Assembly (NCBI GenBank): GCA_050273025.1
Contig: CP158635.1
Coordinates: 2,356,001-2,420,000 of the forward strand
Origin: Cenococcum geophilum
Taxonomy: Eukaryota
Direction: 5' to 3'
DNA: 64,000 nucleotides
Part shown: one piece after another, positions 1-64,000 of the stretch
Layout of the letters: each line of letters opens with the position of its first letter
How positions within the stretch are numbered: the first letter of the stretch is position 1
Notes under the pieces: generated by a model
Told to the model about the DNA's origin: nothing
Seen by the model: the letters and a program-made list of their open reading frames with translations, nothing else
Databases searched by the model: none
Program-made: the position numbers and the translations under genes

Positions 1-3000
1 CTAAAAGGCAAACTAGGATTAACCTGTAAAGATATTCTATAACGCTTATTAAAGGAGTTTAGTAAATATATTAAGCACTTCCTCTCTAAGAATATAAATA
101 AGCTACCCCCTTACTAACTATAAGACTATAAAATTAAGATTACCCCTAGAAACTAGGCCTTATACTATAAAAATAGACTACTTTTACCTGCTAAACTTAG
201 GTGTATAAAGAAGTGGATTAATAAGATGTTAGATAAGGGTTTTATCCGTAAATCGACCTTACTAACTACTATACTACTCCTCCTTACTACTAAGCCTAGC
301 GGCGGTATATAAATCTACTATAACTACTAAGGCCTAAATATAGTTACTATTAAAAATTAATACCTACTACTACTAATCCGCGAGACACTTAACGCACTTT
401 ATAGTGCTAAGTACTTTACTAAACTTAATATAATTGCTGCGTTTAACTAGATCCGGATTACGGAGGGCTATAAATAGCTTATAGTATTTATGTAACCGAC
501 TACTGGTGCTCTCCTAAACCTACCCTTAACTCACTCAACGACTCGCTCACCTTGACTCGTTCACCAACTCAAGCCACCGACTCGACCACTGACTCGGTCG
601 ATGACTCGGTCAATTGCTCCTTTCTTATCTCATTATCTATACCTTCCTCATGTATATATATAGACCCTTTAGACCTCTATTTACAATCAAGTCGCTTACT
701 CAATTCTCCCATACTGCAAAGCTTACAATTTATTACCTAGTTCGGACTCTATAAGATACTAGTTATACTATTTAGCCTTTATAATATACCTACTATATTT
801 TAAAACTATATTAACTATATTTTATATAACGCCTTTAATAACTACTACACCGCCTACCTTAATAACGTTCTTATCTTTTCTAAAACACGCGCCAAGTATA
901 CTAAGTATGTAAATAAAGTCATCTAAAGACTTAGTAATGCTAGACTTTAGATTAATATTAATAAGTCTAAGTTCTACTCTACTAAAACAAAATACCTTAG
1001 CTTAATTATTTTAACTAATAGTATAACTATAGACCCTAAGAAGGTATAGGCCTTATAGAAATAGAAGGACCTAATATTAATTAAAGAACTATAATAATTT
1101 CTTGGCTTTGCGAACTTCTACTAATAATTTATCTAAGGCTACTCTACTATCGCTACACCTATAATAAAACTCCTAAAGAAGGATATTAGATGGCTATAGG
1201 GACTAAAACAAGCTAAATTATTTAAGGCCCTTAAGGGAGCCTTTACTTTAGCACTAGTATTAGCATACTATAACTATATAAAGAAAACAGTAGTAGAGAT
1301 AGACGTATTAAATTAGGCTTCTAGCGGAGTCCTTTCCCAATATAATAATAACGGAAAATTAAAACTGGTTGCATTCTTCTCTATAAAGTACTTTATGTTA
1401 AAGTATAACTATAAGATTTATAATAAAGAACTCTTAGCTATTATTAAGGCTTTAGAGGAATGGCGTCCTAAGCTATAAGGGATTAAGGAGCCGTTTAAAA
1501 TTATTACCAACTATAAGAACCTATAGATATTTATAACTACTAAGTAGCTAAACTAGCGCTAAGTCTAGTAGGCAGAGTTTCTTTTATAGTTTAACTTTAT
1601 AATTATATATAGACCTAATAGCAAAGCTACGCTCCCTAATGCCCTAAGCTGGCTACTAAAAATAAGGCCTAAGAACACTAATAATAAACGCCTCCGCCAC
1701 TAAGCCTAAGTTATTATACCGCCCTAAAAAGTTAACCCTATAATCTTAAAAAAATTACTATATAAGTTCTATAACTCTAATAACGCGGAGTTTATAGCCG
1801 CTCTAGACCCTAAAATAGCTAAAAAGTCACTAAATAAGTTAATCTAGTTAGGATACTAGGAGAATAAACTTGTAAGAGATATAGTAGTAGCCCTACGTAA
1901 TTAGAAAGCTTGCTATTAGCTAAAGAAGATTAGGAAATTACTTTATTATAATAAGTTAGAATATAGTATTATTAACGAATAGATCTACTTCCGCTAATAT
2001 TTCTTCGTCTTTAACGCCCTAGACCTTTACCTAAAAGTTACCCATCGCTCTTATAGCAGCGGCCCTATTAGTTACCCTAGCTAAATTAAAACTTTTAACC
2101 TCTTAAACCAAATATACTAGTAGCTAGGAATCTCCCAGTTTATAGCTATCTTTATTAAAGACTATACCCTATACTTTTGCACTAAGACCCCCTATTCTGC
2201 CCTACCTGGTTTTCTAAAACTACTAAAATTACTCGCTTACCCGTAAACTAATATCTTAATTAACTATATTATAACGCTGCCGGTATACTAACGCTACGGT
2301 AAGGTATATAAATATATCCTTATTATTATAGACCGCCTAACTAAAATATAACACCTTATTTTAGTAATAGGACTCTTAATAGAGGAGCTAGTTAATAGCT
2401 TTATTAATAATGTATATAAGCTCTACGGTATACCAAGTATAATTATCTCTAATTACGGCATATAATTTATTAGTAACTTTTAGCAATAATTAAGTAAACG
2501 CCTTAAGATAACCTTGTAACTAAGTTTAGCCTAATACCTAAAAACGGACGGCTAAACTAAAATTATTAACGCTGCCGTAAATAAATACCTTTATACTTTT
2601 ATTAGCTTTATATAGGACAACTAGGTTAACTACCTACTACTTACTAAGTTTACTATAAATAACTAAGTTAATAAGAGTATAGGCATCTCCCCGTTTTTTG
2701 CAAACTATAGCTTTAACCCTTACCTCGGAATTAAGCCTACTAGCCCCTACCTACTAATACTATTAGTATAAGTAAAGAAGGAGTTTTTTTGCGCAGACTT
2801 TATAGCTAACCACTTTAAGCAGATATTAACATAGCTTAAGGCCCTAGCCCGGATTTTATAGTAACGCTATAAAAATAATGCTAATACCCGTAGGGATAAG
2901 AGCGCGTTATTCTACAAAGGTGATATAGTTATAGTTAGCTTAGAAAATATAAAGATAAACAGACCTAAGAAGAAATAGGACAATAAATAGGATGGCCTAT

Positions 3001-3925
3001 ACCCCGTACTTGCAGTATACTAAGAAGTAGTTATAGTAGACCTCCTAGACTATATCTAAGTAAATAAATCCTTTTATATATCTAAGGTCCGCCTTTAGGC
3101 TGCTAAAGAGATCCTTAACTAAGCAAATATTAATATTATAGAGCGCTATAATATACAAGGACGAGTAGCAGAGAGAGATAATAACGGCAATATAGAAGGC
3201 AAATAGGAGTTTAAGAAAATCCTTAATATATATAACGAAGACCCCTAGGGCCTAACTTATAAGATTAAATGGAAATATTATAAGGATATAACCTAGCAGC
3301 TAAAGGAAGACCTAAAGGGTTATAAATAAGCTATATAGCGCTTCTATAAGCAACACCCTAAGAAGCTAGGACCCCTAGACTAGGTATAAGATAAGGAAAA
3401 GTCACGCCGAGGTTACAGCCAACTACTATATTAAAATTTGTAGTGGTTAGAATGTTATAGAACTTTAACTAGCGGTTAAAGTTATTTAATTAGCTAAATT
3501 CTCGCCAAGAAACGCTATATAGATTAATTTGGGTAGCAGTATAGAGTTCTACTAACCTTACTTACTAAACTAATAAATTAGGATTTTCTATACCTGGTAT
3601 AAAAAATCGCTATTAGCTTAGTTAAGGGCGGTAAGCGGAACTAATATCTTTATAATAAAAAATAGGCAACCCTATACACTGCCTATTTCTAAGTTATCTA
3701 TTTAATTTATGGACTAAACTATCTAGGGGAGAGGAGTACTGTTACGGCACTAACCTAACGTATACTATTTTATACTATCTTATACTGTTTCCTACTATTA
3801 GCTAGCCTACTACTAGCGACTTAGCGACCGGCCTTACTATTTATATACAATACCCCCTTTCTACCTTCTACCCCTCTTTATACTATAACGTAGTTATTTA
3901 GTCTACTTTATTGCAGCACTATAAT
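1..3925 (+). mobile_element. Ty3/Gypsy chromovirus relic (Gypsy-1): pol, PPT and 3' LTR; 5' part lies outside the window
   Basis: De-RIPed motifs in order: RT (KPGGGVRICHDYRGLN ~290-340, YPLPLIRETL ~361, YLDDVL ~855), RNase H (~1250-1600), integrase (PETDGQTE ~2537), chromodomain (~3200-3340). PPT ggggagaggag at ~3726 is followed by an LTR starting tgttacggcac at 3740. LTR end ~3925 is approximate. Many RIP stop codons. Confidence 0.9.
491..727. mobile_element. Solo LTR (237 bp) inserted in the Gypsy-1 RT
   Basis: TGTAA...TTACA termini; 5-bp TSD attta at 486-490 and 728-732; removing it rejoins the RT motif (WLTAF-ITRFGLYE). Confidence 0.9.
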
Positions 3926-6750
3926 GGTAGCGGCTATATATATAGCTTCTTATGGAGTTTAATAGCCCTAAGGCCAGATCCGTTAACTAGTAAATTAAGG
4001 GCGGCTTTTACTAAGCACTAGGCTGCTTTTATATTTATAATAAATCCTAATTAATCTAGGCCTCCTAATCTTTAATATTTTTCTACTCTTAGCTATAAAG
4101 AATAGCTTAATACTAGTAAGCTTCTTACTACCTACCTTAATCGGTTTTAACGGCACCGTAATTATACTAAATCTTACTACTTAAGATTAAAGAAAGGCTC
4201 CGTTATGGCGAAGGAGTGCTACTTTTACTTTTTACGCTTTCTCCATAATAAGGCCGCTATATTAAAGAATTAAAATCTATATTACTAGATATTCTATCTA
4301 TAGCGTAATAATAAGCTTCTTAATAGCTATAATTTAGCTATAATACTAGCGTAAATAGCAAATATTAATACGTCGCCCGCTATAAGTATATTAGTAATAG
4401 TTAACTATATAGGTAAATATTATAGTAAGAAAGAGAAAAGGTTAACTTGCTACTAGGAGTTACTCTAATTAGTATAGCCGTACGCCAACAGTCTTTATGC
4501 CTTTAGTTTAATAGTAGCTAAGTTTATAAACAAGCTTATTACTAAACGTAATTAGTTAGCGTTAGAGGTATACTATCTACTTCTTAATATTTCCCTTTTT
4601 AAAGGCTTAAGGAATATAATAACTTTAAACTGCCGCTAAGAGGATAATTAAAGCGCTATATATAAGCTTAAAGATAGGTAACTAAGAGGGTATAGACTGT
4701 TTAACTATAAGAAATATAAGCGCCGCCTAAATAGGGTAGAGGATATTACTTTCCTTAATTTTCTACTCTATTTTAATTACTCTACTTATAAGCGTTAACT
4801 AAGAGCAAGGCCTTAAGTTATATCGTACTTTCCGTAATATAAAGGCAATCCCTCCTATCTATAGTATCCTAAGTTCTGCTATATAAAGCTTATTCTTTAC
4901 TATTTATAACGGGAGTATAAAGAAGTGGCTACTTATATTAATGGATTTAGGGCCTCTAATTATATAGCTTCCTATTAGGCTTATATTAACTCTTATTAGC
5001 ATCCGCCTAACTACTTCTATAATTAGAAACTAGAGAAAGGTTATAAAACTACTAATAATATTAATAAGTTTAAGGGCGATTTCGTAGACAACTTGGAGCT
5101 ATACTAGTCCTTTAAGGCCCTACATACCCGCGTTAAAAATATTAATAGAGTTAAAATTAAGGATTTTAATAGGCTTAGTAATAGGGAGCTTAATTATAAC
5201 TATAACTAGAATACGCATTAGGGTACGTACCCGCAGCTTAATAAGAGGACTTATTGGCAGGAAGTATAGCTATAGCCTTTACAATAGAGCCGCCTATCCT
5301 AAATAGTAACTCTATCCTCCTTATAACTAGGTTAGCGTTATATTTATAACGTTATAGTTAATTACTATAGGCAGATCTAAGTAGGCGTTGGCCCCTCCTT
5401 ACTGCGAATTAATATTAATAGAGAGGCAAGAACTGGCAAATTATATCTTATTACTATCCTCTCTACTACGCTCTGTAATATAGTAAGGGCTAATAATAAG
5501 CTAATACTATTGGCTTAAGCGGCCCTTACTAGGGTAACTACCTTTAATATTAACGGCAGAACTATATACGATTTATTAAGGTTGCTAGTAAATCGCCTAT
5601 TTAAGGACTTGCTTACTACTAGTCTTACGCCTCTATAATAGGCTTTTAAGGATATTTACTATCTCGTCCTTAATAAAAAATCTATAATTAGGCAAGTACA
5701 TCTAGCCTAAATTAATCGCTACCTCTATTAGATCTACCCTACGTATAATAATAACTACTTTAGAGGCTTAAACATCTTACTAGTAGGCGATTTTTATTAG
5801 CTCCCCCCTATAAATTAGGCGGCCTTATATAGCAATCTACCCGCTAGGCCGTTAGAGCTTACTAGCTATAGAAAAGAAGCCTATAAGGCAATTAACTAAA
5901 CTGCTATTTTAGATTAAGTTATATAGCAGGGCGGTAATAACGCTAAGAGCTCTATATTTAGGACTGCCCTTATAAAGCTATATAGTGATTTTATAAGTAA
6001 ATCGACCTAGAAGCTTCTTTTAACTAGGTATAAGTAGGGCCTGTCCACTAATAAGGTTGCGGGCTTTAATAACGCAATTTAGCTATATAGTACACGCGCT
6101 ACTATAGGTAAGTATAACACTACTTAGCTTCGCGACCTTTTACAGCTAGTAGTAGCTATTAAGTTAGTTAACACTAGTATAGGTATAAGGAAAGTTACTC
6201 CTAATTAGTGCGATACTATAAAGAATCTAGCCCTATATATTGGCGTAAAAGTAATACTAATATAGAATATCTGGATTAAACTAGGCTTAGTAAACGGTAC
6301 TACTAGTATAATTAAAGATATTATATAGAAGGGACACAGATATTAAAAAGGATTAGCCTTAGTTACTACTAATTATAGTAAATAGGTATAATGGACCTGC
6401 CCTATTCACTCGGCAGGATAGTAAGAAAGTTATTTCTATATTTTCTATGCTTTATAAATAGGAGGGTATAAAAGGCTCTTACTTACGGCGTTAATTTTTA
6501 ATTACTTTAGCTTTTACTCTTACCGTATATAAAAGCTAGGGCCTAATACTTAACTAAGTAGTTTTAGATATTAAGGAAAAGGATTAAACAGCTAGGCTAA
6601 CCTATATAGCAATCTCACAAGTTAAAAAGCTTTTAGGGCTTATATTTAAACGTAGGTTTAATATAAAACAATTTTAGTTATCTATAAGTAAGACTAAAGA
6701 GGTATAATAAGAAGATTTTATATAGAGGCAGTAGTAACTACTTATAAACG
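3926..6750 (+). mobile_element. Helitron Rep-helicase relic (Rep C-terminal half plus PIF1-family helicase)
   Basis: De-RIPed: HUH motif GSGHVHGFLW 3926-3955; CRFHFP ~4217; WxANIDTSP...YVGKYCSK ~4350-4430; ERDWSA ~4545; Walker A DGEAGTGKS 5417-5443; GVAAFNINGRTVH ~5512; LDEKSM ~5669; GDFHQLPP ~5787; GLVNG ~6283; TVHKSQGLTL ~6522; YVAISRV ~6603. Confidence 0.88.
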
Positions 6751-7199
6751 ACTTTTCCTAATTAGGAAATTATATACTGGCTTAGAGGTAAGTAGAGAAT
6801 ATAGCATTTGTCTTAGTTTCCTAACTTTTAAATAGCTTAACCGCGAAATCCAATTTTCTAAATTTTAACCCCCCTATCTGTCCTACCTTCTTATCGCTTC
6901 TAAAGCTATTAAATATACATATAATAGTATATAGGGAGAATTAGCAGTACTGCCGGATTAATATTGTTACTATCTATAGTGTTAATTAATTTTTAGAATT
7001 TTTTAATTTTTTTAAAGGGCGGAAATGTCGCTTATATAAGAAGTTATATAACCTCTAAGAATACTTAGGACCGTATATTAGCAGCCACGACTTCTCTATA
7101 CTATAGTTAAGATTTTATATATACTGTACCTAGAGCTGCTTATAATAACTATTACCTATAGATTTACTAATTTATAAATTAAAAATTAGACGTAGTTAG

Positions 7200-7750
7200 A
7201 GCTGTTAGTAGGGGTTATTAATTACGCTCCCTATAATAAAATTTTAGATTTTAGTAATCTAAACTAATAAATTAAATTAAAAGTTCGGAACGTTTAAATA
7301 AAGTTTTACTAAAATACTAGCTAGACCCTAACCTAGACCCTTCTTAACCTGTTAAATTCTAAAAATAACAACCTTTACTAAATTAAAAATTAACCTTATC
7401 CATAATAAGCCCTCTAATTGGATTTAATAATTCTTTATTATCTAAATTATAGCTAAAACTAATGAAGTATAGCAGTATATCGACCTATTTAAGAAGAAAT
7501 ACGATCTTCTAAAGCTAGAACTACTAAGTCGGCCTACGCTAAGGGATATACTACCTATAGCTATATTAATAGCAAAGTTAGACCTAAACCAGCTTACTAC
7601 CTATAACTAGCTCTACGCTAAATATAAGGATAATCTACGCGTATACTAGAAGCAAAAACAGGCTATGAACGATATTAATAACTATATTGTTCGCACTACA
7701 TCGGTAGCCTACCTTTTACTTATTAATAGCCTTAGTAGTTAGTTACATTA
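7200..7750 (+). mobile_element. Probable Copia 5' fragment (LTR-like start and gag N-terminus)
   Basis: De-RIPed reading ...LDKPSDWIQWFF...EVWQYIDPSK...PPSRPTP at ~7390-7550 resembles fungal Copia gag N-termini; tgttag LTR-like start at ~7204; truncated. Confidence 0.5.
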
Positions 7751-7879
7751 AATATTTAAGGCGTCTTTACTACTATAGTAGCCACTATAGTAACAAAGAC
7801 ATCCTGTATTTTAGTAAGTAATTAAGCCTATCTTATACGAGAATCTTATACTATTAGTACTTACCAAATTACGTGCTTG

Positions 7880-8618
7880 TAGGGCCTCCTCCCGTCTATA
7901 AATACTCCCTCCTCTATACCTTCCTCTCTTCTTCTTTCTTCTTCCTTATAAGAGCTAAAGCTGCTCTAATACCCCTCCCTAGTCCCTACTAAGGGATTTA
8001 TTAGTTAACGTGGCGATATAAATAGCATCTAATAAGGAAATAGGTAAGAGAAGAGACAGAAAGAACGGAGGGGCGTTTAGTAGGTATTAGTTAAGCAATG
8101 TTAATGTCTATATTATAGCTGCCTAATCTCCTATTTATAGGCCTCCTCCTATTTATAAATACTTCCTTCTTTACACTTTCCTTTCTTCCTTTCTTCTTCC
8201 TTATAAGAGCTAGAGGTGCTTTAATACTCCTCCCTAGTCCCTACTAAGGGATCTATTAGTTAACGTGGTAATATAGATAGCATTTAATAAGGAGATAGGT
8301 AAGAGAGAAGATAGAAAGGACGGAGGGGCGTTTAGTAGGTATTAGTTAAGCAATATTAATGTCTATATTATAGCTGCCTAATCTCCTATTTATAGGCCTC
8401 CTCCCATTTATAAATACTCCCTCCTTTATACCTTCCTCTCTTCTTCTTTCTTCTTCCTTATAAGAGCTAGAGGCGCTTTAATACCTCTCCCTAGTCTCTA
8501 TTAAGGGATCTATTAGTTAATATAGCAATATAAATAGTATTAGACGAGGAGATAGGTAAAAGAGGAGATAGGAAAGACGGAGGAACCTCTGGTAGGTATT
8601 AGTTGAGTAACGTTAATA
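7880..8618. repeat. Tandem repeat, about 3 copies of a ~256-bp unit
   Basis: The unit marker gcctcctcc recurs at 7884, 8141 and 8396; each unit has a CT-rich tract followed by a GA-rich tract. Confidence 0.9.
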
Positions 8619-8736
8619 GCGGTTTTTATTACCTAAAAATTGCGTTATATAACGATATTTAGAAACGTAAATATATACTCCTATCCTATACTTATACCAC
8701 TACTAAATATTCTAGATTTTGCACTCGGAGCTACTT

Positions 8737-9486
8737 ATAATAGGCATTTCTAAAAGATCTGCCAGTTTAAAGCTCTATAATTAAACATTATTAATATTTT
8801 ATATAGGGGTCGTTAATTAAGCTCCTAGGATACAATTTTTAAAGTTTAACACTATACTAATATTACGACCTTCTTGCAGTGGCTAAGCTATCCCCAATCT
8901 CCTCCTCCTTCTCCCCCCTTCCATTACTTAGCGCCGAGCTATTGCGTTATTATACGTCCGAACTAGGTAGGTAATGATATAGTTATTTAATTATATTAGA
9001 CGTCTTTATATATAGTTATATCTCTTCCTATACGCGTATTTAATTAAGTTAGGGTAGTAAACTTACTTTAATTCCAGCTATACGGCGATTTAGTTATTAG
9101 GTATTAAAAATATTTAGTATATAAAGCTTTAAATTAGAATTATAATCTACTATATTAGATCCTACGTAAAGGGCTCTATATTAAAGCTCTGCAGTCTAAA
9201 TATATACTAGATTTGTAACTAATATAATTCTTAAGCCTAGCTTAAGTAGGGCGCCTTAGTTACTATAATAGATCCTTACCTAGCAGTAACTAAGGCGCCT
9301 TAATCTTACTACTACTTCTAAATTAAGTAAAAGCTCTATATAGGGGGGTTCCAGGGGGTCTCCCCCTAGAAAACCTTATCTCTATATATATTAATTAAAG
9401 TCTATATAATAAAGCTCTAAAATTAATTGGCTTATTACTTATAAACTCAGGTCAAAATTTACGTTAGGGGATTAACGTTCCGCATG
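8737..9486. mobile_element. Unclassified dispersed repeat, copy 1 (inverted relative to 63232-64000)
   Basis: Reverse complement of 63232-64000 apart from RIP-type transitions and a ~20-bp indel; homology stops sharply at ...gattaacgttccgcatg. The left limit is set only by copy 2 running off the window. Confidence 0.8.
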
Positions 9487-9524
9487 TTTATAAATTAATC
9501 AAATATCTCGCTTCCTAGTTAGCT

Positions 9525-11651
9525 TATTTTTATTTTTTTATTTTTATCTATTGTATTATACTATGTACAATACTGCGCATATAGCCTTAGGCTATGGCGC
9601 TATAGTTCTATATACATAAATCCTTTCTAGGCAGCTTAATATGTACTAGTAGCTATATCCTAGTAGTTTATAAACTCCTAAATTAGGAGTTTATAGTTTC
9701 CTAGTAAAATACTAAGATACTATAACTACTAGGGAATAAGAAAATGGTAAGAAAAACTATAAGAAATCCCAACCCCTATTCCTGTCCTTTTGTAATTTAT
9801 TTCTATTCTTTTGCTCTCTAATATCTTTTTAAGAGCTTAGTAGGAGTTGCCTCCTTCTAGAATCCTATCTGTTTTTATTCTTCCATAGAATCTTCTTTAC
9901 GTACTAGTTTAGCAGCTTTAAGAGTCTCGCGGTCTTTACTATTAGCAAAGTGTTTTTCTTTACGATTAATGCAAAGAGGGGTAGTATGCTAGCAAGGCTT
10001 GCCTGTTATTATACAGGTAGAATAGGAATAGTCTTTAGATAAATATGCAGCCGCACAGTATCTACAAGCCCTAGTAGAGCACCTGTCTCCTATATGGCCA
10101 AATTTTTGGCAGCTCGTACACTGCGTAGTAGGAGAGACTTCGAGGTATTTTACTACCTTAGTAGCTATACCTGCAATTAATATCTCTTTTTGCTTAAGGA
10201 TTTCTTGTCTTTTTTCTTCGTTCTCTATAGTAAAAACTATAGAGCCAAATCTAGTCTATAGATTGTGTCTTTTTACACTAGATAAGATCTATCTAGGTAG
10301 TCCTTGTATCCTTATAGGATTAAAGGTCTCAATTTCTTCTTTTAGAAGCTTAGAGCTTCCTTCTTCTAAGAAAGGTAGGGTAGGAACCCTATGGGCTATA
10401 ATTTAAACCCAAGGTTCTAGTTTTTGTTCTCTTTAAAAGGTAAAGCAGTTATGCCAGATTTCTTTATATTTAACTAGGAAATCTGCATTATACTCTTCCG
10501 TAGTCGTAAGGAGAATATTTTGTTTTCCTTTAGTTCTAGCTATGGATGCTAAAATAGGTTTTTTTACTTGCAGTTTTAATGCAAATAGTTAATTGACTTT
10601 GTTTCGTATAGAGAAGATATCTAAAGGTTAGTCCTTTTGGTCTGTAATTAGGACTAGCTTTCTTTCTTATAGCTGCTTTTTCTTACTTCTAGTAGAAGTA
10701 GAAGGAGTAGGAAATGGTAGTAATAAGAAGGGTAGAGAGGACGAAGTAGGGAGGTCCTTCTTTAGCCTCTCTGCGTAGGTTTCTTTAGTAGGGGCTACCT
10801 CCTTACGGAGAGCTCTTACTTCTTCAACTAGTCCTTTTAGGACATTGTTTGTCTTTTCTTTTCCTTTTATAAAGGGGTTTTCTCCTACTAGGACACTACG
10901 TGTATAGTCCTCTAGCTGTTTAACTTGTTCCTTTTTGTTTTCTTCTTCTTCTTCTTCTTCTTCTTCTTCTAGCCCTTTATAGGCCTGGGTTAGGCTATCT
11001 AGAGCCTTTTATAGGTGTTGTTCTGGAGAAAGGGAAGTGAAAGATATACTAGGTATACCAGCCGTGAAAGTCCTCATTTTGGTTATCTTTTTGCAGGTTT
11101 TTGGTTTTCTTTTTCAGTAGAAGACTAAGGATATCCTCTTTTTTCTCCTGTCCCAAATAGGCCAGGGGAAGGAGAAGGGGCAGAAAAAGTAAGTGTAGAT
11201 ATAGACTTATTATCACTTATTTCTATAGGAGGTTTCTTTTTAGGCCTATCGGGCCTTGGCATTTTGTGTCTTATAAGGGGGTTTTCCTAGTTTTTACTAT
11301 CCTTATACCCTTTTCTCCTTACTAATCCTACTAGAAGATTTCTAGGGAGATTAGGCTAAGAGGTAGTAGAGAAACTAGCCCCTATTTTGTAGTTTTAGTA
11401 TTAGTGGTAGTATTAGTAGGTTTAGTGTTCCTATCCGTGCCTCGCTTATAAGCTAGGGCCACCCTTAAAGAAAATTTTCTGTTGGGAAGAGGGGGTAAAA
11501 CGACAAATAAATCTACCTCTAGCTCGCTAGGCAGTAGGAATTAGGTCTTGAAAGTTAGAAAATCGATTGTTTTTGATGGTAAGATGGGTATGCGTAAGTT
11601 TTGGAGTGTGGCGCTACCTTTTGGTAAGGTTGCATGTGTGGTGAAGGTTTT
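9525..11651 (-). mobile_element. ORF1-only LINE (derivative of LINE family A)
   Basis: A-rich tail at 9525-9546; 3' UTR and 5' end homologous to the full-length copies; ORF1 11262-9875 with Cys/His knuckles; no ORF2; TSD cttcctagttagct 9511-9524 / cctcctagtcagct 11652-11665. Confidence 0.88.
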
Positions 11652-11818
11652 CCTCCTAGTCAGCTACGTTATAGTCTAAGGGACTTTTCCAGACTTTATT
11701 AAGGGACGCGACTTGTTTTATATGTAGAGTAGTTACCTTCTTCAACGAAATTGATCTACACCCCCATAGCAGCTATCATCTCAGAAATACCGTTAAATTA
11801 ATTTACAGAAGCAGCTCT

Positions 11819-12349
11819 ATGAGTATATCTACTCCGTGCGCCTCCACGATATCTGGTAGAAAGCGCCGCCGAACGGGCGATGCGTCAATTGAATCGCCTA
11901 CGGAGGCTCCGCACGAAGCTCCGCACGAAGCTCTGCACGAAGCTCCGCACAAAGCTCTGCGTACGGAGGCTCTGCATGAAGCTCTGCGTATGGAGGCTCT
12001 GCATGAAGCTCTGCGCACGGAGGCTCTGCATGAAGCTCCGCGTACGGAGGCTCTGCACGAAGCTATACGGAGGCTCTGCACGACGGCTCCGCGTATGACG
12101 GTTCTGCGTACGACGGTTCTGCATACGACGGCTCTACTACGGAGGCTCTATATAAAGCTCTGTGCAGAGCTTCGTGTAGAGCTTCGTGCAGAGCCTCCGT
12201 ATGCAGATCTTTGTGCGGAGCTTTGTGTAAAGCTTCGTGCAGAGCTTCGTGCAGAGCTTCGTGCAGAGCTTCGTGCAGAGCTTCGCGCAGAGCTTCGTGC
12301 AGAGCTTCATGTGGAGCTTTGTGCAAAGCTTTTGTACGCGGAGCCTTGA
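11819..12349 (+). CDS. Possible 176-aa low-complexity protein (basic RKRRR motif, EALH and RAEL repeats); may be non-coding
   Basis: Longest ORF in the track, lying in a GC-rich island with little RIP. Most of its openness is explained by the stop-free 12-bp repeat unit. Confidence 0.3.
   Translation: MSISTPCASTISGRKRRRTGDASIESPTEAPHEAPHEALHEAPHKALRTEALHEALRMEALHEALRTEALHEAPRTEALHEAIRRLCTTAPRMTVLRTTVLHTTALLRRLYIKLCAELRVELRAEPPYADLCAELCVKLRAELRAELRAELRAELRAELRAELHVELCAKLLYAEP
11900..12346. repeat. Palindromic minisatellite: (GAAGCTCTGCAC)n arm followed by a reverse-complement (GTGCAGAGCTTC)n arm
   Basis: 12-bp units (and a 27-bp higher-order unit) are directly visible; orientation switches at ~12155-12165. 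Confidence 0.92.
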
Positions 12350-12609
12350 ACGGCCTACCCAAACAATAACCACCCAAGGTACTCCACACGTCCGCGATAC
12401 AGATATATCAACAAAATAGCCTTATTAATCTTATATAGCTGCTAAGTTTTATCCTTTCTATAAATTTTAGTTTTTATATAGAGTATAAAAGGCTATTTTT
12501 TAAGTTTAAATATCTAGCACTTAATATTATAGTAGCTATTCTAGTATTTTTAGAGTGGCTATTATAGATCTATATAGGTTTTATATATATTATCTAGCAT
12601 TTAATAAAG

Positions 12610-13400
12610 TAGGGGGCTGTAAAACACAATTATAGAATAGAATAGATTATAGAGGAGATAAATCCTTAAGGAGGTAGGGTCTCTAGAATTGTAAAGACAA
12701 TATACTATAGACATATAGCTTTAGTATATAACTAGCGACTATCTAAGCGGCGTTTAGGGGTTGTTTTAAGGGTAACCTAAGGTAACTGCAATAATATCCC
12801 TTATATTAACCCCCGCCCCTCTTTATAGTTAGCCCTTAATTGCTATTACCTTATAGTATAGGGAGATTATAAGGGCTTGTCTCGGAAGGGGTTCGGAGAG
12901 ATATTAGTATACCGCTATATATTACCTATCTATCTAACCCCTACTTTAAACTCCTAAAAACCTTAATAGGGAAAAAATATAATAAGAAAAAAGACGTACG
13001 GATTATTAAAAGATCGATTAAACGCCTACCGGAAGTATACTAGTAACTACCTAAGTTAACCTAAGAATTTTTATATAAATCTACTTCTAAGCCTTTATAC
13101 TAGTCTGTAATTAATCGCGAGTATTATAGGTAACTTAGTGTTTTTAGTATAGTTCTATAGAACCTTTTATTATAGGATTTAATATATAGGGCCTTAGCTT
13201 ACCATCGTTTTTAACTATTAAGATATAATCTTTATAATCTGTAATCATTTTTTATAATCCCCTATATTACTAATATATTACTCCCGCACTTGCCTTTAGG
13301 CTATTATATATAGTTAGGTAATTAATTAGTTAATTAAAGAGACTTATATCTTAATATTTGGTGTATATACTTTTAGTAAAATCTCCTTAATACAATATAG
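12610..13400 (-). mobile_element. Truncated Gypsy 3' end (partial LTR, PPT, 3' UTR) related to Gypsy-4
   Basis: 12611-12805 aligns to LTR 52674-52888 (...gcaataatatcccttata); the following sequence aligns to 52890-53450. Confidence 0.85.
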
Positions 13401-14375
13401 GGTATATAACGGTACCCTCTATATTACGATCTATACCCTTTAATTAAGCCTATTTTGTTGTAATATTACAATAATCTAACTTTTGCCAATATTGTTAAGT
13501 ATCTATTACTAATATCAGTATAAGCAGATTTTAATTTATCGGATTTAACCTTTGCTTACTATAAGTTTAGCTATTAAATCTATTATATAACGATTAAAAT
13601 TCATTAAAATTACCTATAAATCTTACTCTCTATACTTAATTCTATCTTATTTATTATAGTAAGATATTAAAATCTTATAAGGTAACGCTGTTATGGCTTT
13701 ACTAATTATAAGCGCTAGAAAATACACGCCTACTACCAAAAATACCTCGGTCTACTATAATTAGAGATTACTTACTACGTAAGCAACTTCCTTTATCACA
13801 ATATTAATTAATCCTTAATATTAGAAATACTAAGCGATAAATTCTAACAGCTTAATTAAGCTAAATTATAATAAGGGTAAAGTATATAAGAGCAAAAGAA
13901 AGTTGCCAGACATCCTCTTTTAGAGGAGGCTCTCTTTAAGTAGCACTAACGCCTATAAAACTATCGAATTTCTATTACTGGCGACCTTATATATGCTGCC
14001 GCTACTTAATTATAGTAATAAATACTTATATTGGCTATGACAATTAAGCTAAAGTAGTTACTTAGCTGGTTAGAAGGCTTTAAATCTTATAATGGTATTT
14101 ATAAGAGAAAGTAGCATAGTAAGGCTGCCTTAGCTAATATAGATAGAGTATAAAATTGCATAGTAGAGCTTTAAGTAATTACTAAGCCTTATTTACTAAA
14201 GGATATTTGCAATATAGATAAGACGGGGCTATTTTAGAAGGCTATACTAGATACTATATTGGGTACTAAAGCTCTATTAAGAATAAAGAAGTAAAAGGTA
14301 TAAATCTCTTTAAGCAATTGCTCTAATATAGATAGATTAGATAAGCTTCCTCTTCTTATAATTAGCTTATTACTA

Positions 14376-14801
14376 ACGTAGTCGGTAAGCAAGTGGGCCA
14401 TGCAAGCATCCGGGCCACCGTAAAACCCCACCAAAAAACCCAAAAATCGGTCTTTAATATCTTAACAACGGCTTAATAATAAATTATAAAATTTTATAAT
14501 TAGACTCTTATACTTACTTTAAGACCTTTATTAGAGTTTTAGAGTAATTACTTAAGCCATTATTAATATATTAAGATTTAGCTCTTAAATCTAAGCCAAA
14601 TTATTATATCTTAAGAACCACTTATTAAATTACTTTAAAACTTTAATATAGGTCTTAAGGTAAGTATGAGAGTCTAATTATAAAATTTTATAATTTATTA
14701 TTAAGCCGTTGTTAAGATATTAAAGACCGATTTTTGGGTTTTTTAGTAGGGTTTTGCGGTGGCCCGGATGCTTATATAGCCTACTTACTTACCGACTACG
14801 T
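14376..14801. mobile_element. Fot1/pogo-type MITE (426 bp) with long TIRs
   Basis: acgtagtcggtaag...cttaccgactacgt termini; inverted arms of about 150 bp; flanked by TA at 14374-14375 and 14802-14803. Confidence 0.92.
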
Positions 14802-14889
14802 TAAAGATATATTACTTTTTACGTAATTAAATTAATATAGCCTTAATAAATATTATATAAAGGTATAATAAAAAGGCCTAGATAATAAT

Positions 14890-16558
14890 AATAATTCATT
14901 GCTTAATGTCCGATTTGGATCCCTATTAGGCCCACGCGGACTACTCCTTATATACATATAGGGAGAAAACTCTATTTAAGAAAACCCCGTAATCCATCTC
15001 CCCGCCTTATAGGACTCGCCTATGAGGCGCCTGCGAGGCGCCTGCGAGTTACCTGTAGTGCTCCTACTACTTTACTTTTTAACCTCCTTAGGAACCACTG
15101 CTGCCGTAACAAGCCTATAGACGCGCTAGTATCGCAAACTTTACTCTACTGCTATAGAGTTATTAGGGGGCACCTGTTGCTCGCCCCCCTGCCTTCTATT
15201 ACCATTTTCTTTATAACCTAGAACTAGTTTAGTATATTTTAGCTAATAAGCTACTAGGTAACCGCCTTAAGGCCTTTTTGTATTAAGAGCAGTGTCTTAT
15301 AGTTCTCTATGCCAGCTATTAAGAGCATTACTTCTTAGTTAGTACGTAAGGGGCATAGCAGTATTACGTGCTTTAGTGTCTGTCTTAGCTAGCTATATTT
15401 GCATCTCGGGCTACCTACTAGGACACCCACCCAGTAGAGCCAGTCTTTTAGTCCTATTACTCCTGTTCTTAAGAGTATTGCCATTATATTTTCTGCCTTT
15501 ATTAGGCCTTCTCAGAGCCCTAAAGTGTTTACCCCCTATGGCGTTAACCATACTACGGCTTAGGTTCTTTTTGCCTTAGTTAACCTCTGTACCTTTAACT
15601 CCTATACGCCTCTCCAGCATTAGTCCAGCCAGTATTATATTACGGTAGTTGGTTTCCTAGCGTTCTTTTATACTTTACTTTGGCTCTTTTCTCTCTCTTG
15701 CTATTGTCCTTACTAGCCTCTTACGCGTCTCCCTTTCTCCTCTATATAGGCCTGGGCCCTAAAGCAGCACTATTTTTCTTCTACTTTCTTTACCTATTTC
15801 TCTAATATATCTTCCCTACTTTGGGGTTATTAGTTTGTTCTCCTATAAGGCGCCCTAGGGTCCCTCTATAGTTTATTTAGGCGTGTCTTAATATACTTTA
15901 TAACATTAGAGTTACGTTCCTTTTACGCCCTTTATATTATAGCGGCTTTAATATATAGTTGTAGGGGGGGAATATTAGCTTCCTTCTTAAGTAGTACTGT
16001 GGCCGTTTGCTTATATCCACCTATTATACTCCAGAGGCAGGCTGTTTGGACCTTTTAAAGTAGTTTAAGGAGCGATTTAGGGGGGCCTTTCTTAGATTCT
16101 CTAATAGCCTAAATACTGGACCTATACGTTATGGTTGGCCGGACAACTGCTATATATAGTAGGCGTGACCTCTAGAAGCATGGGCCCTATGTAGAATTAA
16201 CGATCCTAGATAATGCGATATACTATGCTTGGCCCTTATAGGCCGCTTAGGCCGCATATGCGCTCTACCGGAGCTTACTATCTACCTATACTCCTAATAC
16301 TTTTAGGCCCTAAACTGGCTGACCCCTAAAGCCTTAGATGCGAATTATATACTAGAGATCTATAAATTGGTTGCGTTTTCTTATAAAATAGATTAGCTAG
16401 TACTTCTCTAGTAAGAATTAGACTCTATATTGTCTTGCCCATTCTATATAGGTATTATAAGCTTTCTCTAGCGTTCTGCAATTCTCTGCGGCTGTTGGCC
16501 CGTATGTAATTAGGTTTGTGTTGTTAACGAAGCCTATCCCCTAGGTCGCCCCTTCCTC
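14890..16558 (-). mobile_element. 5'-truncated Tad1-like LINE (family B)
   Basis: De-RIPed RT motif GFVDDTNL...WARQHGVQFSPEKY ~16400-16535; C-terminal Cys/His finger ~15360-15405; 15-bp TSD ggcctagataataat at 14875-14889 and 16559-16573. Confidence 0.88.
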
Positions 16559-16743
16559 GGCCTAGATAATAATGGTAATTATATTTAAGCGGCTTATCTA
16601 GTTTAATAACAAGACGTATAGGAGGAAGATACTGCTCTTAATTAACGGCTTAAGCGCCTATAAAGCAGCCGTTTAAATACTTATTAAGAATATTTCTTTT
16701 AAAAATACACGTATAGAGTTCCTTCCTCCTAATTATACCTTAG

Positions 16744-16952
16744 TATTACGGGAGTTACCCGCATACATTCGTCCCGTAACACCTACGCACGTTTTATAAT
16801 TACCCTTATTTCTTTAACTATATTAACCTAACCTATTCTATTCCCTATCTAAATGTCTTTATATTAACTACGCATAGTTACGCGTACGTAGCCTTCTTAA
16901 TTACTACTCTGTTTAGTATATTGTATTTTAGTTTATACTTACTTCCGTAACA
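16744..16952. mobile_element. Solo LTR (209 bp) in the pogo DDE domain
   Basis: t(a)ttacgg...ccgtaaca termini; TSD cttag at 16739-16743 and 16953-16957. Confidence 0.88.
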
Positions 16953-17416
16953 CTTAGTATATTAGCCTCTTAATTAAGGGATAATTGTAAACTTTAAGCT
17001 GCTTTGCTGGTAATACTAGCTGCGATTTATAGGAGAGGTCTCGCTTTAAGATAGGAATCTAATTAAGTAGATATACGTCTTATAGATAATTTAATAGTTA
17101 GGTAAAGTTTAGAAGTATAATAAAGCCTTATAGGAAATACTATAGTAGACTTGTTAATAGGCTAGGCATATAGGTAAATAAGAAGTCAATAACGTAAATA
17201 TAACTAATAAAGTAGGTTGTCTAATAGATTAACTCTAATTATATTCTAAGATTTATTATAAAGAAGAGAACTATCTAAGTAGGGACTATGGTCTTTTAAA
17301 TATATAATACTGCGCCTAAGAAATATACTAAGTATATTAGTAGATTACGTTTCTATATTCTTATATTTTTATATTCCAAACTTATAATATAACTAGCTAT
17401 ATAATTTAGGTACTCC

Positions 17417-20400
17417 TTTTTTTTTTTTTAGGTCCATTGTATTATACTACGTATAATACTGCGCATGCAGCCTCTAGGCTATGGCGCTATAGCTCTATAT
17501 ACATAAATCCTTCTTAGGTAGCTTAATATATACTAGTAACTATATCCTAGTAGTTTATAGCTACTTAGTAAAAATACTAGGTTACTAATAACTATTAGGT
17601 AATAAGAAAACAATAGAAAAGATTCTAAAAAAATAAGAAATCCTAACGCCTGTCCCTGTCCTTTTATAAATTATTTCTATCCTTTTGCTCCCTATTATCT
17701 ATCTACTAAAAGCCTAGTAGGAGTTACCTCCTTCTAAAGATCTTACTGCTATTAGCTACTTTCTAGTAGCTATTTCTGTCCTGTCTAGGAATAGAAAAAG
17801 AGCTTCTCTTCCTTTTTTTATGCAAAATAACTTCTTTAGAGAGAGAGAAGAGCCTAGTTACCTTTATATATTCTTTCTCTCTTCTTTATATAGGCTGCAG
17901 TCTAGTAGTAGGTACTTAGGGGTTTATATAGCAGTACATTCTCTAAAGCATCTACCTTCTTTATCCTTTCCTATTGTTCTAGAGAAGGATTTAAAGAAAC
18001 CCTTTCCTAGTTTTAGCTGGAAGAAAGCTAATTATAGCTTTTTAGGATATCTATCTTTAGGTGCTTTAAGAGAAAAGAAATAGCTTCCTTTACAGATCCT
18101 AGTATAGTGTTTTCCTTTATTTTTGTTCTATTGCTAATTGTTTTTCCACTATTCTAGTATCTTCTCTCTTGCTACTCTCCCTATATAGGATAAAGAAGTA
18201 TAAGAAGACTTTATTTTTCTTCTAGAGAGACCCTTTTTAGCTAGTTTATCTACTATTTCGTTTCTATAGATTCCTAAGTAGCTAGGGACCCAATAGAAGT
18301 TAATAGAGATACCTTTACTAGCTAAATAGGAGCAGCTTTACGTAATTTTAAAGACTGGTTCTTGCCCTCCTATAAGAGAATTTAGCTGTAATCTTTTAAT
18401 AGCCGCCTGGCTATCTATAAAGATATAAACCTTTTTCTCTTTTAGTCTTTGTTGCTTTAGGTATTCTAGGGCCCTATAGACTACGTAGAGCTCTGCGTTT
18501 ATAGTTTCTATATAGGGTCCTAGGTTCCAATTTATTGTATATTTAATCCTATTTCTCTCTCCTATTTTATATACGGCTGCCATACTTAATTTGCTATCTT
18601 TAGAGCTATCTATATAGTATATATCTACTAAATCCCACTCTAGGGAATCTTGTAGATTTTCTACTAGCCTTAAATATTTTTGTGCAGCTTCTTCCTTACT
18701 ACCTCTTAAGATAGAAAAGAATGCAGAAATAGGAAGAAACTACGGTTTTTGCTAGTTTAGAGAGATTCTCTCTATTTTCTAGTTTTAAATTAGCTGCTAA
18801 ACTCTAGAAGTTAGAGATAGCAGCTGTATTTTTGGCTGTAAGAGGTGCTTTATAGTAGAGTTTTTAGGGCTAGAGTTAGAGCTTAAGCTAGCTACTAGTT
18901 CGTCCTTATCTTTATTAATCTCTTCTATATAGACCTTCTTAATTACGTGGTTTTCCTTAAATTTTAAGATCCTTAGTGTATAGCTATTGTAAAGCCTTTT
19001 AAATCTAATTCTAGGAGGAGGAATAGAAGCTTCAACCTCCATAGCCTGGCTAGGAGATCCTCTAAACGCTTCTAAAACTAGTTTTAGGGCCTTATTTTAT
19101 AGAGCTTGGTACCTAGCTAGTAGGTAGTCTCTAGATTTGCTTTTCCACCAGCATTATATTCTATAGTCTGCTATAGTAGTAATATAAGCTATATAGAGCT
19201 GCCGTAGGGCTTATAAAGATAGACCTCTTTATATATTTCCTAGTCTTCTAATTAAATAGAAGGAATCTTTTACCTTAAAGATTCTTATTTCTACATATTG
19301 TTTAAAAGTAAGCTTAAAGTTTAGAAATACCCCTAGCTACCTAACTAGGGGTTTAGGGGATATTTCTACGTCTCCTAGCTTTAGCCCTTCTTCTATAGTA
19401 GTACGTTTACTATAGAAGTGTATAAGCTCTATCTTGCTAATATTAAAGCTAATAGCCGCTTCCTTAGCTCTAGATATTAACTTTAGCGCTATTCCCTTTA
19501 GCTTTTTGCAATTAGATTTAGCCGAATTTAAAGTAATTATAATTGCAAAATCGTCTATATAGCTAAGGGAATAGGCTCCTTCTGTCTTTAGTCTGTAGAT
19601 ATTACGTATATATAGTAGGAATAAAATAGGGGATATAGGTAAAACTTATGGTATCCCTGTTTCTATTTCTACTTTTTCTTATATTTACCCATTAAAGGAG
19701 AGCTATAGCTTTCTATTGCTAATAAAGGTAGCTACCTATTATATAAACGCTATAGGTAGTCCTAGTTCCTTACAGACCGATTAAAGTTAGTTTGCAGAAA
19801 CATGGTTAAAGGCCCCTTTTACGTTTAGAAATAATATAATAGCTATCCTTTGTCTAGCTTTTTTCCTATTATTTTTTAATTAGATATTATTTAGGAGTAG
19901 TAAAACTGCGTTAATTACGGACCGCTGTCTTCTTCCTCCTAGTTATGTCTCTTATAGTAGGCTAGTAGTACTAGCTAGATATCCTAATCTAGTAGTAAAG
20001 ATCTTCTTTAGAGTCTTTCCTAAGCAGTTTAATAAGGAGATAATTCTATATAACTTTAGTAGAGAATAGTCCTCCTTATTTACCTTAGGGAGAATAACTC
20101 CTTAAGCTTCTCTCTAGACTTTTGGTTAATAGCCTAGGGTAAATAAAATCCTATAGATTCTATATAGAAGATCTTCTATAATAGGGTAGGCCTTTTATAA
20201 AATTGTAAAGGATAGCTTATCTAGCCCTAGGGCTTTTTTACTAGAGCTAGAAAAGATTGCTTATTTAACTTCTATTTTCTCTAGTTCTAGCCATTCCCAT
20301 TTACTATCTATAGTATAGTCCTTTTACTCTATAGGGCTAGTGGAAGGGGGTTTAGGGAATAGAGTAGTTAAAAAAGCTTTACACTAATCCTTAAAGCTCT

Positions 20401-23400
20401 CTACTAATCTAGTAGTCCCATCCTTGCTCTACTGTAGACTAGGGATTATTTGCAGCGTTTTCTCCTTTATATATTTTAGGGTAGTAAAGACCTCTTTTCC
20501 TTATGCTTTTTCTAAGAAACTATTCCAGCAGCTAGTTTTAGCTTCTCTTATTGCATAGAAGTATTAATTTTTGGCTTCTTTATAGGCTCCTAGTCTAGAG
20601 CTTTTAGTAGGTTGTTCTTCTTAAAGCCTTCCTAGTTTTGCTATTTTTTTTCTTTTCTATAGAAGCTCTTTATTCCACTATAGTTTAGAGAATTCGCAGG
20701 TTCTAGATTTAGGGATAGCTTTCTTAGCTGCTAGCTTTATACAACTAGTAAGATCTACTACTAGGTTATCTACTTATGTACTTAAGCTCCTATCCCTATT
20801 TCTATATAATTCCTCTAAAGAAGCTAGGGGGCCTTTTTCTCTTATCTCTATATAGGGGTTTTCTCCTACTAGTTCTTCTAGAGCTAGAACCTTTACTTCT
20901 AGTTCTAGTTCTTAAACTAGCTCTACTAACAAAGTAGAAAAGAGCTCCTAATTTACCTTTTTTATATAGAAAGAGGTATCTTAAAGGGGGTTTAGGTATT
21001 TTTACGCCTCTCTAGTAAATAAAGAGAAGGCTATATTTTTGTGGTCTAATTGTTTTTCTTCTATTATAGTCCAATTCTCCTAGGTATTTTCTTAGAAGTT
21101 TCCTAAGTAAAAGGCTAGGTCTATAATAGACTTTTCCCTTATATTAGATCTATAAAAGGTCCCTTCTTACTTATCTAAATTTAGTAGTTGGCAGTTATAT
21201 TTATTTAGCCAATCTACTAGTTCTTTGGCTTCCCTAGTTAGATTTCTAGCTAGTGCGTTCCACCTTATATAGTGTAAGTTATAGTCTCCTATTAGTGCGA
21301 AGGGGAGGTCTAGTTCTCGTTCTAGAATGGCCCTAGAAATAGTAGATATACTATTTCTTTGGGTTCTAGAGTTCTTGTCTAGCTGTCTCTCATTATAGAT
21401 ATTAAATAGTAGAAATCTTTCAAATTGGCCATAGATTTCTAATGCTATAATATCTATATCTTTGCAGATATCCTTCCTATTTCTATATTATAGAAAGCTA
21501 GAGCTAGTCTTTCTTATATAGATAGCTACTCTAGGGTAAATAGCTAAATTGCTAGGGAGGATAAGGTTAAATGCAGGGTGTGGAATAGAGAAGTAGGATC
21601 CTTTTTGTCTATCTTTCCAGGTACTAGGTTCTTATACTAGGATAATATCTATTTTTCTTTTAAATCTTATTTCTAGTAGGGTTTGCTATACTTCTTATCT
21701 TTTTCCTATATTATGTTGTATAAAGAAGATCTCTCCTCTAGCTTTAGAAGCTAGGGAGATTTCTTCTTCTTTTTATATATTACCTTCTAAGCTTATACTC
21801 ATTAATATACTAGCTTAGCTGCTTTAAGAGACTCGTAGTCTTTACTATTAACAAAGTATTTTTCTTTACAGTTAATGCAAAGAGGGGTAGTATACTCGTA
21901 AGGTTTACCTATTATATTGCAGCTAGAATAAGAGTGGTCTTTAAATAGGTGTGCTGCTGTATAAAACCAATAGGCCCTTATAGAGCATCTATCTCCTATA
22001 TAGCCAAATTTTTGGCAGCTGGTATATTATATAGTAGGAGAGACTTCTAGGTATTTAACTAGAAAGTCTACATTGTATTCTTCTATAGTCGTAAGGAAAA
22101 TATTTTGTTTTTCTCTAGTTTTAGCTATAGAAGCTATAACTGGCTTCTCTATTTGCATCTTAGATATAAATAGTTTATTGACTTTGTTTTGTATAGAGAA
22201 GATATCTAGAGGCTGGTCCTTTTGGTCTTTATCTATAACTAGAACTAATCTCCTTTCTTATAGCTGCTTTTTTTTTCCCTAGTAGAAGTAGGGCTTATAG
22301 AACTTGTAGTGCTACTAGCTACCTTACTAGTAGGGGGAACTGAGGAGGTAGGAGGTAGAGAAGAAGAAGAAGAAGAAGAAGAAGAAGAAGAAGAGAAGGA
22401 GAATGACAAAGACGGAGGAGCAAACGTAGACGAAGAGAGGCCCTTCTTTAGCTTTTCCGCATAGGTTTTAGGGGCTACCTCCTTACGGAGGGCTCTTACT
22501 TCTTCTATAAGTCCTTTTAGGATATCTGTCTCCTATTTTTTCTCTTTCTTTTATAGAAGGATTTTCTCCTACTATAATTCTTTATAGGTCGTCCCTTATT
22601 TATTTAACCTGTTCTTTACTTTCTCCTTCTAGCCTTATATAAGCCTAGGTTAGGCTTTCTAGGGCCTTTTATAGGTGTTGTTTTGGAGAAAGAGGGGGGA
22701 AACTTAGACTAGCCATCCTATACCTGGCTTATACTACATTTCTTTTTAAGTTTTAGTTACCCTTTTTAGGGGACAATAGGGGGTGACTTCTTTTTCTTCT
22801 ATTTTCTTTTATAAGAGCTAGAGACGGTTTATCTACTTCTTCTGCCTCTATGTTTTTCTTAGATAGGCAGGGGGAAGATAAAGGAGAAGAAGAAGAAGTA
22901 GATGAAAATTCGTCATCACTTATCTCTATAGGAGGCTTTATTTTAGGCTTAGTAGCCTTTACTATTTCGTATTTTATAGCTTATAGCTTATAGCTTATAG
23001 GGGGGGTTTCCTAGTTTTTTTAGTAGATAATAACCTCCTTAGGTCTCTTATCTCCTTTAATAAAGGTAAAAAACTAGGTAAAAAGCCTTCCTAGTTTTTA
23101 CTATCCTTTTTTATCCTTTTTCCTTACTCACCCTACTAGAGAGTTTCTGGGGAAATTAGACTAAAAGGTAGTAGAAAAACTAGGTAAAAAAGACTATAGT
23201 AGTTATTTTCTTCTCTATTAGAAGTAGAAAAAACTACTAGAAAAAATAACTTGGTAGGCTTTTACTAGCAAAAAAGCTAGAAAAGGCAATCCTTCTCTTA
23301 CTAAGGAAAATCTGACTAAAGGAGATATAGAAAAAGTACCTACACCCCCTATTTTATTAGGCTTTTTCTTTATTAGGGGAAAAGCCTAAAAAAAGTCTAT

Positions 23401-23648
23401 TTTGTAGTTTTGGTATTCCTATCCCTGTCCTGCCTATTTCGCTTATAAGCTAGGACCACCCCTAAGAAAAATTTTCTCTTAGGAAAAGGGGGGTCAAAAG
23501 GCGAATAAATCCACCTCTAGCTCGCTAGGCAGTAGAAATTAGGTCTTAAGAGTTGGAAAATTAATTGTTTTTGGTAGAAAGATGGGTATGCGTAAGTTTT
23601 AAAGTGCGGCGCTACCTTTTAGTAAGATTGCATGTGTGGTTGGGATTC
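17417..23648 (-). mobile_element. Near full-length Tad1-like LINE family A (ORF1; APE, RT, RNase H)
   Basis: Poly(A) tail at 17417-17429; RNase H remnants in the ORF track (AELY, FIDSQAAI, 18338-18583); RT IDDF ~19550; APE GDYN ~21285; TSD taggtactcc 17407-17416 / taggtacttc 23649-23658; homologous to 36171-50721. Confidence 0.92.
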
Positions 23649-23793
23649 TAGGTACTTCTTATTTTATAGCTTAACTAGTTCTAGCGCCTCTTATACTATC
23701 TTAACTAACCTATTTATATCCTTATTTAGTAGTGCGACTACTACTAATATAAGGTCTATAATACTATCCCTCTCCTCTTTATCTTTATTCTTA

Positions 23794-26700
23794 ACGTACT
23801 TTATAAGCAAGTCGGCTATATAAGTAAGCCGGCCACCTTAAAACTTATTAAAAATTAGAAAAATCGCACTGTATAATTACAGCACCTGGTGTATAAACGC
23901 GTAAATACGCGTTCATGCACCAACCACCTACGTGCTAACTAATTAGGGGGGAGGCGCGTTAGTATATAGACCACGTAGTCTACCTTAATAGAATCGACAG
24001 TTACCACCATCCCAAAGAGCATACAATACTATATGTATTTCGTGCCCCGGGATACGACTTACTTATGCTATTAAGTTAGTACGAACACTAATTAGTAAGC
24101 GCGCACAGATCAGTAATCACTTGATACCTCCCCCCGAGCGATATACATAACAGCAACCACCTGTTTAGACTCCTAGTACGACCTGCTAGAAGGTCGGAAG
24201 TCAGGGATTACGGACTATCACCAACTCTGTATACTTATTTAAGTCTTAGTATAGTTTACTAGAAGTTATAAACGCGAATATAGACCTATACAGAACCCCT
24301 ATCCTCAAACCCCTCAAACTTTAAACCTCTTCGGACCTTTTGCGGAAAACTCCTACCCTCCTGCGAACTATTACGGACCCGTTAATTAATTTTATAGACC
24401 GTTATAAGACCTCCCCTACCCGTTATAAGCTGCTACCACCCGCTACGCACTATACTACACTATAGTATGGCAGACATCAGTAAGTAAGTTAGTAAAGGTT
24501 AAAAGAAGTGGAGATAAGGAGTCGACGTTACGTCTATAAACGACGTTAACGACTATATTAGTTTCAAAATCCTTAAATATAAATACTTTAAGCTTATAAA
24601 TGACGACCTGTGGGAGTAATACTAGGAAGACTTTGCGGACTTTACGGAAGCTATTTTTAAGGCCTATAACCCTATTACTATCCGTAAACTATAAACCCTT
24701 TTACGTAACTAAGGTGTATAGGTTAAAAGGAATAAATAAGTTACTATTATATAGTCCTTATATAATATAATACACGAGAAGGACTAAACGGAATAGACTA
24801 AAGAGGAAATCCTAGACCAGTTCCAAGAAACTAAGGAACTCTTTACTTCTTCCAAACTTAATATAATTGCTGGCCTTATACCTAACCCACTTAACCAAAT
24901 TCGTCCTATAAACCTAAGCGGCTTTAGACTTAACCTTATTGGCTAAAATATACCCTACTCTTAAGTTACGGATTATAATACCCCTGTAAACCAAAATACG
25001 GACCAAACTACCCCCGCTATTTAAGTTACAGACCCGTAAGCTATATATCCGTAAGCTATAGATCCGCAAGTTATAGATCCGCAACCCACCTAAGTAAAGA
25101 CCTACAGTAAGGAGCTAGCTAACCTAGCTAAGCTCTATACCAACGAATCTAAGTACAGCGGTGAAAATAATAATTTTGACTTTAAACTAACCATCTTTAC
25201 AGACCTCTGCCAGAAGGCCGACATTCCTAAATAAGAGTTCAGCCAAGCCTACTCTACCATACTGCGCGGTTTAGCACTTAACTACTACTACACCAACCTT
25301 AAGAGCAACCCCCTTGGTGTCCCCTTTAATAAGCTATATAAAGCTACCCATAACTACTTTAAAGGACCGGAATATAGGCGTAATATCCTTACCTAATAGA
25401 ATACGACTAAGCTACGGACCGTAATTAATAAGAACACTAAAAAATCGACTATAGAGTGCCTGCAAATTCTTATTAAAGACCTCCGGCACCTACAGCACGG
25501 CCTTAACGCTAAGCTTTAAACAGACGACTTTTTATACAATAAACTTATTACGGCCTACCAGGAAGTAGAGCCCTGCAAGTACGCCTATTATAAGCCTACA
25601 GATACCTTAACTGGCCTCATTAATAATCTACGCTCCTCTATTATAACCTATAAAGTCTTAAACCCACCAGGCAGCACTTAAGCCTTTATTACGGATATTC
25701 AATATCCATAAATAGACTTAGACGTCTACTTTACGGACCGCTGCTACCGCTAGTAGCACCCGTACCGACCAAGTCCTACCTATAACCCCCGTAGTAACCC
25801 CTATATAAAAGCATACCCCTACAGACAAACAAGCCAGAAATGCTTTGTATGTGGTAAGGAAGGATATTGGTCTACAAGGCATACCTAGGAAGAATATAAT
25901 AGGTCTAAGAAGAGATTTAATAAACGGATTAGCCAGTTTATCTTAGAATACAAAGGAAAGGAAGAAGAGGAGCCCCCTAATAAGTTAATAGAAGCCCTTA
26001 TAATTAACTTTAACCTAGACAACTAGGAATAGGAGACCCTAAAGACGTTCCTAACTACTTTCAGACCTTTTACGGACAGCTAAGCCTTTAATATTACAAC
26101 CGTATTAGCCAACCATTCCTTTATACACTTAGTTGCGCCTAAAAACTATTCCGCAAGCACCCCCATTACGAACGTTATAGATTATAAGCAGGACCCATTT
26201 GCATATATTACCACAGAACGCTATACCCCTAAGGAATTCTACGGTATTATAATCGACATAGGCGCCTCTAAGAAGTCTACTGCAGGCTACGGACAATACC
26301 TCGCATATAGGACCACCGCAAATAACAATACGGATATTAATATTACGCAAACTAGGGCCGTAAACGTCTAATTCGGCATTAGCTCAACTGCATTAATTAG
26401 ATCAATTACAGTTAAGACCCTAATTGGCCTAGTTAACTTCCACATAGTAAAAACAGACACCCCTTTCTTACTTTGCCTTGCGGACATAGACAGGTTATAG
26501 GTTTACTACAACAATATTACGGACACCTTAATCGGCCCCACAACTGCCCTAGGAAGCAAGCATATTACCCTACTAATTACACAACGATTTAGACACCCGT
26601 TCCTTATATAGGGAGAGACTTTACGGACCTATATTTAGGAATCTTTTAACTATAACCCATGCTACCTTACTAGTACGGAGATCCACCGTCTACACCGCCG

Positions 26701-29700
26701 TTTCGGCTACCCGTCAGCCGAAAAGCTATATAGAGTCCTTAAACGCTCTAAACACGACAACGTCGACAGGAAGGCAGTTAATTACCTAACTAAATACTGC
26801 TCCTTTTGCCAGAAATACGGACATTCCCTAGGCCAATTCAAGTTCACCCTTCATAAGGACCTTAACTTTAACCACTTAGTATACGTAGACATTATATACA
26901 TTAACGGCAGCCCAGTATTATATATAATTAATAAGGCAACCCGCTACTAAGCCGCCCGTTAGTTGCAAAATATATCCGCAAAGTATACTTAGGATATTTT
27001 ACGGACCTGCTGGATTAACACGTATATTAGACCTCCTGAGTATATTACCCACAACGCCGGTAGGAACTTCATCAGCAAGGAATTCCAGCAGTATGCTACG
27101 GCCATGGCTATATTAACAAAAACTATTCCAGTTAAGGCGTATTAGTCTGTTAGGCTTATTAAGCGAGCTTACCTAGCTCTATAAAGAGCTTATTAGATTA
27201 TTACGGACGAGTATAAGGACATCTAAAAGGAACTGGCTTTACAGATGGCCGTAAAAGCCGTTAACGATACCGCTGGCCCTAACAGACTAGTACCCACTCT
27301 CTTGGTTTACGGAGCCTATTTAAGGATAAGCAACCTAGGCCCCCCTACCCCGTCTATTACGGAACGAGCAGCTATAATACAGAAGGTAATGGCCGAAATA
27401 GTTAAATTACGGGCTAAATAAACTGTTAATAACGCCTTATACTACCGTAACGGACCTAATACAACCTTAGTACACAACCTCCCGCTTAACTCTAAAGTCC
27501 TTATATAGCATAAAAGCGGCAGCTAGAATGGACCCTATCGCCTACTAGCCGTAGAAAATAAAACGTGCTGCGTATAGCTTCCTAGCGGGCCAACTAGCTT
27601 TAGAAGCACGTTCGTAAAACCCTACTTTTAATCCAAAAACACCCATAACGTCAAACTAGACGAACCGGAAGTACCCGCCGAACTAAATAAACTGGAAGTA
27701 CCCCCACCTACCTTAGAAGTCCCCTAGGAACTCACTAAACCCGCTAAACCTACTATAAAGCGTAGCCAAGGACGCCCCCGAAAGTATCCTATAACTAAAA
27801 ACCCCATAATAAAGAATTACCTAACCTCCGCAGGTATATCCGCAAGACAATCTCTACCTATAGATATATTAGTCCTAGTATAGGAAACCCCTTTTACGGA
27901 CTTATAGCGTAAAGAGATTAATGGACTACTTAAAAAGGGCGTCTTTGCGGTTATAATAGAAAAAGATGTTCCGCAAGGCGTCCGTATATTTAACTTACGC
28001 TTTATTAACAAGATTAAGCACCCTAGTACTAATAAAGCTTTTAAGAAATTAAGGCTCGTTATACAAGCTTATAATGACTAGGGAAAGGACCTAGTCCTTA
28101 CGCAATCGCCTATAATTTAACAAGTCAGTTAACGGATTATACTTATACTTATGCCTAAACTACAGCAAACTAAACCTATAGCCCTCTACTTACGGGACAT
28201 CTCACAAGCCTACGTGCAGTCGAATACCTACCTAAGTAGGGACATCTTTATACGACTACCCCGTAAGCTTAACCTATAACTAGGAACAATTTTATAGATT
28301 ATAAAACCTCTTTATAGGGTACTAGAAGCTAAAAACCACTGGTTTAAGATATACCACTAGCACCACGTTAGTAAACTCAAAATGGAATAGTCGACCTACG
28401 ACCCCTGCCTCCTATACAGCCCATTAAACGGCCTTGGTATTGTTGGACTCTAAATAGATAATACCCTATTTCTAGCAAACCAGACCTTTACGGATGCTAA
28501 AGAAACTAAACTATAAAAGGCCAAGTTCTTGGCAAAGCCGTAAGAGTAGTTAACTAAGTAGAATCCGATTAAGTTTAATAGAGGCCTAATTATATAAAAG
28601 GGCAACCTAATTAAGCTAACTTAGGAACGCCAAGCTTAAAACCTAAAGCCCGTTATAGTAAAGCCTATGGACCTTACTAGCTCCCATAGAGAGACCCATA
28701 AGACCGTAAATATAAAGGACTAATACATTGCATAGCGTGTAAGAGGCGCCTATATTGCCATAGTCTATTAACCCAAATCTGCCTATAATTTGTCCTTTAC
28801 GGCCCAGGTAGTAGATCCGCAAGAAGAAAATATTAAGCAGCTTAATAAGCGCATTTAGTGGCAAATTAACAATGCAGTAAGGGGACTTACTTTTATACCA
28901 CTAGACCTAAGTTCCCTTAGCTTACTGGTATTTACGGACGCCTCCTTTACTAATAATAGGGACCTATCATCATAAATTGGCTTCGTAATTATACTTACGG
29001 ACCGTAATTAGGACGTAAATATACTATATTAGTCTTTAATTAAGTGCAAACGAGTAACCCGCAGTGTACTAGCCTCTAAACTATATGCACTAGCTTATGG
29101 CTTTAATATAGCAGCCGCAATTAAATTAACGGTCTAGAAGATTCTATAACTAGAGCAGTTACCCCTAGTTTTATACACCGATTTAAAGTCCCTCTACAAC
29201 TACCTAGTTAAACTAGGTACGACATAAGAGAAGAGGCTTATAGTCGACCTAATGTGCTTACATTAGGCCTATAAACAACGTGAAATTGCGGAGGTTAAAT
29301 AGATCAGCGGCGGAAACAACCTAATAGACGCTATAACTAAGGCAAAGCCGTATTAAGCCCTTAAAACCCTAATTAATATAAACAAGCTTAACCTAAAAGT
29401 TATAAAATAGGTAGAACGGGACTAACGAAGTACCTATAGTACGCCTACGGCCCGTTAGAAGGCCGTACGGCTTATTATACGGCCTATTCTACGGACCGTA
29501 AGCTATCAGGTAGAAAATAGTGGAAAGCTGCGATAAAACTTAATGGACTCACGTGACCTACTAAATTCTGCTATATTCTGCCACAGTAGTCAAATCTACT
29601 AATTACGATTTTCCATGCCAGGCATAGAAAATCGCTATTGGCTTGCTTAGTACTAGCGTCTTAGCGGCCCTTAAGATCTAACTTATAGCTCGTCTACTAC

Positions 29701-30474
29701 CCGTTAAAAGGCCGTACGGTTCATTTTACGGACTGTAAGCAGGACTTACGGCCAGCTTAGGGCACCGTTTAGAAGGCAGCCTAGAAGGCACCTCGGGAGG
29801 AGTTTCCTATGTATTTTCTTATGTGTTTTATGGTTCTATTAAGGCAATTATAGAGGCTGTACACAAGTAGTTTCATTTTCCAAGTACCGCTAGTATATAA
29901 TTATAGCACCTGGTATATAAACGCGTAAATACGCGTTCGTGCACCAACCACCTACGTGCTGACTAATTAGGGGGGAGGCGCGTTAGTATATAGACCACGT
30001 AATCTACCTCAATAGAATCGACAGTTACCACTATCCCAAAGAGCATACAATACTATATGTATTTCGTGCCCCGGGATACGACTCACTTGTGCTATTAAGT
30101 TAGTACGAACACGCACCTTAATATCTCTATAACTACTTAATAATAAATTCTAATATTTTAGATTTAGGCTTTTATATATACTTTATAGCCGCTATTATAG
30201 TTATATAGTATATAGTTTAGTAGTTATTAAGATATAGCAATTTAGCATTATTTAGAAGCTAAAATAAAGTTAAATTGCTATATCTTAAAAACTACTAAAC
30301 TATATACTATATAACTGGAATAGCGGCTATAAAGTGTATATAAAAGCCTAAATCTAAAACATTAGAATTCATTATTAAATAGTTATTAAGATATTAAGGT
30401 GCGACTTTTCTAATTTTTAGTAAGTTTTAAGGTGGCCGGCTTGCTTAAGTAGCCGACTTACCTATAGAGTACGT
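23794..30474. mobile_element. Second Fot1/pogo-type MITE (~434 bp), split by the Copia insertion
   Basis: acgtactttataag...ctatagagtacgt termini, TA-flanked; pieces 23794-23869 and 30117-30474; long inverted arms. Confidence 0.88.
23870..30111 (+). mobile_element. Full-length Ty1/Copia retrotransposon, probably GalEa clade
   Basis: 218-bp LTRs at 23870-24087 and 29894-30111 with 10 differences, all transitions; TSD cgcac. Domain order gag (ATG 24467), protease IDTGAS ~26252, integrase LHRRFGHP ~26690, RT KSRLVVQAYND ~28045 and QTDD ~28450, RNase H FTDASF ~28930 and NPxDAMTK ~29318. Confidence 0.95.
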
Positions 30475-31599
30475 TAAGAATATTTCCTATCTCTAAGTTG
30501 TCTATTAGAGGTATAGCATTCCTATCTTTAATTTAGTAACCTTTATTATTTCTAATACCTTTTATTAGATCATTATATTCTAATTATTATAACTAGCTTC
30601 TTTTAATTATTCTTTTATTTAGTAAAAATATACTATTATATAGTGGTATATATAACTAGCTTTTATAGTAATATATACAACTAGCTTTACCCCTCCTCCT
30701 TAGTAAGTTATAGATTTAGTACGCGCATCTAATTTCGCCTAATTGCCATTAACTATATATAGTAATTAAAGTAAAGCCAAGTGCCTAGTTGCTAGGGGTA
30801 ATTAAATTAAAGCTATATATTTAGACCTTACCTAGCTTACTAAAGTTTAAATATTAATCTAAAATAGTATTATAAAATTCTTAATTTACCTTTAATATAA
30901 ATCCTCTTTTAAAACGCATAGCGGCTTAATTAATAGGTATATTTCCTTACCCTTAACAAAATTAATAAAGCCTTCTTCCTCCCTTATTATATACACTTCT
31001 GCCTTTATAAAGTTCTTGCTAAAATACCCTATAATAGCCGGCAAAATATAAATATAAAACTGTTTAGCTAAACTTTATATTAAGGGAGCTTAAGAAAATA
31101 GAAAATAATTTAAAAGCTATAGATAAGGATAATAAGGAAGATATAGAGGCTTGGCTTAACTATATATAAAGTTAATAAACTTCTTATATATAGAGCTAGT
31201 AGGCTTAATTAAGGCTATATAAGTTACTATATTTAATATAGGATTCTACCTACTTATAGTTAAATATGCTAATACCGCGATAATAAGCTACAGCCTTATA
31301 GGCAGTTGCTTAAGCTACTTAAGCTCCTCTATAAAATACAATTAAAGATATATAAAAAAATAACCCCGCCACCTTACCTATATATAGAGAGTGTGAGGGC
31401 GTAAAGAGGCTTTAGGGAAGATTTAAAGGAACAATATAAATTCTATCTAAATCTAAGGGTATATAGTTCTTATAAAGTACAAGACGTTATATAAAGAAGA
31501 AAAAGGAATAACGAGAGAATTATATAATTAAATAGTTAGGGGTCTTAGTGGTTAATATATACGTATATACATACGCGGTCTTTAATAGACTTTAGTAGA

Positions 31600-31995
31600 A
31601 TTTAATTAATCTAGCAGAACTTAGTAAAAGTCAATTAAGCTAGCAGAATTTAGTAGAAGTTAATTAAGCTAGCAGAATTCGGCAGAATTTGGTTAAAGCG
31701 TTAGAAGAAAGAATTAATTAGGCTTTTTATAACTACCTTAGGTTACCTAGTAATCCTTAGATAAAGCTATATAAGGTAACAATTAATTAGAATAACTTTA
31801 AGCTTCTATTTACTACCTCTTATTATAAGTAAAAATGCTTTATAACTTACTATTTAGACTCTAAACTAAAATTTAAAAAATCTACTAGGATTTACTAGTC
31901 TAACATTTCTACTAATGTGTACCCTATACCTAAGAAATCCACCTAATTTTACTAACCTAGGAATTCTACCAAATTCTACTAATATAAGATTTCCG
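31600..31995. repeat. Degenerate AAATTCTGCC-type minisatellite units in both orientations
   Basis: gcagaattt/gcagaattc units at 31610-31692; aattctacc/aattctact units at ~31960-31982. Confidence 0.55.
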
Positions 31996-32099
31996 CTAAC
32001 GTCTGCTAAGGACTTAGAAATTATACTAAACTATATAAACTAATTTTAACTACTATACCGCCCTAAACTAAGTAGAAGCTAAAGCTTAATATATAAAAG

Positions 32100-34792
32100 T
32101 ACTAAAAGACCTAAAATTCTACTATAAAAAAGATACTTAAAGAACTTAAATATAAATTCAATACTAACTCTATACCTAATATAGAATATAAAGCTAAATA
32201 AAAAACTATATAAGAAACTATAGATAATCTAAGTAAGCTTAACACCCTCAATATCTATATAATTAGAGCTACCCTACTAGCCTAACTTACTAAAAAACCT
32301 AAATATACAATCTTTATCAGGATAATAACCAATATTAAAAAGGCCTTAATACTAAAGAAGTATACCGACCCTACTATAAAGGTACTAGTGGAGTATTATA
32401 AAACGCCTAGATATATTCTTATAAAAGGAAGCTAATAAGCTACTAAAATACCAACTATATAAATATAAGTGTCTGAATAAGGTTCTGTAATATAGTAGAC
32501 ACGGTTGCTTGTAACCAATTGGGTTTACCACGTGAGCTAAGTAAGCTTAGGAGATCCACCAAATTCCACCTGTAGAAGTAGAAGGAACGAAAAAGAAGAA
32601 ATCAATTGAGACCAAAAACCCCCCTACCGTGATCCGAATAATAAGATTGTACTTAAAAAAGAAAAGTAGTTAGGATTTAGACCCCTATATAGGATATCCT
32701 AAAACAAACTCTAAGTACTATAGTAGTATTTAGATAAGAACCTAAGTAAAGGATTTATTAGAGTAAGCTCTTTACCTATAGCTATACTAGTAATTATTCT
32801 TAAGAAACCTAATAATAGTTTATACTTCCATATAAATTACTAAGCTTTTAATGCCATTACTATTAAGAACTAATATCTAATCCTATTAATATAAGAGAGG
32901 CCGAACTAATTAAGTAAGGCTTGCTATTATATAAAGCTTAATATTATCTCTATATTTAACTACCTCTATATTATAAAAGGAGATAAATAGCTTACTATAT
33001 TCCATACCTAGCATAGATTATTTAAATACTTAGTAATACTATTTAGCCTTATAAACGCCCTAAGCTCGTTTTAATATTATATAAATAATACCCTATATTT
33101 CTTCCTAAATACCTTTTATATAGCTTATATTAACAATATATTAATATAGAGTAATAAGCTAACTAAATATTGGAAATATATTCACCTTATTTTATAAGCC
33201 CTATATAGAGCTAGTCTATAATCAGATATAGATAAATATAAGTTTTATAAAATGGAAGTTCTATATTTTAAACTCCTTATTTATATAAATAGTATATAAA
33301 TAAACCTAAAGAAAGTTAAAGTAGTTATAAACTAGTAAAAACCAAAGAATATTAAGGACGTAAAAGCCTTTATACGATTTACCAATTTCTACTAACGGTT
33401 TATTAATAACTTCTCTACCCTAGTTTTACTCCTTATAGCTCGAACTTGAAAAAATAAAGCCTTTATCTTTAATAAGGAATATAAAAGGTATATTTACTAC
33501 TATACCTATACTTTAATACTTTAACCTAAACCAAATAAGTGTTATAAAAGCTAATTTATCTAACTATATTACTAGAAGCATTCTATCTTACTATAATAAG
33601 GATAGAGTATTATACTCTATAGTATACTTTTTAAAATAACTAAGCTTAGGTAAATATAACTATAACATCTACGATAAGGAGCTACTAGCTATTATTAGAT
33701 ATTTTAAATAATAGTAATCTAAACTAGAAGGTATTAGATTTTTAATTAAGGTCCTTAGTAACTATAAGAACCTATAATACTTTACAACTATAAAATAGCT
33801 AAGTTATTACTAGGCCCGCTAGTTAGAATATCTATTTTATTTCTAATTCTTAATTATATACTACTTAGGCATTTAAGGCTAAAAGCCTAATACTTTAACC
33901 TAACGCTTATAAGACGCGCTAGTACTAAAAGAAGTACGCTCTTGCTAAAACTAGACCCAACTTTACCCTAAGCTATTTAACCCTTTTATTAATAATCTTA
34001 TAGTATATATCCTTAAAATAACTAACTAATTAATTAAATAGATTAATAATAATAAATACATAAATAACAAGTACATCTAAGAGACGCTTAAGCTAATTTA
34101 AGACGGTGTTAGACGCTTTAAAAGGATCTCCCTATGTAAATATAAAGCTTATAGAGACCGCCTATGCTACTAAAACTATCTAGTTATCCTTAACTATAAT
34201 AAGCTTAAGCTTAAGCTCCTTAAACACGCATATAATCTACTAGTAGCTAGCTACCTAAGCCAAGACAAAATCCTAGGGCTACTCTAATAGGAGTACTACT
34301 AGCCGAATATATATAATATAAAGGTATATCTTTAGCTACTATATATACTAATAAGCTAAAGCTTTATATAAGACGTATAACATCCTCCTAAAGCCACTAC
34401 CTATTCCAGACTAAAGATATAAAAATCCTTAATTAACTTTGTTATTAATCTCCCCGTAAGTAAAGGCTATATAAATATTATAATAGTTATAGACCAACTA
34501 TTTAAGATAGGATACTTAATTGCCTACCCTAATATATTAACACTTATTATTGCCTAACTATTCCTATACTATATATAAAAACTCTATAGGCTCCCTAAAA
34601 CAATTATCTCTAATAAAAGCAGCTAGATTATCTTTATATTTTAGAACAAACTAACTACCTAACTTTATATTAAAGTACTATTGTTTATTATATATTACCT
34701 AGAAATAGAGAGTTAAATAAAACATATAAATACTATAATAGAATAGTATATTTAAATATATATGTTATATTTATAGGATAACTAAATTAACT
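32100..34792 (+). mobile_element. Heavily RIPed Gypsy pol fragment (Gypsy-3: RT, RNase H, partial integrase)
   Basis: De-RIPed: DKLP.HRPY.HK ~32435, GPLYGMS ~32675, YIDDIL ~33126, YDKELLAI ~33670, HGLP ~34586; breaks off abruptly after LQDDW ~34785. Confidence 0.85.
32470..32640. mobile_element. Solo LTR (171 bp) in Gypsy-3 pol
   Basis: tgt...a(t)a termini; TSD ataag at 32465-32469 and 32641-32645; removal rejoins HK-IVL. Confidence 0.82.
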
Positions 34793-37014
34793 AAGCTCGG
34801 ACCCCTAGAACTCAGTCGCCTCCTAAACTTAATTACTACACCAAAATTAACTCTCCAACTTGCGGACCTATTTTCTCTATAACGAGCTGATCAATATAGA
34901 CCAAACTAAGTAGAATTTATAAATAGTTATTATAGATTTTAAATCTGGTTCTTATAAGTTTGCGTAAAAAGCAATGCTTATATATAGTATCCCTTTATTA
35001 ATTTTAAGCGATCAATTAGATGGCAAGTTACTATAATAATTTATACACTAGTATAAATAGTAATTAACTCCTATATAGGGGGCCTTGCTTTTTAATTAGG
35101 TACTTAAACAGAACCTATAAAGATTTAGCCCCTTATATATAATTATAAAAAAATAGTAATCCAAATCTTTAATTAAAATAGCAATACTAAGCCCCTTAGA
35201 AAAATTTAGGTAATTAGCTATTTTAGATAGAATTTTTAGATTAATTTTTTATTTACTTAATTAATAGAAAGTGTATAAGTTAGTTAGGCACGACTATCCC
35301 TTAACTCGTTAGGGTCCTTTAAGAATTCTCCACTGGATTTAATTAGCCACCTATATTAAACCGGGTTATCTAATTAGCTAGTCCCTTATTAATAACTGTA
35401 AGACCCAAATTAATGGGTTGAGGGATAGTAAATTTAAAAATTCTGTAACCTTTATAAAAAGGTATATAGGAAAGTTAATATATTATTAGAATATGTCTAA
35501 AATATATATTAATTTAGAGTTATATTAAGTATATATATAAACTTAATTACTACAGTAAATGCCTTTAAAAGATTTTTTTTTATATTATTACTAAATAATT
35601 ATAAATAGGTGTTTATTATAGAGATAATATTTACTCTAAATTAATTGGTTAATTTCCTTATATATTATGTTATAATATTTAATTACTCTATTGCAGCTCC
35701 CGTTAGGGTCTATATAACGGGTCTATATAGGTATATATATATATATATATAAGAGAGAAACCGTATAGCTAGGGCTAGATATAACCTCTCCTTCTCTTAT
35801 TATATAGCCTATATAGCCTCTCTTCTAATTAGTAACTACTAAGCATAAGTAGATATCTTTTTAAGGCACTATAGAAAAGCTATCTTAATGCGTACTCCTA
35901 GGTCTATCTAGTAGGGTATATAGCTAAGGCTTAGGTTCCGTTTCTAGCTGTTTTGGTTATCTAGGTAGGGTATAGGCTAGTAGCCTATAAGGCTAGTAGT
36001 GGTATAAAAGGTTCCGTTGTCTATATCTACGTTAATATATACAGCTCTATAACTTGCTAAGTTTTACTAAGTTCTACTAAGATATTAACTTCTACTAAAT
36101 TCTACTAGGTTACTAAATTCTGCCAAATTCTACTAGGTTGCCAACGTTCTACTAATTCTATTAGGTTATTAAAAACCTTTACCGTATATGCAACCTTACT
36201 AAAAGGTGGCGCCGCACTTTAAAACTTACACATACCCATCTTCCTATTAAAAGCAATTGATTTTTAGACTCTTAAGACCTAATTCCTACTACCTAGCAAG
36301 CTAGAGGCGGATTCATTTACCTTTTTACACCCTTTTTACCTAAGAGAAAATTCTTTTAAGGGGTGGTTTTAGCTTGTAAGCGAGGCAGGGATAGGAATAC
36401 CAAAACATTAAAACATAGACTTTTCCTAGGTTTTTCTTCTATAAAAAGTAAAAGCCTAATAAAATAGGAGGTGTAGGTATTTTTCTATATCTCCTTTAGT
36501 TAGATTTTCTTTAGTAAGAGAAGGATTGCCTTTTCGGGCTTTTTTGCTAGTAAAAGCCTAACAAGTCCTTTTTTCTAGTAGTTTTTTCTACTTCTAATAG
36601 AGAAGAAAATAACTACTATAGTCTTTTTACCCAGTTTTTCTACTACCTTTTAGTCTAATTTCCCCAGAAACTCTCTAGTAGGGTTAGTAAGGAAAAAGGA
36701 TATAGAAGGATAGTAAAAACTAGGAAGGCTTTTTACCTAGTTTTTTACCTCTATGCTAGGAGATAAGAGACCTAAGGAGGTTATTATCTACTGCAAAAAC
36801 TAGGAACCCCCCCCCCTATAAGCTATAAGCTATAAGCTATAAGCTATAAGACACGAAATGCTAAAGGTAAAGGCTACTAAGCCTAAAATAAAGCCTCCTA
36901 TAGAGATAAGCGATGACGAATTCTTATCTACCTCTTCTACTTGTTCTTCTCTATCTTCCCTATACCTATCTAGAAAAGATAAAGAAGTAAAAGAAGTAGA
37001 TAAGCCGTCTCTAG

Positions 37015-40000
37015 TGTTACGGACGCTTTAAGTACAATATTATAACTACTTGGAGAAGAGACGGAAGAAGCTAGTTGGTTAATACAGGCACGGTCTAGGA
37101 TAGAGCCAATAGAACTATGTGACGAGGAATGGTAACCAAGGTCATATAATATAATCTGTATAATCTGTGTAATCTATAGGATCTATAACAGATTAGATAA
37201 AGTATACGTACATTACGTACAAGAAGGATTTCATAGGAGTACGGTTGTGTATTTAAGGACCCTTAGTCCCTACCTAGATAGTTCCTTCCTTATAGTAATT
37301 CTCAGAATATAATTAGAGTTAATTTATTAGGTAACCACTCCACCAGTTATTATTACGTTGTTAACTTTTATACTTGCATTTCCTACACACCTAGCCCAAT
37401 AACGAGCCTATCGTAGTTCTTGCTATAAGGTTTCGTTATATAATTACTACCTAGTTACGGTATTAATATAAGAAGTCAAACAATATGCCACCAAAAGCAG
37501 CCACCATAATGCCATTAACGGCAGTAACTACTTTAGGGACAGGAGGTGATATTAGTATAGCAGATACTAACTTACAGCAACCTATGACGGTTGGATAGCT
37601 ATAGGAGATAGTTAACTAGCTAATAGCTAACAATATAGTATTGGAAGAAAGACTTAACGGGATAGGAGCAGTAAAGATTAAGCTACTATTAATTAAGAGA
37701 TTTATAGGAGAGAGGTTAAAGCTTAAAGGATTCCTTACGCAGATGCACTTTAAGGTCTTATAGGAGGGAGTAAAGTTACCTATACCTGTGGATTGGATAG
37801 CCTACGCAGGACTATTCTTGTTAGGAAAAGCACTTAAGTGGTTTAAACCTTACCTTACGGAGATACAGGTAAACGGAATAACGACCACTAACTAAGACGT
37901 TTGATTTATGTTCTTAAGTTAGGAAGGATTTACAGAGTGACTTACGCAGATGTTTGGAGACCTAAAAGAAACAACTACAGCGGAAAGAAAACTCCAGAAC
38001 CTTATATAACGAACTTTAGTAATTAAGTATATAATATAGTTCTAGATACTAGCAATATAAGTAAAGTAGAATAATAGGGCGCTTATGGCATAGTACAAAC
38101 AGGGACTTAAGGCTAAAGTTTAGGACGTAATTATCCTAATAGAAGATGCGGACACCCTAAGGGAACTAATAGATTAGGCGATTAAGATTAATAATTGGAT
38201 CTACTAAAGGGAATAGGCTAATAGAGGCTAGAATAAAGTTCTATAGTTATATAAGGCGCAGAGTACGCAATAATAAAAGCTAAGTTAGAAACTATGGTAT
38301 AGCGCAAAGCTAATAGACCTAAGTGGTACTAAAGAAGCCTATAAGAGATAGAGCAAACTATAAAAACCCAGAGGATAAGGATTAAGTAATTAAAGGTCTA
38401 AGGAGCAGAGGCCAAATCAGGGATCTTAACAGCAGAAGATATTCAGGCGGACTTTATAGCAAGAGAAATAGTTTAAAAAAGGAGCTTGCATAAATTGCGG
38501 AAAATAGGGTTATTACGTTAGAGACTATAGAAGTAGGCAGAGTTACTATATAGTAAAAGGTATAAGACTAGTAGACGATATATACGTACAGAGGGATAAT
38601 AATATGCTGTAAGGAACAAAAAAATGTTTAATTAGAAGTTTTGCGTTTTGTTATAATAACGTATACCAAATTTATAAGGACGCTAAGTACGGCGCAAGCT
38701 ATTGGCTATAGGAGCTAGCACTTATAAAATATAGAGAAACCAACGAACTAGTTTGTAGATCGGATATTAAGAACGATAAATTTAACCTAGGCGAAATATT
38801 CTATAATAATAAGGCAATAAGGGCCGCTTATTAAAAGCGAGTAAACCTTAGAGATGTTATACTAGAGGTAGAGGATAATTCCACTACAGAATAGGGAATA
38901 TTAGTAGGGATTAAAACCCCACTAGATACGATGTCTATCGCTTTATAAGACGTAAGAGAAGTAGAATAGCAAACCACTTCGGCACTTAATAAAGGCAAAA
39001 GGCTAAAGACTTAAGATTCTTAAGACGAGATAAGAGACGACTAAGATTCTTAAGAAGAGATAAGGCATACCTAAGGACCTATAACGGACGAAAACCGATA
39101 GAGCAGGGCAATAGCTTAGTTTAGAAACATACAAATAAGCTTAGGATAGAGTTTCCCATAGGCACAAGACTCTTAAGATAAGATAAGTGAGATTTAAGAC
39201 TCTTAAGACAAGATAAGAACACTATAAACGCCTAGTTAGACTAAGGCGGGAGCTAAGCTTAAGTTAGAAGCAAGCTTAGGATTAAAGAATCTAAGGAACT
39301 AAGATTTCGGAGTACAAATAAGGACACCTATAGGTAAGAGGTAAGGAGCTTCTTTACAGATTAGAGAATCTGTAATATAAATAGCAGTTAGATTAAGAGA
39401 CAGATATATAAACCTAAAAGACTTACTAGGGGAACGCAGTGTTTAGCCTAAAGATTAAAAGTTTAATACTAGGATTAAAAAGCAAGACAACTTTAAGGAT
39501 TAGGGCGTAAGGCGTAAACCAAAAGAAACTATAAAAGAGTTTAGACAAAGAATTATCGCATAGCAAGAACAGAAACTAGATAAGAGATTTAGTATATTAG
39601 GACGTATAAAGGATAGAGCACTAGTATAAAGAATCACTAATAGGTTAAGAGTAGGTATACTAAGAGCTAAGTGACTTACCGAACTGGAAAATAAAGAGGA
39701 TTTAGGGATTTTAACTAGGTTTAAGGAATAATATATAAAGGGCTGTCATAATACAGTAATAAGAAGATACTTCCTTATGGATAAGCCGTATATACTCTAG
39801 TAGCTATACCAAAAGTAGTATAGGCAAAGGCATAATGATAAGTAGGAAGATTTCTATATATAGTTAGATAAAAAAGTTATCTAGGACCACCTAATTATAG
39901 AAAAGGCCATAACGTATATTAAAGGAGCCTTAATTATAATATTAAAGGATCTAGAGGAACGTTTAAAGGACTAGAGAAGTAAAAGACGCATCTTAGTACC

Positions 40001-43000
40001 TATAAATAAAGTTATAATATTTAAATTAGCACAATAAAGGTTTAAACTTAGGGATAAAGATAAGCTAAGAGTTAACCTAAAGCACCTAGCATACTATACG
40101 TTATTATAGATTGCGTATATAGACGATATATATAACATATATAAGAATCCAAAGGAAAAGAATTAGAAATATCCTATAAGGATATACTGGATAACGGACG
40201 AGTAATAGTATAGGAATGCTAAATATATATATAGATGGCATCTAGCAGAGGTTTAAGAAAAAGGAAGTTTAGTATTTTAACCAGAAAGATTCCTTATAGA
40301 AAAATACTTAGACGGATGACAGTGGTGGGAATGCCTAGAAAACACGTGTTTATAGTATATTAAAGATAAAAAGCGATCTAGGCATTGGCTAAAGAATAAG
40401 CCAAGTATATTAGGATTAAGCAGCTAATAGTTAGGAAAAGTAGAGGCCTATAGGACTAGAGGGAGCTAGTGGTAGAGCCTTAGACCTTTAAAGGAATTTA
40501 AGAATAATACCTAAATTTATGAATTAATTGGTAAGATTAGCAGTTTAAAGCGCTAATAGATAGTAGAGCAACGCAAAACTATATCTTACTAGTAGTAGTT
40601 AAAAGAATAGGACTACCTTATAGATAAAAGGAGTAACCTTACCTATTAGTTATAATTTTAGGAGATCTAATAACCTATAGGGGAGGGATTATTAATCTTA
40701 AAATAGGACCTATTTAGATAACTATTAAAGGGAGATAAATTAAGATGTCTTTTAATATCCTACTATTGGGACGGGATAAGGTAGTATTAGGCATACCTTA
40801 ATTATAGGAATATAATCTAAGGATTAATTAGATTATAGGTTAGGTTAATATTAAAAATACTTAATGCCGTAAAATATAATAATAAGCTAAGTTGGTATAG
40901 TACTAAGTAGGAGCAACCTATAAAGAAATAGAAAAAGAACTAAGTTATATACTAAAGAGATACTATAAGTATAGCAAAAAACTATAGTTACTAGAAAGTA
41001 AAAAGCTGTTAGAATATATAGTATAGGACTATAAGATAGAGTTAGAACTAGGAATAAGTTTAAAGTTCTTTCTAATCTATAAGCTTATTAAAAAAGAAGG
41101 TAGAGCGTTAAAAGAGTTTATTTAGGAAAATTTATAAAAGGGATATATTAGACCATCGCAGTTATTAGCGGGTTATCCAGTACTATTTATACTAAAGAAA
41201 AATGGTAAACTAAGGCTGTATATTAACTATAGATAGTTAAATAGTATTACTAAGAAGGATAGGTATCCTTTACCCTTAATTAGCGAAATCTAAGATAGAA
41301 TAGGTAATGCGTAAATCTTTATAAAGATAAATCTAAGATGGGCGTACTATTAGATTAGGATTAAGGAAGGCAATAAATAAAAGGCAGCCTTTAGGTTAAA
41401 GGAAGGACTATATAAACTATTAGTTATATAATTTGGGCTTATAAACGCACTAGCAACGTTCTAAAAGCGTATTAATAATATATTAAGAGAATACTTAGAT
41501 GAATTTATTATGGTATATCTTAATAATATTATTATCTACTTAATAATAGAGGAAGAATACGGAGAATACATTAAATAGGTTTTAAAGAGACTATAAGAAG
41601 AATAGATGCTAGTAGTAATTAAGAAATACGAGTTCTTTACTAGGAAGACCGATTTTATTAGATTTATTATTAAACTAGGCCAACTTAGTATAGATCTAAA
41701 GAAGATTAAGGCTATAGTAAATTAGTAGAAACTAGAAAACGTTATATAGTTAAGATTATTTTTAGGGTTTTGTAATTACTATAGAAGGTTTATAGCGTAG
41801 TGGTTAAAGAATATTAAGCTATTTACGCGGTTAATAAAGAAAGAAGAACTATAGGTATAAGGAGAGGAATAAAAAGAACTCTTTAAAAAAGTTAAAAAGA
41901 TATTTACCTAAGAGCTAGTTCTTAAGATCTATTAACTAGGACTAGAGACGGTTATAGAAATAGATGTATTAGACTATATACTAGGGGTATACTTTATATA
42001 AAGGTATTAAGATGGATAGCACCTAGTAGTATACTATAGTCGGAAAATAACACCGCTAGAGTTAAACTATAACATCTATAATAAGGAGTTATTAGGTATA
42101 GTTATAGTATTAAAGGAATAGAGAGCATTCTTATAAGGCATAGAGAAACTATTTATAGTTAAGACGGATTATAAAAACTTAATAGAATTCCTAATAACAA
42201 AGGAACTTAACTAAAGATAGGTTAAATAGGTAGAGATACTTACAGAATACCATTTTAAGATTTAGTATACTAAAGGTATAAATAATACGCGGGCAGATGC
42301 TCTAAGCCGTAAAGCTAAATTATAAAATAAGGAAAAGCTATCGGGGGCTTTATTGCGAAAAGATATAGACAGATTAATTAGGTATAATTATCCAAAAATT
42401 ATAGCAACTTAAGAAGATAGTAAACTAGAGAAAGTTCTATAAAATACCGGAAAGCTTTTAGGTATAAAGAATTCTAGAAGTATAGCTAGAAGATCTACAA
42501 ACGGATATATACAAAAAATTAAGAAGTAAAGTATATCCTAAGAAGTATAGCAGAGCAGTTTATAGAAGACTTCTATAAGGGACTAACTTAAGGATATAAT
42601 AGAGCTACGAGCTTAGTGTTAAGACTTTAAGAGGAGTATATTATTAACGGAATCTAAAGGATAGCTAGAAAAGTTATAAAGAAATATCTAGACTACTAAA
42701 GGAATAAACTAATAAGGCATAAGCTATATAGAGGGCTATAACCTATTAAAATACTAGAGAGACTATAGAAGGTTATATTATAGGACTTTATTATTAAGTT
42801 GCTAAAATTAAAAAATCCTATTATCGGATAAGATTATAACGCGATCTTAGTAATAGTGGATAAGCTTATAAAGTGGGGATACTTTATAGCATATATAGAA
42901 GAAATCTTAGCAAAAGATGTCGCTAAAATCTATATTAAGGAAGTATTCGTAAAATATAGAGCACTAAGTAAGATTATATTAGATAAAGATCTAAGATTTA

Positions 43001-44990
43001 TAGCAGCATTCTAGGAAGTATTCTTAGTAAAGTAGGGGGTTTAAGTAGTAACTTCTACTGTATATTATCTATAGACAGACGGTTAAACAGAAAGATTAAA
43101 TTAGATACTAGAGCAGTACCTAAGGCATTATATTAATTATACATAGAACAATTGGGTATTGCTATTATTAGTTACATAATTTATATATAATGTAATACCT
43201 TAAGAAGGGATAGGCATATTACTATTTAAGGCAAATTACGGATATAAGCTAAGGATATTATTATTACTATAGCAAATAAAGAAAACGAGTAGTACAGCTA
43301 AAGAAAGAATAAAGACGTTAATAAATCTTTATATAGACCTTATAGAATTAGTAAAGAAAGTATAAGAGAGAATAAAAAAGTACTATAATGCGAAGAGATC
43401 TAAGGGACTAGATCTTAAGGAGGAAGATAAAGTATGGCTACTACACAAAAATTTTAAGAGTTAATAACTAAGCAAGAAGTTGGACTATATTAAACTAGGA
43501 CCTTTTAAAATTACATAGAGGATTTTATTAATTACGTTTAAGCTAGACCTACTAGCTAAAATAAAGATCTACCCTATATAGCATATCGCAATGCTAGAGC
43601 CAGTATATAGGAATATTAAGCCACCGGTTTATAAAGTAGACATATATAGAGGATAAGAAGAAGACGAATAGTAAGTTTTAAAGATCGTTAGTTATAAGGA
43701 CATTAACGACGAAATATAGTATAAGGTTAAGTGGATAGGCTACACTAAAACTACCTAGGAGCTACTAAAGAATTTAAAGAATGCTATAAAAAAGGTATAG
43801 GAGTATTAAAAGAGATTAGGTTAGATAGTATTAATAAAGAAGAATTACTAAAGAACGAGTTACCTAAGGGGGACCTAAGAAGAGCAGTTACTAAACTACT
43901 TAGATCTATTTCCTTCTCTATTAGAAGAGAATCCATTCTTTTATTACCTAGTTTCTATAAACCTTATTCTATAAGTTTCTACTCCTTAAAACAAACCTTC
44001 TTACGCATCTTCTTAAGACGGATTAGCCAAGCGGACGCCGCTAAATAAGACTTAAGAGCCCGTTGCTAAGTATCGGCAGCCTCCTGTTTAGCGTCCCAAG
44101 ATCGGCGCAATTTAGCAAGAGTAACAGATAGTTTATTATCTAGCCGTATAGCAGCAGATTAAATATAAAACCCTAAGATAAATTAATTAGGGAACCAGAC
44201 GACTATTAAGAGTAATAGGTCGCGTATATTTAGTATTAGAAGTAGAGCGAACGTCACAGGACGAATAAATATTCGCTTTAGTACACTTTAAGTAAGAGAA
44301 CGGTTATCGCGAAGATAGGTTCGCCAACGCAATATAAACCAACCCCTTTTTTAAATAACGAGAATATAGAGACGGTATAATCTTACTAAGAGACAATATC
44401 GCAGCAATAGTACGAGCACAACGAGCAGTTAAGGAAGAAGAAATTGCTTTAGGTATAATAAGCAATAATATTAACCAAATTAATTAGACGGATATTATAC
44501 CTCTAATAAACAACTTAAAGATATTTTAAATCTTCAAGGACAAAGATAAAGAGGAGGGAGATGGTGTTACAGACGCTTTAAGTATGATATTATAACTACT
44601 TAGAGAAGAGACGGAAGAAGCTAGTTAGTTAATATAGGCACGGTCTAGAATGAAGCCGATAGAACTATATAACAAGGAATGGTAACCAAGGTTATATAAT
44701 GTAATCTATATAATCTATATAATCTATAGGATCTATAACAGATTAAATAGAACACACGTATATTACGTATAAGAAGGATTTTATAGGAGTACGGTTGTGT
44801 ATTTAAGGACCCTTAGTCCCTACCTAGATAGTTCCTTTCTTATAGTGATTCTCAGAATACAATTAGAGTTAATCTATTAGGCAACTACTCCACCAGTTAT
44901 TATTACGTTGTTGACTTTTATACTTGCATTTCCTACACACCTAGCCCAATAACGAGCCCATCGTAGTTCTTGCTACAAGGTTCCGTTATA
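37015..44990 (+). mobile_element. Full-length Ty3/Gypsy chromovirus (Gypsy-2)
   Basis: 426-bp LTRs at 37015-37440 and 44565-44990; TSD tctag/tttag; gag ATG 37485; CCHC knuckle 38487-38528; protease LIDSGA ~40553; RT YLDD ~41516; RNase H ~41960; integrase ~42570-43300; chromodomain ~43660-43800; PPT 44548-44564. Confidence 0.95.
43900..44456 (-). pseudogene. Antisense accessory gene of Gypsy-2: Zn2Cys6-like cluster plus helical tail, one intron
   Basis: De-RIPed C-x2-C-x6-C-x13-C-x2-C-x8-C; splicing a 55-nt intron (44227-44173) restores the frame through a split Trp codon. Confidence 0.65.
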
Positions 44991-47900
44991 TTTAGCTTAT
45001 ATAAGAAACCAAAGAAAAAGAAGCCACCCCTTATTGTCTCCTAAAAAAGATAGCTAAAATCTAAAAAGAAACCTAGTAAAAATGAGGTCCTCTAGGGCTA
45101 GTTTATACTTCCCCCCTCCTTTAAAACAATTCCTATAAAAGGCCTTAGAAAACCTAACCCAGGCCTATCTAAGGCTAGAAGGAGAAAGTAAGGAGCAAGT
45201 TAAATATATTAAGGACGACGTACAAAGAATTATAGTAGGAGAAAATCCTTCTATAAAAGAAACAGAAAAGGAAAAACAGGAGACAGATATCCTAAAAGGA
45301 CTAGTAAAAGAAGTAAGAGCCCTCCACAAGGAGGTAGCCCCTAAAACCTACGCAGAAAAGTTAAAGAAGGGCCTCTCTTCTTCTACTTACTCTTCTTCAT
45401 TGTCGTCTCCTCCTTCCTCTACTACCTCTTCTTCTTCTTCTTTACCCCCTACCTCCTTAATTCCCCCTACTAGTAAGGTAACTAGTAGCACTACCAGTTC
45501 TACAAGCCCTACCTCTACTAGAGGGAAAAAGAAGCAGCTATAAGAAAGAGGACTAGTCCTAGTTACAGACCAAAAGGACTAGCCTCTAGATATCTTCTCT
45601 ATACGAAATACAATTAATTAATAATTTATGTCTAAATTGCAAATAGAGAAGCTAGTTATAGCTTCTATAGCTAGAACTAGAGAAAAGCAGAATATTCTCC
45701 TTATAATAACGGAGGAATATAATGCAGATTTTCTAGTTAAATATAAAGAAGTCTAGTCTAGCTGCTTCTCCTTTAAAAGAGAATAAAAACTAGAGCCCTA
45801 GGCCCAAATAGTAGCTTATAGCGTCCCTATCCCCCCTTTCCTAGGAGAAGGAGGCTCTAAACTTCTAAAGGAAGAAATAGAGACCTTTAATCCTATTAGG
45901 ATACAGGGATAACCTAGATAGATCTCTTCTAGGGTAAAGAGATATAATCCACAAACTAGGTTTGGCTCTATAGTATTTACTATAGAAAATAAGGAGAAAA
46001 GATAGGAAATCCTAATTGCAGGGGTAGCTACTAAGGTAGTTAAATACCTAGAGGTCTCTCCTACTATATAGTGTACAAGCTGCCAAAAATTTGGCTAAAT
46101 AGGAGATAGATGCTCTATAAGGGCCTGTTAGTTTTATATAGCAGTATACCTATCTAAAGACCACTCCTATTTAAGTTGTAATATAATAGGCAAGCCTTGC
46201 GAATATACTACCCCTCTTTGCATTAATTGTAAAGAAAAACACTTTACTACCAGTAAAGACTGCCAGTCTCTTAAAGTAGCTAAGTTAATATACCAATAAG
46301 TATATACTTAGAAGGTTCTATACAGGAAGAAGAAAAAATCTCCCTAGCTTCTAAAACTAGGGGAGAAATCTCCTTTATATAATATAATGTAGGAAAAAGA
46401 TAAGAAGTATAGCAAACCCTACTAGAAATAGGATTTAGGAGAAAAATAAATATTATCCTAGTATAGGAACCTAGTACCTGGAAAGATAGACAAAAAGGAT
46501 CCTACTTCTCTATTCCACATCCTGCATTTAACCTTATCCTCCCTAGCAATCTAGCTATTCGCCCTAGAGTAGCTATCTATATAAGGAAAACTAGTTCTAG
46601 TATCCTATAATATAGAAACAGAGAGGATATCTATAAAGATACAGATACTATAGCACTAGAAATCTATGGCCAATTTAAGAAATTTCTACTGCTTAATATC
46701 TACAATAAGAGATAACTAGACGAGAACTCTAGAACCTAAAGTAATAGTAGATCTACTATCTCTAGGGCTATTCTAGAACTAGAAATAGGCCTCCCCTTTA
46801 TGCTAGTAGGAGACTATAACCTATACTGTATAAGGTGGAACGCACTAGCTAGGAACTTAACTAGAGAGGCTAAAGAACTAGTAGATTGGTTAAATAAACA
46901 CAACTACCAATTACTAAATTCTGATAAATAAGAAGGGACCTTTTATAGATCTAATATAAGAGAAAAATCGATTATAGACTTAGCCTTCTACTTAGGAAAC
47001 TTTTAAGAAAATACCTAGGATAATTGGACTATAATAGAAGAAACAGGATTTAATCACAAGACTATAGCCTTCTCTCGATTTACTAGAGAGACGTAAAGAT
47101 ACCTAAACCCTCTTTAAGAAACTCCGTTTTCTATAAAAAAGGCAAACTGGAAGCTCTTCTCTACTTCTTTAATAGAACTAGTTTAAAAGCTAGAACTAGA
47201 AGCAAAAATCTTAGTACTAGAAGAACTAGTAGGAGAAACCCCCTATATAGAGATAGGAGAAAAAGGTCCCTTAGCCTCTCTAGAGGATTTGTATAGACTT
47301 AGGGATAAAAGTATAAGTACGCTAGCAGATAATCTAGTTATAGATCTTACTAGCTATATTAAGCTAGTAGTAGAGAAAGCTATTCCTAGATCTAGAACCT
47401 ACGAATTCTTTAAACTATAGTGGAATACAGAGCTTCTATAAAAAAGGAAAAAAATAGCAAAACTAGGAAGACTTCGAGAAGAACAACCTACTAGAAGTTC
47501 GAGACTAGAAGCCTATAAGGAAGCTAAAAATCAATACTTCTATGTAATAAGAGAAGCTAAAACTAATTGCTAGAATAGCTTCCTAGAAAAGGCATAGGGA
47601 AAAGAGATCTTTACTGCCCTAAAATATATAAAGGAGAAAACATTACAAATAATTCCTAGTCTATAGTATTGTAAGGATGGAACTACGAGACTAATAGAAA
47701 GCTTTAACGACTAGTGTAAAGCTTTTATTACTACTCTATTTCCTAAACCCCCTTCTTCTACTAGCTTTATAGAGTTGAAGAACTATACTATAGATAGTAA
47801 ATAGGAATGGCCAGAACTAGAGAAGACGGAAGTTAAATAAGCAATCTTCTCTAGCTCTAATAAAAAAGCTTTAGGGCTAGATAAGCTATCCTTTACAATC

Positions 47901-50900
47901 CTATAAAAGGCCTACCCTACTATAGAAGATCTTCTATATAGAATCTATAGGATCCTATTTACCCTAGGTTATTAACTAAAAGGCTAGAGAGAGGCTTAAG
48001 GAGTTATTCTCCCTAAAGTAAATAAAGAGAACTACTTTCTACTAAAGTCCTATAGACCTATCTCCTTACTAAACTACCTAGGAAAGACTCTAGAGAAGAT
48101 CTTTACCACTAGATTAGGATATCTAGCTAGTACTACTAGCTTACTTTAAGACTCGCAACTAGGAGGAAAAAGACAGCGGTCCGCAATAGACGCAGTCCTA
48201 CTACTCCTAAATAATATCCAGTCTAAAAATAATAGGAAAAAAGCCAGACAAAGAATAGCTACTACGCTATTTCTAGACGTAAAAGGGGCCTTTAACTATG
48301 TCTTTGCAAACCAGCTTCTATCTATCTATAAGGAACTAGGGCTACCTATAGCGTTTACGCAATAGGTAGCTACCTTCCTTAGCAATAAAAAGCTACAGCT
48401 CTGCTTTAATAGACAAATATAAAAAAGGTAGAAATAGAAACAGGGATACCACAGGGCTCGCCTATATCCCCTATTTTATTTTTACTATATATACATAATA
48501 TCTACAGCCTATAGATAGAAGGTGCCTATTCCCTTAGCAATATAGACGATTTTGCAATTATAGTTACTTTAAACTTAGCTAAATCCAATTATAAAAAGCT
48601 AGAGGGAATAGCGCTAGAGCTAATGTCTAGAGCTAAAGAAGCTGCTATTAGTTTTGATATTAGCAAAACAGAGCTTATACACTTCTATAGTAAGCGTACC
48701 ACTATAGAAGATAGGCTAAAGCTAGGAGATATAGAAATATCCCCTAAACCCCTAGTTAGGTGGCTAGGGGTATTTCTAGACTCTAAGCTTACTTTTAAAT
48801 AATATATATAAATAAAAATCTCTAAAGCAAAAACAGCCTTCTATTTAATTAGAAGACTAGGTAATATATAAAAAGGTCTATCTCTATAAGCTCTACAACA
48901 GCTCTATATAGCTTACGTTACTACTATAGCAGACTATAGAATATAATGCTAGTGGAAAAGCGAATCTAGAGACTACCTACTAGCTAGGTACCAATCTCTA
49001 CAAAATGAGGCCCTAAAACTAGTTTTAGGAACATTTAGAGGATCTCCTACGCAAGCTATAGAAATCGAGGCCTCTATCCCTCCTCTTAGAATTAGATTTA
49101 AAAAGCTTTGCAATAGCTATATATTAAGAATCCTAAAATTTAAAGAAAACCACGTAATTAAAAAGGCCTATATAAAAGAGATTAATAAAGATAGGGAGGA
49201 ACTAGTAACTAGTTCTAGTTCTAGTCCTAGCCCTAGAAACTCTACTATAAGATACCTTCTATAGCTAAAAACTCAACTACTATCTCTAGCTTCTAGAGTC
49301 CAGCAACTAATTTAAAATTGGAAAATAGAGAGAATCTCTTTAGATTGGTAAAAACTGTAGTCTCTCCCTATTTCTGCATCCTTTTCTATCTCTAGGGGTA
49401 GTAAAGAAGAAGCTGTATAAGAATATTTAAGACTAGTAGAAAATTTACAAGAATCCCTAGAATGGGACTTAGTAGATATATACTATATAGATAGCTTTAA
49501 AGATAGTAAATTAAGTGTAGCGGCCGTATGTAAAATAGGGGAGAGAAATAGGATTAAATACGCAATAAATTGGAATCTAGGGCCTTATATGGAAATTATA
49601 GGCGTAGAACTTTATACAGTCTATAAGGCCCTAGAATATCTAAAATAATAAAGACTAAAAGAGGAATAAGTTTATATCTTTATAGATAGCCAAGCAGCTA
49701 TTAAAAGATTATAGCTTAATTCTCTTACAGGGGGACAAGAACTAGTCTTTAAAATTACGCAAAGCTGCTCTTATCTAGCTAGCAAGAATATCTCTATTAA
49801 CTTTTATTGGGTTCCTAGCCACCTAGAAATCTACAGAAACGAAATAGTAGATAAGCTAGCTAAAAAGGGCCTCTCTAGAAGAAAAATATAATCTTCTTAT
49901 ATATCCCTAGCCTATATAGGGAGAGCAGCAAGAGAAAAAATACTAGGATAGTGGAAAAGTAACTAGCAACAGAAAAAAAATAAAGGAAAATACTATACTA
50001 GGATCTCTAGAGGAAACTACTTTTTATCTCTTAAAGCCCCTAAGGATAAATATCCTAAAAGGTTACAATTAGCTTTCTATTAACTAAAACTAGAAAAAGG
50101 CTTCTTTAAATCCTTCTCTAAGACAATAGGGAAGGATAAAGAAGGTAGATGCTTTAAGGACTGTAGAGCTATATAGACTTCTAAGCACCTATTACTAGAA
50201 TGCAGACTATATAGAGAAGAGAGAAAAGAAATGCAAAGACAACTAGGCTCTTCTCTCTCCCTAAAGAAGCTCTTTTATATAGAGAAAGGAAAAAGGGCGC
50301 TTTTCTTATTCCTAAGTAAGACAGAAATAGCTACTAGAAAGTGGCTAATGGAAGTAAAAGCTTTAAAAGGAGGTAACTCCTACTAGACTTCTAGTAAATA
50401 GACAGTAGTAAGTAAAAGGACAGAAATAAACTATATAATGTACAGGGGCAGGCGTTAGGATTTGTTTACCATTTCTTTTACTATTTTTCTACTGTTTTAA
50501 TACTACCTAATAGTTGTCATAACCTAGTATTTTACTAGGGAGCGGTAAACCTCTAGTTTAGAGGTTTATAAACTACTAGGACATAGCTACTAGTATATAT
50601 TAAGCTGCCTAAAAAGGATTTATATATATAAAACTATAGCGCTATAGCCCAGAGGCTGCATATGTAGTATTGTACGTAGTATAATATAATAGATATAAAA
50701 ATAAAAATAAAAATAAAAAATTTAGGTTATTAAATTCTATTAAATTCTACTAGGTACCAAATTCTGCCAAATTCTACTAAATTCTGCTAAATTCTGTTAG
50801 GTTGCCAAAACTCTACTAAATTTTGTTAAATTACTAAGTTCTACTAAATTCTGCTAGGTTAACAAGTTCTGCTAAATTCTACTAGGTTGCTAAAGTTCTA

Positions 50901-50910
50901 CCAACTTTTA

Positions 50911-51094
50911 TATTACGGCACCGTAACAGATCTAGTTAGGGGGCTCGCTTAAGCCTTAGTAAATATATATAGATATATCCTTTTCCACCTTCTACTCCTT
51001 ATTTTAATATCCGGGTTTATAGACATTCCAATTATATAGGCTTGCATACGTTCTTTACGGCGCTCATACCTTAATTAACTGAGTCGCTATGATA
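50911..51094. mobile_element. Solo LTR (184 bp) in the minisatellite
   Basis: t(a)ttacgg...ctatgata termini (RIPed TG...CA); TSD tttta 50906-50910 / ttcta 51095-51099. Confidence 0.75.
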
Positions 51095-52364
51095 TTCTAC
51101 TAGGTTGCTATCTGCAAAATTCTACTATATTCTACTATCCCTATAGTATTTATCCTCCGCCTCTTAAAGCACTTCCTAGCCTTCTCTCTTTACCTTAGCC
51201 AGCTCTCTAGCAAATAAAAGGTATAATAAAAGGTTTATCTATATAAACTAGTCCGCAACTACCTTAATAGCCTTTAGCTTAGTTAGGAGCTCTTTATATA
51301 AAAATATTCTAGTATAGTAATATATTTCCGCCCAGCTAGCAGCGTACCTAGGGTAGAATACTACTACATATATTATTAATTATCGGCTATAGCCGCATAG
51401 GTAGGCCGGAGTTAGGTACCCTAGTACTTTTTAGTAGTAGAGGTATCTATTAAGCCCTATATACTTGGTTCTAAGTAGTATATTAATTATACTTTTTATC
51501 TTTATAAGTTTCGCGTAGCGTTTAAAGACTTCCTTATTCTATAGCTCGGCCTAGGCCGTTATATAATAGGTAAGCGTACTCTAATACTTTTCCTATCCCC
51601 TTTTCTACCACTCCTTAAACGCCTCTTATACCCTAGCCCTTTTACTTCTTTTATACTGCGTTTTAGATAAGTTATTAGTTATATATCTATCTCTAAGATA
51701 GCGGCTACTATTCTCTTAAGCTTATCCCATCTAGTAGGCCGCATTAATAGCTTTATTTTAGGCCAGAGTTAGTAGGCTATTATGGCCTATATAGTATTAC
51801 ACTCCCTCTTAATATGCTCTCTTACTAGTCCTTCTAGCGTCCTCTCTACGTAAGCTATAGCTAGCTCTTTAAGGTATATCTAAAGCGGCGGAAACCCCGT
51901 CTTATACTCTAGTACTACTATAAGCGTTAATTTATACGCCCCTATAATAGTGTAGAGGTATAGGTTCTATACTATACCCAGCTAACACAGCTTAGTTTTA
52001 CTTATCTCCTTAGGGTTTATCTACTTTAGTAGTAAGTACTAGGTACTATATTTATATAAAATTGCTAGCCGGACTATAGCGGAGTATACTATCCACGCCT
52101 TTTAGAAGGAGGCGCCCTATATAGAGGCCGTAAGCTAGGTTAGTACAGCTATTTAGGTAATTGCTTATCTTAATAATATTAACATATAGTCTCTATTTAA
52201 GCTTTAAGTTAACTTATACCCCTAATACGCGTAGGTTACTAACTAGGCCTTCTATAAAGCTATATATATTAACTATAGCCTTTATATTAAACTTCTTATA
52301 GCTCCTTATAAAATAAATAAGGTTATACCTTTTAGGGGTAAATACTACCCTATACTGGCGTGCC

Positions 52365-52519
52365 TATCCCTTAGCACGGTACTTCGCGTCCTACTAGTAT
52401 TAATAAGAGCCAGCCAATAAAATCAATAGGATTAAAACTCCGTAGCTATACGCGTACTTTTAATTCTAGTATTCGCGCACAGACCACTTAATCGTAGGAC
52501 GCTACCGTGCTAAGGGATA
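52365..52519. mobile_element. 155-bp insertion with terminal inverted repeats (MITE or atypical solo LTR)
   Basis: Perfect 17-bp inverted termini tatcccttagcacggta...taccgtgctaagggata; interrupts the LINE RT. Confidence 0.75.
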
Positions 52520-52673
52520 CTATATATACCTTATACGCCCTTTCCTTAGTTCTATAATTCTCCTCTATAGTCTTGCTATATATTAGTATATTAAAGTTAT
52601 TAATAAATCTAAATGCCGTAGTAGTTCCCCCTTATAGCTCTAGTAGGAGTATATAGGCAAAAAAGAGGAGTAG

Positions 52674-55600
52674 TATAAGGGGATCTTATAGACAGGGGGC
52701 TATAAGGACATAATTAGAATAGGATAAATTGGTAAGAGAGACAAATCCTTAAAAAGGTAAGACCTCTAAAATCGTGGAGACTATATACTATAGGCACGTG
52801 CCTTTGGCACGTGACCGGCAACCATCTAAGGGGCGTCCGGGGGTTATCCTAAGGGCAACCTAAGGTGTCCGCAATAATATCCCTTACATTGCCCCCCCCC
52901 TTCTTACGGTTAGCCCCCGATCGCCATTACCTTACAGTAGGGAGATTATAAGGGCTCGTCCTGGAAGAGGTTCGGAGAGATATTAAAGAGGTGTCGGCAT
53001 ACCGCTGTATATCATCTATCTATCTAACCCCTGCTTTGAACTCCTAAAAAACCTTAATAAAGAAAAAACATAACTAGAGAAAAGACGCGAGGATTGCTAG
53101 GAAACCTATCGGAAGCCTACCGGAAGCATGCCGGTAACTACCTAGGCTAATATAGGGATTTTTATATAACTCTGCTTTTAAGCCTTTATGCCGGTCTACA
53201 ATCAATCATAAATATTATAGGCAATTTAGTATTCCAGTATAGTTCCGTAAAACCTTTAGTATGGGATTTGACGTACGAAGCCTTGGCTTGCCGTCGTCTT
53301 TAACTGCTAAAATATAGTCTATAATCTTTTCTCATAATCCCCTACGTTACTAACGCATTGCTTCCGCATTTGCCCTTAGGTTATTAGATACGGTTAAGGT
53401 ATTAATCAGTTAGTTAAAGAGACTTATCTCTTAAGATTTGGTGCATGTGGTTTCAAATCTAGTAATCCTATGCTGTATATTTGGCGTAGCTCTACTACCT
53501 AGCAAATAGGGACATTTCGCGATAGCAATTGTAGCTATTATACAATTATCAAGAACGTCTATAACGTTATTCTTTAATACTATGGTATCGTTTTAGGCCT
53601 AATTTTACCCATATGCGTCTTTAATTTAACGTCTTAATTGCCTTCCCCCGGCCGCGTAGTTAGTTTTTATAAGGAGGTAATAGTTAAATAACTTATACGC
53701 GTGTTTCCTTCCTTCTAAATAGCGCTATTGTAACGGAGTTATATCGGTAAGGTTGCGGCTATTCACTAGAAGGGTATTAAAAGGTAAAGTATAAAGACAC
53801 CTTACTCATCGAGCTGCTCCTTTTCTTAAACACCTCACTTCTCGCCATTAACCGTCGTCCAATTTTAGACGTATCTTCAATATATTATTAAGATTTTCTT
53901 CTTTTTTATCAATAATTTAATATACCTCTTCGTTCTCCTACTAACTACTCTTCTAAGCAAATTCTATAGCGTATCCTAGCCCTACCTTTACATATAGAAC
54001 CCTAACCCCCACTAACTCGCAACTAGTACTAGTCCTGCCTAAATGATTTTACCTATACGTCTTTAAAAGACCAGAAATCTAATAATAGGATTCTAGAGGC
54101 TTATAATAAGACGCACTGTATTAGATCTAATACCTTCAGTCCTTATAATTAATGCATGCGTACTAAGAGCGGCAGTTGCGTTAAGGTGAGTTTTTCTATC
54201 CTTAATAGATTTCCATTGCTGACTTTAAGCTTTAATAATAGCCTGGGCCTAAGTGGCGACGTTCCTTTAATATCCTTAACTACTACATCGCCCGAGCTCT
54301 CTCTCATTCCAACGTAAATGCTAAACAACTTAGCCAAATTTAAGACTATACCACGGCCATCTATACTACCCATAATTCCTAGCAAGCCAGCTAGCAACGC
54401 CTAATGCGAGAGCAAGGTTAGTATACTAAGGATAGGGTAAGGGATGGGGGTAATAAGAAGAAGGTTGCCGTCTACTATAAGAAGGAGTTTGCGTATACAC
54501 GTTAAGTTTTAAAAGAGCATAACATAATACAGTATGAGGTAGGTTACCCTTCGGGTACCTAGCGGATAGGTAACTAACGGTTACCGTAGTAAGGTCTCAG
54601 TAGTTCTGGACTATGCCAGCCAGCTAACGTCTCTATTTATTCTAGGCTTGAGTGTGTTTTTATTAACTATAAGCTTACGCCGCAAGAGCTTCGTTGGTAT
54701 TGGTTTAGACCTAATATTAGTGTTAAGCATTTAAGAGTCTCTGCTCTAGCTACACCTTATCGTCCTGCCCCTGTTTTTATGCCTACTTATACGCCTACTA
54801 AGGCATCTGGATCCTATTCTCGTCAGCCATCACTTAGTGGCCCGATGGATACTAATCCTACTCCTAATAATAATAGGGCGTAGTGGCTTTTCAGATTGGG
54901 CATTTATGGTTTAGACTTTTGGGATTTGTTCTTGTATATAGTAGCAATTAAGGACCTTAATTAGGTATTTAGGAAGGCCTCGGAAGGCTTTTGGGAAGGG
55001 CTTAAGAGCCCTAGGAATAATATTCCTAGTATAGATTAATGAATGGGAATGCAATTCTAGTAAAATGCCCTATTAACTTTATGCTATATACGTGAAAAGG
55101 CTAAGGACCCGTCCTACCTTAGGCTATATAGCCCTAATCCTTATGGTTTCTGGAGCTTGTCCGTTCTATATCCGATTTAACCTATTTACTCTTTTCGCAA
55201 GCTTTCTTTATAGGTCGCGATAATACTATAGTATTAGAGCGCTTTCTACGATTTGTAGATTATAGACCTTGGTCCTAATATTCTTTTAGAATATCTTTAT
55301 AATAATTAAGGTGATCCTCTAGTTTCTATATAGAGTCCTTAGTAGGCCAGCCTAGCTATTTAACTTCAAATTAAAGCTTGTTCTTAACAGACTTATAGCG
55401 TAGTATAGCTTTAACCTCGTACCGCTCGCCTACTACCTTAGGGTGTTTAATTAGGCCTAGACGGAAGTTCTTTTCCGGCGGTGGTCTATGCTATAGCTCT
55501 AGTAGGTTTATATAAAACACTAGATATATATAGGCCATAGATAGGGGTAGCTGGAGACGATAGGCTAGCTTGCTAATTTGTTCCTTAACTTAGAAGGGAC

Positions 55601-58600
55601 CTAGGTATCTTATATTAAGCTTCTTTAATAGTTAACGGGTCTTAATATTTGTTAAACGTAATAGAATCTTATCGCCTACTCCGAAATGCTTGTCCTAGTG
55701 CTTGTAGTTGTACCAAAGTCTCTACTACTCTTGGGTATCTTATAGGCTCTGCTTTGCATGCTTCTATTACTCCTCCCATTCTTAGAGGTATCCTTATACT
55801 CTTCGGTAGATGTCTTTAAACTTCCCGGTAGGATTCTATAACTAATTATACGGCCTTAGCCAGTAATTGTTAGGTATACTATTAAACCTAAATAGTCGGA
55901 CGCCATAGGCAATCTAGATTAGTGCATACTTATACAATATATATTGCTTTGAATTATAAGCGTACTCCGCGTACGGAAGTAGCTCGCACTAGTTGTTTTG
56001 CTAGTAGTTTAAATATATCTATAGGTAAGACTCTAGTTCCTAGTTCTGGCGTTCCGTTTACCCATCTATCTATAAATAGAAAGCTATACTATAATAGTGG
56101 TCTATCTTTAAATAGAAGCATAGATCCGACTAGTACTAGCTTATAAAGACGCTGCCCCTATTAGTAATAATAGAGTGCAGCTAATCTACTTTAAGAAAGC
56201 ATTTCTCCTTAATTAGGTTGGTAAGCTCTTATGCGTTAATCGTCTTGTTAACGGAAAGGTATTGGACGTACTTTAAAAACCTATTAATAAGTATAAGGAC
56301 CAAATCGTATATTCGTCCTTAGCCATCTTTAGATAGCGGGAGATCCGTAATAAAGTCTATGGCGTAATGTCGCCATAGCTTACTAGCGGGGGGAACTGAT
56401 TTAAGTAGACCCTATGGCTTATACCTACGGATCTTATATACTTAACACTTCTTACAATAGCTAATGTACTCCTTTGCTTCCTAATTAAGCCTTAACCAAT
56501 AGTATTTGCGCTAAAGTAATTCTACTGTCTTTGCTTAACTATAGTGGCCGCCTAAAGGATCATCGTGATTCTTTATAAGAATCTTCTGTCGTAGATTTGC
56601 TTCTTATAGCACCTAAACCTTACCACCTCTATATAGTAGGCCCATTGGGTTTAGTTCCCAATGGTAGCACCTAGCAGCTTCCTTTCTATTACGTTTCCGG
56701 TCTACTTCCGTATTAAGAATGGCATAGGAAGCATCCCTCTGTTATACCTCACGGATGAGATCCGTTAACTCTTTGGATAGTTCCTAGGTAAAAGCTATTT
56801 TATCCCATACTGCTCTAAGTATAAGACTAAATAGTACCATAGATCTTATAACTCTTTAATGCGCGTGCGTTAGGAAGGCCGCTACGAGGTTAAAGTCCTT
56901 TAGTTGTTATAGGGCTCCGAGTTTTAATTGCTCTATAGCTTCGCTATTGGTTTAAGGGGATAGCTTAGCAATTAGGGATAGTATATTACTAGGTTCCGAG
57001 AATGTATTAGGGACGTCCTATCTAGGTATATTTAGACCCTTATTAGTAACGGACCGGGTACTAGCTAGAACGTTAGTGGAAACCAATAGGGCTTATACCG
57101 CCTAAGACTCGGTGTATAAAGCTATAGGTGCTTAAGTATCCCACACCTAGAGCTTGTTCTATAATATAGGGAGTAAGATATCTATTATCTGTTTTCCTTC
57201 TCCCGTTTTAAAGCCTTTAGTATAGTCTGGCCGTCGTAACGGTCCATTAGTAGGGTTGTTTTCCCCTAGCTTGTATTTAATCTTAAAATCAAATCGCGTA
57301 AGCTCCTCTACCTATCTAGCTTATTAAGGTATAAGCTCCTTTATAGTTATAAAGTAGTGTAAATTATAGTGATCTAAGAGTATACAAGTGGTATAGCTCG
57401 CGTGCTTAAGGTAATATCGCCACTATTTAAAGCAGTTGACTATAGCTAGTAGTTCCTTGTCATAGGTATAATACCTAACTTTAGGTCCCTAGAATTTTCT
57501 GCTATAAAATACTACTGGTCTCTAATGGAGCTGGGTAGCGTCTGGATGCCTATTGGGTTATAGTAGGATACCAGCAAGGGCAAAATTCGATACATTAGTA
57601 ATTATTATTAATGGCTAATCTGGGTTAAAATGCCGCAGCAATAGAGCTTCCGTAAACTTTACGCGAAGTTCCTAAAAGGCCTCCTAAACCTTTCCGGGCT
57701 ATAACTATAGCTTATACTATTTAGTTAGTTCCTTTTTAGTTTTCTTCCTTACCACCTTTAAGCTTTTTGCTCCTTAGGTTAGGTCTTAGGAAGCTTCTAT
57801 AATATAATTGGATAGGTATCGGGTGACGTCTAAGTAGTCATAGATAAAGCGCCTATAGAAATTGGTAAAGCCTAGGAATACTTAAATATCCTAGTAGCTC
57901 TCTAGCTCCGGCCACTCCTAGATTATCTACACCCGTACTAAGTCTATAACTATACCTATAGGCGTTATAATATAACCTAGGAACTCAACCTGCTTAGTGT
58001 TAAAGATATACTTTAACGCTTTAGCGTAGAGGCCCTAATTATCTAAACGTTCTAGCACTTCGCGGACGTGTTGCTTATATTAATCCTTATCTTCTAAGTA
58101 GATTAAGATGTTATCTAAATAGATGACGTATATGCGGTTGACTAGTCCCCCTAAGGCTCTATAAATATACAATTAGAATGTCGTAGGCGTATTGGCTAGC
58201 CCGAAAGGTATTACTAGATACTTAAAGTGGCCGTATTGGGTCTTAAAAGCGGTCTTCTACTTATCCCCTTCTTTAATACGGAGCCTATAATAGGCGTCTT
58301 ATAAATCCAACTTTATAAAGATCTTTACCCTAAATAGTTAATCCAGCATTTTACTAACTAGTAGTAGTGGGTAACGGTTCTTAATTGTAATCTTATTAAG
58401 ACCGCGATAGTCTATATATAGCCTTATAGTTCTATCTAGTTTTAAGATAAAGAGGATTAGCGCGCCTAACGGCGACTTACTAGGCCGGATCCATCCCTTT
58501 TCTAATAAGCCATTAAGGTACTCCTATAGGATCTCAAGCTCTTTACGCAAGAGGTTATAGATAGGAAGGTTCGGCGGTTATTTACCTTCTTCTAGATTAA

Positions 58601-61580
58601 TTACGTAATTATACTCCGAGTTCTGCGGTAGGACTTTAGCTCTCCTACCCGAAAATACCCTTAGTAAGTCCCTTAGGCCTACTAGAATATTTAATAAATC
58701 GGGGTCGCGTTTATCCTCCGCGTTATTATTGGGTAGGTCCCGGAGCTCCCTTGGGATGCTTATAGGTAGCGTCGTGCGTTATAGTGGTTGCTTGTATATA
58801 GTTGCCACCGTATATTAAACCGTTTTATGCGGTAGCTAATAGAGGGTAAGGAACTCCTTAACGCAGCGTTTAAGGTGCTGTAGTATACTCTCCGTATATT
58901 GCTTAAGCTAGAGTAACCTATGGCGGTTAAAGTATCTTATAAGATCCTTAAGATCGCCGCCTCCCTATAATGTCTCCGTGACCTATCTAGTAGTTCCCTA
59001 TAGGGTCTCCGTTATAGAGGGGTTATTACCTATACTAAGCTCTATACCCATCTTGCTATTAAATAGGGGTTGGATCTAATACTCCTTTGGGTGTAGAGCG
59101 TATACTATTTTACCTAGGGCTACATTCTCTAGGATGTCCTTTAGGCTTATTAGTAATATACGCCCTTCCGAATCTTTATTGTTCTACTATTTAAAGGCTC
59201 CTGTCTTAAAGCGTATCTTAGAATCTACTTCCGTAAGCCAAGGGTATCTAAGGATAAGGTTATAACCTACAAAGTTAGCTGCCTAGAAGGGTTGTAGGCT
59301 GACCGCCTTAGTGCGGTTATATATATCGGCTACTAATACTATAAGCTTATAGGCACTGTGTAGCTTAATCCGATGCTTATCTAGGAAGCCTATAATAGGT
59401 TTCCGCTACCTTTACGATAGGATAAGTTTATACTCTTTTACCAAATCATATTATATAAGATTGATTTTGGCGCCGCTGTTATATAGTGCTTAGAACTATT
59501 ATACCTTACCTATAGGGAGTATTATTTCTAGCTTAATAGCAATATAAAGAGTCTCTCCTTCTATATCTTGCCCTAGTTGTAGCTAGGAGAGGTCCGCGAC
59601 TAGGGCTTTTCTTTTTTTGGATTATTAGTGCGGTTATTACCCTACTTATTTTTCCAATAAGATCTACCTCTAAAGTTTTCTCTTAACTTCTTAAAGTATT
59701 CCCGTAAAGGTGCCGGACGGGTATTAGGTTGGCCCTAGGAGTCTTTTCTGTTATTTAAGGTTTCTAACTTTAACCCTTCTAAAGTTCTTTTTAAGAACGG
59801 CTTCTTTAAAGGTTAGGTCTGCCCTATATTACTACTAAAGTGCCTATGCTTCTAGTAACCCCCCAGCTTTCTACCAGAAGAGGTCTAGTTCCTTACCGCG
59901 TCTTTAGCGTTTAGAACTACTCATTTAAAATCCGTATATATAATAATCCGCGATAGGGCTCCCACGCGCTTTATTTCGTCACAAATTGCTAGCTTAATTC
60001 TAGCCCAGATAAACCCAATCTTCTCCTTTACATAGATGCTACCGTCCTTATTTTTAAAGGGCTCTAGATCTATCTATTAAGTATAAGTTTCTATAAAGTT
60101 TATAAACTGGCGGAAGTTATAGCGGTCTAGCTATATCCCATTCCAGAATAGCTCTGCATTATTATATTATACAACATATAGATCTTAAGTCCATTTCTTT
60201 AGAAAGGTTTGCAGCTATAGCTATATAGTAATTTACTCTTTATTAAGCTGATTAAGTACGATCTAGTTTAGTGATTGGTCTTTAATCTTACTAATAATCC
60301 AGCATATACGCTCTTTAGTATTATCTCATATCATTAGCATTTTAAAGAAGTTGTCTACCTCACGAACCCAATCGTCCAACTATTAGGCGTTAGGTCTATA
60401 GCGGAGTTCTAGACTACTAAAGGCCTTAGCCAGTCAGTCTATATCCTTTTTCTATTTATAGCGTAGATAACTCTCTAAGTCTTCTATATTTCCTTAGGTA
60501 GGTACTAAGTAACTTCTAGGAAGCCCTTAGCCTTAACTAGGTTATAAAAGAATTTACCTAGCTTAGATTAGACCCTACCAGATCTAGATTTGCCCTTAGA
60601 GGGTTCTAATATGTTTATTAGTAGCTTCCTCCCATATGGCTTCTGAGAGCCTTGCGACAGCTTCCTAATATCCGTCTTAAAGGAGATTAGTATAAGGCTC
60701 TTAACCTTCCAAACTCAGGCCTAGGGAGGCTCCTACTATAGAGGTAGTATTAATACTAGTAGCTAGTGTAGGCTTCCTAACGAGGCTCGGGTCCTAAGTT
60801 AGTAATTAGCTTAAATTACCTAAAGGGGTAGGCCCGCTTAGCTCGTGAGCAGTCTATATACCGCCACTATACTAATTATAGGCCGGTGGTCTTCCGGGAG
60901 GGTTCCGGTTGGTTCCCTAGTTAAATATATTAGTATATTCCTCTAGCATTTCTAGCTCAAGGGAAGATCTTAAAGTTGCCTCTGGCGCTTAATCTTCTAA
61001 TTGGCCTAGGTAAGGCTAAAGGGGTTCCAGTTACTTTCTAGCAGCGTTATGATCGTCATAGAGGGTGTCTACGTTTTCCTTAGCGGTAACTATAGGTATA
61101 CAAGAGTCTTCGAGCTCCTGGAGCATCTAGGTATTAAGGCTCGTTCAGCCGTCTTGCCTAAAGGGTTATATTATCGCAATCTCTTGCTATCAGAGGGACC
61201 TTCCTGCCTTTACGCGACGGCTTTCCATAAAGTATCCGTGGGGTTTCCGTTTAGGTCATCACAAGATTTTTAAGAGAGGATAGTAGTTATAAACAAAAGA
61301 TATAGATAAATAATCTGGTCCTTAGAGCTAACTACCCTTTTAAAAAAGAGTAAAAAGGATTTGAATATAAGGGGATCTTATAGATAGGGGGCTATAAGAA
61401 CACAATTAGAATAGAATAGATTAGTAAGAGAGACAAATCCTTAAAAAGGTAAGACCTCTAGGATTGTGGAGACTATATACTACGGGTATGTGCCTCCGGC
61501 ACGTGACCGGCGACTATCTAAGGGGCGTCCGGGGGTTGTCCTAAGGGCAACCCAAAGTATCCGCAATAATATCCCTTATA
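52674..61580 (-). mobile_element. Full-length Ty3/Gypsy chromovirus (Gypsy-4) with a long 3' region
   Basis: 215-bp LTRs at 52674-52888 and 61366-61580; TSD agtag at 52669-52673 and 61581-61585; protease DSGA ~59475; RT YLDD ~58115; RNase H TDASNFA ~57590; integrase HDDPLGGH ~56555; chromodomain ~55270-55430; PPT ~52891-52903. Confidence 0.95.
53922..54420 (+). pseudogene. Antisense accessory gene of Gypsy-4: six-cysteine cluster plus helical tail, with intron
   Basis: De-RIPed C-x2-C-x26-C-x8-C-x2-C-x7-C with 4 Cys codons intact; intact GTGAGT donor at 54186, GCTGAC branch site 54218-54223, in-frame AG acceptors at 54229 and 54241. Confidence 0.65.
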
Positions 61581-63231
61581 AGTAGGATTAGCGATAGCGC
61601 TAAGCCTTAGGGTATACTGGTGTTTGTTTATATTAGTTATACTATATATCCTCTAATTAAGAGCCTTATTATTTAATCCTTAAGAAAGGACTTTATAAAC
61701 TATACTATCTAATAGGGTATAGCTTAGGCCTTTATATTATAGATTATTCTTTTATAGGAGACTTAGTTAAAGGCCTTAGCAATATTAAGGCTAGTAATAA
61801 GGCTACTAGGTTTAGGTTACTCCTCTATTCTCTATATACCTATTAGGTTAGTAGCTCTAGTACTATCTACGTTAAGTATTCTAGCCTTACTCCTATTTAA
61901 CTAGCTAGTAGCATACCCATCTCCTTCGCAATTTTAGACAGTTAGCTAGCTACTATTCTTTTAAGTAGCTTCCTAATAGTATTAAGCAGCGTAATTAGCT
62001 AGTAGGCCTTTACTATAGTATAAAATAGCTTTTATAGTTTTTAGAGGACTACTATAATAAAGTCTTTAAACGGTTTTAGGTAATATCTAATTGCTATATA
62101 GCTATAAAAGAGTTTAGCCAGCACTAGGGCTAGCTACTCTCCACACATCTTAAGAAATTAATTAGTAATCTTTTTTAGACCTAGGGCCTTATTAGGGGCA
62201 AGCCCCTTTAGGGCCGCAATAATATCCTCCTCCTTAACTACTTCCTTTACTATTCACGGCTCTAAGTATATAAACCCTAGTATATTACTAAGGTCCGCCT
62301 CTATAGGCAGTAGAAAAAACTACTTTATAAGAATAATAGCCTTCTCCTTATTATTATAATATAGGGTCTCCTCTTCTAGTCTGCTAATAGAAGGAAACTA
62401 TAGTAGGGCCTTCAGCTTCCCGTCCGCTATACGCGCCTATTTTACTATCCTCTATATCCATTTAGGGTTATTTATTAACTTTTTAACGGTCCTCCTCTAT
62501 AGCTTATTAGCCTCTTATTAGATTGCCCTTTTCTCCTTATTCTATATAACTCTATAGTTAATTTAATTAGGTATTAACTAAAAGACCTTTTACGCCTAAA
62601 AGGCCTATTAGGTTTTTTTTTACCACTTCTATATATTCCTCTAACTATACTTTAAAAGCTTACAGCAAGGGCCACGCGTTAGGTACTGTTTTTACTATAG
62701 TATTTTTAATCGCCTAGTATATAGCCTCCACTAGCGCGTTTAGTTTATCTCTTATATTATATAGGAGTCTATATAGGGGCTAGAGTTAGCCCTCTAGCTT
62801 ACTCTATACTACCTTCTAATTAGCCTTCTTTTATAGTGGTCTTCTAAGTAAAGGGGGCCCCTTTAGCGCCTCTATATTTACCTCCATAATAATAAAAAAG
62901 TAGTTAGACCCTATATGCTAGCGGTCTTATCTTTAACTTTATAGCAGCCTATTAGTATTTTAAGGGGAGGTAAATACTAGGTCTAGTGTACTCCTTAATA
63001 TACCCTTTACCCACATCTCTATACCCGCCTTAGTAGCTAGGTTTAGGCTAGTTACCTCTATAGCGCAAATAAAGTTATCCGCTGCGTTATCCGCGCATAT
63101 TACTATTACATCCCCCTAAAAGGGGTAGCGTAAATTAAAATCACCTAATAGTCTATATTCTCCTTCGGCCCTTAGCAGCTCTAGTAGCATATAGATACTA
63201 CTATTTATTTATTAGGGGTTATAAATATTAA

Positions 63232-64000
63232 TATACGGAACGTTAATCCCCTAACGTAAATTTTAACCCAAGTTTATAAGTAATAAGCCAATTAATTTTA
63301 GAGCTTTATTATATAGACTTTAATTAATATATATAAAGATAAGGTTTTCCAGGGGGAGACCCCCTAGGACCCCCCTATATGGAGCTTTTGCTTAATTTAG
63401 AAGTAGTAGTAAGATTAAAGCGCCTTAGTTACTACTAGGTAAAGATCTACTATAGTAACTAAGGCGCCCTACTTAAGCTAGGCTTAAGGATTATATTAGT
63501 TACAAATCTAGTATATATTTAGACTGCAGAGCTTTAATATAAAGCCCTCTATATAGGATCTAATATAGTAGATTATAATTCTAATTTAAAGCTTTATATA
63601 CTAAATATTTTTAATACCTAATAACTAAATCGCCGCATAGCTAGAATTAAAGTAAGTTTATTACCTTAACTTAATTAAATACGTATATAGAAAGAGATAT
63701 AACTATATACAGAGACGTCTAATATAATTAAGTAACTATATTATTACCTACCCAGTTTGGACGTATAACGATGCGATGGCTTAGTAATAACGTAAAAGCT
63801 TAGTGCCGAGTAATAGGAGGGGGGAGAAGGGGGAGGAGATTAGGGGTGGCTTAGCCACTGCAAGAAGGTTATAATATTAGTATAGTATTAAACTTTAAAA
63901 ATTATATCCCGGGAGCTTAATTAACAACCCCTATATAAAATATTAACAACGTTTAATTATAGAGCTTTAAACTGGTAGATCTTTTAGGAATGCCTATTAT
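63232..64000. mobile_element. Unclassified dispersed repeat, copy 2, abutting the LINE-C endonuclease; runs off the window
   Basis: Reverse complement of 8737-9486. Confidence 0.8.

Follow-up and report, generated by a model that had tools for sequence, protein, structure and literature searches.

RIP-mutated antisense genes between pol and the 3' LTR of two separate Gypsy families in Cenococcum geophilum

HBZ, the antisense gene of HTLV-1, is spliced, has its transcription start on the side of the 3' LTR and encodes a helix that dimerises. For brtn, an antisense gene of fungal elements, the description is attributed to a report of 2011 in Virology 417:248. The brtn gene is in print as an antisense gene of Boty-like elements (PMC8365987, PMC7264820, PMC4227169), and the precedent that a sequence-only reading of the present locus had cited is a real one (PMC8365987, PMC7264820). 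In the passages of those papers that deal with it, brtn is an extra gene of fungal chromovirus-like Gypsy elements that lies between pol and the 3' LTR and antisense to gag-pol, as here; the same passages mention neither a Cys cluster nor an intron, and the likeness drawn here is one of position and orientation. Antisense ORFs of plant elements (maize Grande, rice RIRE2 and Silene Retand with TRP28) share this slot and orientation, occur in most copies of a family and have a proposed nuclear or DNA-binding role; they differ in host, in protein family (TRP28 and others) and in being long ORFs within multi-kilobase pol-LTR regions, and the sections concerned describe no protein with a Cys cluster plus helix (PMC7264820, PMC11963269). 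HBZ and related deltaretrovirus antisense genes are likewise described, in the relevant section, as giving an antisense nuclear regulatory protein (PMC11963269), but HBZ is the bZIP product of an animal retrovirus and has no Cys cluster; the analogy is one of mechanism only. Literature searches for antisense introns in retrotransposons gave nothing on fungal LTR elements among the matches listed, and searches for Zn2Cys6 with antisense retrotransposon genes returned unrelated papers only. The accessory antisense gene slot of the brtn type is already known and the locus described here is another instance of it.

The window, by which we mean the whole stretch of 64,000 nt that was analysed, contains two LTR elements, Gypsy-2 and Gypsy-4, with the following parts (the limits of pol are approximate):

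37014-37313, 5' LTR of Gypsy-2, pairing with 44564-44863
41190..43606, + strand, Gypsy-2 pol from RT to integrase SH3, with many stops (Pfam matches)
44564..44863, + strand, 3' LTR of Gypsy-2 (direct repeat family D3, 300 nt, 90%)
52674..52886, - strand, 3' LTR of Gypsy-4 (direct repeat family D2, 213 nt, 90%)
55497..58445, - strand, Gypsy-4 pol from RT to integrase SH3 (Pfam matches)
61366-61578, 5' LTR of Gypsy-4, pairing with 52674-52886

Pfam domains were found in + frames for Gypsy-2 pol (RVT_1, 2.5e-14; RT_RNaseH, 8e-17; SH3_Tf2-1, 3.8e-6) and in a single - frame for Gypsy-4 pol (RVT_1, 2.7e-24; RNase H; Integrase_H2C2, 1.8e-12; SH3_Tf2-1, 8.7e-12). Identity between the two pols is 36% in an alignment of 456 aa and 26% in one of 397 aa; the best match between the two LTRs has an E value of only 0.09. 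Gypsy-2 and Gypsy-4 are thus separate families with unrelated LTRs and opposite orientations, as the sequence-only reading had stated. Each carries, between pol and the 3' LTR and on the strand opposite gag-pol, the gene that the same reading had placed there:

44228..44456, - strand, exon 1 of the Gypsy-2 antisense gene, with the N-terminal part and the six-position Cys cluster
44227-44173, - strand, its intron of 55 nt, with donor AT in this copy, a branch-like CTAAT and acceptor AG
43784..44172, - strand, its exon 2 (+1 frame with respect to exon 1)
53922..54185, + strand, exon 1 of the Gypsy-4 antisense gene, with an ATA start at 53922 and eight C/Y columns
54186-54241, + strand, its predicted intron of 56 nt, GTGAGT..CTGAC..TAG
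54242..54505, + strand, its predicted exon 2 in the spliced frame, ending at a TAA common to 3/3 copies
30441..30644, + strand, fragment of a third antisense gene, of the Gypsy-2 type, with the N-terminal part and the start of the Cys cluster (profile match E 1.4e-11)

Both genes run past the span of 43900..54420 given earlier, the Gypsy-4 gene to 54505 and the Gypsy-2 gene to a lower limit of 43784 at most; the bulk of that span, 45000-50400, is an unrelated LINE-like element. The third fragment adjoins another LTR-like repeat, and the DNA of 44451-44523 matches 30560-30488 at 75%. Pfam assigned no family to the antisense frames of Gypsy-2 and Gypsy-4 in the window.

Both genes in the window are dead through RIP. 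Each begins with ATA CCT, at 44456 (-), 108 nt from the 3' LTR, in Gypsy-2 and at 53922 (+), 1036 nt from the 3' LTR, in Gypsy-4; the ATA is a mutated ATG, and relatives read M-P at this point, with M and P each in 98/114 sequences of the Gypsy-2 type and in 16/16 and 14/14 respectively of the Gypsy-4 type, in agreement with the RIPed M-P start proposed from the letters. Only two of the six cluster codons of Gypsy-2 still encode Cys, the other four being TAT (Tyr); in Gypsy-4 the division is four and four among eight codons, again with TAT. The change from TGY to TAY at Cys columns is of the RIP type. The first in-frame stop of Gypsy-2 exon 2, TAG at 43979-43981, is TGG in 6/9 close copies, and the TAG at 43784-43786 that ends the exon is common to all 13 copies read.

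Relatives of the Gypsy-2-type gene are numerous. Beyond four close proteins, a protein database yielded 180 cluster representatives at E<=1e-3 and 95 at <=1e-10, and 568 of 607 candidate stretches in metagenome contigs were confirmed, 80 loci being kept. Of 65 profile matches in the metagenome loci, 49 leave 600 nt or more of room and were scored for synteny; in 47 of these a Gypsy pol lies tail-to-tail with the gene, its 3' end being on the other strand and no more than 400 nt away; the neighbouring pols are 36-73% identical to that of the window. The cluster has six C-or-Y columns with the spacing C-x2-C-x6-C-x13-C-x2-C-x8-C, and in 153 sequences there are seven columns in which C or Y accounts for 97% or more, while the columns beside them vary freely. 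A scan of viral contigs with P0007 and P0075 as queries found no relative, and a protein atlas gave best scores of 0.77 and 0.80 to ascomycete clusters without names, which are leads only. The gene is kept in most copies with coding-like conservation, and is a fixed, long-retained component of a large element clade; for the Gypsy-4 type the evidence of such conservation is weaker.

The Gypsy-2-type frame is a real two-exon gene with a canonical short fungal intron. Exon 1 ends on the T of a split junction codon, and in all 34 exon-1/exon-2 pairs exon 2 is in the +1 frame, so that the intron shifts the frame. Two length classes were found, of 55 nt (24 copies and the window, the length claimed from the sequence alone) and of about 118 nt (10 copies). 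The acceptor is AG in 23/25 short-intron and 10/10 long-intron copies, a CTAAC or CTAAT lies about 13 nt upstream of it, and GT stands at the donor of 8/25 short-intron and 5/10 long-intron copies, the others having the G-to-A form except for one with AC; this is the fungal spliceosomal pattern (GT..AG, a branch CTRAY near the 3' end, about 50-120 nt). One database protein, P0075, is intron-less, and in it the helix part follows immediately on the Cys part; the spliced form of the type rests on this one protein, whose junction is one residue longer than the 34 genomic copies predict.

Purifying selection has acted on the protein encoded by both exons of the Gypsy-2-type gene. For exon 1 the columns with transversions in 33 copies divide over the three codon positions as 16/8/39 (p=4e-6); the first half of exon 2, read in its own frame, gives 18/13/36 (p=0.0014), with no third-position excess in the intron (7/5/5) and 9/10/14 in the upstream region; the copies are related and the column counts are therefore not independent events. 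Gap runs in exon 1 and in this first part of exon 2 are multiples of three throughout. Removal of the intron thus joins two frames that each carry coding constraint. In the last third of exon 2, which runs antisense across the pol tail, the codon signal is weak (12/16/24, p=0.12) and some indels are 2 and 4 nt long; whether this third is coding is uncertain.

The sequence-only reading had associated the cysteines with the Zn(II)2Cys6 class, and membership of that class was not supported. With the published motif, C-x2-C-x6-C-x5-12-C-x2-C-x6-8-C, the spacings of the Gypsy-2 type agree except for a middle loop of 13, one residue too long; the spacing of the Gypsy-4 type, C-x2-C-x5-C-x15-C-x4-C-x8-C-x2-C-x7-C, does not fit. 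None of 97 Gypsy-2-type and none of 15 Gypsy-4-type members reaches the gathering score of Zn_clus (PF00172; 21-bit cut-off), and at E<=5 it is matched by 3/97 (best 0.073, all well short of the cut-off) and 0/15 respectively; DUF3716 has no match at E<=5 in either set. Searches of PDB by sequence with family members and by structure with Foldseek gave no matches, and AlphaFold2 models the Cys part of P0075 with low confidence (pLDDT 50-59). A reading in which the gene is real and its Cys domain is not of the Gal4 type, but a different module, held by zinc or by disulfides, with RNA or protein as its target (it might, for instance, suppress silencing, help particles or nuclear import, or chaperone nucleic acids), draws on the absence of Zn_clus, PDB and fold matches, on the low model confidence, on the stretch after the third Cys of the Gypsy-2 type, which is hydrophobic and not basic, and on the eight cysteines and deviant spacing of Gypsy-4. 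Against it are five of six Gypsy-2 spacings, which fit the motif, and the K-K after the second Cys, both as in Zn(II)2Cys6 proteins, and a predicted long helix (P0075 residues 47-109, pLDDT above 90) that follows the cluster and a linker. Gal4-type domains have this layout of a cluster and then a long helix. We regard such a module as a serious but doubtful alternative.

For the Gypsy-4 gene the earlier description stood in part. Its cluster has eight C/Y columns and not the six that apply to Gypsy-2; a helical second exon is predicted for the Gypsy-2 type only; and the support for its intron is indirect. That intron would start two codons after the last Cys. Its predicted splice signals are retained in all three DNA copies, in which indels of 1-2 nt are confined to the intron and exon 2 has an indel of 3 nt, and its length is 55 and 57 nt in two copies elsewhere and 53 nt in further contigs. 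The in-frame stops within predicted exon 2 are TAA or TAG throughout; at three of them (two TAA and a TAG) a single copy of the three retains CAA or CAG, and the TAG at 54419-54421 is TGG in copy L034. In the three DNA copies the transversions of exon 1 divide as 0/0/5 and those of exon 2, read in the spliced frame, as 3/0/4; the codon test draws on no more than three copies and seven transversions (p=0.16). From these signals and substitution patterns we infer that the Gypsy-4 gene is spliced.

The frame could instead be a single unspliced ORF of 157-159 aa, with a Cys-rich head and a Ser/Leu/Pro-rich tail, and the signals GT..CTGAC..AG fortuitous. No spliced product was found among 40 database proteins of the Gypsy-4 type, 12 of which are full-length unspliced ORFs with the same start and end, although the database holds only ORFs long enough to be called; in two subfamilies compensating frameshifts inside the 'intron' leave the frame open. 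The read-through frame is nevertheless broken in 2/3 DNA copies, its stop is lost in 23/37 proteins, where it reads Leu, and its protein is modelled by AlphaFold2 at pLDDT 33. Moreover, transversion-only replacements in 37-41 read-through proteins fall as 1/8/1 on read-through codon positions, that is, 8/10 on second positions, the sites that become third positions once the intron is spliced out (binomial 8 of 9, p=0.039). An unspliced ORF is on this evidence unlikely.

The genes of Gypsy-2 and Gypsy-4 share a layout of M-P start, Cys cluster, intron near the last Cys and second exon. Their sequences show no similarity by BLASTP (E 0.66) or hhalign (probability 0.2%), and no alignment was obtained between the two second exons.

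One RNA run (X21, of which about 12 in 100 was read) gave neither a read on the two genes nor a joint at their introns; both copies are dead. It might be the antisense RNA that matters, through double-stranded or small RNA or through transcriptional interference, with the frame incidental: transposon antisense transcripts are common and no protein function was found. The third-position excess in two frames, the in-frame indels and the Cys columns are, however, marks of selection on protein, and we consider this reading very improbable. Least credible of all are chance open frames or an opposite-strand shadow of pol codon usage. Gypsy-2 exon 2 does overlap the pol tail in its 3' part, and across exon 2 of Gypsy-4 the - strand has an open frame of 83 aa. 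The greater part of both genes is nevertheless outside pol; the size of the family, its synteny, the Cys columns, the splice signals and the tests of codon position all speak against chance, and for the Gypsy-2 type the transversion tests contradict it.

We favour, with some reserve, the reading that the window holds dead, RIP-mutated copies of real antisense accessory genes of chromovirus-like Gypsy elements, the proposed product of which is a nuclear zinc-binding regulator. That such elements carry intron-containing protein genes on the antisense strand, the core of what had been proposed from the letters, is borne out by the size of the family, its place behind pol, the third-position transversions, the exon indels in threes and one intron-less protein. 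The Gypsy-2-type product would have about 140-205 residues, with a short N-terminal part, six cysteines, a single long alpha-helix (about 60 residues) and a run of lysine and arginine (KKxRKKV in exon 2 of the window's copy) that resembles a nuclear localisation signal. Splice sites have a polarity, which is the basis on which an antisense intron survives in genomic RNA; being antisense to the genomic RNA of the element, the intron would stay in that RNA and be copied at each retrotransposition. The product itself may be a small nuclear zinc-binding protein of Gal4-like layout that binds nucleic acid and, by analogy with HTLV-1 HBZ and with the nuclear protein that maize Grande encodes in antisense, might tune the transcription or silencing of its own element. 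A more specific and rather speculative version is that a large clade of ascomycete chromoviruses encodes a minimal Gal4-like LTR-binding regulator (zinc cluster, pairing helix and nuclear signal), spliced and antisense and lying beside the 3' LTR, that switches sense transcription or counters silencing. If this were true, the two unrelated-looking versions would stand for either an ancient gene that both families share or a slot filled twice by convergent capture.

The local consequence in the window is nil because both copies are dead. For annotation, these are genes that gene callers do not see in RIP-degraded regions and that appear as truncated ORFs in metagenomes. LTR retrotransposons are usually taken to need gag and pol only, and here a third gene has been maintained by selection in hundreds of copies, with an antisense intron that retrotransposition would not erase. 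This points to fungal elements that encode a control over expression or silencing, in parallel with deltaretroviral HBZ and the plant antisense genes.

GC content runs from 0.25 to 0.43 across the window, which is AT-rich and crowded with degraded retroelements, among them:

37014-37313 and 44564-44863: LTR pair of Gypsy-2
52674-52886 and 61366-61578: LTR pair of Gypsy-4
45000-50400, + strand: LINE-like non-LTR retrotransposon (Exo_endo_phos_2 endonuclease, RVT_1, RNase H)

With stops read as X, Pfam matched three pol domains (RT, RNase H and Tf2-type integrase SH3) on + frames in Gypsy-2 and on a single - frame in Gypsy-4; no family was found on the frames opposite to pol in either element. 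Pol identity between the two elements is 36% over 456 aa and 26% over 397 aa, and neither element's LTRs match those of the other; Gypsy-2 and Gypsy-4 therefore belong to different families, in opposite orientations, as the sequence-only reading had proposed. The LINE-like element, inserted directly past the Gypsy-2 3' LTR, fills the 5.4 kb between them and is unconnected with the antisense genes; it carries a few RNA reads from sequencing run X21, which reach a depth of 5.9 at 47911-48311. Elsewhere, a third Gypsy-4 LTR copy with ~550 nt of adjoining internal region (12591-13373) is 65-79% identical to 52674-53453 and is not followed by the antisense-gene part. Short imperfect repeats resembling attctactaaattctgc form a run at 50700-51120, and contigs of two sequencing runs guessed to be RNA stack on the 50718-51118 bin (depth 1448 and 456). 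A tandem array of three ~255-nt units (100, 89 and 72% identity) occupies 7913-8679.

Antisense frames with an ATA CCT start were confirmed in both elements, at 44456 (-) in Gypsy-2 and 53922 (+) in Gypsy-4, which is 108 and 1036 nt respectively from the 3' LTR on the internal side; the ~1 kb that separates LTR and gene start in Gypsy-4 spans 52887-53921. TAA or TAG stops interrupt both frames, and both copies in the window are dead. A further piece was recovered by profile search:

30441-30644, + strand: fragment of a third Gypsy-2-type antisense gene (profile E 1.4e-11)

The LTR-like repeat adjoining it (30118-30246, similar to 14454-14582) lies in the window's most AT-rich part, and the pairing of fragment and repeat implies that another Gypsy element is nested there, in - orientation.

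The window Gypsy-2 frame retrieved four close proteins, and a profile of these matched 180 cluster representatives at E<=1e-3 and 95 at E<=1e-10; the Gypsy-4 frame retrieved 40 proteins. All relatives of both types are unnamed and come from metagenomes or JGI. In JGI metagenome contigs, 568 of 607 candidate stretches were confirmed as relatives, and the 80 loci kept (702 kb) contained 65 profile matches. The 3' end of an opposite-strand Gypsy pol lay at most 400 nt away in 47 of the 49 matches with at least 600 nt downstream, so the Gypsy-2-type gene is a fixed part of a broad element clade, placed tail-to-tail with pol; the neighbouring pols are 36-73% identical to that of the window. One ENA protein of 1390 aa (P0072) matches the profile (positions 35-67) in 20 separate stretches; either tandem repetition or an artefact of low complexity may account for this.

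Among 153 Gypsy-2-type sequences, C and Y together make up at least 97% of the residues in each of seven columns (Y85 C61; Y86 C62; Y118 C32; Y91 C46; C74 Y64; Y63 C62; Y77 C28), whereas adjacent columns vary widely. Since RIP typically causes G-to-A changes such as TGY to TAY, Cys is taken as ancestral in the seven columns; two sequences retain all seven, and the window copy has Cys at two of the first six. These six are arranged as C-x2-C-x6-C-x13-C-x2-C-x8-C, and nine further residues (x9) separate the sixth from the seventh. The Gypsy-4 type has eight C/Y columns (C-x2-C-x5-C-x15-C-x4-C-x8-C-x2-C-x7-C), of which four are still Cys in the window, so that the six-cysteine cluster ascribed to both genes holds for the Gypsy-2 type but not for the Gypsy-4 type.

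The ~55-nt intron proposed just after the last Cys holds for the Gypsy-2 type. In P0075, a JGI protein of 110 aa from a 2113-bp contig, the Cys part is joined directly to a helical part whose window counterpart lies in a different frame, 55 nt beyond the Cys part. A tblastn search of the metagenome loci with P0075 gave 34 exon-1/exon-2 pairs, exon 2 being in the +1 frame in all; one further locus (L006) gave a single one-frame match, yet the intervening sequence is present there. This stretch is ~55 nt in 24 copies and the window, and ~118 nt in 10 copies. Its 5' end, T|GT(A/G)(C/T)G, falls inside the seventh 'Cys' codon; after splicing, the protein therefore contains the six cysteines of the cluster and a junction codon. 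The donor GT is retained in 8/25 short and 5/10 long introns (the rest AT, one AC), CTAAC or CTAAT lies ~13 nt from the intron end, and the 3' end reads YAG|GG in 23/25 short and 10/10 long copies. The spliced form itself is represented by a single protein, P0075, whose contig is outside the collection scanned and whose junction is one residue longer than predicted from the genomic copies.

44227-44173, - strand: Gypsy-2 antisense intron, donor mutated to AT

As RIP makes only transitions, selection was assessed from transversions, by counting the alignment columns that contain them at each codon position.

Transversion columns at codon positions 1/2/3 in 33 Gypsy-2-type copies; the p-values overstate independence because the copies share ancestry.
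Exon 1: 16/8/39, p=4e-6
Exon 2, codons 1-63 in its own frame: 18/13/36, p=0.0014
Rest of exon 2: 12/16/24, p=0.12
Intron: 7/5/5, not significant
150 nt upstream: 9/10/14, not significant

A third-position excess that follows a different frame in exon 1 and in the first 63 codons of exon 2 is the pattern expected of a coding gene that is spliced. In exon 1 (3, 3, 12) and exon 2a (9 to 42) the length of every gap run is divisible by three, and a 69-75-nt length difference among copies falls in the intron. Exon 2 is open except for TAA/TAG stops, several of which read CAA or TGG in other copies; at the window's first stop, 43979-43981, 6/9 close copies have TGG. The exon reaches a TAG common to 13/13 copies (43784-43786 in the window), its last part overlapping the pol tail, and two proteins with intact-looking exon-2 ORFs (P0201, P0202) extend beyond the KKVRKKV run.

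The Gypsy-4 gene is less clear-cut. GT(G/A)AG(T/C), CT(G/A)AC and ATAG are present in all three DNA copies, around candidate introns of 56, 55 and 57 nt with predicted junctions AAG|GT and AG|CCT (15 contigs from a DNA sequencing run have a form 3 nt shorter), and an intron after the last Cys is likely. An unspliced ORF is, however, a serious rival, because many database proteins read straight through the intron: read-through proteins of 157-159 aa make up 12 of the 40. Against this, the read-through frame is broken in two of the three DNA copies, and the read-through stop is Leu in 23/37 proteins, a change that by codon reading is silent in the spliced frame. In the same proteins, replacements requiring a transversion fall 1/8/1 on the read-through codon positions, whose second positions are the third positions of the spliced frame (binomial, 8 of 9, p=0.039). 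By codon position of the spliced frame, the DNA copies show 0/0/5 transversions for exon 1 and 3/0/4 for exon 2 (n=7, p=0.16), and the sole exon indel among them is 3 nt. In the spliced reading, exon 2 is predicted to end at a TAA common to the three copies (54503-54505), ~750 nt from pol; as the spliced frame stays fairly open past 54505 (e.g. 95 codons around 54600-54880), there may be further exons. Over exon 2 and the intron, the pol-sense strand also stays open for 83 codons (54149-54400, -), probably as a composition effect. A 322-nt contig from X24, a run guessed to be RNA (depth 4.8), has 208 nt on exon 2 (54262-54469) with 23 differences and diverges from the window near the intron; its source may be another copy.

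The proposed Zn(II)2Cys6 identity is not supported by the searches. Zn_clus was the Pfam family matching most members, yet it matched 3/97 Gypsy-2-type proteins at E<=5 (best 0.073) and 0/15 of the Gypsy-4 type, and searches of PDB by sequence, Foldseek and a protein atlas gave no identifying match. AlphaFold2 on P0075 with 97 relatives gave the Cys part a pLDDT of 50-59 and predicted one helix at residues 47-109 (pLDDT above 90); a helical second exon is predicted for the Gypsy-2 type alone. Both the Zn2Cys6 label and a regulator role for the products are hypotheses. No RNA reads were found on either dead gene copy in the portion of run X21 read (about 12 in 100).

Taken together, the Gypsy-2-type antisense gene is real and the Gypsy-4-type gene probably so. 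Comparison of the two gene families gave no similarity, and their common layout may reflect old common descent or convergence. Our literature search found no zinc-cluster or intron-bearing antisense gene for fungal LTR elements. In plant LTR elements, antisense ORFs occupy the same slot as here, and PMC11963269 proposes a nuclear or DNA-binding role for them and names HBZ as a parallel. The precedent named in the sequence-only reading is in print: brtn is cited in PMC8365987 (where Fig. S1 places it in BcGypsy1), PMC7264820 and PMC4227169 as an antisense extra gene of Boty-like Gypsy elements, and an antisense accessory gene of Gypsy elements is accordingly of a kind already known.

What the first reader, a model, noticed from the sequence alone, without database searches (positions are those of the whole stretch)
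43900..44456. Antisense Zn2Cys6-like gene with a frame-restoring intron in Gypsy-2
The minus strand reads, de-RIPed, MPKAISSS...PCSRCSKKGLVCVALANPSSRQPFSCSECTKANIHSSCDVRSASDAE-W. A 55-nt intron (44227-44173; donor RIPed from gtacgc to atacgc, ctaat branch site, ttag acceptor) splits the Trp codon t|gg. Exon 2 continues as an E/Q/R/L-rich, probably coiled-coil segment. Caveat: four of the six Cys codons are now TAT/TAC and are inferred from G>A reversal.
Basis: partly seen in the sequence, partly recalled or inferred. Interest (0 to 1): 0.72.

Follow-up and report, generated by a model that had tools for sequence, protein, structure and literature searches.

The report
Spliced antisense gene overlapping retrotransposon Pol
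A mutation-wrecked fungal jumping gene carries a real, spliced extra gene on its opposite strand for a small six-cysteine, coiled-coil protein, and the same DNA also encodes a long tail of the element's own polymerase protein, so both strands code at once.

Summary
Confirmed and extended. This RIP-killed Gypsy copy holds an antisense gene (44456-43784, about 205 codons, 55-nt phase-1 intron). Across 96 genomic copies the six Cys codons are TGY or TAY. Seven of 1,194 copies have the GT donor, none C or T. RNA contigs from three metatranscriptome studies are spliced exactly there, and a natural intact protein has the predicted Trp junction. It is not a canonical Zn2Cys6 member: Pfam score below cut-off, no basic recognition loop, and the predicted dimer is antiparallel. 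The scan found this antisense gene before in other windows; Botrytis brtn is the published precedent. Not seen in my searches: Pol does not stop at the chromodomain. In nine intact or partial natural Pol proteins the frame runs about 280 codons further, across the whole antisense gene into the 3' LTR. All nine intron lengths in relatives (55-133 nt) are 3n+1, as that frame requires. Best reading: a 3'-LTR-driven accessory protein regulating its own element; that function is inferred, not shown.

The parts
37015..37440 (+). 5' LTR of the Gypsy element (426 nt); target-site copy TCTAG at 37010-37014
   Evidence: (repeat D4)
40469..43791 (+). pol (protease, RT, RNase H, integrase, SH3-like, chromodomain), RIP-mutated; frame shift between 42415 and 42514
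   Evidence: tblastn of intact P0102; Pfam on P0102 and on the window frame
43792..44685 (+). C-terminal tail of Pol, same frame as integrase and chromodomain; crosses the antisense gene and the PPT and ends at TAA 44683-44685 inside the 3' LTR
   Evidence: one HSP, P0102 aa 678-1392 on 42514-44682; 9 natural Pol-type proteins with the tail; apparent stop at 43849 is CAA in 8 of 96 copies
43784..44172 (-). exon 2 of the antisense gene: about 70-residue helix, then a Ser/Pro/Thr-rich tail; stop TAG 43786-43784
44173..44227 (-). 55-nt phase-1 intron splitting a Trp codon; donor AT in this copy, GT in others
   Evidence: RNA joint in three runs
44228..44456 (-). exon 1 (76 codons + 1 nt): basic N-terminus and six-Cys motif; start is ATA here, ATG in 16 of 96 copies and 32 of 73 relatives
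44256..44366 (-). six-cysteine motif C-x2-C-x6-C-x13-C-x2-C-x8-C (four codons now Tyr in this copy)
44447..44500 (-). alternative upstream 54-nt GT..AG intron that removes the first start codon
   Evidence: spliced in RNA contigs of X3 and X12, retained in X1, for the homologous copy L035; donor and acceptor states in copies
44551..44564 (+). polypurine tract; also codes part of the acidic stretch of the Pol tail
   Evidence: sequence
44565..44990 (+). 3' LTR; holds the last ~39 codons of the Pol tail and the probable antisense promoter; target-site copy TTTAG at 44991-44995
   Evidence: antisense RNA contig reaches about 20 nt into the LTR in L035

Best explanation
A clade of fungal chromodomain Ty3/Gypsy elements has a doubly coded 3' region. 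SHOWN: the minus strand holds a spliced accessory gene (about 205 aa: basic N-terminus, six-Cys head, about 70-residue helix, Ser/Pro tail), and the plus strand keeps the Pol frame open across it into the 3' LTR. The window's copy of both is dead through RIP. INFERRED: the antisense RNA starts in the 3' LTR. Its intron survives retrotransposition because the packaged RNA is the other strand. Because the intron is 3n+1 long, losing it exactly would shift the Pol tail, so the tail locks in its phase. The protein most likely binds zinc, dimerises through an antiparallel coiled coil and works in the nucleus on its own element (LTR DNA or chromatin), tuning sense transcription, as HBZ does for HTLV-1. 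The Pol tail opposite exon 2 is mainly a frame-keeping linker; its acidic end may have a job of its own.
For: Gene: Cys/Tyr-only codon states and G retention in less-mutated copies; GT donors; P0076, a natural continuous protein with six Cys and Trp at the junction; exact 55-nt GT..AG joint in RNA contigs of 3 of 3 contig runs from 3 studies, 0 mismatches to L035; RIP-proof purine/pyrimidine changes pile up at antisense third positions (exon 1 Cys part 18/48 vs 8/48 and 3/48, p=0.002; exon 2 helix 55/71 vs 30/72 and 24/71, p=0.0005). Pol tail: 9 natural proteins with chromodomain plus tail, 5 of them with RT as well; 73 of 74 located introns are 3n+1, in nine lengths; length changes are 3n in 8 of 8 intron classes against 4 of 20 in the LTR beyond the stop (Fisher p=1.6e-4); no unexplained fixed stop in the Pol frame opposite the intron or 5' UTR in 4 of 4 sequence sets. 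Dimer: score 0.52, best control 0.00; that mark was reached by 21 of 30 solved homodimers and 0 of 23 monomers in the tool's microbial test and by 17 of 29 eukaryotic homodimers; runs agree in at least 86% of contacts, pLDDT at least 77. Nuclear or regulatory role of such genes elsewhere: PMC7264820, PMC10186651.
Against: No test here shows zinc binding, DNA binding, nuclear location or any effect on the element. The Cys head folds poorly (pLDDT 50 or less) and lacks the basic loop of DNA-binding Zn2Cys6 proteins. The RNA seen comes from a broken copy (start ATA, internal stops), so it shows splicing, not protein. Contigs give no strand; strand is inferred from the GT..AG ends. Opposite the exon-2 helix the Pol tail drifts (37% identity, 16% of differences conservative; Pol second positions vary most). 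The third-position test on the tail's end was not significant in the 74-sequence set, and neither was the chromodomain control. The dimer call was made with zinc riding along and without the alignment; only 1 of 7 eukaryotic dimers with no older solved relative passed in the tool's test.
Confidence: 0.45

Rival explanations
1. The protein is a tether or cofactor for integration or particle handling, not a transcription regulator: an antiparallel dimer puts one Cys6 head at each end of a long rod, suited to bridging two LTR ends, chromatin, or the acidic end of the Pol tail.
For: Predicted contacts pair residue 133 with 94/97 and 143 with 83/87, i.e. antiparallel. No Gal4-type recognition loop. 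The last 75 aa of the Pol tail hold 23 acidic against 3 basic residues.
Against: No partner was tested. The acidic stretch is partly forced by the polypurine tract. The model is the predictor's own confidence.
Confidence: 0.2
2. It is a captured, divergent Zn(II)2Cys6 transcription factor that binds CGG-type sites in the LTR as Gal4/Ppr1 do.
For: Six Cys in Zn2Cys6-like order followed by a dimerising helix; best PDB sequence hit is Ppr1 (E=0.56); weak Pfam Zn_clus hits.
Against: Below cut-off. Gly in 20 of 23 at the loop position where host Zn2Cys6 genes have Lys in 18 of 20. C3-C4 spacing 13 against 5-6 in 20 of 20 host genes. Only the second half of Zn2Cys6 aligns. Antiparallel, not parallel, dimer predicted.
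Confidence: 0.15
3. The protein is an anti-silencing factor that shields the element from host RNAi or heterochromatin.
For: Inference only: the gene is kept under selection in a family that reached over 1,000 copies in a RIP-active genome.
Against: No similarity to a known suppressor was found; the copies were heavily RIP-mutated anyway.
Confidence: 0.12
4. The antisense RNA is what matters (double-stranded RNA or transcriptional interference) and the protein is incidental.
For: Antisense RNA is made even from a broken copy; RNA-level roles are proposed in PMC7264820.
Against: Codon-position bias in both exons and invariant Cys/Tyr columns show selection on the protein.
Confidence: 0.05
5. 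For the 3n+1 pattern alone: the constraint comes from an unspliced read-through product of the antisense gene, and the Pol tail is only its shadow.
For: The read-through frame shares third positions with the Pol frame in exon 1 and the intron; many database proteins of 76-101 aa are such read-throughs.
Against: In this genome's family the read-through frame stops inside the intron in 96 of 96 copies and has 6 fixed stops in exon 2. The Pol frame is open from integrase to the LTR in all 9 natural proteins found, also opposite exon 2 where it is no shadow. Those 9 were found by searching for long proteins, so they are selected for being open.
Confidence: 0.1

Closest known systems
brtn, the antisense gene of Boty (BcGypsy1) chromoviruses of Botrytis cinerea and Sclerotinia (Zhao et al. 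2011, seen only as cited in PMC7264820, PMC8365987 and PMC4227169)
   Same: Fungal Ty3/Gypsy with a chromodomain; extra gene on the antisense strand between the pol core and the 3' LTR; function unknown.
   Different: Sequence homology to brtn could not be tested (paper not held; no brtn text in the two supplements searched). The passages read mention no Cys6 motif, intron or Pol overlap. Here the gene lies wholly opposite an extended Pol frame.
Plant aORF-3R genes (maize Grande gene23, rice RIRE2, Silene Retand; PMC7264820)
   Same: Antisense, 3' position, own promoter, conserved across copies, proposed nuclear regulatory role.
   Different: No shared domain found. Those are described as lying between pol and the LTR, not overprinted on Pol.
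HTLV-1 HBZ and the APH proteins (PMC10186651, passages)
   Same: Antisense transcript from the 3' LTR, spliced and unspliced 5' variants, about 200-residue protein with a dimerising helix.
   Different: Retroviral bZIP protein with no Cys6 head and no homology; its repressor role is shown, while the role here is only inferred.
Fungal Zn(II)2Cys6 binuclear cluster proteins (PF00172; Gal4, Ppr1)
   Same: Six Cys as two C-x2-C-x6/8-C halves, followed by a coiled coil.
   Different: Below Pfam cut-off; basic recognition loop missing; longer C3-C4 linker; long antiparallel rod predicted instead of a short parallel one (the Gal4-type arrangement is recalled, from no call).
DUF3716 (PF12511), a fungal six-Cys domain
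   Same: Similar Cys order; profile-profile match over 43-51 columns; weak Atlas lead at 0.77; distant hit P0074 matches it at E=0.01.
   Different: No member reaches the Pfam cut-off; the hhalign score (22.1) is barely above the best Cys-keeping shuffle (20.7 of 40); this genome's DUF3716 copies lie in other DNA with no pol match within about 1.5 kb.

Membership tests
Ty3/Gypsy chromovirus | two LTRs with TG..CA-type ends, target-site duplication, PPT | tested here: met
   LTRs 37015-37440 and 44565-44990, 5-nt TSD differing by one C/T, PPT 44551-44564
Ty3/Gypsy chromovirus | PR-RT-RH-IN order with a chromodomain after the integrase | tested here: met
   P0102 has these domains in this order and aligns along the window's pol
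aORF-3R / brtn-type antisense accessory gene | ORF antisense to gag-pol between the pol core and the 3' LTR, present in most copies | tested here: met
   1,194 pattern matches in the genome; Pol-frame match on the opposite strand in 59 of 80 relatives, the other 21 having 600 nt or less of contig downstream
aORF-3R / brtn-type antisense accessory gene | transcribed antisense | tested here: met
   spliced GT..AG joint on the antisense strand in RNA contigs of three studies; strand inferred from the splice ends
brtn protein family | sequence homology to Botrytis BRTN | not testable with these tools
   no BRTN sequence was obtained
Zn(II)2Cys6 (PF00172) | six Cys as C-x2-C-x6-C-xn-C-x2-C-x6-8-C | tested here: met
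   C-x2-C-x6-C-x13-C-x2-C-x8-C in L035, L107, P0076 and others; the linker is longer than the 5-6 in 20 of 20 host genes
Zn(II)2Cys6 (PF00172) | Pfam score at or above the curated 21 bits | tested here: not met
   15.6 bits (L035 exon 1); 13.6 bits (P0076); 1 of 27 relatives listed at all, 10.6 bits
Zn(II)2Cys6 (PF00172) | basic recognition loop with Lys between Cys2 and Cys3 | tested here: not met
   Gly in 20 of 23, Lys in 2; host genes have Lys in 18 of 20
Zn(II)2Cys6 (PF00172) | binuclear zinc cluster fold | tested here: inconclusive
   models of the head have pLDDT 50 or less; no fold match
Zn(II)2Cys6 (PF00172) | zinc binding and sequence-specific DNA binding | not testable with these tools
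   needs biochemistry
DUF3716 (PF12511) | Pfam score at or above 22 bits | tested here: not met
   no hit for L035 exon 1 or P0076; P0074 16.2 bits
DUF3716 (PF12511) | profile-level homology over the whole motif | tested here: inconclusive
   probability 39-54%, score 22.1 against a shuffle maximum of 20.7

The most novel reading that the evidence does not exclude
A fungal retrotransposon clade overprints two selected proteins on about 670 nt of opposite strands across a spliceosomal intron: a Cys6-headed antiparallel dimer that controls or tethers the element, and a 280-residue integrase tail with its own function, such as nuclear import through the basic motif opposite the intron and partner binding through the acidic end inside the LTR. 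The tail's frame locks the intron's phase and blocks intron loss. This would be a complex-retrovirus-like regulatory module that arose independently in fungi.
Probability: 0.3. Interest if true: 0.8.

Novelty: new variant of a known kind. Interest (0 to 1): 0.6.

Why it matters
Antisense accessory genes of LTR retrotransposons have been noted for years, but their function is open (PMC7264820). This family makes the question testable: a natural intact protein, a splice junction seen in RNA, a defined dimer prediction, and intact relatives are all in hand. The overlap is unusual in itself. An intron whose length is held to one phase by the protein on the other strand gives a clean case for studying overprinting and intron retention. 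It also corrects annotation: in RIP-mutated copies Pol looks as if it ends at the chromodomain, and the 280-residue tail is missed.

Tried and rejected
A first, tighter donor pattern found nothing. Pfam on five RIP-mutated translations gave no family. A 'longer' homolog search with a mutated exon 1 found nothing. IMG/VR had no relative. Atlas hits were all under 0.9, unnamed Ascomycota clusters; leads only. Sequence and profile searches of solved structures gave nothing significant, nor did fold searches. The raw-read run X24 covered only LTR pieces (31 partial reads), so strand and start could not be read. The idea that the sense frame is a separate ORF3 with its own start was rejected: the stop before it is CAA in 8 of 96 copies, the Met is Thr in several relatives, and natural Pols read through. 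The idea that this genome's DUF3716 repeats are the same cassette was rejected. An upstream in-frame start in the LTR was looked for and not found. The 18 length changes on the R/Y tree were not counted as independent events, because lengths are scattered as if by recombination. The synonymous-shuffle control shows that an open Pol frame opposite exon 1 is expected (83%) and opposite the first 72 codons of exon 2 is not rare (16%) for a single sequence, so openness alone was not used as proof. The GC-correlation test for the donor alone was not significant (p=0.06). Rows dropped: 8 of 80 relatives (frameshifted, truncated or interrupted) before the alignment; P0074.

Full report
SETTING. The window is a nest of decayed repeats at 25-43% GC, with no reading frame above 224 codons. 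The finding lies in an LTR element with LTRs at 37015-37440 and 44565-44990, a 5-nt target-site duplication that differs by one C/T, and a polypurine tract at 44551-44564. The element has a TpA/ApT index of 1.58. Of 105 differences between the window's gene and the least-mutated copy, 81 are G>A or C>T from that copy to this one, mostly in TpG/CpA and CpG contexts. This is the signature of fungal RIP (established knowledge). The genome has 178 Mb in 7 contigs.

OBSERVATION CHECK. Read as it is, exon 1 (44456-44228) starts with ATA and has one stop. Four of six Cys positions are Tyr codons, and the 55-nt intron begins ATACGC and ends TTAG. A genome-wide pattern search gave 1,194 matches, 7 with G at donor +1 and 0 with C or T. 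I pooled 105 loci into 96 distinct copies. This sample is selected: 30 most like the window, 30 most like L035, the first 30 on contig 1, 7 picked for GT, 8 picked for two Cys. In it the six codons are TGY in 33, 56, 7, 27, 72 and 23 copies and TAY in nearly all the rest. Copies with G are richer in GC at five of six Cys sites and at the start codon (p 0.001-0.01), but not at Cys5 (p=0.25) and only marginally at the donor (p=0.06); the GC value included the tested base. Copy L035 has all six Cys, a GT donor and a CTGAT branch site. None of the 96 copies is free of stops in both exons, and L035's element is interrupted by an insertion of about 3 kb.

RELATIVES. phmmer with L035 exon 1 found 75 proteins at E up to 0.001, most 50-110 aa long, as expected when a gene caller reads into an intron. 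P0076 (152 aa) is continuous over both exons, has all six Cys, and has Trp exactly at the junction. A metagenome scan confirmed 566 of 601 candidate stretches and returned the best 80. In 74 of these 80 an intron was located at the same place. One contig (L106) has most of the intron deleted and five were truncated or degenerate. Twenty-three of 80 have GT. In 73 aligned relatives the Cys codons are TGY in 44, 62, 25, 41, 73 and 46. Fifty-nine of 80 show the element's Pol frame on the opposite strand downstream; the other 21 have at most 600 nt of contig there. The long-intron families have no close match in this genome (68-78% over exon 1 only), so they come from other hosts.

RNA. Twenty of 24 listed runs hold at least half of the sampled words of L035's gene. 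I laid four. In all three contig runs (X1, X3, X12; three studies) a contig skips exactly the 55 nt, GT..AG, with no other letter different from L035. X3 and X12 also skip a 54-nt GT..AG intron upstream (window 44500-44447) that removes the first start codon; X1 retains it. The next Met, codon 27, sits four codons before Cys1 (ATG in 15 of 96 copies). The longest contig reaches about 20 nt into the 3' LTR, and two end about 60 nt past the antisense stop, with no coverage further into pol. That fits an antisense RNA from the 3' LTR, but contigs show neither strand nor true ends. The raw-read run gave only partial LTR matches. The transcribed copy is broken, so this shows splicing, not protein.

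SELECTION ON THE ANTISENSE PROTEIN. RIP changes only C/T and G/A, so purine/pyrimidine changes are RIP-proof. In 74 aligned sequences they fall at antisense third positions in 21/28 columns against 10/28 and 7/28 (exon 1 start), 18/48 against 8/48 and 3/48 (Cys part), and 55/71 against 30/72 and 24/71 (exon 2 helix). In exon 1 the third positions of the two strands coincide. In exon 2 they do not, and the pattern follows the antisense frame.

THE OTHER STRAND. The located introns have nine lengths (55, 61, 64, 112, 115, 124, 127, 130, 133), all 3n+1; 73 of 74 fit, and the exception is a copy frameshifted upstream. Length differences are multiples of three in 8 of 8 classes, against 4 of 20 in the LTR beyond the stop (p=1.6e-4; the classes are not fully independent). 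The reason is on the plus strand. The frame that carries integrase and the chromodomain continues through exon 2, the intron, exon 1, the 5' UTR and the PPT to a TAA at 44683-44685 in the LTR. The apparent stop after the chromodomain (43849) is CAA in 8 of 96 copies. All but two other common stops in that stretch have sense alleles among the 96, and those two read Gln or Trp in relatives. Opposite the intron and the 5' UTR/LTR part, the Pol frame has no unexplained fixed stop in 4 of 4 sequence sets. In the UTR/LTR part the other five frames have 1-7 each. Opposite exon 2 the Pol frame has 1-2 per set, and the chromodomain control has 0-1. A search for long proteins with the tail of L107 returned 9 of 1,187 candidates, all with a chromodomain and 5 with RT as well, 457-1,402 aa, with 301-322 residues after the chromodomain's TWEP motif. 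Their insertions fall opposite the intron (20, 23, 44 and 49 residues). P0102 aligns to the window in one frame from aa 678 to its end.

HOW MUCH THE TAIL MATTERS. Opposite the exon-2 helix it is 37% identical with few conservative changes, and its second positions vary most, so there it follows the antisense protein. Opposite the intron it is 65% identical, and opposite the UTR and LTR 55%. Among five divergent representatives, transversions at the tail's end fall 80/71/130 on codon positions 1/2/3 (10 non-independent pairs), but the larger alignment showed no significant bias there, nor in the chromodomain control. So the frame is kept; selection on the tail's residues is likely only at its ends and is not proven. 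One inferred reason to keep it open is to place Pol's stop near the RNA's 3' end and avoid nonsense-mediated decay. An inferred consequence is that exact intron loss would shift the tail. L106, where the intron is mostly deleted, keeps the antisense frame and shifts the Pol frame.

WHAT THE PROTEIN IS. The motif is C-x2-C-x6-C-x13-C-x2-C-x8-C. Pfam Zn_clus scores 15.6 and 13.6 bits against a cut-off of 21. The best PDB sequence hit is Ppr1 at E=0.56, and it aligns the first half of the motif to the second half of the cluster. Against 20 host Zn2Cys6 domains from the same genome hhalign matches 16 columns with score 21.1 (best of 40 Cys-keeping shuffles 17.4); against 12 DUF3716 domains it matches 43 columns with score 22.1 (best shuffle 20.7). 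The loop between Cys2 and Cys3 has Gly in 20 of 23 sequences where the host genes have Lys in 18 of 20. AlphaFold gives a confident helix over residues 77-151 of P0076 and a poor model of the head; fold searches found nothing. A two-copy prediction with zinc scored 0.52 against a best control of 0.00, with contacts of an antiparallel coiled coil; runs agree in at least 86% of contacts and pLDDT is at least 77. The mark was reached by 21 of 30 solved homodimers and 0 of 23 monomers in the microbial test, and by 17 of 29 eukaryotic homodimers but only 1 of 7 without an older solved relative. It supports dimerisation and does not show it. I therefore do not file the protein as a Zn2Cys6 member. 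It may still bind zinc in a similar way.

MECHANISM. Shown: a spliced antisense gene under selection, nested opposite an extended Pol frame; the window's copy is dead. Inferred: a promoter in the 3' LTR; intron survival because only the sense RNA is reverse-transcribed; zinc binding; nuclear action on the element's own LTR or chromatin (0.45). Rivals are a tether for integration (0.2), a true CGG-binding factor (0.15), an anti-silencing factor (0.12) and an RNA-only role (0.05).

KNOWN CONTEXT. Antisense genes between pol and the 3' LTR are known from plant elements and from Botrytis Boty (brtn), with unknown function (PMC7264820: passages and parts 1-2 of 3 of the text; PMC8365987: passages and a search of two supplements; PMC4227169: passages). 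Zhao et al. 2011 was not held, so homology to brtn, and whether that paper describes an intron or an overlap, stay open. HBZ is an analogy only (PMC10186651: passages). Seven full-text searches (listings and abstract starts seen) showed no paper on a Cys6 antisense gene or on a Pol tail overlapping one in fungal elements; most subscription journals and bioRxiv supplements are not covered. The scan's own notes report antisense Cys6 genes in this and other genomes many times. They were read after my own tests and did not change the reading. None of the snippets shown mentions the Pol overlap, and two look-ups for it returned nothing.

VERDICT. The feature is real, a new variant of a known kind. 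The antisense gene alone would rate about 0.5. The RNA-confirmed junction and the two-strand coding with a phase-locked intron raise it to 0.6.

Noticed in passing
window 44447-44500 (-); L035 1233-1286: A second, 54-nt GT..AG intron is spliced in two of three RNA contig sets and removes the first start codon; a shorter form could start at Met27, just before the Cys motif.
   Followed up: partly
L206/L207 (G000 C7, about 815-827 kb): The least-mutated copy is split by an insertion of about 3 kb in pol and has stops, yet it matches spliced RNA contigs from three studies with no mismatch.
   Followed up: partly
L106 1250-1270: Most of the intron is deleted at a short shared sequence; the antisense frame is kept (P0006) and the Pol frame is shifted.
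   Followed up: partly
L186-L205 (G000): A separate RIP-mutated repeat family, homologous over at least 2.5-3 kb, carries a DUF3716 six-Cys domain; no pol match within about 1.5 kb. Element type not determined.
   Followed up: partly
window 52-3371 (+), 32676-33870 (+), 55950-58631 (-): Other Gypsy pol remnants; P0076 finds no related antisense gene in them.
   Followed up: partly
window 42415-42514 (+): The Pol frame of this copy shifts between RNase H and integrase.
   Followed up: no
window 17402-23640 and 45012-50724: Two long inverted copies of another repeat at 77-88% identity; one begins right after the 3' LTR.
   Followed up: no
window 11900-12345: Arrays of 12-nt and 27-nt units, partly inverted against each other, with open frames on both strands; similar arrays occur in L204.
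   Followed up: no
window 14374-14803 and 30112-30403: Two near-perfect hairpins (arms 210 and 142 nt, loops 8-10 nt), MITE-like.
   Followed up: no
metagenome loci L108-L185: Intron-length classes and exon-2 variants are scattered over the tree, suggesting frequent recombination between element families.
   Followed up: partly

Follow-up and report, generated by a model that had tools for sequence, protein, structure and literature searches.

A RIP-damaged Gypsy retrotransposon family carries a predicted three-exon antisense gene with a six-cysteine motif between pol and the 3′ LTR

RESULTS

A Gypsy element with a predicted gene on its opposite strand

The window analyzed here, i.e., the whole 64-kb stretch of DNA, consists entirely of RIP-damaged fungal repeat DNA (GC, 25 to 43%; TpA/ApT, 1.4 to 2.3) and includes the Ty3/Gypsy element detailed in Table 1. 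The element is bordered by a 5-bp target-site duplication (AGTAG), and its two 215-nt LTRs are 90% identical to one another. It has the hallmarks of Ty3/Gypsy, i.e., LTRs with a target-site duplication and a polypurine tract and the domain order RT-RNase H-integrase. Pfam matches in pol were RVT_1, RT_RNaseH, Integrase_H2C2, and SH3_Tf2-1, while a weak match to a chromodomain (PF00385) at the C-terminus of the integrase scored 16.5 bits (E = 0.008), below the cut-off of 25.1, in a query that is RIP damaged; the gag-like frame had no Pfam match. A distance of ~2.3 kb separates pol from the 3′ LTR, and the plus strand of this interval, antisense to the element, carries a predicted three-exon gene of ~284 codons (53922–54883). 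An earlier note on this DNA had placed an antisense reading frame within a Gypsy element, ~1 kb off its 3′ LTR, which agrees with the 1,033 nt that we measured.

Table 1. Features of the Gypsy element and its predicted antisense gene (positions in the window)
Feature	Positions	Strand	Basis
Ty3/Gypsy LTR retrotransposon, probably chromoviral, full-length, 8.9 kb, RIP-damaged	52674..61580	−	LTR pair, target-site duplication, Pfam pol domains
3′ LTR, 215 nt	52674..52888	−	LTR pair comparison
Polypurine tract, immediately internal to 3′ LTR	~52890–52906		
Upstream region, non-coding; presumed promoter/5′ UTR (inferred)	52889..53921	+	indels, pN/pS
Exon 1 (predicted), 88 codons, Pro-rich N-terminus then six-Cys motif	53922..54185	+	copy comparison
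Intron 1 (predicted), 56 nt, phase 0, GTRAGY ... CTRAC ... TAG	54186..54241	+	copy comparison
Exon 2 (predicted), 99 codons, basic, without Cys	54242..54538	+	copy comparison
Intron 2 (predicted), 51 nt, GTAGGT ... CTRAY ... TAG	54539..54589	+	copy comparison
Exon 3 (predicted), 97 codons plus TAG at 54881	54590..54883	+	copy comparison
pol (protease-RT-RNase H-integrase, putative chromodomain), converging on the antisense gene	55200..59600	−	Pfam; 3′ end approximate
gag-like frame	59600..61100	−	frame-preserving indels, pN/pS 0.43
5′ LTR	61366..61580	−	LTR pair comparison

A metagenome scan yielded at least 538 confirmed relatives among at least 604 stretches, and the best 80 were used, which together with the window copy make 81 copies. 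Every one of these best 80 loci lies within the same Gypsy element, and the same pol follows the gene in all 74 that are long enough to show it. The antisense gene is present in all 80 chosen loci, a biased measure because the loci were picked by exon 1. None of the copies is intact: among the 76 that span the gene, the number of stops has a minimum of 5 and a median of 16. The window copy is likewise a pseudogene: it no longer has a start codon, and of its 15 stops, 5 lie in exon 1 and 10 in 54242–54883 (including the intron-2 and terminal stops). A single copy of the 81, L070, has all six Cys codons of the motif described below, and it also has the ATG and both introns.

The Gypsy family is very abundant. 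All 30 bins of the antisense-gene region were deeply covered in both DNA runs, and the depth over 53850–54950, a summed value that is not a copy number, was for the most part between tens of thousands and 190,000 in one run and in the thousands in the other, compared with ~100 and ~7 for the listed contigs in the same two runs. In 28 two-LTR copies, the LTR pairs differed by 382 transitions and 4 transversions over 4,048 sites. The insertions are therefore young, and their decay is almost wholly due to RIP.

Exons and introns of the predicted gene

Exon 1 begins with ATG in 37 of the best 80 copies (ATA in the window), with A at −3 and a pyrimidine-rich tract immediately 5′ of the start. The reading frame 53922–54185, the following GTGAGT (54186), GCTGAC (54218–54223), and TAG (54239–54241), and the PGPKWRR frame beyond were all located where the earlier note had put them. 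Among the best 80 copies, the donor of intron 1 is GT in 79 and its acceptor TAG in all 80, and the intron is 46, 47, 52, 53, 55, 56, or 57 nt long. The note had counted two in-frame acceptors; the TAG held up, but the other candidate, TTTAAG (54229), reads AAG rather than YAG and is deleted in ~20 copies. A lack of conservation of Cys spacing or splice signals in related elements had been named beforehand as the refuting outcome; both the Cys spacing and the signals of intron 1 are kept across copies and subfamilies.

Exon 2 is basic, with 20 Lys or Arg among its first 98 residues, and in the frame from intron 1 to 54535, each stop reads as Gln, Trp, or Arg in part of the copies. Intron 2 contains three near-fixed in-frame stops and is 51 nt long in 79 of 79 copies. 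The tail of exon 3 is rich in Pro, Ser, Thr, and Gly (46% of the last 52 residues) and ends at a TAG (54881) that is fixed across copies. Further exons had thus been rightly suspected, but the donor-like site proposed at ~54418 is Gly-Trp coding sequence, with Trp in 42 of 81 copies, and the second intron lies at 54539–54589 instead. A scan of the majority sequence for the donor-branch-acceptor pattern gave three plus-strand matches over the whole 8.9 kb, two of which coincide exactly with introns 1 and 2. In the encoded protein we found neither a signal peptide nor a membrane span (maximum 19-residue hydropathy, 0.51); with no hydrophobic stretch, a secreted effector or an env-like protein was rejected. 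A MOSC match on exon 3 was below the cut-off and was dismissed.

Purifying selection on the antisense frame

RIP cannot produce transversions, so we scored transversions common to at least two copies. Over the whole gene, 49 were synonymous versus 10 non-synonymous (pN/pS, 0.05; p = 3e-26, with sharing not fully independent because the copies form subfamilies). By exon, the counts were 8 versus 6 in exon 1 (pN/pS, 0.15), 20 versus 2 in exon 2 (0.02), and 21 versus 2 in exon 3 (0.03). In comparison, pN/pS was 0.20 for pol, 0.43 for gag, 0.7 to 0.8 for the flanks, and >4 for the shifted plus frames; the upstream region gave 0.79 to 0.99 at sharing thresholds of 1 to 2. The antiparallel minus frame had a pN/pS of 0.36, and exon 2 has one minus frame that lacks a fixed stop; we read both as the shadow of the plus-strand frame.

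Indel events, counted when common to at least two copies, follow the same borders. Exon 1 had no indel event in any copy, exon 2 had no shared event, and the five shared events in exon 3 were all multiples of 3 nt. Shared events numbered 10 in intron 1 (8 not multiples of 3 nt), 58 upstream (54 not multiples), and 22 downstream (15 not multiples), with alignment jitter inflating the counts of variable regions, whereas pol had none and gag had seven, all multiples of 3 nt. Stops are also distributed unevenly: codons that are stops in ≥90% of copies numbered 0 of 283 in frame in the gene and 53 of 1,226 when all six flanking frames are read. Across pol, 26 of 1,444 codons of the pol frame are such stops (4 of them in all copies) and 53 to 92 codons in the non-pol frames. 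Almost certainly, then, purifying selection acted on the gene while the subfamilies diverged and was no weaker than that on pol. In RNA run X21, of which ~12% was read, there were five reads, all <90% alike and from both strands, with no spliced joint; X22 gave two contigs. These data speak neither for nor against expression.

The one codon at odds with a continuous frame is the last codon of exon 2 (54536–54538), which is GAG in the window and TAG (75 copies), TAA (3 copies), or AAG (1 copy) in the 79 others, with neither CAG nor TGG among them. Our model assumes that this stop is a RIP product in an ancestral sense codon. We favor this origin because RIP fixes such stops in pol, where the near-fixed stops mostly follow T, like the T-TAG here, and because the selection on exon 3 would otherwise be hard to explain. 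A two-exon gene of 186 aa, ending at this TAG and followed by a frame that is translated otherwise or forms a separate unit, would account for the presence of the stop in 78 of the 79 other copies, in all subfamilies, and for the constant length of the 51-nt segment. However, the frame 54590–54880, with its 21 synonymous versus 2 non-synonymous transversions and its indels in multiples of 3 nt only, has no Met before 54779, is joined in phase by a canonical GTAGGT/CTRAY/TAG intron, and follows a stop whose context is that of most near-fixed RIP stops of pol; we consider the two-exon gene unlikely.

As evidence for a gene, the six-Cys pattern is weak by itself, since a RIP-tolerant version with at least four literal Cys is present at three sites when the window is read in all six frames, the other two being zinc knuckles of LINE ORF1; the copy comparison therefore carries the case. 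A chance pattern in RIP-damaged non-coding DNA, for which one could cite the window copy with just four literal Cys and the 62 RIP-tolerant six-Cys patterns in the window at any literal Cys count, is refuted by the codon-position bias of the transversions and the indel spectrum, is contradicted by the stop distribution, the six-Cys copy L070, and the intron pattern scan, and retains practically no probability.

The six-cysteine motif

The motif of exon 1 is C-x2-C-x26-C-x8-C-x2-C-x7-C, with the Cys codons at 54027, 54036, 54117, 54144, 54153, and 54177. The earlier note had read six Cys from the de-RIPed window sequence; L070 has all six, and the window copy itself has four literal Cys and Tyr codons at positions 1 (TAC) and 4 (TAT). 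Among the best 80 copies, Cys1 is retained in 47, Cys2 in 27, Cys3 in 51, Cys4 in 1, Cys5 in 67, and Cys6 in 48, and the other codons at these sites are nearly all the RIP product TAY, the exceptions being one CAC and one CGC. The start of the motif, given before as QCQSC, has to be revised: Cys1 is followed by TGG in 37 of the 80 copies and by CAG in none, which yields C-W-S-C.

The fourth position is TAT in 79 of the 80 copies. L070 alone does not suffice for Cys4 because lone A-to-G changes also occur in pol (30 of 413 non-TA adenine columns). Cys4 is also present in a more distant copy (P0008; 58%) and in the undamaged relative P0016 described below, and among visible TGT-context sites, 8% keep G in ≤3% of copies. 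An ancestral Cys at position 4 is therefore probable, with good confidence.

Relatives and a second Gypsy family

A phmmer search of 1.84 billion representatives gave 11 matches, i.e., five family copies, five long proteins, and P0016. The long proteins (P0010–P0014) were set aside as matches to short repeated stretches, P0010 having been inspected. P0016 is an undamaged Logan protein from a 3.8-kb contig and is 34% identical over query residues 4–89 (E = 3e-4), a score that is near the threshold and ranks under those of the five long proteins. It has all six Cys, with spacings of 2-28-8-2-7, and reads V-S at the donor position of exon 1; its gene may share intron 1 and may likewise sit in a retrotransposon. 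A search with residues 24–120 of P0016 found only P0016 itself among three candidates. With the exon 2–3 frame, 1 of 57 candidates was related (P0005, another RIP copy), and alignment A1 matched 0 of 7,430 proteins of 283 to 2,000 aa, which is weak evidence by the tool's own account. No relatives were found in viral contigs and prokaryote genomes. Two matches in a PDB sequence search (E = 0.3) were taken as chance. The Atlas feature search returned no usable match for P0016, and for L027 it returned only weak leads, generic zinc-binding ones (IBR/RING) that scored below 0.9 plus an unnamed cluster that scored 0.91.

The window holds a second Gypsy element (37014–44863), with a pol ~36% identical over 461 aa and an antisense exon of its own. 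This exon reads C-x2-C-x6-C-x13-C-x2-C-x8-C in eight copies, each Cys being kept in one to six of them; it has the canonical 6-residue first loop, ends just past Cys6, and is followed by a coiled-coil-like frame. In an hhalign comparison, it had no similarity to the 53922–54185 exon (probability, 0.5%), so that the second family shares the layout only. Its canonical-loop six-Cys antisense exon was counted for the regulator reading set out in the Discussion. No canonical Zn2Cys6 host gene was available for comparison in 0.98 Mb of loci.

Comparison with GAL4-type zinc clusters

The Zn(II)2Cys6 motif is given as CysX2CysX6CysX5-16CysX2CysX6-8Cys (PMC2447501). The layout C-x2-C ... C ... C-x2-C ... 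C is found complete in L070 and P0016 (Cys4 in 1 of the 80 copies), and the Cys3-Cys4 spacing of 8 and the Cys5-Cys6 spacing of 7 fall inside the ranges of 5 to 16 and 6 to 8. The first loop, however, departs from the GAL4-type length of 6 residues, as had been remarked before, with 26 residues in all copies and 28 in P0016. No Pfam family, and hence no zinc-cluster profile, matched P0016, P0006, P0007, P0008, or exon 1 of L027 and L074 at E ≤ 10. GAL4-type clusters have basic, DNA-contacting residues directly after Cys2; here the residues after Cys2 are non-basic (L-N-D-F in the family, L-I-S-L in P0016). Basic patches are present in exon 2. Upstream of the gene, CGG was not enriched (38.7/kb versus 38.6 in pol, 52.0 in gag, and 56.1 in the LTR).

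Judged by the 26-residue loop, the absence of a Pfam match, and the residues that follow Cys2, the predicted protein does not qualify as a member of the GAL4-type Zn2Cys6 family. These results lower its standing as a Zn2Cys6 protein, not necessarily as a protein that binds zinc like one. It resembles the GAL4 type in its two C-x2-C pairs, the spacings of 8 and 7, and the helical basic region that follows, and it differs in the long first loop, the missing profile match, and the non-basic residues after Cys2. The fold of the six-Cys module probably resembles a binuclear cluster in diverged form, its first loop being extended by a long insert. Two AlphaFold2 models had a mean pLDDT of 45.8 and 40.9 (<50, i.e., unusable), and fold searches with them were meaningless (Foldseek E of 8.9 at best; Z no higher than 4.8, to generic helix pairs); in both low-confidence models, the first-loop insert forms a helical hairpin.

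DISCUSSION

Proposed function of the antisense protein

We lean toward the view that the gene encodes a soluble, basic, zinc-binding nuclear protein with which the element regulates its own cycle through LTR transcription or chromatin. The protein would combine a six-Cys module, a helical basic middle, and a low-complexity tail, and it has no signal peptide. By established retrotransposon biology, genomic RNA would be made from the opposite strand and never be spliced at the antisense introns, so the introns would persist through reverse transcription; the antisense gene would require its own promoter, presumably within the 1 kb beside the 3′ LTR; and the product, with its Pro/Ser/Thr-rich tail, would be a nuclear factor that targets transcription or chromatin of the element. 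A review suggests a regulatory role for antisense genes of retrotransposons and cites the nuclear localization of maize GENE23 (PMC7264820).

The main alternative is that the same protein acts after transcription, as an accessory factor whose partner would be the RNA of the element, its Gag particles, or a silencing factor of the host and whose Cys residues would form a structural zinc module. A Rev/Vif-like or RNAi-suppressor role of this kind would suit the long first loop and the non-basic residues after Cys2, which disfavor a GAL4-type mode of DNA binding, as well as the generic zinc-binding Atlas leads (IBR/RING, below 0.9, and the unnamed cluster at 0.91) and the absence of a self-binding-site (CGG) signal. 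Yet there is no positive pointer to RNA or particle binding, and the canonical loop in the second family of the window fits a descent from DNA-binding clusters, which leaves this reading rather unlikely.

Very unlikely is a captured piece of a host transcription factor gene that brings the element no benefit. The introns would exclude its gain as sense cDNA, and six-Cys clusters are typical of the heads of fungal transcription factors, but purifying selection among the subfamilies exceeds that on pol, which largely refutes a neutral passenger, and no host homolog was found among the 1.84 billion representatives or the proteins of 283 to 2,000 aa (the latter weak).

A bolder form of the regulator reading, which we rate as distinctly speculative, is that fungal chromoviruses own a lineage of antisense genes with introns that descends from Zn2Cys6 heads. 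In the present family, the first loop would have grown into the insert of 26 to 28 residues and thereby formed a new binding surface, and the product would be an anti-silencing or transactivating factor that enables high copy number under strong RIP. If true, these genes would be a fungal counterpart of the retroviral accessory regulators.

Whatever the role, the comparison of decayed copies provides an exact three-exon model with selection evidence that is proof against RIP, and the six-Cys motif offers a handle for detecting relatives that are intact. A regulating or shielding role, if the protein has one, would help to explain the expansion of Gypsy elements in fungi with active genome defence. 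More generally, the case shows that stop-riddled repeat DNA can conceal genes that annotation overlooks.

Comparison with known antisense genes

The HBZ protein of HTLV-1 is a bZIP protein. Its gene is served by an antisense promoter in the 3′ LTR (PMC7264820). In both cases, a gene that is spliced and antisense lies close to the 3′ LTR of an LTR element and is a proposed regulator of that element; HTLV-1, however, infects another host kingdom, bZIP is not Cys-rich, and there is no homology, so the likeness is an analogy only.

Function has been established for none of the antisense accessory genes of LTR retrotransposons, according to the available part of the same review (PMC7264820). Plant elements carry antisense ORFs (aORFs) in most copies, conserved like gag and pol, and gene23 of maize Grande is preceded by a promoter of its own and encodes a nuclear protein (PMC7264820). 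The gene described here resembles the plant aORFs in position, orientation, presence in most copies, and conservation (like that of gag and pol; pN/pS, 0.05 versus 0.20 for pol). The aORFs belong to plant lineages and the review, as far as available, describes no six-Cys motif for them, so they are likened by layout alone.

For fungi, the available text of a survey of LTR elements does not mention "antisense," "zinc," or "intron" (PMC3248453), and we found no description of a six-Cys antisense gene in fungal Gypsy elements in the titles and abstract openings of the literature, which does not prove its absence from print. Among the closest known systems is brtn, an antisense gene in the Boty-like elements of Botrytis and Sclerotinia (Zhao et al. 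2011, PMID 21802103, as cited in PMC8365987, PMC4227169, PMC5987419, and PMC7264820). Antisense genes between pol and the 3′ LTR have thus already been published, and the present gene has the layout of brtn and of aORF-3R, i.e., between pol and the 3′ LTR and opposite to gag-pol. Like Boty, the present element is a Gypsy element of a fungus, probably with a chromodomain, and has an additional antisense gene in this place; a six-Cys motif and introns are not mentioned for brtn in the passages available, whereas the gene described here, RIP-dead in its present copies, is a predicted three-exon, six-Cys version with a long first loop.

A second Gypsy family also carries an antisense six-cysteine exon

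Further analysis of the window revealed a second Gypsy family, different from the main element at 52674-61580, that carries a RIP-damaged six-Cys exon on its antisense strand. The first loop of this exon comprises 6 residues, which is the canonical length, and an intron-like stretch separates the exon from a second, coiled-coil-like one. We found seven further copies of the six-Cys exon in the flanks of L010, L014, L035, L040, L057, L062 and L066, metagenome loci that carry relatives of the main element (best 80 of at least 538), and an ATG stands at its start in four of the eight copies.

Features in the window outside the antisense gene of the main element
Feature	Position	Strand	Details
Cys-rich stretch fitting the six-Cys pattern	~10120	-	in presumed LINE-like element
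Cys-rich stretch fitting the six-Cys pattern	~22030	-	in presumed LINE-like element
Cys-rich stretch fitting the six-Cys pattern	~46072	+	in presumed LINE-like element
3′ fragment of main-element relative	12591-13373		LTR plus part of upstream region; 75% identical
Long near-perfect hairpin	14374-14803		arms 210 nt, loop 8-10 nt
Long near-perfect hairpin	30112-30403		arms 142 nt, loop 8-10 nt
LTR element	23872-30112	+	LTRs 96% identical
Second Gypsy family element	37014-44863	+
Six-Cys exon of second Gypsy	44378-44255	-	RIP-damaged; Cys spacing 2-6-13-2-8
Second exon of second Gypsy	about 44150-43950	-	coiled-coil-like; after intron-like stretch
Repeated CACGTG-type box beside CCGG/CGG motifs	52797-52822		one LTR of main element
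Repeated CACGTG-type box beside CCGG/CGG motifs	61484-61509		other LTR of main element

The three Cys-rich stretches in the table are zinc knuckles in ORF1 of the presumed LINE-like elements; endonuclease-like frames follow them.

Other repeats and LTR motifs

The fragment of a main-element relative breaks off short of the antisense gene. Tandem arrays with units of 27 nt and 12 nt (11939-12345) adjoin the truncated LTR; they are relatively GC-rich, with milder RIP damage. The LTR element, whose 3′ part we take from its motifs to resemble Copia RT/RNase H, has scant additional sequence ahead of its 3′ LTR. The two hairpins are related to each other (74%) and are probably small non-autonomous DNA elements. 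Judging from sequence, the CACGTG-type boxes in both LTRs of the main element are possible factor-binding sites.

Database proteins P0005 and P0006

Two database copies of the antisense gene family of the main element, P0005 and P0006, carry Gln at sites that are Trp in the family. The gene caller therefore probably took RIP-made TAG stops for Gln. Entries of this kind may pass for intact genes when they are not.
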